From NCBI GenBank assembly GCA_002269645.1, contig NIVC01001115.1, positions 435,079 to 499,078 of the forward strand: a DNA stretch of 64,000 bases. The letters are read 5' to 3'. A model generated the notes under the pieces. That model was given only the letters and a program-made list of their open reading frames with translations, did not search any database and was not told the origin of the DNA. Shown piece by piece: positions 1 to 64,000 of this stretch. The DNA comes from Macrostomum lignano. Its lineage: Eukaryota. Numbering within the stretch: position 1 is the stretch's first letter; each line of letters begins with the position of its first letter. A program made the translations under genes and the position numbers.

Positions 1-1400
1 ATAATGTCTAAAGCAAAAAATATAGAAGTTCAATATACATTATGTTACATAATTTAGAATAAGATACAAGGCCATTAGATAAGTTTTTTGATGAATTTAT
101 TATACAACTATGACTCCTTAAATCAAACTTAAACAACTAGCTTAACTGTTGAGGATTAATTTGACATGTTTCAAAGTGTTTTTTATAATATCTGCAAATA
201 TATCCACTTAAAAAACACTTACAACTAGCATATGGTGTATTGATAAATTATCTCCTGTCATAAAACAGACTATTACAGGTAGTTTTAATGAATGATTAAT
301 ATTAAATTATGATAAATAGGGATCATTTAATTCTTTAACTAATGGTTCTAAGCAAGAATTTAACCCAATATTCTTAATTTGTACAAGTAAATCACTACAA
401 AAAGTAAAATTCAATGTTAAATTTAAATGATCCAGGAAGTTCAAGATACTATAATAAAAAACATATAATTTATGTTTCTTAGCAAAACCTGTAAGATTGC
501 ACACTTTAATTTCATCTGAGTATAATTTTAAATATATCCCTTTTTGTGCATCAGAATAGATGTATTTTATGAAATACTTACTTTTAAAAAAGTTGTTACT
601 TTTGGTATAAGACATATCTATTAGATAATTTAGCAATTGTTCATTTTTAATAAGGGAGTTTAAAGTTTTAAATATTGAAATGTATTGAAAACTATATTTA
701 GAATCATTAGAATCAACTAAATTAAAGTTTTTTTGTAATATGCCAAGTATTTTTTATCATTTAGTAAATGCTCTAATGAAATTTCTATTATATCCTGCAA
801 ATTTAACATATTTACTAATAATGTGTCATTTTATACTGAAGGATTATGTACCTTCAGGAAACTATTAAATAAATAAAAATAATTTTTAGCAAAATCTAAA
901 ACTATTTCTTTAGCAACTTCACTAATTGCTAGACATTGCTCTTTTGGAATTAAAAAAATCCTTGCTTTTCAAATAAAAATAAACAAAATTTTCAGCTAAA
1001 TATTTTGTTACTTTTTCTCTTATTGCCTCTGGATTAAGAATTGAATTTGGATTTTCATTTCCAATAGGCATAGAAGATTCACCATGATTAATCACATCTA
1101 ACTGATTGATACTGTCTAGTTGACCTAAAAAGTCTTGATTATGCTCTTCATTAGAAAGTAAAGTAGTATCATTTAATTATAGAACTTGTTTGCAATAAAC
1201 TCTTCTAGCATGAGCCTTCAAGGTCTCAATAGAATTGCAAGAATGAAAACATAATTGTACAGGACATTTAAAAAAATTAACTCCAATCGAATGATGAGAT
1301 TTAATATGAGATAAAACTTGAATAACATTATTTGATGAAAAGGAACAAAATTGGTATGCAACCACCATGAAATACTTTTTAAATCATCCATCTAATTTTC
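1..1400 (-). mobile_element. Decayed CMC/EnSpm (CACTA-like) DNA transposase fragment, very AT-rich; runs off the window start
   Basis: ORF 307-636 has LKLYSDEIKVCNLTGFAKKHKLYVFYYSILN...GLNSCLEPLVKELN, resembling the LYYDDFExxNPLG..HKLxxFYF..LEPLVxEL motif of animal EnSpm-like transposases. Further downstream on the - strand (about 200-270) are TGDNLSIHHML and GYICRY. ORF 1177-1368 has two degenerate C2H2 fingers. Stops and frameshifts throughout. Family assigned from remembered motifs. Confidence 0.62.
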
Positions 1401-1745
1401 AGCTTTATTTAACATATAAAATGTATCCACAATTATTCATCTGAAAATGTAATGTGCAACCCAAGTTGATATTTGCTTAAATTTTTTAAAATTGTGACCT
1501 AATTTATGAAATGCAAAAAATCAATTAAAGGTAATCCAGACAACTTTTTTAAAACTGTGGGTTCTTTTTTTACATTTCCTTTGACTTTTGACTTTTAGAC
1601 CTTTAAGGTCCACAAAAGCATTCAGACCTTGAGCGGACCTCTGTAATTTACAGTGCAGACTACCAAAGTTACAAAGTAGACAAACTGCTCACAGTATGAA
1701 AGCCTTGTCACCTGTCTGTTAGTACCTTGGCAGAAAATTATAGCC

Positions 1746-2950
1746 TCAATGTTGTCCAGCAAGCTGAGCATAGCAGTCTTCTTTATGTTGACCACTAGAC
1801 CAACACTTGCTGCAGCGCTTATTAGCTAGTCCAGCTAGCACTAGGCACCCCTTGACAGTTGAGGACAGCAGAGTGAGATCATCAGCGTAGCCAAGCACAC
1901 ATTGCTGCAGCAAGAAGCCATGATTGTTAGAAGGGAGAGCAGTCTGTAGCACCCAGTCAAGCACCAATATAAACAGGAATGACACAAGCATCTCTATAAG
2001 GCACCATGGAGGATGTCTCAAAGAAATCTGATAGACATAGCAGCATTCATATCGTGATACAGTGCCATGACTGGAAATCAGCTGTTCTGGCATGTTAATG
2101 TTTATATGCATTATAAGGGCCATTGGGAGCATGGCCCTTATGACTGAGTCAAAAGCCTTCCTAAAGTCAATAAATAGAGCAATCAGGCTTGACTAGTGGA
2201 GCCGTGCTTCAATGACTCAGTGAAGAGCCAGGATCTGCACCACTGTGCTGTGATTAGGCTGGAACCCATTCTGATTAGGCTGCAAATATTGATTTAGCAT
2301 GGACTATAGGCAGATACCCTGGTGCTCCTCACGCTGTGTGGTGCCTGGCTTCTTTGGAATAGCAATGGTGTGCACCATGGTCCATTTGTTGAGTGCTACC
2401 TCACTAAAAAGCATGCAGTTCTTCACACTAGCAACCTCGCTGGCCATACAATGAAGTTGCAGTGCCTCAATGGGCACCCCATTTTGGACCCAGTACTTTG
2501 GTGCCCAGAGTCTTCTAGGCAAGCATCACAACATTGGCTGGTGCTACATTGAAATACTCCTTAAATTGTTTGGTAGCAGTGGTGGCAGTGTATTGATGAT
2601 AGCAGCTAAGAACTTCATTTCTGCGCTCGTAGCTCATTTCTACGCTCATCTGTAGACTGGAGTGTTACCAGCCAAGTTGAGTGGGATATGCCACTTCCGC
2701 CTGGTCAGAGCGTTGATAGCACTACCCTAGGCCATGCACCCTTTGGCTTTGGGTCTAGTGGCAGTGCAGTGACAGCCTAGATGGCATTGTCAACAGCGGC
2801 CTAATGCTGCTGCAGGTAGACAGCTACCAGAGCCTCCTCTGCCTTGCAAGTTGGCCACCTACTCAGATAGAGCCTCTCTAGTTCTGCCCTCACTTACCAA
2901 ATCTCAGGGTCTTCCTTCCATACTGGCTGCCTATGTTGGGCTAGTTGCAT
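1746..2950 (-). mobile_element. Decayed non-LTR retrotransposon reverse transcriptase fragment (RTE-like)
   Basis: ORF 1746-2132: FILVLDWVLQTAL...LGYADDLTLL (YADD catalytic motif). ORF 2304-2522: GVPIEAL...W..HTIAIPKKPG...QGICL (RT domains 0-1). Frameshifted. Confidence 0.75.
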
Positions 2951-3458
2951 CAGCAGGACTGCTTGTTTTACCATGGCTCTAGTACAAAAAAAGAAATACT
3001 TAATAAACTTTGGTTTGAAAATATAACATAAAATACAAAAAGCACTGTAGTACAGTACAGACTTACATATCAAGTTATTTATGTTTTTTAATAAAATTCT
3101 CTGGATACATTTTTATTTTATGATATTATGTACATCAACTGCACATCTTTGTACTTTTATGCCAGCTTCTCCCTAGGATCTTGATAAAAATATTAAATTT
3201 TGGCATAAAGTAAACCCAAATTATGGTTAAGTTTAATTAAAAGTTTTCTAAAATTATTCTTTTTATCTTCAAGCTTCTCTGTGGTAATTGCATTTAGCAC
3301 CAGAATCAATTAGTTGCCATTTAAAATTGACTATTGTTTGGGCATAAATTTAGGGTAAATCGATTTGTTTTATTTAAGTCTGTTGTATTCGTATCATATA
3401 TGCAAATACCCAATCAGCACAATGATATGTGACATCATATTCCTAATCATTCATGTAG

Positions 3459-5360
3459 CACACTGCTGGGCATTGCTGGTAATGATTACTGTCTTGTGGC
3501 TTCGGACACCCGACTCTGCGAGGCCGACTACTACATGATCTATTCTCGCAGGCATCCGCACATCTGGCAGATGACACCCTCTGTTCTGGTTGGCGGTGTT
3601 GGATTTCAGGTAGGATGTCAAGAAATGATGCCGCATGGCATGGCACCTGAGTTTAAACAGTCGCAAATAAAGTGTTCTTGCAATTTTACAGGGCGACTGC
3701 CTCACGTTTATGAAGATGATGCAAACCAAAGTGAAGCTGTACCAGTACGAGTTCGGCCGCAGTCCGGACACCTCGGCCATTGCCCAGATGATCTCCATCG
3801 CCCTGTACAATCGCCGGTTCTTTCCCTACTACGTGTACAACATGGTCGCCGGCCTGGACGCCGAAGGTCGCGGCGCGCTGTACACTTACGATCCTGTTGG
3901 CAATGTTGAACGCGCGCTGTACCGGGCCGAAGGCAACGCCTCCGCCATCCTGCAGCCGTTCCTTGACAACCAGATCGGACGCAAAAATCAGGGAGATGTG
4001 GCCGGCCCAGGTAAAGTGACTAACCTACTGTTGAAAACAGAATTGAGCCTTTGAAATGTCGCGAATTAATCAAAACTCATCATGAGAATCTCCCTAAGAA
4101 TCATCATGAAAATTTCTCTAAGAATCATCATGAGAATCTCCCTATTAATCATGAGAATCTCTCTAAGAATCATCATGAGAATCTCCCTATTAATCATGAG
4201 AATCTCTCTAAGAATCATCATGAGAATCTCCCTATTAATCGTGAGAATCTCTCTAAGAATCATCATGAGAATCTCCCTATTAATCATGAGAATCTCTCTA
4301 AGAATCATCATGAGAATCTCCCTATTAATCATGAGAATCTCTCTAAGAATCATCATGAGAATCTCCCTATTAATCATGATAATCTCTCTAAGAATCATCA
4401 TGAGAATCTCCCTATTAATCATGAGAATCTCTCTAAGAATCATCATGAGAATCTCCCTATTAATCATGAGAATCTCCCTATTAATCATGATAATCTCTCT
4501 AAGAATCATCATGAGAATCTCCCTATTAATCATGAGAATCTCTCTAAGAATCATCATGAGAATCTCCCTATTAATCATGATAATCTCTCTAAGAATCATC
4601 ATGAGAATCTCCCTATTAATCATGAGAATCTCTCTAAGAATCATCATGAGAATCTCCCTATTAATCATGAGAATCTCTCTAAGAATCATCATGAGAATCT
4701 CCCTATTAATCATGAGAATCTCTCTAAGAATCATCATGAGAATCTCCCTATTAATCATGAGAATCTCTCTAAGAATCATCATGAGAATCTCCCTATTAAT
4801 CATGAGAATCTCTCTATGAATCATCATGAGAATCTCCCTATTAATCATGAGAATCTCTCTAAGAATCATCATGAGAATCTCCCTATTAATCGTGAGAATC
4901 TCTCTAAGAATCATCATGAGAATCTCTCTAAGAATCATCATGAGAATCTCCCTATTAATCATGATAATCTCTCTAAGAATCATCATGATAATCTCTCTAA
5001 GCATCATCATGAGAATCTCCCTAAGCATCATCATGAGAAATCTCCCTAAGAATCATGAGAATCACCCTAGGAATCATGAGAATCTTCCTAAGAATCATGA
5101 GAATCACCCTAGGAATCATGAGAATCACCCTAAGAATCATCATAAGAATCGCCCCCAAGATCCAGTCGTGAGTTAAGCCGCCATCTCGTCCTTCAACCCC
5201 AGGCGACCTCGCCCTGCCCAAAGAAGACGCCGTGAAGCTGGCTCACGACATCTTCATCAGCGCCGCTGAGCGGGACATCTGCTGTGGCGATGGCGTCGTG
5301 ATCCAGGTGGTCACCGCGGCCGGTGTTGAGAATTACAACTACCAGCTGAGAAAGGACTGA
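3459..5360 (+). CDS. PSMB1: Proteasome subunit beta type-1 (beta6) homolog; exons 3459-3609, 3692-4010, 5203-5360; first exon not identified
   Basis: Spliced translation TLLGIAGNDYCLVASDTRL...GFQ|GDCLTF...LYNRRFFPYYVYNMVAGLD...DPVG...AILQPFLDNQIG..|..DIFISAAERDICCGDGV...LRKD*. GT-AG boundaries with compatible phases. Confidence 0.93.
4066..5150. repeat. AT-rich minisatellite, composite 45 bp unit (24+21: AATCATCATGAGAATCTCCCTATT AATCATGAGAATCTCTCTAAG), inside the last PSMB1 intron
   Basis: Direct reading; 15-aa periodicity of the overlapping ORFs. Confidence 0.95.
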
Positions 5361-5915
5361 GTTACACTTCTACGTATAAGAGGCCATCAACTTCGTTTGA
5401 ACACGACAATAGACTTCAATGCTTCAATTAAATTTTTTTGTATAGGTAGGCCAAGTAAATGTCTCTGAAAGTCCAGTTTTCAAGGAAGGTGAAGTCTTAC
5501 TTATCCCGTTTAAATCTAATATTATCAAATAAATATAATATGTCATATAATCCTCTTTAAAATGTTCTCTACACACTACTTCTATCTAGAAGTAGTATGA
5601 ATTGGTATGCTGTTATTAATAAAACTTTATAAATAAGACTACTCTGATGTCCTGTGCATTGTTTGTAACACCGGTTTAACTAATTAAACCACACAAAGAT
5701 AAATAGTCGAACTTTTTGTTGTTATTTTTCTATACTAATTGTCCATATATTTTAGTCATAAATAGTAAAGCTATATACTGCAAATTATAAGCTGCAAATA
5801 ATCATTCAAGACTGCACTAAATTGCCTCTTACACGTAATCAGGGAATAAGTTTATTAATACCTAATTATAAACAGTAAAATGTTTTATATGGTGAATATA
5901 AATAAATGGTGTATA

Positions 5916-6225
5916 GGGGGTTGTAGCCTAGTAGTTGGAGCGGCGGAATCATGACTGGAAGGTTGGGGGTTCGATTCCCGATCCCAATGGAACAATTTGC
6001 GTCCTTTGTGCAAGACGCTGAACTCTGTATTGCTTCAGTTCACCCAGCTGTAAAATGGGTGCCAGCATTAGCTGGGGTAATTGAGGCTGTGTGTGGCAAC
6101 TCCCCAGTCCTTAGACTGAACAGTCCTACTAAGCCTTCAGATGTGCCGCGCAATAGCTGCGGCTGAGCTGTCGGTTGCACATCTGCCCATTAGGACAGGT
6201 GTAATCAGTTATGATTATTATTATG
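5916..6225 (+). mobile_element. tRNA-derived SINE, family A (CORE-like central domain)
   Basis: A-box-like TAGCCTAGTAG and B-box GGTTCGATTCC, then ...CAAGACGCTGAACTCTGTATTGCTTCAGTTCACCCAGCTGTAAAATGGGTGCCAG, then a (TTA)n-like tail. Homologous copies at about 49325-49525 (-) and 57995-58290 (+). Confidence 0.8.
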
Positions 6226-6358
6226 AATAAATACATTAAAACCTCCACCATTGTCAAAACATGAAAAAGTTACATGTAATTAGTTAAGGTTTTATAACAA
6301 ATGGATAAAAATGTCAATAATGCCCTCAACCGTTGTCAATAAAAGTACACACTGTTCG

Positions 6359-9300
6359 TCAATTGCCCGCAGTCTCAGCCGCCTTCCTGTAGTCGCCGCT
6401 AGTCTGCCAGGAGCCGTCCGGCAGGCGTTGCATAATCTCCACGACGCTCTTACTAGTAGTGGACGTCACACTGTGTCCTCTCTTTTTCAGTTCCTCTAGA
6501 ACCGTCTAAAATGGTTATTGTTGTGGGTATAAAATGCAAACTTTTTCGAATTGCGGAAAATTCGAAAGAAATCAAAATTAATTGGCAATGACATATCTGA
6601 ACTTGAAGCGGACCTTCTCAGCTTCACTGTTGCTTTTATTCCAGTACTGAATGTCATTCGGTGACAGCTCGTGATGCAGTCGGAATGCGTCCGTCGCCTC
6701 TTTGACGTTCTGTTTCAAGTAAATCAGCCTTGCCAGCACGCTGGTCAACGCTGAGGTGATGAGTGATCCACCGGCGGCGCCTCCGATGTACCGGAGCTGA
6801 TCGCTGCTCTGCTCAGTGATGAACACAGGTGCTGCCGAGGACATGGGGCGCTTGCCTGCGGGGGGGGGGTATAATTAACACTAGGCGATTTCTACTCTTT
6901 AAGTAGCAATAATCCGCTTAGGTGGGAGGCCGTCGTAGCCCAGCGGTTTTGTGCGGCGCTGTGACAGCGGCCAAGGCTGGATTCCAAGTGCAGTCGCATT
7001 ATAATTTGGGGCTAAATTCGAATCTCGGCTTGGCTCTGCTAGTGCAATTAACGCCACTGAGGGCCAACCCTTAAGGCACAGTGAAGTTTACATGTACATG
7101 CCTCGGAATGGGCAGTAATGCCTCTCGCATGTTGATCGTGACAATGTCGCTTAAAGTGAGCAGCCCCTGCTTCTAATAAAAAGTCCATTGGCTACACTGA
7201 TCCGGAAGATAAACAATGAGAGCTCAGTCCAAACTATTTTAATGAGAGTAGCTCAACCTGGCTTGATGTAATTAGCCGCCGAAGTCGGTATTGGATTATT
7301 GTTTTTGTCGCGCTTATTCCGCCAAGAGAAGTCCTCCATTTGATTGTTGTATACTCGTAGAATGCCCGTTTTCGATCCTTTATTTAACGAGCCGAAGCTG
7401 AAAATGGTGCAGAACAGTGTCTGGTGCAGAACATGTATAGCAGGGGTTGGCAAACTACTCCGGCCCGCAAAGCCTCTCTATCCGGCCCTCACAATAGCAA
7501 TCGCTCCCGCTCAAAGTTTGTGCCGATCTTTTTAGCTTTCTTCTCTCACCTCTTCTCCTCTCCTCTCTTCTCATCTCCTCTCCTTTCCATCTCTCTTCCT
7601 TTATTCCTTCGCCACTCCTTTCTCTACTTCTCTTCTCTATTGCCTCTCCTCTCTCCCCTCCTCTGGCCCGCAGTCATGCGCTGGGTTCTCTATCCGGCCG
7701 TGGAGGTAAAACGTTTGCCGATCCTTAATCTATAGTCTAACCCCTCCGGTTCACCTTGCACCCCCCCCCCCGACACTCACTAATTATTTATCGAAGAAGT
7801 AACAACCACGGCGTTGCCTTCGGAGTCTACTAGGGATACGTGAGTGGTGCCCGAGTCCGTGAACTGCTTATAGCTCGGTCCGTAGTATTCGACATCCTGA
7901 GTCGCATTGTCGAAGATCTTCGAACGAGTTTCGGCAGCCAACAGTTTGGAGGTCAAATTGGCAACCAGCACGGCCATGTTCTCGGTGCCATCATCGCCCA
8001 GGTAGGATTTTTTAGCATAGCCGAACTTGATCGCTTCTATCATTCTGTGGTGAAAGGTTGCGTAGCTGTCCAGCTTGTCCTTGACAGTCGGCCCCATCCT
8101 GTAGCCGTCCAGCACGTTGAGAATGAATCCCAGGACTGCACCTCCTGACGGTGGTGGCATCGAGTAGAGACGGAGACCGCTCTCATCGAGCTCTACTGAT
8201 ATGGGATCTGGCTCGGCGACATTGTACTGTCGCAAATCCTCTTTGGTTACTTTTCCCCCGGCCTCGGAAATCTCCTTAACAATATCATCGGCAAGTTGGC
8301 CATTGTAGAATGACATTGGGTCGTTAGCGATAGTATCAAACGTTCTGGCAAGTTTCTCGTCAGTAAAAGTTTCACCCGCTGCGTAAAACGCACCAGTGGC
8401 TGGGTTTCGAACCGCCTTGTACAGCGCTGACTCCTTCACAGAGTTGACAGAGGGGATGGCTTGTACCAGCGGCTTCGTCACTTCCACACCGCTGCGCAGC
8501 AGGTCCGCCACCCTTTTTACCAAGTCGCTCCAACGCAGCCGCCCGTGTCTGGAGTGAGCTCGGTGCAGTCCGGCCACTTCGCCCGGTACAGCGATCGCTA
8601 TTTTGCGGATTTGGCTGTTCGGCAAGTTGTCGAACATGTTCGGAGTGGCCTGTCTGGGCGCAACCTCCCGGTAGTTGTACGCGGTCACAGCTTTTGTAGT
8701 ACTGGCAATATCCGAAGCAGGAAAGTGGATATTGGATTCTCAATTTATACATTACAAGAATTACGAGGTGTGAACAATTTCTTTAAATCAGGGGCCGGCA
8801 AACTCCGGCTCGCGGGCCGCTTGCGGTCCGCGAAGCCTCTCTATCTAGCCATAGGGTCCTTTGAAACTTCACAATAGCAACCCGGCCCGCTCCTCTCTCT
8901 CCTCTCTCCCCTCCTCTGTCCCCTTCTTTCTCCCTTTCTCTCTCTCTTCTCTCCTTGTCTATCTCCCCTCCTCTCTCCCCTTCTCTCTCCTTCCTCTCTC
9001 CCCTTTTCTCTCCCCTTCTCTCTCCCTCCTCTCTCCCCTTTTCTCTCCCCTTCTCTCTCCCCGTCTCTCTCCTCTTCTCTCTCGTTCCTCATCTCTCATC
9101 TCCTCTCCTCTCTCCCTTCTCTCTCCTCTCTCCTCTCTCCCCTCCTCTCTCCTCTCCCCTATCCCTCTCTTCTCTCTTTTCTTTTTGGTCCTTAAGGTAG
9201 AAAAGTCAACATCGTACTAAAAGTCAAAATTTGATTAGAAAATTGGCATCTACTCGTATTGATGAAGTTCCTGCATACAATTATAAAAATCCCTCAAGCA

Positions 9301-10521
9301 GCAATCTCACCTGTTGTAGTGCATCAGGAAAGAGCCTCCGCCGATGCCGTTGCTATGGAAATTAGTCACGCCAACGCACAGCACAGTTGTCACTGCCGCG
9401 TCCATCGCATTGCCATTGTGCTCGCTGATCACTTGAGCGCCAAGCCGGCTGCAATGGGTGGCATCGGAGGTGACGCCATAGCGCCTGTAGGTCACCAACT
9501 CCTGGTCCGAGACGGTGTCTTTTAGCCAAGGCTGACCCTCTGCATTGGTTATTGACAGAGCAAGAACTGTTTCAGGCCGGTTCAAATTATCTCTAGTAGC
9601 TTCTCAAATGATACACTGCTCAAATCAATTTAACACAATATGCCTGAATCAAGGGTGCGTTAGAGCACTCTTACCATTGGGCTAAAATATTCTATTTATA
9701 TTTTACAATCAAATCATAATTGCACTGAGGAAGAATATTCCAAATATTGGCAATTCGCTTAAACATCTGCGATACGGCGTCAGTGCTTTGGGGTTTGAGG
9801 ACTTTTCCCTCTTTCCCCTCTCTCCTTTCCTTCTCTCCCCTCTCCTCTCCCCTTTGATCCTCTCCCATACTCTCTCCTCTCTTCTCCCCTCTCCTATCCC
9901 CTCTCCTCTCCTCTCCCCTTGATCCTCTCCCATACTCTCTCCTCTCTTCTCCCCTCTCCTATCCCCTCTCCTCTCCTCTCCCCTTGATCCTCTCCCATAC
10001 TCTCTCCTCTCCCCTCTCCCCTCTCCTCTCCCCTCTCCTCTCCCCTCTCCTCTCTCCTCTCAATCAACACGTATCTGCATGGATGTTCATTTCAGCCAAT
10101 CGTTCGAGCTAGCTCGTATCTCATTGTAGAGTTCCCTATTTCTCTCCCTAACTATGCATAGTTTAGACAAATACGCTAATATTTGACCAGCAGATCGAGC
10201 CACGGCAGCTTTAATGAGAGCAATTTAGTGCCTATAGAGTGCAGATTCTATCAATTAGCTACTTACTTGTTAAATGGATTGCAAAGCAGATACCGACACA
10301 GATCAACGCAACAACTGCGACTACTGCTGACACTCCAATAATCCTGCAACAACCAACGAACGAACAGATAGATACTAACGTTAGCTAGCTAATTAGAATT
10401 TAAAAAGATTAAGGTTCAAACTTTGCGAAGTCAAAACAGACATGCATTAAGCTTACCAGATGCAAATACGTTTTATTTTTTCTCTATTACAGGTGTTACT
10501 AGTCGTGTCTTGGTTTCCCAT
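6359..10521 (-). CDS. GGT1: Gamma-glutamyltranspeptidase (type II membrane protein); exons 10457-10521, 10267-10343, 9311-9590, 7781-8701, 7258-7397, 6614-6855, 6359-6505
   Basis: Complete phase-consistent splice model: MGNQD..TM(IIGVSAVVAVVALICVGICF)..NAMDAAVTTVLCVGV..GIGGGSF..REVAP..IAVPGEVAG..PPPSGG..SGTTHVSLVD (catalytic Thr)..YNNQMEDFS..PGKRPMSS..GAAGGS..RGH..DYRK..GN*. The symbol is a family-level label; orthology untested. Confidence 0.93.
6925..7190 (+). mobile_element. Interspersed repeat, SINE-like family B (in a GGT intron); second copy at about 55750-56130
   Basis: Both copies share GAATCTCGGCTTGGCTCTGCTxGTGCAATTAAC...AAGGCACAGTGAAGTxTACATG and ACAATGTCGCTTAAA...AATAAAAA. Both heads have an A-box-like GTAGCCCA. 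Confidence 0.65.
7441..7727 (+). mobile_element. hAT-type MITE with imperfect TIRs and near-perfect 8 bp TSD
   Basis: 5' CAGGGGTTGGCAAAC, 3' GTTTGCCGATCCTTA. Flanks ATGTATAG (7433-7440) and ATCTATAG (7728-7735). Internal CT-rich tract. Confidence 0.75.
8789..9210 (+). mobile_element. Related hAT-type MITE, 3' end degenerate; a third degenerate copy lies at about 12030-12345
   Basis: Starts CAGGGGCCGGCAAACTCCGGCTCGCGGGCC and shares CGAAGCCTCTCTATC...GGGTCCTTTGAAACTTC and the CT-rich core with the other copies. Confidence 0.6.
9800..10040. repeat. Polypyrimidine low-complexity repeat with about 55 bp duplications
   Basis: Repeated GATCCTCTCCCATACTCTCTCC motif within the CT tract. Confidence 0.8.
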
Positions 10522-11092
10522 GAATAAAAAGGGTCAAATCTAAAAGGATTTTGAATAGCCAGTGCAAAATAAATCAATGAATTTTTAAAGGTGGGAATAT
10601 TGAAGTTATACGAGCTATAATTAACTTCTATGAAGTTATAGTCTATGAAGTGCGTTTACCTACGATCGCATATGCTTACCCAAGAAACTTCTGAAAACAA
10701 TTGACTCCTAAACTGCAAAAGCAAACAAAGTTGAGTCTTTCTTCATGCGCATTGAATGCTTTTTACATTTCTATAAGTATATTACCGGTATATGCTCCAT
10801 GAATTTTGCGATTGGCTGGCATGCAGTAGAATCGATATCTTTGGGAAAACTGTCTGTCTGCACTGCACTGGAAGGAAAGCGATGAGTCTTTGTTTGCAAG
10901 CTGTTGTCTCAGACCGTCTCTGAACCAATGCTTGAGCACGTAGTGGGCAGCTGTTTTGAGAGGGAACTTCCTTTCTTACTTTTTGCTCAGTCAAAGCTGC
11001 CCAGCTGTTACAGTAAATAGCTTTTATTTAACTATACATACAAGTAATAACCAAGACTCACCAGAAAAAAGTCATTAGGATTCCAATAAAGG

Positions 11093-11500
11093 CTTGTGAA
11101 GTTTCCAGCTTGTGAAGTTTCCAGCTTGTGAAGTTTCGAGTTTGTGAAGTTTCCAGCTTGTGAAGTTTCGAGTTTGTGAAGTTTCCAGCTTGTGACGTTT
11201 CCAGCTTGTGAAGTTTCCATCTTGTGAAGTTTCCAGCTTGTGAAGTTTCCATCTTGTGAAGTTTCCAGCTTGTGAAGTTTCCATCTTGTGAAGTTTCCAG
11301 CTTGTGAAGTTTCCAGCTTGTGAAGTTTCCAGCTTGTGAAGTTTCCAGCTTGTGAAGTTTCCAGCTTGTGAAGTTTCCAGCTTGTGACGTTTCCAGCTTG
11401 TGAAGTTTCCAGCTTGTGAAGTTTCCATCTTGTGACGTTTCCAGCTTGTGACGTTTCCAGCTTGTGAAGTTTCCATCTTGTGAAGTTTCCAGCTTGTGAA
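11093..11500. repeat. 16 bp minisatellite (TGTGAAGTTTCCAGCT)n
   Basis: Direct reading. Confidence 0.95.
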
Positions 11501-13368
11501 GCGACTTTCCCATAATTAGCAAGAAGAAAAATTGTTTAGAAGATTTTAACTTTATTGCAGAATGTACCTTGAGCACAGACCATATAAAATGGTCTGTGAG
11601 CTTGAGTCATTTTGGAAACTAATTGAGTCTATCTACATAAACGCGTCGTTTAGTGCTCTACAGTTTTGTCCAGTTAGATTGTCTTTGTTTCAGCTTGTGA
11701 AGTTACTTTAAGTCAACTGCCCCTGTCGGATCAGCGGTCTCGTCTCTATTATAGGAAGCTCAGCAATGAGCATCTGTTGCCATAATTCCATTGCAACCCA
11801 TCCGACTTGTTTTAACTGTGCACAGGCACAAATTAAGAAGTTAGAAGCTCTGAGAAGGGCGGCGCGGGGCTCTTCTTGACAATGTCTCAGAACTCAAGAG
11901 CTCCCTATTAGGGAACAATCCACACACAGGCCAAAGCAGGTGCAGCCTGTGCAATGCATTGATGGGGGAGGGATATGTGTCCTCATATCCTTTTGTAAGC
12001 GTACGGTAATACAGCACGGCTGTCTCAGCCTTTTATGGTTTAGTGCAGCCCGCGAAGCCTCTATCTGGTCCTCGGGTCCTTTGGAACTTCCAAATAGCGA
12101 TCTCCTCTCTCTTCTCTTCCCTCTCCTCTCTCTCTCTCTCTTTCTCTCTCTCATTTCCTCTCCTTTCATGTCCTCTTCTCTCCCCTCTCTCCTCTCCGCT
12201 CTTCTCTCATCTTACCTGCTTTCTTATTTCTATAATCTCATGCCATCTCTCGCTTATCCTCTCTCATCACTCATCTATTCTCACGCCTTTCCACTCTCAT
12301 CTGGCCCGTAGCCATGAGCTGATTTTTTATCTAGCACTTGATGTGAAAAAATTGCTTTCACTGTTTCGATAATTCACTGTTAATATATATTGTGAATACA
12401 CACAGTGACTAATAAGTATAGCCTAAAATAGAGAGAATAAAAGGAAAATTATTGAATTGTACTGATCGACTAATTTACGGATCGAGATGAAGAGGGATTT
12501 GTTGCAGAAATTAGTTTCCTGATGAAAAAATGTGAGTTTAGTACCTTTGTGTTAAACCGCGTGAATACTTGCTTTCATTACGAGCTACAACCAGTTTAAA
12601 CCTAGCTATCGTACTTTAAGTAGGGTGCATAGAATTTCGACCAGTAAAATTATAAAAAAGAAAAAGAAAAATCGCAGAATTCGTACACAAATATATATGT
12701 ACAGTGGTACTAATCAAGTACACAATATACTCGTATTAGTTAATAAAATTTGCAACAATCTGCTTCTACTACGAGTATATTTGTCACAGATCAGCATTTA
12801 AAACACAGCAGAAAAGCAAAACTTTTACAGAACAGAGCCCGCAAGCAAAATGCCCAACTGCAAATTTTAACAGGATTATGTCAAGTCGTCACTTTATCCC
12901 TGCTGGGTTTAAGAAAACACATTTATGTGCGCAATTTAAAATATTTACCGTAGGAAAAAAAATAATATTACATCCTGTGCTACATTCAGACGAATCTGAC
13001 AATTGCAATCACCAGTGTCTACACAGAATTTAGAAAAGGTAGCGCTGATCCTGCACCGGCTCCCTGAATTCTCTTCTTTTTGAAACATTTGAAATTATTC
13101 GAGGTAGTTCGTAATTCTATTTATAGCCTATGGAAATAAAAAACTGTGAAAATAAAACACCCCCGATGAAGACAGAAAGATGCTGTTTTCATCCTAGACC
13201 GAAGCACGAAAGCAAAAATTCTAGAATTGCAGAAAAATTCTAGACTGAGAAACGAAATATTTTTGTGGCAGTTTTTTCTACCACTGGGCTGATCAAGGAC
13301 TGCTAAGTTTTGAATATAGAAACTTTGAAAATTCGTTTCTTTTTGCTCTTCTTTCAAACGCTGTCTAA

Positions 13369-14100
13369 ACTGCAGGCACTCATTTTGGCGCCACAGGGAC
13401 TTATTTTGGCGCCACAGGGACGCATTTTGGCGCCGCAGGCACTCATTTTGGCGCCACAGGGACTCATTTTGGCGCCACAGGGACTCATTTTGGCGCCGCA
13501 GGCACTCATTTTAGCGCCGCAGACAGGCACTCATTTTAGCGCCACAGGCACTCATTTTGGCGCCACAGGCTGGCACTCATTTTGGCGCCACAGGCACTCA
13601 TTTTGGCGTCACAGACAAGCACTCATTTTGGCGCAACAGGCACTCATTTTGGCGCCACCAGCACTCATTATGGCGCCACAGGCAGGCACTCATTTTGGCG
13701 CCACAGGGACTCATTTTGGCGCCACAGGGACTCATTTTGGCGCCGCAGGGACTCATTTTGGCGCCACAGGCACTCATTTTAGCGCCGCAGAATGGCACTC
13801 ATTTTAGCGCCACAGGCACTCATTTTAGCGCCACAGGCACTCATTTTGGCGCCACAGGCTGGCACTCATTTTGGCGCCACAGGCACTCATTTTGGCGCCA
13901 CAGCCACTCATTTTGGCGCCACAGGCACTCATTTTAGCGCCGCAGAATGGCACTCATTTTAGCGCCACAGGCACTCATTTTAGCGCCACAGGCACTCATT
14001 TTGGCGCCACAGGCTGGCACTCATTTTGGCGCCACAGGCACTCATTTTGGCGCCACAGCCACTCATTTTGGCGCCACAGGCACTCATTTTGGCGCCACAG
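13369..14100. repeat. 21 bp minisatellite (GGCACTCATTTTGGCGCCACA)n with occasional 4 bp insertions
   Basis: Direct reading. Confidence 0.95.
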
Positions 14101-14364
14101 CGAGGAATAAAGCATTGGCATGTCCCACTCATAACTTTTACTGGGGGTAACATGTATCCTTGTCCACCCACCCCCCTTCCCCCGGTGGCAACGCCCCTGA
14201 TCATGACATGACATTGTACACTGATTCTTCTTCGACATTTTTGGACGAACTGAGAACTGCGCAGTTTCATAATTCCTCGAATCGAAACTCTTCTATTACA
14301 ACATCTTCTCGGTAGTCCTTGGTCCTACAGTGGCTCCCCATAATCTCATCCGTAACGTTCATTG

Positions 14365-17124
14365 CTATGCAAAGCTGCTGCTGGGCAGCTGGTAGCGCTG
14401 AATCTCTCGCAGCAGTTCGTCATCCTCTTCCTCATCATCCTCTCCATCATTGTCTTCGTCGTCGGTGTCGCCGAACTCCGGCACGCCGAACACCGGCTGT
14501 TGAACTTCAAAATCGTCATCTATGTACAGATCGTCGGACGATGACGGATAAACCGCTGGCATGCCGGTTGCGGTCACACTGGTGGCAGCGGAGGGATTCG
14601 ATGGGCTGGTAGGTGGCGGCTTCATTGCACCCGATGCAGCCTGCTGCTTGGTTGGGTAGGGCAGCACAATGCCGTTGGATTTTGCTGGACTGCCGTTGCA
14701 GTATCCAGCAGGTAGTAGCAGCATGCGCTGCTGCTGCTGATGACTTGCTGGCGTTGTTGGGTCCAGTGGCAGCGGCGGTGGCGGCGGTGGCGGCAGCGGC
14801 GACCGAGGCGGCGTCATCTCGGAGCTGGACCGGTCCGAGCCGGTGGAAATCAACGCCGAGCTGTCGTCCGCGGTCGGTGCGCCAGGAGTTCTCTCTCGCT
14901 GCACTATTCGCCGGCGTTGTATCTGCACCGGCGGCGGCTGGCGCTGCTGCTGCTGCTGCTGTGTCGGCGGCCTTTGAGGCTCCGTCGAAACTGCTCGGTC
15001 ACTGCTGATGGTCAGCTCGGATCGGGAACTGTTGGAGTCGGTCCGTCCGCCAGCAGTGTTCGTCTCCTGATCGTTGTTGCTGACCGAAGCAGGCGCCTCG
15101 TCAATGTCGGACAGGATTAGGAAGCGGTCCGTTGTGAGCTCCGAGTCGCTGCACACGGCATGCCGGTTGAGCCTGGCCCGGTGCCTCTCCAGCTTCTCCC
15201 TTGCCCGGAGAAACGTCTCCAGATCGACCGCCACCAGCGACGCTCCGGCAGCAAGCGCGCTACCCACGGTGGCTGTCAGGTTCAGCACCGACTGCTCTCG
15301 ACGGGTGCGCAGCTCTGACGTCGGTCGCGGCTGGCGTTTCGGCTGGTTTCGCTCGACGGTCTCGGCGCCGAGGGTCGAGTTGTCAGCAGTGAAGTCCAGA
15401 GTGTAGTAGTTGGCGCAGCACGGCCTGCAAGCGTCGCCATCTTCCGTTGGCTGATCGGTTGACGATTTTCCAGCTGGTTGAGCATCGCAGGAGCTTCCGG
15501 CTGGGCAGCACATCACTGGCGGGCACTGGGAGTTGGTGCACGAGTCGCCTGTGAGCCTCGTGACGGCCTCCTGTAGAACTGCGTTTAACCTACAGGCCGC
15601 TCCCGTAGCTGCTGGGGTCTTGCTGCCATGTGGCTGGTCCGGATTTCTCTGCTGAAGGTACTGCGGATCGATGGTCTGCGTCAGCATCGACACCAGCGCG
15701 GTTGTCAACTGCTGGTTGACGCGCTCCACTTCCGACAGCCGTTCGCGCAGGTAGGTGCACTCTTCGGTGAGGTTCTGTGAGTAAAGGTTTGAGCATCAAT
15801 TTGGTCATGACATTAGAATGATTGAGAGCAAACTGTCAATCTTAAAAACCTTCTGAATCAGCGTGTTCTGTATCATTTGATTCGCCAGCTCGTCAGTGAA
15901 TCTGCCAGCCTGCAGCAGCTCCTGTCGCAGCATGCAGTTCTCCCTCTCCAAGCTGGTCAGTCTCCTGTCGCAGCCCACCTGCTCCAGCCGGTCCAGGCGC
16001 ACCGTCAGCTGACTGCGGTGCCCGTCGCTTTCCTGGAAATGTGTAAACAAGTTACAGCTTTGACAGTAACCTATAGCAACCAAATGACTCCCATAGCAAC
16101 CAAATGACTCGCATAGCAACCAAGTGACTCCCTTGGCAACCAAATCACTCCCCTAACAACCAAATGACCAAATGACTACCCTAGCAACCAAATGACTCTC
16201 ATAGCAACCAAATGACTCCCATAGCAACCAAATGACTCCTATAGCAACCAAATGACTCGCATAGCAACCAAGTGACTCCCTTGGCAACCAAATCACTACC
16301 CTAACAACCAAATGACTACCCTAGCAACCAAATGACTAGCCTAGCAACCAAATGACTCTCGTAGCAACCAAGTGACTCCTCTAACAACCAAATGACTACC
16401 CTAGCAACCAAATGACTCCCATATCAATTAAATGACTCCCCAAGCAACCAAATGACTCCCTTAGCAACCAAATGAGTTCACAAGCAACCAAATGATTCCC
16501 CCAGCAATTAAATGACTCACCTAGAAACCAAATGACTTCCCTAGCAACCAAATGACTAACTTAGAAACCAAATGGCTGCATTAGAAACTAAATAAATTCA
16601 CTAGCAATCAATAAAGCCACAAAGTAATACCCTAGTGACTCCCTTGTCAACTGCAATCTCCAAATGACTCCCCTTGAAATCACCTGTCTCTCAGTGCAAC
16701 AAATTAGTATTGGCTCTCGTTTGATAAAATATTGAAACAAATTACCTGAAAGCTCTGCTTCATCTGGCTGCACTCCTTCTCGACCAGTTCCAGTCGCTTT
16801 ATTGCTTCATCAAAGCGGCCAATCAGTCTGGAAAATGCAATTTGATTCGTATTTCTCAATCCTTAGACAACTCTAGATGTCGCGAGAGAGAAATTACTCA
16901 AGAGAATTACAAGCTATCAGGTGTCGCATTAAATCAATCCTCTTACTGTTTCTCAGCCTCCTGAGACTGCTTCAGCTGGCCTCGCATTTCAACAGTGGCA
17001 GCTGCAGCCGCCGCTGCCGCCGCTGCCGCCGCGGTCGCAGCAGAAGAGGCGGCCTCTGAGCACTCGCTGGTGCCACCGTTGATGCTGCTGTTGCTGCGGT
17101 TTGAGCTGCAGACGGTTGCTTGCA

Positions 17125-17173
<49 letters not shown>

Positions 17174-17194
17174 AGCTACCGGGGGCCGCTTTCT
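14365..17194 (-). CDS. NCKAP5/NCKAP5L-like coiled-coil protein, 3' exons 16947-17194, 16746-16827, 15850-16032, 14365-15774
   Basis: Phase-consistent GT-AG model: RKRPPVAQ14..|LIGRFDEAIKRLELVEKEC..|..LERENCMLRQELLQAGRFTDELANQMIQNTLIQK|NLTEECTYLRERLSEVERVNQQLT, resembling the NCKAP5 family motif DEVANQVVQALLxQKxLREEC (from memory). Followed by a long Pro/Ser/Gln-rich disordered tail. Confidence 0.75.
16071..16585. repeat. 20 bp intronic minisatellite (ATAGCAACCAAATGACTCCC)n
   Basis: Direct reading. Confidence 0.93.
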
Positions 17195-17540
17195 CTGCAA
17201 GGAAAGACGTGTAGGAAACGCATAAGTCGCGTCAAAACAAAAAAGTTCTTCCTTCGAGCTGCTGCTTTGACACGCATGACGGCCACCCAAGCAAGTAAAA
17301 ACACTGAGGCGAAGGTAGCGGCTGAGAGAGGCAGCGGGGACGGCAGGGTGGGGGTGGGGGGCTTGCAGCGGAGCAATCTGATTTTCATTAGCCACGCTTC
17401 AGCTGCTGCGGACTCGCTTCGGTACGTCCGGGGTTTCGGGACTGAATTAAAGAGCGAGCCGGCCGGCTGGGGCATTCTGAGCACGTCTGCCCTGACTTTG
17501 CTGAGACTGCGGGACTGGCAACTGCCGCTGCCTGTGTGTT

Positions 17541-23136
<5,596 letters not shown>

Positions 23137-24544
23137 GACAACTGGTAACCTTCAATATCTTCCGAGTGCGTGGTTTGCAGTTTCAAACTGCCTTATGAAT
23201 ATCTGTACCCAGGACCGGACTATTATTGAGGCTCGCCATGTTTGTCAACAAAATATCTTCGTATACGAGCTATTCTCCGCCAAAAATCTACTTGGGATAA
23301 GCAAGAGTACTATTTCTGCAGCTGAATATTTAAGACGCACGACACTACTACGACTACGGCTACGACTACGACTGTACTACTACTACTCTACTACCACTAC
23401 TACTACTACTGCAACTACTAGTGCTACTACTACTGAAAATCTAGCTTCAACTGATCCGCAGTGCCCAGTCGCCTGTGACCAGGGGCTGTGCAGGCGGCGA
23501 TCTGTGACCAGACGCCGCCAACTGCGACTAGTGGCCTGCCTGGCTACTTCAAATAACTGCTTACCAGTACGTCTCTACTACGACTACGCCTACGACTGCT
23601 CTACTACTACTCTACTAATACTTGTACTACTACTACTTCCATTACTACTACTACGAGCTACTACTGCAACTACTAGTGCTACTACTACTGATAATCTAGC
23701 CTCAACTGATCTGCAGTGCCCAGTCGCCTGTGACCAGGGGCTGTGCAGGCGGCGATCTGTGACCAGACGCCGCCAACTGCGACTAGTGGCCTGCCTGGCT
23801 ACTTCAAATAACTGCTTACCAGTACGTCTCTACTACGACTACGCCTACGACTGCTCTACTACTACTCTACTAATACTTGTACTACTACTACTTCCATTAC
23901 TACTACTACGAGCTACTACTGCAACTACTAGTGCTACTACTACTGATAATCTAGCCTCAACTGATCTGCAGTGCCCAGTCGCCTGTGACCAGGGGCTGTG
24001 CAGGCGGCGATCTGTGACCAGACGCCGCCAACTGCGACTAGTGGCCTGCCTGGCTACTTCAAATAACTGCTTACCAGTACGTCTCTACTACGACTACGCC
24101 TACGACTGCTCTACTACTACTCTACTAATACTTGTACTACTACTACTTCCATTACTACTACTACGAGCTACTACTGCAACTACTAGTGCTACTACTACTG
24201 ATAATCTAGCCTCAACTGATCTGCAGTGCCCAGTCGCCTGTGACCAGGGGCTGTGCAGGCGGCGATCTGTGACCAGACGCCGCCAACTGCAACTAGTGGC
24301 CTGCCTGGCGACTCAATTTATTTACTGTTTATGTAATAACATCTATTTACTTGCACTTCTTTTTGAAAAGTTCTCAGTGCTCTGTTTTAATTTAATATTT
24401 GTTCTCAATTCTACGGGCGTAAATAACTTATTTGTTGAACTTTTCAAGATGCTTATTCATACACTTCTACGCTCTAAATCTGTTTTTCTATAGCACCTAA
24501 CATCTTTAATATTTTTTGTGCAAGGCTTTAAGCTGCCAATCTTT

Positions 24545-24706
24545 AACCAATCAGCGTGCTTCAACTCACGTTTTTAACTAATTATGCGTACACATCTTTA
24601 CTCAACACTGCTCAGTGCACCCCCAAAAGTCGCATATATATATATTGAAATTATGTTACAATAACTTCACTGCCAATATATTTGTTTTTAAACCCGAATA
24701 AATAAA
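24545..24706 (+). promoter_or_regulatory. Candidate CCAAT box (AACCAATCAG, 24545-24554), TATA-like (AT)n (24634-24645) and overlapping AATAAA hexamers (24697-24706) upstream of the HHR; repeated in each unit
   Basis: Motifs are seen directly; function is inferred. Confidence 0.4.
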
Positions 24707-24744
24707 CCCTGACGAAGGCCCAGTCTGGGCCGAAATATCGGTTT
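24704..24744 (+). ncRNA. Minimal type I hammerhead ribozyme motif, copy 1; predicted cleavage after C24739
   Basis: AAACC (stem I) CTGACGA (core) A GGCCC-AGTCT-GGGCC (stem II) GAA ATAT (palindromic stem III) C GGTTT (stem I'). Confidence 0.88.
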
Positions 24745-26033
24745 TTTTCGAACATTCGACAACTGGTAACCTTCAATATCTTCCGAGTGCGTGGTTTGCA
24801 GTTTCAAACTGCCTTATGAATATCTGTACCCAGGACCGGACTATTATTGAGGCTCGCCATGTTTGTCAACAAAATATCTTCGTATACGAGCTATTCTCCG
24901 CCAAAAATCTATTTGGGATAAGCAAGAGTACTATTTCTGCAGCTGAATATTTAAGACGCACGACACTACTACGACTACGGCTACGACTACGACTGTACTA
25001 CTACTACTCTACTACCACTACTACTACTACTGCAACTACTAGTGCTACTACTACTGAAAATCTAGCTTCAACTGATCCGCAGTGCCCAGTCGCCTGTGAC
25101 CAGGGGCTGTGCAGGCGGCGATCTGTGACCAGACGCCGCCAACTGCGACTAGTGGCCTGCCTGGCTACTTCAAATAACTGCTTACCAGTACGTCTCTACT
25201 ACGACTACGCCTACGACTGCTCTACTACTACTCTACTAATACTTGTACTACTACTACTTCCATTACTACTACTACGAGCTACTACTGCAACTACTAGTGC
25301 TACTACTACTGATAATCTAGCTTCAACTGATCCGCAGTGCCCAGTCGCCTGTGACCAGGGGCTGTGCAGGCGGCGATCTGTGACCAGACGCCGCCAACTG
25401 CGACTAGTGGCCTGCCTGGCTACTTCAAATAACTGCTTACCAGTACGTCTCTACTACGACTACGCCTACGACTGCTCTACTACTACTCTACTAATACTTG
25501 TACTACTACTACTTCCATTACTACTACTACGAGCTACTACTGCAACTACTAGTGCTACTACTACTGATAATCTAGCCTCAACTGATCTGCAGTGCCCAGT
25601 CGCCTGTGACCAGGGGCTGTGCAGGCGGCGATCTGTGACCAGACGCCGCCAACTGCAACTAGTGGCCTGCCTGGCGACTCAATTTTCTCAGTTCTCAAAG
25701 TTCTCAGTGCTCTGTTTTAATTTAATATTTGTTCTCAATTCTACGGGCGTAAATAACTTATTTGTTGAACTTTTCAAGATGCTTATTCATACACTTCTAC
25801 GCTCTAAATCTGTTTTTCTATAGCACCTAACATCTTTAATATTTTTTGTGCAAGGCTTTAAGCTGCCAATCTTTAACCAATCAGCGTGCTTCAACTCACG
25901 TTTTTAACTAATTATGCGTACACATCTTTACTCAACACTGCTCAGTGCACCCCCAAAAGTCGCATATATATATATTGAAATTATGTTACAATAACTTCAC
26001 TGCCAATATATTTGTTTTTAAACCCGAATAAAT

Positions 26034-29000
26034 AAACCCTGACGAAGGCCCAGTCTGGGCCGAAATATCGGTTTTTTTCGAACATTCGACAACTGGTAAC
26101 CTTCAATATCTTCCGAGTGCGTGGTTTGCAGTTTCAAACTGCCTTATGAATATCTGTACCCAGGACCGGACTATTATTGAGGCTCGCCATGTTTGTCAAC
26201 AAAATATCTTCGTATACGAGCTATTCTCCGCCAAAAATCTACTTGGGATAAGCAAGAGTACTATTTCTGCAGCTGAATATTTAAGACGCACGACACTACT
26301 ACGACTACGGCTACGACTACGACTGTACTACTACTACTCTACTACCACTACTACTACTACTGCAACTACTAGTGCTACTACTACTGAAAATCTAGCTTCA
26401 ACTGATCCGCAGTGCCCAGTCGCCTGTGACCAGGGGCTGTGCAGGCGGCGATCTGTGACCAGACGCCGCCAACTGCGACTAGTGGCCTGCCTGGCTACTT
26501 CAAATAACTGCTTACCAGTACGTCTCTACTACGACTACGCCTACGACTGCTCTACTACTACTCTACTAATACTTGTACTACTACTACTTCCATTACTACT
26601 ACTACGAGCTACTACTGCAACTACTAGTGCTACTACTACTGATAATCTAGCTTCAACTGATCCGCAGTGCCCAGTCGCCTGTGACCAGGGGCTGTGCAGG
26701 CGGCGATCTGTGACCAGACGCCGCCAACTGCGACTAGTGGCCTGCCTGGCTACTTCAAATAACTGCTTACCAGTACGTCTCTACTACGACTACGCCTACG
26801 ACTGCTCTACTACTACTCTACTAATACTTGTACTACTACTACTTCCATTACTACTACTACGAGCTACTACTGCAACTACTAGTGCTACTACTACTGATAA
26901 TCTAGCCTCAACTGATCTGCAGTGCCCAGTCGCCTGTGACCAGGGGCTGTGCAGGCGGCGATCTGTGACCAGACGCCGCCAACTGCAACTAGTGGCCTGC
27001 CTGGCGACTCAATTTTCTCAGTTCTCAAAGTTCTCAGTGCTCTGTTTTAATTTAATATTTGTTCTCAATTCTACGGGCGTAAATAACTTATTTGTTGAAC
27101 TTTTCAAGATGCTTATTCATACACTTCTACGCTCTAAATCTGTTTTTCTATAGCACCTAACATCTTTAATATTTTTTGTGCAAGGCTTTAAGCTGCCAAT
27201 CTTTAACCAATCAGCGTGCTTCAACTCACGTTTTTAACTAATTATGCGTACACATCTTTACTCAACACTGCTCAGTGCACCCCCAAAAGTCGCATATATA
27301 TATATTGAAATTATGTTACAATAACTTCACTGCCAATATATTTGTTTTTAAACCCGAATAAATAAACCCTGACGAAGGCCCAGTCTGGGCCGAAATATCG
27401 GTTTTTTTCGAACATTCGACAACTGGTAACCTTCAATATCTTCCGAGTGCGTGGTTTGCAGTTTCAAACTGCCTTATGAATATCTGTACCCAGGACCGGA
27501 CTATTATTGAGGCTCGCCATGTTTGTCAACAAAATATCTTCGTATACGAGCTATTCTCCGCCAAAAATCTACTTGGGATAAGCAAGAGTACTATTTCTGC
27601 AGCTGAATATTTAAGACGCACGACACTACTACGACTACGGCTACGACTACGACTGTACTACTACTACTCTACTACCACTACTACTACTACTGCAACTACT
27701 AGTGCTACTACTACTGAAAATCTAGCTTCAACTGATCCGCAGTGCCCAGTCGCCTGTGACCAGGGGCTGTGCAGGCGGCGATCTGTGACCAGACGCCGCC
27801 AACTGCGACTAGTGGCCTGCCTGGCTACTTCAAATAACTGCTTACCAGTACGTCTCTACTACGACTACGCCTACGACTGCTCTACTACTACTCTACTAAT
27901 ACTTGTACTACTACTACTTCCATTACTACTACTACGAGCTACTACTGCAACTACTAGTGCTACTACTACTGATAATCTAGCTTCAACTGATCCGCAGTGC
28001 CCAGTCGCCTGTGACCAGGGGCTGTGCAGGCGGCGATCTGTGACCAGACGCCGCCAACTGCGACTAGTGGCCTGCCTGGCTACTTCAAATAACTGCTTAC
28101 CAGTACGTCTCTACTACGACTACGCCTACGACTGCTCTACTACTACTCTACTAATACTTGTACTACTACTACTTCCATTACTACTACTACGAGCTACTAC
28201 TGCAACTACTAGTGCTACTACTACTGATAATCTAGCCTCAACTGATCTGCAGTGCCCAGTCGCCTGTGACCAGGGGCTGTGCAGGCGGCGATCTGTGACC
28301 AGACGCCGCCAACTGCAACTAGTGGCCTGCCTGGCGACTCAATTTTCTCAGTTCTCAAAGTTCTCAGTGCTCTGTTTTAATTTAATATTTGTTCTCAATT
28401 CTACGGGCGTAAATAACTTATTTGTTGAACTTTTCAAGATGCTTATTCATACACTTCTACGCTCTAAATCTGTTTTTCTATAGCACCTAACATCTTTAAT
28501 ATTTTTTGTGCAAGGCTTTAAGCTGCCAATCTTTAACCAATCAGCGTGCTTCAACTCACGTTTTTAACTAATTATGCGTACACATCTTTACTCAACACTG
28601 CTCAGTGCACCCCCAAAAGTCGCATATATATATATTGAAATTATGTTACAATAACTTCACTGCCAATATATTTGTTTTTAAACCCGAATAAATAAACCCT
28701 GACGAAGGCCCAGTCTGGGCCGAAATATCGGTTTTTTTCGAACATTCGACAACTGGTAACCTTCAATATCTTCCGAGTGCGTGGTTTGCAGTTTCAAACT
28801 GCCTTATGAATATCTGTACCCAGGACCGGACTATTATTGAGGCTCGCCATGTTTGTCAACAAAATATCTTCGTATACGAGCTATTCTCCGCCAAAAATCT
28901 ACTTGGGATAAGCAAGAGTACTATTTCTGCAGCTGAATATTTAAGACGCACGACACTACTACGACTACGGCTACGACTACGACTGTACTACTACTACTCT

Positions 29001-32000
29001 ACTACCACTACTACTACTACTGCAACTACTAGTGCTACTACTACTGAAAATCTAGCTTCAACTGATCCGCAGTGCCCAGTCGCCTGTGACCAGGGGCTGT
29101 GCAGGCGGCGATCTGTGACCAGACGCCGCCAACTGCGACTAGTGGCCTGCCTGGCTACTTCAAATAACTGCTTACCAGTACGTCTCTACTACGACTACGC
29201 CTACGACTGCTCTACTACTACTCTACTAATACTTGTACTACTACTACTTCCATTACTACTACTACGAGCTACTACTGCAACTACTAGTGCTACTACTACT
29301 GATAATCTAGCTTCAACTGATCCGCAGTGCCCAGTCGCCTGTGACCAGGGGCTGTGCAGGCGGCGATCTGTGACCAGACGCCGCCAACTGCGACTAGTGG
29401 CCTGCCTGGCTACTTCAAATAACTGCTTACCAGTACGTCTCTACTACGACTACGCCTACGACTGCTCTACTACTACTCTACTAATACTTGTACTACTACT
29501 ACTTCCATTACTACTACTACGAGCTACTACTGCAACTACTAGTGCTACTACTACTGATAATCTAGCCTCAACTGATCTGCAGTGCCCAGTCGCCTGTGAC
29601 CAGGGGCTGTGCAGGCGGCGATCTGTGACCAGACGCCGCCAACTGCAACTAGTGGCCTGCCTGGCGACTCAATTTTCTCAGTTCTCAAAGTTCTCAGTGC
29701 TCTGTTTTAATTTAATATTTGTTCTCAATTCTACGGGCGTAAATAACTTATTTGTTGAACTTTTCAAGATGCTTATTCATACACTTCTACGCTCTAAATC
29801 TGTTTTTCTATAGCACCTAACATCTTTAATATTTTTTGTGCAAGGCTTTAAGCTGCCAATCTTTAACCAATCAGCGTGCTTCAACTCACGTTTTTAACTA
29901 ATTATGCGTACACATCTTTACTCAACACTGCTCAGTGCACCCCCAAAAGTCGCATATATATATATTGAAATTATGTTACAATAACTTCACTGCCAATATA
30001 TTTGTTTTTAAACCCGAATAAATAAACCCTGACGAAGGCCCAGTCTGGGCCGAAATATCGGTTTTTTTCGAACATTCGACAACTGGTAACCTTCAATATC
30101 TTCCGAGTGCGTGGTTTGCAGTTTCAAACTGCCTTATGAATATCTGTACCCAGGACCGGACTATTATTGAGGCTCGCCATGTTTGTCAACAAAATATCTT
30201 CGTATACGAGCTATTCTCCGCCAAAAATCTACTTGGGATAAGCAAGAGTACTATTTCTGCAGCTGAATATTTAAGACGCACGACACTACTACGACTACGG
30301 CTACGACTACGACTGTACTACTACTACTCTACTACCACTACTACTACTACTGCAACTACTAGTGCTACTACTACTGAAAATCTAGCTTCAACTGATCCGC
30401 AGTGCCCAGTCGCCTGTGACCAGGGGCTGTGCAGGCGGCGATCTGTGACCAGACGCCGCCAACTGCGACTAGTGGCCTGCCTGGCTACTTCAAATAACTG
30501 CTTACCAGTACGTCTCTACTACGACTACGCCTACGACTGCTCTACTACTACTCTACTAATACTTGTACTACTACTACTTCCATTACTACTACTACGAGCT
30601 ACTACTGCAACTACTAGTGCTACTACTACTGATAATCTAGCTTCAACTGATCCGCAGTGCCCAGTCGCCTGTGACCAGGGGCTGTGCAGGCGGCGATCTG
30701 TGACCAGACGCCGCCAACTGCGACTAGTGGCCTGCCTGGCTACTTCAAATAACTGCTTACCAGTACGTCTCTACTACGACTACGCCTACGACTGCTCTAC
30801 TACTACTCTACTAATACTTGTACTACTACTACTTCCATTACTACTACTACGAGCTACTACTGCAACTACTAGTGCTACTACTACTGATAATCTAGCCTCA
30901 ACTGATCTGCAGTGCCCAGTCGCCTGTGACCAGGGGCTGTGCAGGCGGCGATCTGTGACCAGACGCCGCCAACTGCAACTAGTGGCCTGCCTGGCGACTC
31001 AATTTTCTCAGTTCTCAAAGTTCTCAGTGCTCTGTTTTAATTTAATATTTGTTCTCAATTCTACGGGCGTAAATAACTTATTTGTTGAACTTTTCAAGAT
31101 GCTTATTCATACACTTCTACGCTCTAAATCTGTTTTTCTATAGCACCTAACATCTTTAATATTTTTTGTGCAAGGCTTTAAGCTGCCAATCTTTAACCAA
31201 TCAGCGTGCTTCAACTCACGTTTTTAACTAATTATGCGTACACATCTTTACTCAACACTGCTCAGTGCACCCCCAAAAGTCGCATATATATATATTGAAA
31301 TTATGTTACAATAACTTCACTGCCAATATATTTGTTTTTAAACCCGAATAAATAAACCCTGACGAAGGCCCAGTCTGGGCCGAAATATCGGTTTTTTTCG
31401 AACATTCGACAACTGGTAACCTTCAATATCTTCCGAGTGCGTGGTTTGCAGTTTCAAACTGCCTTATGAATATCTGTACCCAGGACCGGACTATTATTGA
31501 GGCTCGCCATGTTTGTCAACAAAATATCTTCGTATACGAGCTATTCTCCGCCAAAAATCTACTTGGGATAAGCAAGAGTACTATTTCTGCAGCTGAATAT
31601 TTAAGACGCACGACACTACTACGACTACGGCTACGACTACGACTGTACTACTACTACTCTACTACCACTACTACTACTACTGCAACTACTAGTGCTACTA
31701 CTACTGAAAATCTAGCTTCAACTGATCCGCAGTGCCCAGTCGCCTGTGACCAGGGGCTGTGCAGGCGGCGATCTGTGACCAGACGCCGCCAACTGCGACT
31801 AGTGGCCTGCCTGGCTACTTCAAATAACTGCTTACCAGTACGTCTCTACTACGACTACGCCTACGACTGCTCTACTACTACTCTACTAATACTTGTACTA
31901 CTACTACTTCCATTACTACTACTACGAGCTACTACTGCAACTACTAGTGCTACTACTACTGATAATCTAGCTTCAACTGATCCGCAGTGCCCAGTCGCCT

Positions 32001-35000
32001 GTGACCAGGGGCTGTGCAGGCGGCGATCTGTGACCAGACGCCGCCAACTGCGACTAGTGGCCTGCCTGGCTACTTCAAATAACTGCTTACCAGTACGTCT
32101 CTACTACGACTACGCCTACGACTGCTCTACTACTACTCTACTAATACTTGTACTACTACTACTTCCATTACTACTACTACGAGCTACTACTGCAACTACT
32201 AGTGCTACTACTACTGATAATCTAGCCTCAACTGATCTGCAGTGCCCAGTCGCCTGTGACCAGGGGCTGTGCAGGCGGCGATCTGTGACCAGACGCCGCC
32301 AACTGCAACTAGTGGCCTGCCTGGCGACTCAATTTTCTCAGTTCTCAAAGTTCTCAGTGCTCTGTTTTAATTTAATATTTGTTCTCAATTCTACGGGCGT
32401 AAATAACTTATTTGTTGAACTTTTCAAGATGCTTATTCATACACTTCTACGCTCTAAATCTGTTTTTCTATAGCACCTAACATCTTTAATATTTTTTGTG
32501 CAAGGCTTTAAGCTGCCAATCTTTAACCAATCAGCGTGCTTCAACTCACGTTTTTAACTAATTATGCGTACACATCTTTACTCAACACTGCTCAGTGCAC
32601 CCCCAAAAGTCGCATATATATATATTGAAATTATGTTACAATAACTTCACTGCCAATATATTTGTTTTTAAACCCGAATAAATAAACCCTGACGAAGGCC
32701 CAGTCTGGGCCGAAATATCGGTTTTTTTCGAACATTCGACAACTGGTAACCTTCAATATCTTCCGAGTGCGTGGTTTGCAGTTTCAAACTGCCTTATGAA
32801 TATCTGTACCCAGGACCGGACTATTATTGAGGCTCGCCATGTTTGTCAACAAAATATCTTCGTATACGAGCTATTCTCCGCCAAAAATCTACTTGGGATA
32901 AGCAAGAGTACTATTTCTGCAGCTGAATATTTAAGACGCACGACACTACTACGACTACGGCTACGACTACGACTGTACTACTACTACTCTACTACCACTA
33001 CTACTACTACTGCAACTACTAGTGCTACTACTACTGAAAATCTAGCTTCAACTGATCCGCAGTGCCCAGTCGCCTGTGACCAGGGGCTGTGCAGGCGGCG
33101 ATCTGTGACCAGACGCCGCCAACTGCGACTAGTGGCCTGCCTGGCTACTTCAAATAACTGCTTACCAGTACGTCTCTACTACGACTACGCCTACGACTGC
33201 TCTACTACTACTCTACTAATACTTGTACTACTACTACTTCCATTACTACTACTACGAGCTACTACTGCAACTACTAGTGCTACTACTACTGATAATCTAG
33301 CTTCAACTGATCCGCAGTGCCCAGTCGCCTGTGACCAGGGGCTGTGCAGGCGGCGATCTGTGACCAGACGCCGCCAACTGCGACTAGTGGCCTGCCTGGC
33401 TACTTCAAATAACTGCTTACCAGTACGTCTCTACTACGACTACGCCTACGACTGCTCTACTACTACTCTACTAATACTTGTACTACTACTACTTCCATTA
33501 CTACTACTACGAGCTACTACTGCAACTACTAGTGCTACTACTACTGATAATCTAGCCTCAACTGATCTGCAGTGCCCAGTCGCCTGTGACCAGGGGCTGT
33601 GCAGGCGGCGATCTGTGACCAGACGCCGCCAACTGCAACTAGTGGCCTGCCTGGCGACTCAATTTTCTCAGTTCTCAAAGTTCTCAGTGCTCTGTTTTAA
33701 TTTAATATTTGTTCTCAATTCTACGGGCGTAAATAACTTATTTGTTGAACTTTTCAAGATGCTTATTCATACACTTCTACGCTCTAAATCTGTTTTTCTA
33801 TAGCACCTAACATCTTTAATATTTTTTGTGCAAGGCTTTAAGCTGCCAATCTTTAACCAATCAGCGTGCTTCAACTCACGTTTTTAACTAATTATGCGTA
33901 CACATCTTTACTCAACACTGCTCAGTGCACCCCCAAAAGTCGCATATATATATATTGAAATTATGTTACAATAACTTCACTGCCAATATATTTGTTTTTA
34001 AACCCGAATAAATAAACCCTGACGAAGGCCCAGTCTGGGCCGAAATATCGGTTTTTTTCGAACATTCGACAACTGGTAACCTTCAATATCTTCCGAGTGC
34101 GTGGTTTGCAGTTTCAAACTGCCTTATGAATATCTGTACCCAGGACCGGACTATTATTGAGGCTCGCCATGTTTGTCAACAAAATATCTTCGTATACGAG
34201 CTATTCTCCGCCAAAAATCTACTTGGGATAAGCAAGAGTACTATTTCTGCAGCTGAATATTTAAGACGCACGACACTACTACGACTACGGCTACGACTAC
34301 GACTGTACTACTACTACTCTACTACCACTACTACTACTACTGCAACTACTAGTGCTACTACTACTGAAAATCTAGCTTCAACTGATCCGCAGTGCCCAGT
34401 CGCCTGTGACCAGGGGCTGTGCAGGCGGCGATCTGTGACCAGACGCCGCCAACTGCGACTAGTGGCCTGCCTGGCTACTTCAAATAACTGCTTACCAGTA
34501 CGTCTCTACTACGACTACGCCTACGACTGCTCTACTACTACTCTACTAATACTTGTACTACTACTACTTCCATTACTACTACTACGAGCTACTACTGCAA
34601 CTACTAGTGCTACTACTACTGATAATCTAGCTTCAACTGATCCGCAGTGCCCAGTCGCCTGTGACCAGGGGCTGTGCAGGCGGCGATCTGTGACCAGACG
34701 CCGCCAACTGCGACTAGTGGCCTGCCTGGCTACTTCAAATAACTGCTTACCAGTACGTCTCTACTACGACTACGCCTACGACTGCTCTACTACTACTCTA
34801 CTAATACTTGTACTACTACTACTTCCATTACTACTACTACGAGCTACTACTGCAACTACTAGTGCTACTACTACTGATAATCTAGCCTCAACTGATCTGC
34901 AGTGCCCAGTCGCCTGTGACCAGGGGCTGTGCAGGCGGCGATCTGTGACCAGACGCCGCCAACTGCAACTAGTGGCCTGCCTGGCGACTCAATTTTCTCA

Positions 35001-38000
35001 GTTCTCAAAGTTCTCAGTGCTCTGTTTTAATTTAATATTTGTTCTCAATTCTACGGGCGTAAATAACTTATTTGTTGAACTTTTCAAGATGCTTATTCAT
35101 ACACTTCTACGCTCTAAATCTGTTTTTCTATAGCACCTAACATCTTTAATATTTTTTGTGCAAGGCTTTAAGCTGCCAATCTTTAACCAATCAGCGTGCT
35201 TCAACTCACGTTTTTAACTAATTATGCGTACACATCTTTACTCAACACTGCTCAGTGCACCCCCAAAAGTCGCATATATATATATTGAAATTATGTTACA
35301 ATAACTTCACTGCCAATATATTTGTTTTTAAACCCGAATAAATAAACCCTGACGAAGGCCCAGTCTGGGCCGAAATATCGGTTTTTTTCGAACATTCGAC
35401 AACTGGTAACCTTCAATATCTTCCGAGTGCGTGGTTTGCAGTTTCAAACTGCCTTATGAATATCTGTACCCAGGACCGGACTATTATTGAGGCTCGCCAT
35501 GTTTGTCAACAAAATATCTTCGTATACGAGCTATTCTCCGCCAAAAATCTACTTGGGATAAGCAAGAGTACTATTTCTGCAGCTGAATATTTAAGACGCA
35601 CGACACTACTACGACTACGGCTACGACTACGACTGTACTACTACTACTCTACTACCACTACTACTACTACTGCAACTACTAGTGCTACTACTACTGAAAA
35701 TCTAGCTTCAACTGATCCGCAGTGCCCAGTCGCCTGTGACCAGGGGCTGTGCAGGCGGCGATCTGTGACCAGACGCCGCCAACTGCGACTAGTGGCCTGC
35801 CTGGCTACTTCAAATAACTGCTTACCAGTACGTCTCTACTACGACTACGCCTACGACTGCTCTACTACTACTCTACTAATACTTGTACTACTACTACTTC
35901 CATTACTACTACTACGAGCTACTACTGCAACTACTAGTGCTACTACTACTGATAATCTAGCTTCAACTGATCCGCAGTGCCCAGTCGCCTGTGACCAGGG
36001 GCTGTGCAGGCGGCGATCTGTGACCAGACGCCGCCAACTGCGACTAGTGGCCTGCCTGGCTACTTCAAATAACTGCTTACCAGTACGTCTCTACTACGAC
36101 TACGCCTACGACTGCTCTACTACTACTCTACTAATACTTGTACTACTACTACTTCCATTACTACTACTACGAGCTACTACTGCAACTACTAGTGCTACTA
36201 CTACTGATAATCTAGCCTCAACTGATCTGCAGTGCCCAGTCGCCTGTGACCAGGGGCTGTGCAGGCGGCGATCTGTGACCAGACGCCGCCAACTGCAACT
36301 AGTGGCCTGCCTGGCGACTCAATTTTCTCAGTTCTCAAAGTTCTCAGTGCTCTGTTTTAATTTAATATTTGTTCTCAATTCTACGGGCGTAAATAACTTA
36401 TTTGTTGAACTTTTCAAGATGCTTATTCATACACTTCTACGCTCTAAATCTGTTTTTCTATAGCACCTAACATCTTTAATATTTTTTGTGCAAGGCTTTA
36501 AGCTGCCAATCTTTAACCAATCAGCGTGCTTCAACTCACGTTTTTAACTAATTATGCGTACACATCTTTACTCAACACTGCTCAGTGCACCCCCAAAAGT
36601 CGCATATATATATATTGAAATTATGTTACAATAACTTCACTGCCAATATATTTGTTTTTAAACCCGAATAAATAAACCCTGACGAAGGCCCAGTCTGGGC
36701 CGAAATATCGGTTTTTTTCGAACATTCGACAACTGGTAACCTTCAATATCTTCCGAGTGCGTGGTTTGCAGTTTCAAACTGCCTTATGAATATCTGTACC
36801 CAGGACCGGACTATTATTGAGGCTCGCCATGTTTGTCAACAAAATATCTTCGTATACGAGCTATTCTCCGCCAAAAATCTACTTGGGATAAGCAAGAGTA
36901 CTATTTCTGCAGCTGAATATTTAAGACGCACGACACTACTACGACTACGGCTACGACTACGACTGTACTACTACTACTCTACTACCACTACTACTACTAC
37001 TGCAACTACTAGTGCTACTACTACTGAAAATCTAGCTTCAACTGATCCGCAGTGCCCAGTCGCCTGTGACCAGGGGCTGTGCAGGCGGCGATCTGTGACC
37101 AGACGCCGCCAACTGCGACTAGTGGCCTGCCTGGCTACTTCAAATAACTGCTTACCAGTACGTCTCTACTACGACTACGCCTACGACTGCTCTACTACTA
37201 CTCTACTAATACTTGTACTACTACTACTTCCATTACTACTACTACGAGCTACTACTGCAACTACTAGTGCTACTACTACTGATAATCTAGCTTCAACTGA
37301 TCCGCAGTGCCCAGTCGCCTGTGACCAGGGGCTGTGCAGGCGGCGATCTGTGACCAGACGCCGCCAACTGCGACTAGTGGCCTGCCTGGCTACTTCAAAT
37401 AACTGCTTACCAGTACGTCTCTACTACGACTACGCCTACGACTGCTCTACTACTACTCTACTAATACTTGTACTACTACTACTTCCATTACTACTACTAC
37501 GAGCTACTACTGCAACTACTAGTGCTACTACTACTGATAATCTAGCCTCAACTGATCTGCAGTGCCCAGTCGCCTGTGACCAGGGGCTGTGCAGGCGGCG
37601 ATCTGTGACCAGACGCCGCCAACTGCAACTAGTGGCCTGCCTGGCGACTCAATTTTCTCAGTTCTCAAAGTTCTCAGTGCTCTGTTTTAATTTAATATTT
37701 GTTCTCAATTCTACGGGCGTAAATAACTTATTTGTTGAACTTTTCAAGATGCTTATTCATACACTTCTACGCTCTAAATCTGTTTTTCTATAGCACCTAA
37801 CATCTTTAATATTTTTTGTGCAAGGCTTTAAGCTGCCAATCTTTAACCAATCAGCGTGCTTCAACTCACGTTTTTAACTAATTATGCGTACACATCTTTA
37901 CTCAACACTGCTCAGTGCACCCCCAAAAGTCGCATATATATATATTGAAATTATGTTACAATAACTTCACTGCCAATATATTTGTTTTTAAACCCGAATA

Positions 38001-40993
38001 AATAAACCCTGACGAAGGCCCAGTCTGGGCCGAAATATCGGTTTTTTTCGAACATTCGACAACTGGTAACCTTCAATATCTTCCGAGTGCGTGGTTTGCA
38101 GTTTCAAACTGCCTTATGAATATCTGTACCCAGGACCGGACTATTATTGAGGCTCGCCATGTTTGTCAACAAAATATCTTCGTATACGAGCTATTCTCCG
38201 CCAAAAATCTACTTGGGATAAGCAAGAGTACTATTTCTGCAGCTGAATATTTAAGACGCACGACACTACTACGACTACGGCTACGACTACGACTGTACTA
38301 CTACTACTCTACTACCACTACTACTACTACTGCAACTACTAGTGCTACTACTACTGAAAATCTAGCTTCAACTGATCCGCAGTGCCCAGTCGCCTGTGAC
38401 CAGGGGCTGTGCAGGCGGCGATCTGTGACCAGACGCCGCCAACTGCGACTAGTGGCCTGCCTGGCTACTTCAAATAACTGCTTACCAGTACGTCTCTACT
38501 ACGACTACGCCTACGACTGCTCTACTACTACTCTACTAATACTTGTACTACTACTACTTCCATTACTACTACTACGAGCTACTACTGCAACTACTAGTGC
38601 TACTACTACTGATAATCTAGCTTCAACTGATCCGCAGTGCCCAGTCGCCTGTGACCAGGGGCTGTGCAGGCGGCGATCTGTGACCAGACGCCGCCAACTG
38701 CGACTAGTGGCCTGCCTGGCTACTTCAAATAACTGCTTACCAGTACGTCTCTACTACGACTACGCCTACGACTGCTCTACTACTACTCTACTAATACTTG
38801 TACTACTACTACTTCCATTACTACTACTACGAGCTACTACTGCAACTACTAGTGCTACTACTACTGATAATCTAGCCTCAACTGATCTGCAGTGCCCAGT
38901 CGCCTGTGACCAGGGGCTGTGCAGGCGGCGATCTGTGACCAGACGCCGCCAACTGCAACTAGTGGCCTGCCTGGCGACTCAATTTTCTCAGTTCTCAAAG
39001 TTCTCAGTGCTCTGTTTTAATTTAATATTTGTTCTCAATTCTACGGGCGTAAATAACTTATTTGTTGAACTTTTCAAGATGCTTATTCATACACTTCTAC
39101 GCTCTAAATCTGTTTTTCTATAGCACCTAACATCTTTAATATTTTTGTGCAAGGCTTTAAGCTGCCAATCTTTAACCAATCAGCGTGCTTCAACTCACGT
39201 TTTTAACTAATTATGCGTACACATCTTTACTCAACACTGCTCAGTGCACCCCCAAAAGTCGCATATATATATATTGAAATTATGTTACAATAACTTCACT
39301 GCCAATATATTTGTTTTTAAACCCGAATAAATAAACCCTGACGAAGGCCCAGTCTGGGCCGAAATATCGGTTTTTTTCGAACATTCGACAACTGGTAACC
39401 TTCAATATCTTCCGAGTGCGTGGTTTGCAGTTTCAAACTGCCTTATGAATATCTGTACCCAGGACCGGACTATTATTGAGGCTCGCCATGTTTGTCAACA
39501 AAATATCTTCGTATACGAGCTATTCTCCGCCAAAAATCTACTTGGGATAAGCAAGAGTACTATTTCTGCAGCTGAATATTTAAGACGCACGACACTACTA
39601 CGACTACGGCTACGACTACGACTGTACTACTACTACTCTACTACCACTACTACTACTACTGCAACTACTAGTGCTACTACTACTGAAAATCTAGCTTCAA
39701 CTGATCCGCAGTGCCCAGTCGCCTGTGACCAGGGGCTGTGCAGGCGGCGATCTGTGACCAGACGCCGCCAACTGCGACTAGTGGCCTGCCTGGCTACTTC
39801 AAATAACTGCTTACCAGTACGTCTCTACTACGACTACGCCTACGACTGCTCTACTACTACTCTACTAATACTTGTACTACTACTACTTCCATTACTACTA
39901 CTACGAGCTACTACTGCAACTACTAGTGCTACTACTACTGATAATCTAGCCTCAACTGATCTGCAGTGCCCAGTCGCCTGTGACCAGGGGCTGTGCAGGC
40001 GGCGATCTGTGACCAGACGCCGCCAACTGCGACTAGTGGCCTGCCTGGCTACTTCAAATAACTGCTTACCAGTACGTCTCTACTACGACTACGCCTACGA
40101 CTGCTCTACTACTACTCTACTAATACTTGTACTACTACTACTTCCATTACTACTACTACGAGCTACTACTGCAACTACTAGTGCTACTACTACTGATAAT
40201 CTAGCCTCAACTGATCTGCAGTGCCCAGTCGCCTGTGACCAGGGGCTGTGCAGGCGGCGATCTGTGACCAGACGCCGCCAACTGCGACTAGTGGCCTGCC
40301 TGGCTACTTCAAATAACTGCTTACCAGTACGTCTCTACTACGACTACGCCTACGACTGCTCTACTACTACTCTACTAATACTTGTACTACTACTACTTCC
40401 ATTACTACTACTACGAGCTACTACTGCAACTACTAGTGCTACTACTACTGATAATCTAGCCTCAACTGATCTGCAGTGCCCAGTCGCCTGTGACCAGGGG
40501 CTGTGCAGGCGGCGATCTGTGACCAGACGCCGCCAACTGCAACTAGTGGCCTGCCTGGCGACTCAATTTATTTACTGTTTATGTAATAACATCTATTTAC
40601 TTGCACTTCTTTTTGAAAAGTTCTCAGTGCTCTGTTTTAATTTAATATTTGTTCTCAATTCTACGGGCGTAAATAACTTATTTGTTGAACTTTTCAAGAT
40701 GCTTATTCATACACTTCTACGCTCTAAATCTGTTTTTCTATAGCACCTAACATCTTTAATATTTTTTGTGCAAGGCTTTAAGCTGCCAATCTTTAACCAA
40801 TCAGCGTGCTTCAACTCACGTTTTTAACTAATTATACGTACACATCTTTACTCAACACTGCTCAGTGCACCCCAAAAGTAGCATATATATATATTGAAAT
40901 TATGTTACAATAACTTCACTGCCAATATATTTGTTTTTAAACCCGAATAAATAAACCCTGACGAAGGCCCAGTCTGGGCCGAAATATCGGTTT
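26034..40993 (+). ncRNA. Hammerhead copies 2-13 (41 nt each), starting at 26034, 27364, 28694, 30024, 31354, 32684, 34014, 35344, 36674, 38004, 39333, 40953
   Basis: The same motif is present in every unit. Confidence 0.88.
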
Positions 40994-41069
40994 TTTTCGA
41001 ACATTCGACAACTGGTAACCTTCAATATCTTCCGAGTGCGTGGTTTGCAGTTTCAAACTGCCTTATGAA

Positions 41070-41460
<391 letters not shown>

Positions 41461-41764
41461 TATCTGTCTTTCATTTTGTCCTTCATTCCTGTCCCTGTCT
41501 CCCACACAGAGTCTGCTTCAATCAGCAAACGGCATTGTCAATCACTAGGCAATTCCCTCCCCCCAATACTCGGTATTGTATTATGAGAGTTGGCGCCCAG
41601 ATTTACAGCTTTTTCCGCCCCGAAATTCTGCCTCCCAATTACGGCAGCTCCATGCGGGGCCACCTGGACTGTGGGAGAACGGAGAGGCTTTTAGTCTCTG
41701 AGGAATTTTAGGGGGTAGCAGTTGCGAGAGCCTCTACTGCGCTGCACTGCCGTCTCACAAAAGT

Positions 41765-42214
<450 letters not shown>

Positions 42215-42884
42215 CCGCAGACAAGCTCCTTAGGCAATGTCTAACCACTGTGCCTGGACCAGAGCCTGCACTGATGAGCTCCTGTCTGTCTCAGACAGCC
42301 GCCCCCTCTCCAGCTCAGCCTCTTCAAAATCTTCCCCCCCCCAAAAAAAACTTTAACCGCAAGTTTTCCTTCCATCATCCATTTGGGAGCATTTTCCCCC
42401 CAGTCAGCGGCTGCATTGGCTGGCCTCTTTGCCCACCGCCCAGCCTTGTTTGGCATTCGCGTCCCGATGGGGCCTGAGGGCCTGTCTGCTCAGGACCCGC
42501 GGGGACTCCGCGGGTGCCGGCCGAGTTCAGTCCTAGTCTCCTGTCTGTTCCCATTTCTCCGCTGCTCTGGGTAGAGTTGGCGACTTCTCAAATGAAGCCA
42601 GGGCGCAACTATAGGAAAATATCCCCAGAGAGAACCCCCCTGTAAAACAGCGCATTAGCCCAACACGTGTGGAGTGTGGAAACCAGCTGATGCACTTCGG
42701 AGTCCGGCCGCAGTGCCGCACCTTCTCCGCATGCAATATTGATGGCAGCTTGTTTATAGTCACGTTAACAACATCTCAGGGGCGTGGCCCAGAGTTTTTA
42801 TTGAGACTCGTCTTTGTGGGGGGCGTCATTCTGGTGGCGTCATTCTGGTGGCGTCATTCTGGTGGCGCCTTTCTGGTAGCACCA

Positions 42885-45170
42885 AGAGGCGCCAGCACAA
42901 AGAGGCGCCAGCACAAAGAGGCGCCAGCACCAAGGGGCTTTAGCACCAAGGGGCTTTAGCACCAAGGGGCTTTAGCACCAAGGGGCTTTAGCACCAAGGG
43001 GCTTTAGCACCAAGGGGCTTTAGCACCAAGGGGCTTTAGCACCAAGGGGCTTTAGCACCAAGGGGCTTTAGCACCAAGGGGCTTTAGCACCAAGGGGCTT
43101 TAGCACCAAGGGGCTTTAGCACCAAGGGGCTTTAGCACCAAGGGGCTTTAGCACCAAGGGGCTTTAGCACCAAGGGGCTTTAGCACCAAGGGGCTTTAGC
43201 ACCAAGGGGCTTTAGCACCAAGGGGCTTTAGCACCAAGGGGCTTTAGCACCAAGGGGCTTTAGCACCAAGGGGCTTTAGCACCAAGGGGCTTTAGCACCA
43301 AGGGGCTTTAGCACCAAGGGGCTTTAGCACCAAGGGGCTTTAGCACCAAGGGGCTTTAGCACCAAGGGGCTTTAGCACCAAGGGGCTTTAGCACCAAGGG
43401 GCTTTAGCACCAAGGGGCTTTAGCACCAAGGGGCTTTAGCACCAAGGGGCTTTAGCACCAAGGGGCTTTAGCACCAAGGGGCTTTAGCACCAAGGGGCTT
43501 TAGCACCAAGGGGCTTTAGCACCAAGGGGCTTTAGCACCAAGGGGCTTTAGCACCAAGGGGCTTTAGCACCAAGGGGCTTTAGCACCAAGGGGCTTTAGC
43601 ACCAAGGGGCTTTAGCACCAAGGGGCTTTAGCACCAAGGGGCTTTAGCACCAAGGGGCTTTAGCACCAAGGGGCTTTAGCACCAAGGGGCTTTAGCACCA
43701 AGGGGCTTTAGCACCAAGGGGCTTTAGCACCAAGGGGCTTTAGCACCAAGGGGCTTTAGCACCAAGGGGCTTTAGCACCAAGGGGCTTTAGCACCAAGGG
43801 GCTTTAGCACCAAGGGGCTTTAGCACCAAGGGGCGCCAGCACCAAGGGGCGCCAGCACCAAGGGGCGCCAGCACCAAGGGGCGCCAGCACCAAGGGGCGC
43901 CAGCACCAAGGGGCGCCAGCACCAAGGGGCGCCAGCACCAAGGGGCGCCAGCACCAAGGGGCGCCAGCACCAAGGGGCGCCAGCACCAAGGGGCGCTAGC
44001 ACCAAGGGGCTTTAGCACCAAGGGGCTTTAGCACCAAGGGGCTTTAGCACCAAGGGGCTTTAGCACCAAGGGGCTTTAGCACCAAGGGGCTTTAGCACCA
44101 AGGGGCTTTAGCACCAAGGGGCTTTAGCACCAAGGGGCTTTAGCACCAAGGGGCTTTAGCACCAAGGGGCTTTAGCACCAAGGGGCTTTAGCACCAAGGG
44201 GCGCCAGCACCAAGGGGCGCCAGCACCAAGGGGCGCCAGCACCAAGGGGCGCCAGCACCAAGGGGCGCCAGCACCAAGGGGCGCCAGCACCAAGGGGCGC
44301 CAGCACCAAGGGGCGCCAGCACCAAGGGGCGCCAGCACCAAGGGGCGCCAGCACCAAGGGGCGCCAGCACCAAGGGGCGCCAGCACCAAGGGGCGCCAGC
44401 ACCAAGGGGCGCCAGCACCAAGGGGCGCCAGCACCAAGGGGCGCCAGCACCAAGGGGCGCCAGCACCAAGGGGCGCCAGCACCAAGGGGCGCCAGCACCA
44501 AGGGGCGCCAGCACCAAGGGGCGCCAGCACCAAGGGGCGCCAGCACCAAGGGGCGCCAGCACCAAGGGGCGCCAGCACCAAGGGGCGCCAGCACCAAGGG
44601 GCGCCAGCACCAAGGGGCGCCAGCACCAAGGGGCGCCAGCACCAAGGGGCGCCAGCACCAAGGGGCGCCAGCACCAAGGGGCGCCAGCACCAAGGGGCGC
44701 CAGCACCAAGGGGCTTTAGCACCAAGGGGCTTTAGCACCAAGGGGCTTTAGCACCAAGGGGCTTTAGCACCAAGGGGCTTTAGCACCAAGGGGCTTTAGC
44801 ACCAAGGGGCTTTAGCACCAAGGGGCTTTAGCACCAAGGGGCTTTAGCACCAAGGGGCTTTAGCACCAAGGGGCTTTAGCACCAAGGGGCTTTAGCACCA
44901 AGGGGCGCCAGCACCAAGGGGCGCCAGCACCAAGGGGCGCCAGCACCAAGGGGCGCCAGCACCAAGGGGCGCCAGCACCAAGGGGCGCCAGCACCAAGGG
45001 GCGCCAGCACCAAGGGGCGCCAGCACCAAGGGGCGCCAGCACCAAGGGGCGCCAGCACCAAGGGGCGCCAGCACCAAGGGGCGCCAGCACCAAGGGGCGC
45101 CAGCACCAAGGGGCGCCAACACCAAGGGGCGCCAGCACCAAGGGGCGCCAGCACCAAGGGGCGCCAGCAC
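42885..45170. repeat. 16 bp minisatellite with two variants, AGCACCAAGGGGCTTT and AGCACCAAGGGGCGCC, in alternating homogeneous blocks
   Basis: Direct reading. Confidence 0.98.
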
Positions 45171-46129
45171 TTCGGTGTCTCGAGATGCCTAGGAACTATA
45201 CGCTGCAAAATAGAAATTCTTACCTGAAATCTTGAAAACATATTCCAATTACCATGGCAGGATGGGCAAGTCAAAAAGACGCACTTGCTGGTTTAGGAGT
45301 ATCTCTGAGCTGCATGTCCTAGAAACTGTCTAATTAAAATTGAGAAAAAATACTGGCTGCTTGGAGGCGGGTAATAGCAGCGATACTAATTGTGGATTAT
45401 AAGCTTCGTCTTTTAGCTTAGCTTACTTTACCGTTTTGGATTCCCCAAGCCCTGCCAACCAGGATAGAGGAGGGGAGAGAGTTTAGGGTAGAGAATTCTC
45501 TCTCACTGGGTCAATCGCATTGGGCTGGCGCATCCGCGTACACTGCCAATCGCATGGGCTGGGGTGGGTGGGGAGGTGGCAAGTGAACGGGAGGCAGACA
45601 CAGTGCTGGAACGCCTCGAGGCTGACTGAACCATCCCTAAACTAAAGCAGATCTCCGCGTTTGCTACAATTACGCCCCGCTATAACCTCCCCCCCCCCTA
45701 GTCCATTGTATAGTAATTTCCGCTCCACCTCTGGCATGGGGTCGTGCTCGGTTAGGCTGGTACTTATTCAATGCCCCCAAGCGTGCGCGTTAGCTGGATG
45801 ACGTCATGCATTCATGGGAGCCTAACTGACCTTGCAGCTGGGCTAAACCTGCACACGCCTAGCATAGGATCATGCATGGGGAATCCAACAAGACAGAGGC
45901 TTAAGTGCATCGTTAGCTACAACTGACTGTGCGCGAAATCCCTTTTGCCTAAATTGGCTTGGCTGCATGGCACAGCTCGTCGAGTTTCTTGAAGACTTTT
46001 TACGTATTTGTTGCGTGGGCGGAGTAGTGGGCTTGTACTAATAAACTGTGTATGTACTAGGCCTAAGAAATGATAATTTGAAAACCAACTGAAAGCCACA
46101 ATAGTAGTAGTAGTAATAAGGACCCAGGG

Positions 46130-46562
46130 GACGGATGGATAATCCAGTAGAGGACCTACTAGACCTACTAATGGACGCAGGAGACGGCTGAATAATCCAG
46201 TAGAGGACCTACTAAAGAACGTTCAAGACAGCTGGATAATCCAGTTGAGGACCTACTAGACCTACTAAAGGACTCTCGAGATGGCTGGATAATCTAGTAG
46301 AGGACCTACTGAAGGACGCACCAGACAGCTGGATAATCCAGTAGAGGACCTACTGAAGGACGCACCAGACAGCTGGATAATCCAGTAGAGGACCTACTGA
46401 AGGACGCACCAGACAGCTGCATAATCCAGTAGAGGACCTACTGAAGGACGCACCAGACAGCTGGATAATCCAGTAGAGGACCTACTGAAGGACGCACCAG
46501 ACAGCTGGATAATCCAGTAGAGGACCTACTGAAAAACGCACTAGACAGCTGGATAATCCAGT
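46130..46562. repeat. 44 bp minisatellite (CAGACAGCTGGATAATCCAGTAGAGGACCTACTGAAGGACGCAC)n
   Basis: Period 44 (46321 to 46365); degenerate copies toward the left. Confidence 0.92.
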
Positions 46563-48180
46563 AGTGAACTCGCTGAAAACCGAGGGTTAAAACCAGAGAA
46601 ATGCCAACTTTCATAGACACTTAAGTTCCAACACGAGAGAAGGACGCCAGTCTCTTGTGTGCTAGTGCAGCTAATTCCTACTTGTAAACACGCAGGTAGC
46701 CATCCAATTTCTGCATCAAATCCTGCTGCTTTCCTCTCGGACAGCTCGACCACTTCCCAATCTTCCCCTCAAGAGCTCGCGTGGGGGATAGACAGTTCGT
46801 AACTAACTAACCAACGTTAGTCTCTTAGCAGTGTCCCTCGAAGCGCGTGCTGGCAGGACCTCAACTCCCCCCTAGGCTATCTCCGCGGATTGAGAGGACT
46901 TCGGTTATACCTCAGCGCATAGTTCGCCGCCGCCCGTCAATCACTGGTTCGGTGACGCTTGGCTAAGTACTGGCTGACTTCTCATATACTGCAGTACGAG
47001 TATCTATCTATATGACCCACAGTGCGCTGATAGATAGGCCGAAATACTCACTCAAGCTTAGGCTAAAATATCGACCGGTTTTAGCCTTGAGTTCGCATTA
47101 TCGAGTGGACTCTATACTTCAGTTTTGAAGCAACTGTAGACTGCTATGCACAATAAACGTACTCGAAAAAATATGTGTGCACATTGCCAATTTAAATATA
47201 CTTCTAGGCATTTGTTTATCTGAATTTTAGATCTACTTCAAAAAGCCGGAACTAATTAGGATGCCGCTAATAGATAAATCGATCTATTAGTCTTATTTTT
47301 TAAATAGGATTTTACAGAATTCAATTAAAAATATCTATCCACGCGTCAATTTTACTACTTGTTAAAATTTACTTAGTAGTCTGATAGGGTTTTTAGGCAT
47401 CGAATTCTACGAAAATTGATCATAATCAGGGTTGCAACTAATCACCTGGTTAAAGAGCTGATGCATTAAAAGCTGCTTTTTGCTACAATTGTTTTATCTA
47501 AATAGTTGAATTCTCTTTATTTTATCGATTGAAACTTTTTTTTGATGAAGACTTGCAATCCTTTTAACGCAATTGCTATCTTAATACGGATTAACTTGCA
47601 AGGTAGCAATTAGGAGGAAAACTGATGAAGGCGGGTGATGAGGGGGGAATTTGAGACGACACCTTCACAGCTGCCACTTGTCGCTATATAGCAGTCTTAG
47701 TAACTATGCTCAATAAGAGGACTCAAAGGTAAGGACTCTAAGCTCTCCCTATAGCACAAAGGCATGCAATCAATGCTTTATCGAGAGAATTCATTTGTTA
47801 ACACGCTTTACCCTTAGCTGTAATGAGACTTTACAATCCCCTATAGAGGTAGGGATGGCGCTTTGTACTTTTAACTTTTGGCTTGTAACACCTGTTGATA
47901 ATAAATGGATGCGGAGAAGCCTGATGAAGCTGCTAATATGAGTCAGTTTCCGGTTCCTCAACATTTATTAAATCATTTTCTCCATCATATCTCAGCTTTC
48001 TCATATCATATCTCAATTCTATCCGATCATATCTCAATTCTATCTCTTTATATCTCAATTCTTCTATCATATCATATCTCACTTTTATGCAATCAAGTCT
48101 CACTATACCGGCATCTCCAGATCTCTCGTTGAACTACAAAGTCACCAAGCGCACAAACTTGAGCAGGTCTCTAAGCTCAC

Positions 48181-48900
48181 CCGAGCCAAACCCGTTGCAA
48201 CCGGATCGGCCGACTGAGTCGCCACCGAGATGGTCGCCGCTCCGTACTGACCCGCAGTTCGCTGAGTCGATGTCAGCTTTGCACTGTTCGAAGATGACGC
48301 CAAGGAGGCTGGGTGATGCGGCGGCGGTGGCGGCGGCTGCTGCTGCTGAGCTCCGCAAGAGTCGGCGAAAGACATCGGCGAGTCGTGAACCCACACGGGA
48401 GTTTGTCTCTGCGGTGCCGTGTCAGGCAGTTCAAAGGCTCTGTTAGCCGCCTGACGATGCTGCTGCTGTTGCTGCTGTTGCTGCTGGTGCTGACTTTGAT
48501 GACGCCGATGAGGCAGCTGGGGTGACGTCACTGCTCGGAAAGCCCTGAGCAGACTCGGACTGGGCGGAGGTCCCGCCTGTTGCTGCTGCAGTTGCTGTTG
48601 CTGCAGCTGCTGCTGCTGCTGCTGGCGGAAATCCGGTGGCGGCAGTTGGTAGGAGTGCTGCCGGCTCGGGGATTTCTTCTGGGGCGATGTCGGTGCCGAC
48701 TGCGGGTAATTGAAGGCGATCTGCTGCTGCTGTTGCTGCTGCTGCGGATTCATATTTGGAGGCTTCTTTCCTGCCGCTCCACTACGGAACGAGAACTTCG
48801 CCAACATGCTGACCGGCTGTTGTTGTTTCTGACTGCCGCTGCTGCAGTAAGTTGGAGCCACTGTGGCCACAGCTGGTGGTGCTGCCGATGCCGCGTATTT
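48181..48900 (-). CDS. Gln/Pro-rich coding exon, probably an upstream exon of the NCKAP5-like gene
   Basis: ORF 48142-48912 with acceptor CGCAG/ at 48900 and donor CGG/GTGAGC at 48181 (phase 0, matching the phase-0 acceptor at 17194). Similar polyQ composition. The linkage is inference. Confidence 0.6.
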
Positions 48901-49324
48901 CTGCGACGCCAATGATAAAGTAATTTAAAATAAGTAAAAAAGTTGGAAAGTTTGTAATAATTTTCACTGGCTAAATTAAGTATTCACTCTGTAGCTAGCT
49001 GGAATACGGCAGTGCCCCCACCTTTCTGTCTTTGCTTCCTTCTTAGAGAGGTTTTTTCTGCTACTTTTTGTAGCTAAATGAGCGGCTTGTGGGGCAGACA
49101 GAGAAAACGGCAAGGTTTGAGATCGAAAAGAATAATAAGAGAATCTGGCCCGCTCTCAAATAGCTGCAGGGCCACGGAGCCTCAGACAGGGCATCTGGAG
49201 CGGAGCGGTGACCAACTGTTAAGGTTAAACATGCAGTAAGTTTCCCATTCCGATTGACCCGGCTAAGAAACTCACGCATACACACTTTGTGCCTAGGAGG
49301 TTGGGCTGTCACGAGCTACAGGAA

Positions 49325-49525
49325 TCGAACCTGGACGGACTTGCCTACATGCCTACGTTCAACAGCAGCTATTGCCCGGCCCACCTGAAGCCTCAATTAC
49401 CCCAGCTAATGCTGGCACCCATTTTACAGCTGAGTGAACTGAAGCAATGCAGAGTTAAGTGTCTTGCTCAAGGACACAAACAGTTCCGAGTGGGCCGACG
49501 AGACTCGAACTCCCGACCTTCGAAA
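49325..49525 (-). mobile_element. tRNA-SINE family A copy
   Basis: Reverse complement contains GTGTCCTTGAGCAAGACACTTAACTCTGCATTGCTTCAGTTCACTCAGCTGTAAAATGGGTGCCAGCATTAGCTGGGG and B-box GTTCGAGTC. Confidence 0.8.
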
Positions 49526-49769
49526 ACTGTAAAGCAACATTAAAAAAATTCATTTTAGAATTTTACTAGCAATCTAGTGCCTTTCTTCGGGGCGGCCGAT
49601 TATTCATGCAACTCCATTAAAAATGCACATTTTCTTAAGAACCAATTCCATCTTCAGTTTTATAAATCACTTTATTCGAGTAAAATTGTCACTGACAAAG
49701 TTTTACTGTCAGTCAGGGGGGGGGAATGCTATGAATCTCTTTTTTCTAACACAGCAAAATAAAACCTAC

Positions 49770-51290
49770 ACAAAGATAGCAGGCATTCCCCCCAGATAGC
49801 AAGCATCCCCCCCAGATAGCAAGCGTCCCCCAGATAGCAAGCATCCCCCCAGATAGCTAGCATCCCCCAGATAGCAAGCTTCCCCCCCCTCAGATAGCAA
49901 GCATCCCCCCAGATAGCAAGCATCCCCCAGATAGCAAGCATCCCCCAGATAGCAAGCATCCCCCAGATAGCAAGCATCCCCCAGATAGCAAGCATCCCCC
50001 AGATAGCAAGCTTCCCCCAGATAGCAAGCATCCCCCAGATAGCAAGCATCCCCCAGATAGCAAGCATCCCCCAGATAGCAAGCATCCCCCAGATAGCAAG
50101 CATCCCCCAGATAGCAAGCATCCCCCCAGATAGCAAGCATCCCCCCAGATAGCAAGCATCCCCCCAGATAGCAAGCGTCCCCCAGATAGCAAGCATCCCC
50201 CAGATAGCTAGCATCCCCCAGATAGCAAGCATCCCCCAGATAGCAAGCTTCCCCCAGATAGCAAGCATCCCCCAGATAGCAAGCATCCCCCAGATAGCAA
50301 GCATCCCCCAGATAGCAAGCATCCCCCAGATAGCAAGCATCCCCCAGATAGCAAGCTTCCCCCAGATAGCAAGCATCCCCCAGATAGCAAGCATCCCCCA
50401 GATAGCAAGCATCCCCCAGATAGCAAGCATCCCCCAGATAGCAAGCATCCCCCCAGATAGCAAGCGTCCCCCCCAGATAGCAAGCATCCCCCAGATAGCA
50501 AGCATCCCCCAGATAGCAAGCTTCCCCCAGATAGCAAGCATCCCCCAAATAGCAAGCATCCCCCAGATAGCAAGCATCCCCCAGATAGCAAGCATCCCCC
50601 AGATAGCTAGCATCCCCCAGATAGCAAGCGTCCCCCAGATAGCAAGCATCCCCCCAGATAGCAAGCATCCCCCAGATAGCAAGCATCCCCCAGATAGCAA
50701 GCATCCCCCCCTCAGATAGCAAGCATCCCCCCAGATAGCAAGCATCCCCAAATAGCAAGCATCCCCCCAGATAGCAAGCATCCCCCCAGATAGCAAGCAT
50801 CCCCCAGATAGCAAGCATCCCCCCCTCAGATAGCAAGCATCCCCCCAGATAGCAAGCATCCCCTGATAGCAAGCATCCCCCCAGATAGCAAGCATCCCCC
50901 AGATAGCAAGCATCCCCCCAGATAGCAAGCATCCCCAAATAGCAAGCATCCCCCCAGATAGCAAGCATCCCCCCAGATAGCAAGCATCCCCCAGATAGCA
51001 AGCATCCCCCCAAATAGCAAGCATCCCCCAGATAGCAAGCATCCCCCCAGATAGCAAGCATCCCCAAATAGCAAGCATCCCCCCAGATAGCAAGCATCCC
51101 CCCAGATAGCAAGCATCCCCCAGATAGCAAGCATCCCCCCAGATAGCAAGCATCCCCCCAGATAGCAAGCTTCCCCCAGATAGCAAGCTTCCCCCAGATA
51201 GCAAGCTTCCCCCAGATAGCAAGCATCCCCCCAGATAGCAAGCTTCCCCCAGATAGCAAGCATCCCCCCCAAAACCCAAAAAACCCAAAT
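49770..51290. repeat. About 18 bp minisatellite (AGATAGCAAGCATCCCCC)n with variable C run
   Basis: Direct reading. Confidence 0.97.
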
Positions 51291-52139
51291 AGCAAGCACA
51301 CCCCAGAAAGCAAGAATCCCTAGATAGCTATCAACCCCCCCCCCGGATAGCTAGTTAGAATTTTAAGCACAGGAAAGACAAGCCATTCTATATTAAAACC
51401 AACAGCCCCAGTGGCATTCCAGCTATCTAGTTTTAGAACTCTCAGAGCACAATAGTACAAGAAACTGGATGCTCTCCAGCCAAAAAAGCTATTATATCAA
51501 AGCAAATTTCTGTATAGCTGTGACGGCACCAAAGTGAGCAAGCAGGCTTGAGTGCTCAAATTCTTAAAGGCTTCATCGCATGAAGGTGAAGAGACTTAGT
51601 TGGAGAGCTCCGAGAGAATTAAGAGAGAGAGAATCTGCGCAGAGGTCAAACTGAGAGGCGACCCGCCTAATTTTACAGCAGCTGCTGCAGCCTTGCCTGA
51701 GCGTGGGAGAGGCAGGGCGGACCCCCCTTCGCTCCTGATGCATTTCTTGTGTGTCTGGGACCGCTCTGCCTCAATTTCTGCTTCAAAAAGCAGGCCGGCA
51801 ACGACCGGCGTGAGAAATCGCTGCCAATTAGCATTATGATTAGGGCTACGAAAATTGACGTATGGTGCAATGTGAGGGTTATTGGTTGTGTGTTTTATTT
51901 ATAATACATGAAAACTGCAATTCTGACGATAGGGGAAGGGCTGCTTCTGTCATTGAGAAGCTGGTTTTGACAGTGCAGCCAAAAAGTTAATCAAGAGAGG
52001 CCAAACAGGGAAAGGCGAAAAGGAAGAGGGGAAAGAGGGCAGAAAGAGGGCAAAGCAGAGGGGAAGAAGGAAAATTGGGAAAGAGGGTATAGAGAAAGAG
52101 ATTTAAGGTGGAAAGGAGGGTTAAAAGGAACAGTGGAAA

Positions 52140-52470
52140 GAGAAGAGGGGAAAGCGGAGAAGAGGGGAAAGCGGGAAAGAGGGGAAAGCGGGAAAGAGGG
52201 GAAAGCGGGAAAGAGGGGAAAGCGGGGAGGAGGGGAAAGCGGGGAGGAGGGGAAAGCGGGGAGGAGGGGAAAGCGGGGGAAGAGGGGAAAGCGGGGAAGA
52301 GGGGAAAGCGGGGAAGAGGGGAAAGCGGGGAAGAGGGGAAAGCGGGGAAGAGGTGAAAGCGGGAAGAGGGGAAAGCGGGGAAGAGGGGAAAGCGGGGAAG
52401 AGGGGAAAGCGGGGATGAGGGGAAAGCGGGGATGAGGGGAAAGCGGGGAAGAGGGGAAAGCGGGAAAAAG
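52140..52470. repeat. About 16 bp purine-rich minisatellite (GAGGGGAAAGCGGGGA)n
   Basis: Direct reading. Confidence 0.93.
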
Positions 52471-53454
52471 GAAGGAGGGTGAAGATAATAAATAGGGGAA
52501 GGGATTAAAGAGGGAAGAGGGCAAAGCGGGGGAAAGAGGGTGACAGGAGAAGTAGGGAAGAGAGGGGAAAGTCGGGAAAAGAAGCAGAGAAGCCCAGAGG
52601 CCAGGAGCAACCATAGACCGGTGAAAACAATCCCAAATCCTAAATCCCAATCCTGCAAAGCTATTCTAGGCCACCTGGCGATACAGATCCGCTCTCTGCA
52701 GTTCCGTGCAGCCGGGCAGAGAGGAGTAGAGAAGCTGTTTCAGTATGACTCACACTCACCTGCATGCGTCAGCTAGATTGAGCCCCGCATGGGATCTGGG
52801 TCTGGGATCGAGGAGTTGACTCAACTGCTAGCTTGAGAAGCCGGTGCTCGCTCGGGCTTAAGCTAGCTAAGCTGGCGACTCAAAGCAGACTTTAACAAGG
52901 TTGCTGCTCTTTTGTTCCAGTCCGACAGAGCATTTCTTGTCTTCTAAAAGGAACCTGGCGGTCTCGGTTAATACAGGGATTGCTCTGTTAATAGAGGCGG
53001 ACCTCCGTCCAAACTTAGCTTCAAAATTTGTTTTTTAGTCCCCACCCTGGCAACCTCTTCCCTTCACCAACCCACCCCCCCCCTGCTGCAAAGGCAATGG
53101 GGGATCCAAAGTCTAGCCAATAGGAATCACAGAAGTCCCCATGATAATCCACCACTAAGAAGTTCTGCTAAGCGTTTTAATGGGTTGACTAGTATAATTG
53201 TAATTTTAGTTTCATTTTTTGGACACGAGTGCAAAATAAGTTTGTTTTCGATACATGCCGGCTAATTTCATTGAGAATTATCACTAAGATACTTTGCGGC
53301 TATGAGAACTTCAAGTTTCTCCCAAAATCTCCTCATTACTTTGTATTCGCTCGCTCTCTCTTTCTTTCTCCCTTCCCCCCCTCTCTCTTTCTCCCTCTCT
53401 CCTTCTCCCTCTCTCCCTCTCTCCCTTTCTCCCCCCCCTCTCTCTCTCTTTTTA

Positions 53455-53491
53455 GCCCTGACGAAGAATTTATCTGATTCGAATTATCGGC
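53455..53491 (+). ncRNA. Solitary degenerate minimal type I hammerhead-like motif
   Basis: GCC CTGACGA A GAAT-TTATCTG-ATTC GAA TTAT C GGC. Stems I and II pair, but the conserved A15.1 is T. Confidence 0.5.
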
Positions 53492-53559
53492 AATCCAACT
53501 AAATTGACTTTTGTCAGTCCTTTCTACCGTGTCAGGCCTGAGATTGGAGGTGCCCTCCT

Positions 53560-53840
53560 CTCTCTCTCTCCCTCCCTCTCTCTCCTTCTTCTTCCTTTCC
53601 CTCTCTCCCTCTCGCCTCCCCTCTCCCTCTCTCCCTCTCGCCTCCCCTCTCCCTCTCTCCCTCTCGCCTCCCCCTCTCCCTCTCTCCCTCTCGCCTCCCC
53701 CTCTCCCTCTCTCCCTCTCGCCTCCCCCTCTCCCTCTCTCCCTCTCGCCTCCCCTCTCTCTCTCCCTCTCCCTCTCTCCTCTCTCCCTCTCGCCTCTCTC
53801 CCTCTCTCCTCTCGCCTCCCCTCTCCCTCTCTCCCTATCT
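53560..53840. repeat. CT-rich minisatellite (about 24 bp CTCGCCTCCCCTCTCCCTCTCTCC); further CT tract at 53360-53450
   Basis: Direct reading. Confidence 0.85.
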
Positions 53841-54409
53841 TATCCTCTGTACAAAAGAGTCGCAGCAGTCCACAAAAGTTGTTGCTGTTTCACGACGACT
53901 TTCAACTTTCAATCTGCGAACTCCCTCCAAAATTTGTTGAATCAAACCCAGCGGGCACCCAAAGCAGGCTGCCTACGCAGACTTATTGAAAGGCAGGCAT
54001 GATTGAAGGCGCCACCAGGAATGCCGTAAAGACGCAATAACACGAACTTGCAGCACTCCCTGGCCTTTACCAGGATGCAGCCAAGCTTCTGCTTTAGCTG
54101 GCTGGAAGCAAAGTTAAAACCAACAGCTGCTCTGCTCCTCGGGGTCGCGATTTCGCTTCCAACTCCACACGGCCTTCCCCGCACTCGCCTTGGCAGAATT
54201 TGTCGCTGCAGCAATAAAAATCCCTTGAAGCAAAATCAGGAGATCAGGCAGTCTGTTAACTGCTTGAACTGCCGAGGGGCTGCTGCTGCGGCTTGTTGAA
54301 CAATAAAAATCTGAAGACGAGCCGTGCCGCCTTTGAGCTTGGAAGTTCGAAACAATATTGGGTATCCTGCCATAACTTTATGGAGTGCAGAGCAGACTTG
54401 ACAACATGA

Positions 54410-54429
54410 GTCTGTCTGTCTGTCTGTCA

Positions 54430-54467
<38 letters not shown>

Positions 54468-54468
54468 G

Positions 54469-54516
<48 letters not shown>
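54410..54516. repeat. (TCTG)n microsatellite
   Basis: Direct reading. Confidence 0.95.
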
Positions 54517-54518
<2 letters not shown>

Positions 54519-54769
54519 GCTAATCGGTCAGTGCTTTAAAATTTCCCTAAAATACCCATCAAAATTGATTCCAAGAAACGAAGCCAATTTGTCTTTCTGT
54601 CATGCAAGCAGCAATTTGTCTCCCCCCAGAAACTAATTGCTTACGGTGGAAAATCGGCAGAGCTCTCAACGTGACAGATGCCACATGTTTACTGCTATCA
54701 ATTCTCCTCGGGTCATGCCATGCAGAGGGCTGATTTGGGTGGGAAATTTCGGATTACTAAGCGTATATT

Positions 54770-54905
54770 GACTCAGCTACTGTGTCTACCATTGCCTCAG
54801 CTACTGTGTCTACCATTGCCTCAGCTACTGTGTCTACCATTGATTCTGCTGCTCTGTCTACCATTGACTCAGCTGCTGTGTCTACCATTGCCTCAGCTGC
54901 TGTGT
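54770..54905. repeat. 24 bp minisatellite (CTCAGCTACTGTGTCTACCATTGC)n
   Basis: Direct reading. Confidence 0.9.
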
Positions 54906-55749
54906 CCCAAGTTTACCTGAGGTGAACTTAATGGGCAAAACTAATCGGGAAATATTATAAAAACAATTCACTGATGGACAGCTCGCATGCCAGTTTACCA
55001 GCAGGTGCTTTGCGTAGGGATAAATCGAGTTTCAACTTGGTTGCCGCAGAGAAAATAAACGCAATATGGAGAGAGTTTTCTGATTCAACCCGACCACCTC
55101 ACGGATCGGGAATCGGCATTGACTCTCAATAAAGCCTGCATCAACAGAGCCACCCCAGTTTACGGCTAACAGAAGTCGCCAACTCTCTGCCACGCTGTCC
55201 CACGCAGTGGAACCCGTAAAATTGTACAAGGGACAGACAGATGCAGCCCCTGAAGCCTCCACTGACATTTCCGTCTGCCTTCTCTTAAAACAAACACGGC
55301 TCTGTGGCGGTCTACCTGCCACAGCCGAGGGGAATAAATAAAATATTTTATGCGAACGAAAAGTCTACGACTCGACCCACGCAATCGAAAGTTCACGCTC
55401 GGTTCACTATTCGGCCTGCTTGGACAGGTAGGCGGCAACTCCCCAGAGATTTCGTAGCGTCAGATGCGGCTTCGGAGCTTGCCTTCTTTTCCCGGCTTTG
55501 CGCCCTTCAATCCCCAAGTAAACCCGAAATCACTTTCGACATTCGGAACTCTCTACCTCTATCTATCCATGGCACACTGACTTATGCGCTCGTAAGAGTT
55601 GCGGAATTTCTAACCAGATATTTGGTCGACACGAAAGTTCACGTTTTGTTGTGGCGCCATCGACTGCTCATCAAACTCCAATCAAAGTCATATGGCTACG
55701 ATTATACTTCTCAATGCTAGCCAGAGAAGCAGCAATGATCCACTTAGGC

Positions 55750-56130
55750 GATTGTGGCCGTAGCCCATGGTGTTGGTCCAGTGTGGCGCTCTGATGTGAT
55801 CGGCCCAGGATCGATCGATGATGAGTCACATCAATTTGGGGGCAAATTGGAATCTCGGCTTGGCTCTGCTCGTGCAATTAACAGCCTTGAGTGCCAACAC
55901 CCAAGGCACAGTGAAGTGTACATGCCTAACGATAAATAAAGTCAGGGCCACTGTACACTCCTGTGTGAGTGTGTGCCTGTGCGTATGACTGCGTACGTAT
56001 CAGAGCGCTTGAGCGCCTGCTCAGGGGAGTCGGCGGAATGGGCAAGAATGTCACTTGCCGGTTGTGTGACAATGTCGCTTAAAATGCGCCAGGGTGCACA
56101 CAGCCCTCCTGCCTCGTCGAATAAAAAAGA
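55750..56130 (+). mobile_element. SINE-like family B copy
   Basis: Homology blocks shared with 6925-7190. Confidence 0.62.
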
Positions 56131-56654
56131 CCCACTTAAGCGCTTGGCAGTTGAAGGCAGCGAAGACTTGATGAAGACGTTGTTTGAAAGGCACGTGTAA
56201 AAAGTTGTTAGAGCTTCGACACTTTTCATCCATAGCACCATCTATGTAGAAGTACAGTGTAGGATTTTTTGGGGTTTCAAAATATTAAGCCTCCTTGCGC
56301 GATGCACTTGCATTCTGCATGTGTAGCGCAGACAATCCCGCGCTACTGCGTGTGTGGCTAGATGACATTTTCCAGGAATGCAGTGGAAACTGCAGGAAAT
56401 TTTTGCTAACTGCGTGCTTGGCTGCAACTTGCTGAACGAAAAGGTTACGGAAAAAAGTCATGTGTTGCAGCATAGTGGGAAGGGATGGGATAGGGTGCTA
56501 ATTAAAAATGCGAGCGAAACTTAGCGACCAAGTTTCAGTGGCTGGGCGCTGATCTTGTTAAACTAACAATCTCGATTGTTTTTTACTTTTTCGTCAGCGA
56601 AGGGAATTCATGAGAATTTCCAATCTGCCCTAACAATTGTCAGAGGGGGCGTCG

Positions 56655-57385
56655 AGTATAGAGGGGCGCCAGCTACAGAGGGGGTGCCAGCTACAGAGGG
56701 GGTGCCAGCTACAGAGGGGGTGCCAGCTACAGAGGGGGTGCCAGCTACAGAGGGGGCGCCAGCTACAGAGGGGGAGCTAGAAACAGAGGGGGCGCCAGGT
56801 ACAGAGTAAGGCGCTAGCTACAGAGGGGGCGCCAGCTACAGAGGGGGCGCCAGCTACAGAGGGGGCGCCAGCTACAGAGGGGGCGCCAGCTACAGAGGGG
56901 GTGCCAGCTACAGAGGGGGTGCCAGCTACAGAGGGGGTGCCAGCTACAGAGGGGGCGCCAGCTACAGAGGGGGAGCTAGAAACAGAGGGGGCGCCAGGTA
57001 CAGAGTAAGGCGCTAGCTACAGAGGGGGCGCCAGCTACAGAGGGGGCGCCAGCTACAGAGGGGGCGCCAGCTACAGAGGGGGCGCCAGCTACAGAGGGGG
57101 CGCCAGCTACAGAGTAAGGCGCCAGATACAGAGGGGGCGCCAGCTACAGAGGGGGAGCTAGCTACAGAGGGGGCGCCAGCTACAGAGGGGGCGCCAGCTA
57201 CAGAGGGGGCGCCAGGTACAGAGTAAGGCGCTAGCTACAGAGGGGGCGCCAGCTACAGAGGGGCGCCAGCTACAGAGGGGGCGCCAGCTACAGAGGGGGC
57301 GCCAGCTACAGAGGGGGCGCCAGCTACAGAGGGGGCGCCAGCTACAGAGGGGGCGCCAGCTACAGAGGGGGCGCCAGCTACAGAG
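56655..57385. repeat. 18 bp minisatellite (AGCTACAGAGGGGGCGCC)n
   Basis: Direct reading. Confidence 0.96.
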
Positions 57386-57994
57386 GGGGGGCTGAAAACT
57401 ATCAACCAACCACAGACAACTCTGGACACGAAGTATTTCGAGCAGGTGAAACGGCAAGCTTCTTAATGATTTTCTTAGGACGCTTGAAGCATTGGTGCCT
57501 GATGGACCGTAGCAAGAAGCAGGTTTTGATTTAGAATTTAAAAAACGAGTGACAACCAACTTCTGAATATATAAATTTGTAAATTAGTCTATAAATAAAA
57601 GAACAAACGCAATAAATACGAAAAATAGACTACGAGCGTGGCATTTACAATTCAGCAAAATCTTGCGACATTTCAAAAACTGCTTGCAATTTTCCTTCTG
57701 CGTATATCGATGTGTTGACCTCCGATTTTTGTCTCTCTGAGGGATATTTTCGACCTATATCTCTAATCTCATTCTTTCTCTTTGTCTCTCTTTCTCTATC
57801 TCTCTAGAATCTCATTTCTCCTCGTGTTTTTCAATCGCCTTTGAATATTTTAGTCTAAAGTAAATTCTTCCTCTCTTGATTTTATAATTTGTACAAAAAA
57901 GCTATTCTTGTTACTAAGAGTAGTGTTGAATGAATAATGAATGTTATATACTTTAAAATGAGTGAAAAACATTTTAATAAAGGCTTCACTAAGC

Positions 57995-58290
57995 GACCAG
58001 GTGAGGCTGAGACCTCTTGTCTTCGATTCTCGACCCAATTTGGAACAGTTTGTGTCCTTGAGCAAGAACTTAACTCTGTATTGCTTCAGTTCACCCAGCT
58101 GTAAAATGGGTGCCAGCATTAGCTGGGGTGTGGCGACCCCCCAGTCCTTGGACTGAACAGCCGTACGCAGCCTTCAGATGCACCGGGCAAAGCTGCGGCT
58201 GAGCTGTCGGTTGCACATTTGCCTTTTAGTGCGGATCTAATCAGACAATTATTATTACTATTATTACTATTATATTATCATTACTATTAT
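57995..58290 (+). mobile_element. tRNA-SINE family A copy with (TTA)n tail
   Basis: Same central domain and 3' region as 5916-6225. Confidence 0.8.
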
Positions 58291-59606
58291 TATCTTCAGC
58301 CTAGTTTAACAGACTTATATTCGCATGCATTCATATCTGACGTACATCAGAAGCTGGAGATGCCAAGGCTTCAAGGGGTCTATGATTTTGAGCTAAATAC
58401 AAAAATCTAAACATTTCTAGAATTATCACTTGTGTTACACACTTTGCCGCTGTGTAAACAATAACACGGCATGGCATTTAGTGTCAGCTATACCAACAGC
58501 AGTGTACATGAGCTAAAGCTATTTAATAACAAGTTGCTCAGGTGAAATGCTGAACAATACTGCAACCCACTCTGCAAAGTCTTTCCTCTCTGTAAGCTCT
58601 GCTTTGAGGTCAATTTTCAAACTGCAGAAAGAAACGTTTAATGTAGAAACTTGTTGTGACAGGATAAAGCAGTCACAGAAAATTTTTCTTGCAAAAATTG
58701 CTTATTTAATATTAAGCAAATCTTCAAATACAGACTGAAAAGTGTCCATAGTTCATGCCTGTGTGGGAAGCAATGCCTGTTAAATACGATCTAAAATGAC
58801 CCTGCAGACTAATGAATACTGACAGTTATTATAATAATGGCATCTAAAATTCTAAATATGTACAACACATGTTAAAAGTTAAAAGCATATAGATGCCTAT
58901 CAAAGACGTATAGAGACCATGCTGTCAGAACTGTCAGTCACCGATAGAGGCGCTGTCGAAACTTCTTTGCACTAAATGGCAATTTTCAAGCAACCATCCA
59001 TAAGATTATAAAATCAAAATACTTGTTAATCGGTAGCAGACAGGCTCAAGCAACCGCATCGCAATTAGAGACAGAAATCTGCTTCACTTGTGGCCCAATT
59101 CCAGGTGTTTTTCGGTTGTCAAAATTTCGTCTGGGCTATGTGAATAGAAAGTTTCTATTCTCAATTAAATACTCAAATAGAAATTGCAGCACGACGCGTG
59201 CAAGAGGTCAGCGTGAGGAGGGGAGGGGGTGGAATTGAGAATACCCACCTTAAAATGACGACTGGATTCTGGGTTGAGTTTGCTCATTCTGGTTGCGGCG
59301 AGGGGGGGGGCTTGGACTGTCGAACCAGATGAGCTGAGGAGGGCGAGGGGCACGGCTCTCTTTCACATTGCGGCGGGCACAATGCGTACGGCGGAGCAGT
59401 GCACACGGGGGCTCATATTATTAAATTTGGAATCTCTCATAAACCGGTATGGGTCGCATGCGGGCACACAAGCAAACGCATCCATTGGGTCAGAACTGGG
59501 TCCTCTCGGTGCTTTGCTTCTCCGATTATATATAATTTCGGAAGCCCAACAGGCAGTCGAGATTCGCTGCGCAGAGTCTTCAGCCGCGATCAGCAGAGCA
59601 GGCACC

Positions 59607-62600
59607 ATGTCGGAGCGAGAATCTGCTGCAGCGAAAGCGCCGAACCGATGTCTCCTTGTGTTGAAGACGTTGCTGCGTCATCGGGCAGTGATTGCCACCT
59701 TTCTGGTGCCGTTGGCTCTCCTGCCGCTCATCTTCTATGTTGGAACCAAGGTTTGCACTAGTTGTGTAATAATTCTTTGCTTTGCCATTTGCTTTGCTGC
59801 GAGATTGTTTACTCGGCTATACTGGCGAATATTGCGTAACCATCTGCTTATGCTCGATGAGTTTGAGACCGGTGTTTGGCTAGCTGCATTTCAGAAGGTG
59901 CTCTCTATTTATTTAATGTCAAATTATGATTCATGGACGCCATCTTAGAAGATGTCAGGGCGCCACCTTTAGGCGTATTTTCATTAAGCGTTCCTTGGAT
60001 GATGTGTGAATTTATGGTGGTGTGAACGATCTTTTAGACGTCAGGGGTGCACCTTTGGATGCCATATAAGACATCAGATAGTTTACTATCTTCGCATCTG
60101 TGGTTCCACTATTTAGAGTAGTAGCTTCAAGCCTTTCCAATTTCTCGATTTCAGGAGGCCAAAGCCGCATTTGTAATCATCACGATGTCGTTCTATTGGA
60201 ACTTCGAAGTTGTTCCGCTGGGAATCACGGCCCTGCTGCCCGTGGTGCTGGTGCCAGCGCTTGGCATCATGCCTAGCAGAGACATCTGCCGGCCTATTTT
60301 AAGGTTTTGAAATGTACTTTTGAAATTTAAAAGAAATAATCGAATTTTTAAAACCGAATTTTAGAGCCAACGTGCCTGACTCTCGTCCCAAAGGCTCTTT
60401 CTTGAATTCGAAACCACTTTTAGCCTTCTTATGTAATTTTGGAATTTGTGCACGGAGACTTCACGCAACTCAAGCCCCCAAGGGTCAACCACAAAGGCAC
60501 AGACTGTGCTGTACTGCTCACACAGGGTGTACATCGGCCCCGCCTTTCTAATCATCGAGCATGGGTGTGAATCGCCACGACAAAAACCCTCTGCTCCCCA
60601 AGTAACTATAATTGTCTTTTTCCTATTCCTATTCTAGGACTCAAACATGCTGTTCCTCGGCGGCCTAATCTAGCAGTTTCCATCGAGATCTGGGATCTTC
60701 ATAAGAGAGTGCGCTCAAAGTTCTGCTGCTGTGCGGCGTGCAGCCCAGATGGTGAGTCACCGGGTCGACAATCAGTCGGAATACAATGTACAGGACTGGG
60801 TCCAGAAAAGTCTGCCGGCTGACAAATCGAGTTTTCTCTGCACTTAGGTGGATGAATTAAGCTGAAACGTGACCTGCTGAAGCCTTGTGTTCTGATGGAT
60901 GGTGTTTATTACTTAAAAATCTTGGTAATTTCCGGGTTTTAGCCGTGTTTATCACAGTTGTATCCATCTGCTATGAAAGCTGTCAGTCACTGCTCAACAT
61001 GATGGCCCTTGTTGTCTGTGTAAGTCTGCCTGAGGGCTTATTCAAACTTCTTAAAGCCAGGATGCCATTTCGAATCTCTCAACTGGCGTGTCAACCATGG
61101 AGCTGAAATGCAGTGTAGTTACGTCAGTTAGTGAAGCGGGTGTTTTTTCTAAGAAAACTTCATGCTTTTTGAAGCAAGCAGCAAGATTATAAAGTAAAGA
61201 ATATCATCAGAACACAAGGTTGAAGCAGGTCAACTTTCTGCCCAATCTAAATCGACCAAGCAAGTTCAGAGAAAACTCGGTTTTGTTATCCAGGAGACCA
61301 TTCCGGATCACCCTATAAATAAAAACAGTTAGTTAAATTTTAACAGAAGCAGCGCACATCAAATTAGACATCCTTGACAATGTTGACATGCACCAATCTT
61401 CTAAATATGAGCTCTGCAGGACCTTCTCCAAATTCCAACCGTTTAATTTAGCAAGTTTACGACAAATATTCTCTTTGATAATGTCTATTGACTCGCATTT
61501 CAATTAGTGCTTAACTTAAATCAGGACCTTTGTGTGTCTTAAAAGGGTCCCTGCTTTTTACCTGCTTTGGTTTGTGAAGTTCGGTGTTAGGAATGAAAAG
61601 CTAGAACTGATTGTTCTCGTAAAGAGCCAGAGCAGTGTTTCAAAAAAGCAATCGCTCGAGTCTCATAGTCTGGAGAACTGGTCTGAACCGCTTCTCTCTC
61701 AGGCCGTCTCCCAGACTAGAAAATGCCAGCTTTTATCAATTATATTGTAGTTATAAGCTCAAGTCTTTCACATAAAAACTATTCTTTTAAAAAGTAGACT
61801 CCGACACTTAAAAGCGTCTTTTATACTTATACAAGTGCTTTTAGTTTTCTTTTGTCAGCAGTCAGCAGCGAGACCCTAGAGATATCTAGAGATACTAGAG
61901 ATATCTAGAGATAGTTACTAGAGATATCTCAAGATTTTTTAAACAGAAATACGAGCGTAGATAAAGTACCTTAACTTAATAAGTTTATAATAGCGAGTTT
62001 TTAATTTTGAACTGCACATAATCAGTTCCTAATCTCAGAAAGCAGAGATATCAAATCCTTAATGTTTGAGCAGGTGTTTTTTACGTTTGACTTTCTGATG
62101 TAACGCCCAGCGAAGGATTTTGACTTTCAAAGAATCAAAGTACAGTATATACTCGTATATAACAATGGTGCAAGTTTTCGGTCAAATTTAGCGACATTAA
62201 ATATCAGTTACGCCGACTTTCAAAATACTCAGGCTGTTCTCATATTTGTCAAATCTCCAACTCAAATTGATGATGCCCAAAACTCACTGCAGGCTTCTGT
62301 TTGGCTTCCTCATTCCCACTTGGATTCTGTCGATGTGGATCTCCAACACCGCCACGGTGGCCATGATGCTCCCATAGCGGAGGCCGTGCTGGTGGAGCTG
62401 CGCAAGCACTACCAAGCCGCGCATTCCAGGCACTCTCACCAGCGCCGTCATAGCAACGCTTTAGACGTTGAAACGGCAGCCAAAATGTCAGAGGGCGCCG
62501 AGATTTCGAGGGGGGTGCCGTGGAGACTGGCGCAGTGAATCCCGCCTTCGAAATGTCGGCCGCTTCGTCGAGCAGCGACCAGACAACGGTCGCGTCTGGA

Positions 62601-63890
62601 ATCGGCAATCACGATGCTGGCTGTGGCGACAAAGACTTCGCACCAGAGAGCGACGTCGAGGGACAGACAGCTAAAGAGTTGGACGACGACGAAATCGTTG
62701 CCGAAGATCGGCACGTGGATGCGGAGATTGATTCGGCGCACGACGTCGACATGCGCGTGCCCATGAAAGAGTTCATTGCCGACAAGCGCAACGCCGAGTT
62801 TGCCAACATCTGCCGCATGCTGATGCTCTCCGTGTCCTACGGCGCCGTGTTCGGCGGGGTCGCCACCCTGACCGGCACGGCTCCTAACGTAATCTTGAAC
62901 GGCATCGTGGCCGAATACTTCGGCTCGGAGACGTCGCTAAACTACAGCAGCTGGTTGTTCTATGGTCTGCCGCTGGCCGTTGTAACTCTGCTCATCGCTT
63001 GGGTTTGGCTGCAGATCAGCTTTTTGGGGTTCAGGTTCGTGTTTATTCTGCTTTAGCTAGCAATGATTGAGCATTGATTAGTCAGTCATGCGAGAGTATG
63101 CAGGGGTAACCCTGTGTGGCAAAGCCCACACTTGCACATGATTTACAGCAGCCCTGACATGCGCACTTTTAGTCCTGTAAAAAATAAAACCACGTCGCTC
63201 TGTCTATACTTCACAATCATAAATATCGTACGTACTTGTTCATGCCCCATGGACTAACTAGCTACAACTCTTCAAACACTCATCCAGGAGCTTTGTGCGA
63301 CCGAACACCTTGCCAAAAAGTGACGAGGAGCGAATCAAGGCGACACTGCGCAGGGAGTATCAGAAACTCGGGCCTATCTCGTGAGTAAAGTATCATCAAG
63401 TCGATGCTTAATTCGATCTGGTAGTGAACCCCAATAACCTCATGTCGAACTATAAACCTCGTGACAGGTACGCTGAAGTGAACGTCATTCTGCTCTTTGT
63501 GCTTACCATCTGTCTCTGGATCAGCCGGGAGCCCGGAGTTCGCGGCTGGTCGGCCCTTTTCCTCGGCCGGACCCTAAAAAACACGAGCAACACCATGTCC
63601 TTCACTAGCGACGCTCAGCCAGTCATCCTATCGGCCATACTTCTCTCTTCCTGCCGTCCAAGAATCCTTTAGCTGCTGCACCTGCAAGTGCCCACAGCGC
63701 TGTGGCAAATCGTCCAGTCGTAGACGGAGACGCACCTATTCCCGCGAAGTCACGGTTGAGCCGAACCTGATTGTGCAGATTGACGACCGACCGGACAGGA
63801 TGATGACCTGGCGGTTGATGCAGGAACGAGTAGCCTGGAACATTGTGCTCATGCTGGGCGCTGGATTCGCTCTGGCTGACACTTCAAGGG
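59607..63890 (+). CDS. SLC13 Na+/dicarboxylate(citrate) cotransporter (Indy-like); exons 59607-59750, 60155-60303, 60638-60751, 62293-63034, 63288-63380, 63468-about 63890; contains 1-bp frameshifts; the gene probably continues beyond the window
   Basis: Motifs: VPLGITALLPVVL.P.LGI, DSNMLFLGG, SMWISNTATVAMMLP, YGAVFGGVATLTGTAPN, NYSSWLFYGLP, EYQKLGPIS, LWISREPG, WNIVLMLGAGFALA. Confidence 0.88.
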
Positions 63891-64000
63891 TTGTTGGTTT
63901 CTGCAGCACAAGTGCTGTAGTATTCAGTGACGTTCATCCAAGGACCACTAGAAGTTACCGTTAACGGTAACTTCTAGTGTCCTTGCGTTCATCATCAGAC

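What the first reader, a model, noticed from the sequence alone, without database searches (positions are those of the whole stretch)
24704..24744. Minimal type I hammerhead with a palindromic 4-nt stem III (AUAU): spaced tandem copies could supply dimer partners
Seen: AAACC/GGTTT stem I (extendable AATAAACC/GGTTTTTT), CUGACGA core, an extra A, GGCCC/GGGCC stem II, GAA, AUAU, then C17. Stem III cannot form within one motif (no loop), but AUAU is self-complementary. Established: PLE-type minimal hammerheads with palindromic stem III self-cleave as dimers. Inference: a multi-unit transcript would let neighbouring motifs about 1.3 kb apart pair and cleave, coupling processing to multimer transcription.
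Basis: partly seen in the sequence, partly recalled or inferred. Interest (0 to 1): 0.82.

Follow-up and report, generated by a model that had tools for sequence, protein, structure and literature searches.

The report
Minimal hammerhead ribozyme in flatworm retroelement
The motif is a real, textbook "minimal" hammerhead ribozyme of the kind carried by Penelope-like retrotransposons, repeated 13 times in a 1.3-1.6 kb tandem, non-coding retroelement inserted in a (TATC)n microsatellite of the flatworm Macrostomum lignano; this is a new example of a known kind, not a new kind.

Summary
At 24704-24744 (+) lies AAACC-CUGACGA-A-GGCCCA(GUC)UGGGCC-GAA-AUAU-C-GGUUU. All hammerhead core nucleotides are present, helix I has 5 bp and helix II 6 bp, and no helix III hairpin is possible. 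There are 13 identical copies. A min-HHR descriptor found no hit in shuffles, and 400 Mb of random sequence gave no hit carrying all the PLE-type features. Rfam models do not score the motif, because they need helix III.

Every diagnostic feature of the published Penelope-like-element (PLE) min-HHR is present: an unpaired nucleotide between A9 and G10.1, the G10.1-C11.1 pair, a long helix II, a short helix I, and palindromic 15.2-16.2.

The host is Macrostomum lignano. The carrier is a 1330/1620-bp tandem unit with no RT or endonuclease. It is inserted in (TATC)n at three separate loci. The 3' end is constant, 81-86 nt past the predicted cut site. The 5' ends vary, and the array has a 63-68-nt terminal "tail". 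This is a PLE-style, target-primed insertion signature.

Cleavage as a dimer is the published model. It is plausible but untested here. The all-A/U 4-bp helix III is predicted to be weak, and the inserted copies were made from RNA that was not cut at the last hammerhead. Classification: new member of a known kind. Interest is modest.

The parts
24704..24744 (+). Focal min-HHR (copy 1 of 13): helix I, core C3-A9, extra A, 6-bp helix II, G12-A14, AUAU, C17 (24739, predicted cut 3' of it), helix I
26034..26074 (+). min-HHR copy 2. Identical copies 3-12 start at 27364, 28694, 30024, 31354, 32684, 34014, 35344, 36674, 38004 and 39333 (41 nt each)
40953..40993 (+). min-HHR copy 13, the last one; it is followed by the 3' tail of the element
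23137..41074 (+). Whole tandem retroelement array: a 5'-truncated long unit (A type, 1620 bp, 3.7 x 255-bp sub-repeats), 11 short units (B type, 1330 bp, 2.7 sub-repeats), one A unit, and the tail. The 3' end is ambiguous over 41069-41074 because of TATCT microhomology with the target
23137..23204 (+). 5' terminal copy of the 63-68-nt segment found at both ends of the array (GACAACTGG...ATGAATATCT). The array starts 19 nt downstream of where a hammerhead cut would fall
   Evidence: one search compared
41007..41074 (+). 3' terminal copy of the same segment ('tail'). The element ends 81-86 nt after the predicted cut site of the last hammerhead. L002 shows the same end at 3520 and 12996
17541..23136 (.). 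(TATC)n microsatellite, left flank / insertion target (5.6 kb)
41070..41469 (.). (TATC)n microsatellite, right flank / insertion target
26324..27009 (+). 255-bp ACT-rich sub-repeats inside a unit (2.7 copies in B units, 3.7 in A units)
26146..27153 (+). 335-aa ORF in each B unit (432 aa in A units, e.g. 23195-24493). It is low-complexity with no Pfam domain. GenBank annotates it as an M. lignano hypothetical protein. It is probably not a real protein: the ACT tract reads as Tyr/Thr in sub-repeat 1 and as Leu in sub-repeats 2-3
24634..24645 (+). (AT)6 tract 59 nt upstream of each hammerhead. It is complementary to AUAU and could compete in cis for the helix III strand (inference only)

Best explanation
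The motif is a minimal type I hammerhead ribozyme (min-HHR) of the class carried by Penelope-like retrotransposons (PLEs). It sits near the 3' end of each unit of a non-autonomous, 1.33-1.62 kb, tandemly arrayed retroelement family of the flatworm Macrostomum lignano. The family inserts into (TATC)n microsatellites by target-primed reverse transcription, presumably using the RT-endonuclease of an autonomous PLE elsewhere in the genome.

The following is shown:
- the motif and its 13 copies;
- its match to the published min-HHR architecture;
- the host species;
- the absence of RT or endonuclease in the unit;
- insertion in (TATC)n at three unrelated loci;
- a constant 3' end 81-86 nt past the cut site;
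- variable 5' truncation;
- a 63-68-nt terminal redundancy.

The following is inferred. On a multi-unit + strand transcript, two hammerhead copies pair through AUAU (4 bp, shared helix III) and swap their helix I strands. [quoted passage not shown] Cleavage is probably inefficient or factor-assisted, and it is not needed to define the ends of new insertions. Those ends are set by internal initiation of reverse transcription downstream of the hammerhead.
For: Core and helices.

Thirteen identical copies and far above chance.

The features Cervera & de la Pena list as emerging from PLE min-HHRs independently of their descriptor are all present. These are a nucleotide between 9 and 10.1, G10.1-C11.1, palindromic 15.2-16.2, helix II of 6-8 bp and helix I of 4-5 bp. 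They first described the class in another flatworm, S. mansoni, with tandem copies about 3 kb apart (PMC4209133).

Species: the unit ORF is 99% identical to M. lignano BOX15_Mlig029405g1.

The same family occurs in two other contigs of GCA_002269645.1. The flanks of the three loci are unrelated.

All insertions lie in (TATC)n, with the identical 3' junction ...GCCTTATGAATATC|(TATC)n and different 5' junctions.

Tandem arrangement, 5' truncation, a terminal 'tail' and microsatellite bias are described PLE hallmarks (PMC8557442).

In the Anolis PLE PAc, reverse transcription starts internally 111-118 nt into the ORF and the HHR cut is 26 nt into it. That is about 85-92 nt past the cut, close to the 81-86 nt seen here (PMC11167929).

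GenBank gene models over the units derive from RNA-seq-guided assembly, which hints at + strand transcription.
Against: No hammerhead model of Rfam scores the motif.

There is no covariation. Of the 22 copies read, 20 are identical. The two variants are a helix I mismatch and a 1-nt deletion in helix II, neither compensated.

No PLE RT/GIY-YIG gene was found in the 111 kb I hold, so the link to PLE enzymes is by resemblance only.

Microsatellite-specific insertion with 5' truncation also occurs in LINE-type elements (my knowledge).

Helix III is only four A-U pairs. The nearest-neighbour model puts the double hammerhead 4.4 kcal/mol above two monomers and far above a competing extended duplex.

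Published min-HHRs cleave poorly in vitro. For PAc, HHR mutants still insert, and no RNA-seq reads end at the cut site (PMC11167929).

The tail here (63-68 nt) is longer than the usual 30-40 nt.
Confidence: 0.75

Rival explanations
1. The motif is a genuine PLE-lineage hammerhead sequence that no longer cleaves, or never needed to. It persists as a recognition or folding module for the RT-endonuclease near the reverse-transcription start, or simply hitch-hikes. RNA processing plays no part in the element's life cycle.
For: Each insertion contains an intact hammerhead 81-86 nt from its 3' end, and the arrays span up to 13 uncut sites. The all-A/U 4-bp helix III is not favoured by the energy model. 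The (AT)6 tract 59 nt upstream could sequester AUAU. In PAc, catalytic mutants insert normally and no transcripts end at the cut site (PMC11167929). Naiad and Chlamys PLEs thrive without HHRs, and HHRs 'may simply parasitize PLEs' (PMC8557442).
Against: All 11 conserved core nucleotides and both helices are intact in 20 of 22 copies. The family is so young that this says little. Dimeric cleavage of this class has been reported (Lunse, Weinberg & Breaker 2017, cited in PMC6765202; not read here).
Confidence: 0.3
2. It is a non-LTR retrozyme in the sense of Cervera & de la Pena 2020. The tandem repeat is transcribed and self-cleaved, circularised by a host ligase into an abundant circRNA, and copied by rolling-circle reverse transcription, which creates the arrays.
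For: It is a tandem repeat with a type I HHR in every unit, has no coding capacity for RT, and lies on the + strand throughout. Non-LTR retrozymes are argued to be non-autonomous PLE derivatives (bioRxiv 10.64898/2026.07.22.740005).
Against: The unit is 1330-1620 nt, against 170-400 nt. The hammerhead is the minimal form, not the canonical form with loop-loop contacts. The unit RNA is only 48% paired as a circle, with a modest z-score of -2.5, so it is not a compact rod. Units within one array differ in sub-repeat number (A, B x 11, A in the window; other sub-repeat numbers in L002). One circle copied round and round would not give that.
Confidence: 0.15
3. It is a chance hammerhead-like string inside an ordinary macrosatellite that grew by unequal crossing-over.
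For: All copies are identical, so the 13 occurrences count as one event. There is no covariation and no Rfam hit. The block of 11 identical B units between two A units probably does reflect amplification after insertion.
Against: The descriptor is expected about once per 400 Mb of random sequence, and there were no hits with the four independent PLE-type features. There were 0 hits in 300 shuffles. The carrier shows a retroelement insertion signature at three unlinked loci.
Confidence: 0.03
4. The array is a host gene cluster encoding a repetitive Thr/Leu/Cys-rich protein (335-432 aa per unit), with the hammerheads processing a polycistronic precursor.
For: There is one ATG-initiated ORF per unit, on the same strand as the hammerhead. 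GenBank annotates it as a hypothetical protein from RNA-seq-guided models.
Against: The ORF has no Pfam domain and no homologue outside this repeat family. The same ACT tract reads as Tyr/Thr in one sub-repeat and Leu in the next, which shows indifference to frame. ACT, CTA and TAC are never stop codons, so a + strand frame stays open easily. The locus has transposon-type ends in a microsatellite.
Confidence: 0.05

Closest known systems
PLE min-HHR (minimal type I hammerheads in pLTRs of Penelope-like elements; Cervera & de la Pena 2014; Lunse, Weinberg & Breaker 2017)
   Same: The core is identical. Only A15.1-N-N-U16.1 lies between A14 and H17, with a palindromic centre. There is an unpaired nucleotide between A9 and G10.1, a G10.1-C11.1 pair, a 6-bp helix II and a 5-bp helix I, followed by an ill-defined loop 1 and a closing stem. 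Copies are in direct tandem, kilobases apart. The host is a flatworm, as is S. mansoni.
   Different: Here the carrier has no RT-EN ORF. Helix III in the dimer would be four A-U pairs only. The family is almost invariant, whereas most metazoan families are highly variable (D. virilis is the published exception).
Autonomous Penelope-like elements (Penelope/Poseidon, Neptune, Cercyon etc.)
   Same: Head-to-tail tandem organisation, 5' truncation, a short terminal extension ('tail'), the HHR near the 3' end, and a bias for microsatellite or AT-rich targets. The 3' end lies about 80-90 nt past the HHR cut site, like the internal RT start of Anolis PAc.
   Different: There is no reverse transcriptase or GIY-YIG endonuclease. 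The unit is 1.3-1.6 kb rather than about 3-4 kb. The tail is 63-68 nt rather than 30-40 nt. The target is (TATC)n, which the papers I read do not list ((TA)n, (CA)n and (C)n are).
Metazoan non-LTR retrozymes (Cervera & de la Pena 2020), including newt satellite 2 and Schistosoma Sm-alpha
   Same: Non-autonomous tandem repeats with one type I hammerhead per unit. Some act as dimers because helix III is short. They are proposed to be PLE-mobilised.
   Different: Those units are 170-400 nt and carry canonical hammerheads with loop 1-loop 2 contacts. They fold into compact circRNAs. This unit is 4-8 times longer, carries a minimal hammerhead and is not strongly self-paired.
Microsatellite-specific non-LTR retrotransposons (R1-clade elements such as Waldo, Mino, Kibi, Koshi; from my knowledge)
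   Same: Insertion into a specific microsatellite, a fixed 3' end with microhomology to the target, and variable 5' truncation.
   Different: Those are LINEs with an AP endonuclease. They do not carry hammerheads and do not insert as multi-unit tandems with a terminal redundancy.

Membership tests
Hammerhead ribozyme (type I) | Conserved core: C3 U4 G5 A6 N7 G8 A9, G12 A13 A14, A15.1/U16.1, H17 not G | tested here: met
   CUGACGA ... GAA-A..U-C read directly and matched by the descriptor scan
Hammerhead ribozyme (type I) | Three helices around the core; helices I and II present and open at helix I | tested here: met
   Helix I AAACC/GGUUU and helix II GGCCCA/UGGGCC are the minimum-free-energy fold of the 41-mer and of the 57-, 61- and 121-nt contexts
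Hammerhead ribozyme (type I) | Helix III formed within one motif | tested here: not met
   Only AUAU lies between A14 and C17, so no hairpin is possible. Helix III can exist only between two copies
Hammerhead ribozyme (type I) | Scores above threshold with the Rfam hammerhead covariance models | tested here: not met
   No hit at gathering threshold on the window and none at E<=10 on 24600-24850. I take the reason to be that the models include helix III
Hammerhead ribozyme (type I) | Helices supported by compensatory changes among relatives | tested here: inconclusive
   Of 22 copies in three loci, 20 are identical and 2 carry uncompensated changes. The family is too young to test this
Hammerhead ribozyme (type I) | Site-specific self-cleavage 3' of H17 | not testable with these tools
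   Needs in vitro transcription or RNA end mapping
PLE-type min-HHR (Cervera & de la Pena 2014) | No loop 3; 15.1-15.2-16.2-16.1 contiguous, with palindromic 15.2-16.2 | tested here: met
   A-UA-U; criterion from PMC4209133
PLE-type min-HHR (Cervera & de la Pena 2014) | Unpaired nucleotide between A9 and G10.1 | tested here: met
   A24716
PLE-type min-HHR (Cervera & de la Pena 2014) | G10.1-C11.1 pair; long helix II (6-8 bp); short helix I (4-5 bp) | tested here: met
   G24717-C24731; 6 bp and 5 bp
PLE-type min-HHR (Cervera & de la Pena 2014) | A second copy in tandem or nearby (<50 kb) to allow a dimer | tested here: met
   13 direct copies 1330-1620 nt apart
PLE-type min-HHR (Cervera & de la Pena 2014) | Located in the flanking repeat (pLTR) of an element encoding RT + GIY-YIG | tested here: not met
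   No such ORF in the unit, the window, L001 or L002. The rest of the genome was not searchable
Penelope-like element (as mobilising system) | Tandem or partial-tandem insertion with a terminal tail, 5' truncation, and the HHR near the 3' end | tested here: met
   63-68-nt redundancy at both ends; three different 5' ends; the same 3' end 81-86 nt past the HHR cut. Criteria from PMC8557442 and PMC11167929
Penelope-like element (as mobilising system) | An autonomous PLE in the same genome sharing the 3' module | not testable with these tools
   No tool here searches eukaryotic genomes by DNA. The literature search for M. lignano PLEs was uninformative
Non-LTR retrozyme (Cervera & de la Pena 2020) | Tandem repeat with a type I HHR in each unit and no protein for mobility | tested here: met
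Non-LTR retrozyme (Cervera & de la Pena 2020) | Unit of about 170-400 nt with a canonical HHR (loop 1-loop 2 contacts) | tested here: not met
   The unit is 1330/1620 nt and the HHR is minimal. Criterion from PMC7229834
Non-LTR retrozyme (Cervera & de la Pena 2020) | Highly self-paired unit RNA expressed as circRNA | tested here: inconclusive
   The circular minimum-free-energy fold is 48% paired; z = -2.5 against 40 shuffles. Expression as a circle is not testable here

The most novel reading that the evidence does not exclude
The family is a so far undescribed intermediate between autonomous PLEs and the short retrozymes. It would be a kilobase-sized, non-coding PLE parasite that keeps only the roughly 120-nt 3' module: the min-HHR plus the tail that holds the internal reverse-transcription start. 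It targets (TATC)n/(GATA)n specifically. On this reading the constant distance from the hammerhead to the insertion end (81-86 nt here, about 85-92 nt in Anolis PAc) marks a conserved RNA module read by PLE reverse transcriptases. The element would then be a natural minimal template defining what a PLE enzyme needs in cis.
Probability: 0.35. Interest if true: 0.5.

Novelty: new member of a known kind. Interest (0 to 1): 0.3.

Why it matters
The motif itself adds another flatworm genome to the very large set of PLE-associated minimal hammerheads, so nothing about ribozyme biology changes. The carrier has modest value. It is a young, nearly invariant, apparently transcribed family in a transgenic-tractable model animal. 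Its ends are clean: a fixed 3' end at a set distance from the hammerhead, variable 5' ends, and a single microsatellite target. That combination could be used to ask whether min-HHR cleavage happens in vivo at all, and what RNA module a PLE reverse transcriptase recognises. Both questions are left open by the 2014-2024 literature.

Tried and rejected
- **Rfam.** cmscan at gathering threshold and at E<=10 gave no hammerhead hit. The three weak hits (rli52, mir-34, wcaG) are noise.
- **Exact-protein look-up of the unit ORF.** Not on record.
- **Homology search with the unit ORF.** It returned only two M. lignano hypothetical proteins from the same repeat. There were no Logan transcript contigs, so RNA ends could not be examined.
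- **Covariation.** The copies are too similar, so I built no alignment fold or covariance model.
- **Search for a PLE RT/GIY-YIG gene.** Nothing in the window, L001 or L002. The only RT trace is a LINE-like remnant.
- **A structured RNA element in the tail, such as PAc's stem-loop.** The fold is no better than shuffles.
- **A compact viroid- or retrozyme-like fold of the unit.** Not found.
- **Lunse et al. 2017 (PMC5785218).** Not held. The supplements of Cervera 2014 are not held either, so I could not check whether AUAU occurs among the published families.
- **Literature on M. lignano hammerheads or PLEs.** Nothing relevant.
- **The upstream (AT)6 tract as a cis partner for helix III.** Rejected on topology. 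It could pair with AUAU but cannot close the three-way junction.

Full report
**Observation.** The + strand at 24704-24744 reads AAACC CUGACGA A GGCCCA GUC UGGGCC GAA AUAU C GGUUU. In hammerhead numbering:
- AAACC is the 5' strand of helix I.
- CUGACGA is C3-A9.
- One unpaired A follows.
- GGCCCA/UGGGCC is a 6-bp helix II starting with G10.1-C11.1.
- GAA is G12-A14.
- AUAU is A15.1-U15.2-A16.2-U16.1.
- C24739 is C17.
- GGUUU is the 3' strand of helix I.

Helix II has 6 bp, not 5. The suggested 8-bp extension of helix I contains a U.U mismatch. The folding programs instead extend helix I by a small internal loop and a CGAA/UUCG closing stem. The 41-mer is present 13 times, all identical and all on the + strand. 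Eleven spacings are 1330 nt (one reads 1329) and the last is 1620 nt.

**Chance.** I wrote a descriptor for a minimal type I hammerhead:
- helix I of at least 4 bp;
- CUGANGA;
- 0-1 extra nucleotide;
- helix II of 4-9 bp with a 3-8-nt loop;
- GAA, then A-N-N-U-H.

It finds only these 13 sites in the window, on either strand. It found none in 300 dinucleotide-preserving shuffles of the window with the array collapsed to one unit. It found one hit in 400 Mb of random sequence of the same composition. No random hit also had the extra nucleotide, G10.1-C11.1, a palindromic 15.2-16.2, a helix II of at least 6 bp and a helix I of at least 5 bp. The motif is not a chance string, even at the scale of a 764-Mb genome.

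**Folding.** The minimum-free-energy structure of the 41-mer and of wider contexts is helix I plus helix II with the two core strands unpaired (z = -2.27 for the 61-nt context). No helix III can form within one copy.

For two copies, the double hammerhead has helix I strands exchanged and a shared 4-bp AUAU helix III. It evaluates to -24.2 kcal/mol. Two separate monomers give -28.6, and an extended duplex in which the two helix II hairpins open and pair with each other gives -41.1. The nearest-neighbour model ignores the tertiary structure of the core, so this does not exclude the dimer. It does show that a four-A-U helix III adds nothing by itself.

**Database test.** No Rfam family reaches its gathering score anywhere in the window. 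At E<=10 on 24600-24850 there is no hammerhead hit. I attribute this to the Rfam hammerhead models including helix III. It means that membership rests on the descriptor match and on the literature criteria, not on a curated model.

**Comparison with the published class.** Cervera & de la Pena 2014 (PMC4209133) defined the min-HHR as a hammerhead with only the conserved nucleotides and no helix III or loop 3. They found about 2,000 in Schistosoma mansoni, lying in the flanking repeats of Cercyon PLEs with tandem copies about 3 kb apart. [quoted passage not shown] They list as features not imposed by their search:
- the nucleotide between 9 and 10.1;
- the G10.1-C11.1 pair;
- the palindromic 15.2-16.2.

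All of these hold here. The same paper reports no cleavage of a single motif, and low cleavage of dimeric and trimeric constructs. The review PMC6765202 summarises the dimer model and cites Lunse, Weinberg & Breaker 2017, which I could not read.

**Host.** A gamma-glutamyltranspeptidase exon at 7780-8688 (-) is 80% identical to a Macrostomum lignano protein. The ORF of the repeat unit is 99% identical to M. lignano BOX15_Mlig029405g1. The window comes from M. lignano or a very close relative.

**What carries the motif.** The hammerheads punctuate an array from 23137 to about 41074. The array consists of:
- one 5'-truncated long unit (A type: 1620 bp, 3.7 copies of a 255-bp ACT-rich sub-repeat);
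- eleven short units (B type: 1330 bp, 2.7 sub-repeats and a 35-bp difference);
- one further A unit;
- a terminal piece.

The array is embedded in (TATC)n, with 5.6 kb of it on the left and 0.4 kb on the right. It begins at GACAACTGG, 19 nt after the position where a hammerhead cut would fall. It ends at ...GCCTTATGAATATC(T), 81-86 nt after the cut site of the last hammerhead. The uncertainty comes from a 5-nt TATCT microhomology with the target. The two ends therefore share a 63-68-nt segment.

**Other loci.** Through the two annotated proteins I fetched two more loci of assembly GCA_002269645.1. Both carry the same family at over 99% identity. Their flanks are unrelated to the window's. In both, the element lies in (TATC)n.
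- L002 has the identical 3' junction at 3520 and 12996. Its 5' junction lies inside a sub-repeat (CCAGACGCC).
- L001 has another 5' junction (CTGTGACCAGACG, preceded by a few filler bases).
- Two L002 copies share the same flank variants and are probably a local duplication, so I count three independent insertions.

A fixed 3' end, variable 5' truncation and a single kind of target are the signature of target-primed reverse transcription.

**Coding capacity.** No ORF in the unit, the window or the two loci encodes a reverse transcriptase or a GIY-YIG endonuclease. The one RT trace is a decayed LINE-type fragment at 1749-2192 (-). The 335- or 432-aa ORF in each unit has no domain and no relatives outside the repeat. 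It reads the same ACT tract as Tyr/Thr in the first sub-repeat and as Leu in the others. I take it to be an accidental open frame, while noting that GenBank annotates it. The GenBank models of this assembly derive from an RNA-seq-guided transcriptome (PMC5730564). That is indirect evidence that the units are transcribed on the hammerhead strand.

**Link to PLEs.** Craig et al. [quoted passage not shown]

Frangieh et al. 2024 (PMC11167929) showed three things for the Anolis element PAc. Reverse transcription starts internally, 111-118 nt into the ORF. The hammerhead cut lies 26 nt into the ORF. The tail is the stretch between two start sites. The start is thus about 85-92 nt beyond the cut. The constant 3' end here is 81-86 nt beyond it. 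I regard this as a suggestive parallel, not a proof.

The same paper found that hammerhead mutants still insert in vitro and that no RNA-seq reads end at the cut site. Li et al. 2026 (bioRxiv 10.64898/2026.07.22.740005) argue that tandem type I hammerhead repeats of animals are non-autonomous PLE derivatives.

**How it most likely works.** Arrays are transcribed on the + strand. Two hammerhead copies on one transcript (or on two transcripts) can pair through AUAU and swap helix I strands, forming two composite active sites that cut after each C17. This is the published model. It is plausible here and probably inefficient.

Insertion uses an RT-endonuclease supplied in trans, most likely by a PLE. 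The enzyme nicks (TATC)n and starts cDNA synthesis internally about 85 nt downstream of a hammerhead, where UAUCU can pair with the (GATA)n primer strand. It copies one or many units before stopping. The template was uncut, or re-ligated, at the hammerheads it contains. Cleavage therefore does not define the insertion ends.

The heterogeneity of units within arrays argues against simple rolling-circle copying of a single circle. The run of 11 identical B units points to later unequal exchange. The unit RNA is not a compact rod (48% paired, z = -2.5), unlike retrozyme circRNAs (PMC7229834).

**Verdict.** The dimer mechanism remains inference. The motif is a new member of a known kind. The somewhat unusual points belong to the carrier:
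- a kilobase-sized unit;
- a minimal rather than canonical hammerhead;
- (TATC)n specificity;
- a 63-68-nt tail.

They make it an intermediate between autonomous PLEs and short retrozymes rather than something categorically new. Interest 0.3.

Noticed in passing
window 1749-2192 (-), with neighbouring fragments in 1-3100: Decayed reverse-transcriptase fragment with LINE-type motifs (ALFIDFRKAFDSV, GYADDLTLL) in an AT-rich stretch (GC 0.29). The Pfam RVT_1 hit is below threshold (E 0.0017). It is not a PLE and is unrelated to the hammerhead array.
   Followed up: partly
window 17541-23136 and 41070-41469; also 41763-42214 and 54410-54517: Very long (TATC)n (5.6 kb, about 1400 units) beside the array, and (GTCT)n tracts further right. 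The (TATC)n tracts are the recurrent insertion target of the element at all three loci examined.
   Followed up: yes
window 4077-5154, 11092-11501, 13373-14100, 16074-16574, 42926-45162, 46117-46564, 49774-51268, 52142-52540, 56641-57389: An unusual density of unrelated minisatellite arrays, with periods of 16, 17, 18, 20, 21, 44 and 45 bp and up to 140 copies, plus CT-rich low-complexity tracts. This fits the known repeat richness of M. lignano.
   Followed up: no
window 7780-8688 (-): Intron-free 302-aa stretch of a gamma-glutamyltranspeptidase (Pfam PF01019, E 1.8e-75), 80% identical to an M. lignano protein. It is probably a paralogue or a diverged duplicate copy.
   Followed up: partly
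window 62472-63053 (+): Fragment of a sodium:sulfate / citrate transporter family protein (PF00939, E 2.8e-11).
   Followed up: no
window 14365-15729 (-): 454-aa ORF in a GC-rich stretch (0.59) with no Pfam match; not examined further.
   Followed up: no
L002 7514-8740: A 1.2-kb element with terminal inverted repeats (CAGTGTTGGGCAAGTTAC ... GTAACGGAAGTGCCCAACACTG), rich in GTAACTT motifs. It is inserted inside a 255-bp sub-repeat of the hammerhead array and looks like a MITE-type DNA transposon.
   Followed up: no
window 24634-24645 and the same place in every unit: An (AT)6 tract 59 nt upstream of each hammerhead. It is complementary to the AUAU helix III strand and could compete with dimer formation.
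   Followed up: partly
L001 19530-19569 and L002 3399-3439: The only two hammerhead variants among 22 copies: a 1-nt deletion in the 5' strand of helix II (in a C run, possibly a long-read error), and G1.2 to U, which breaks helix I. Neither is compensated.
   Followed up: yes
L001 15595-15605: At the 5' junction of the L001 array, a few extra bases (TATTTAAAC) lie between (TATC)n and the truncated unit. They resemble the TTTAAACC just upstream of the hammerhead, so a template switch during insertion is possible.
   Followed up: no
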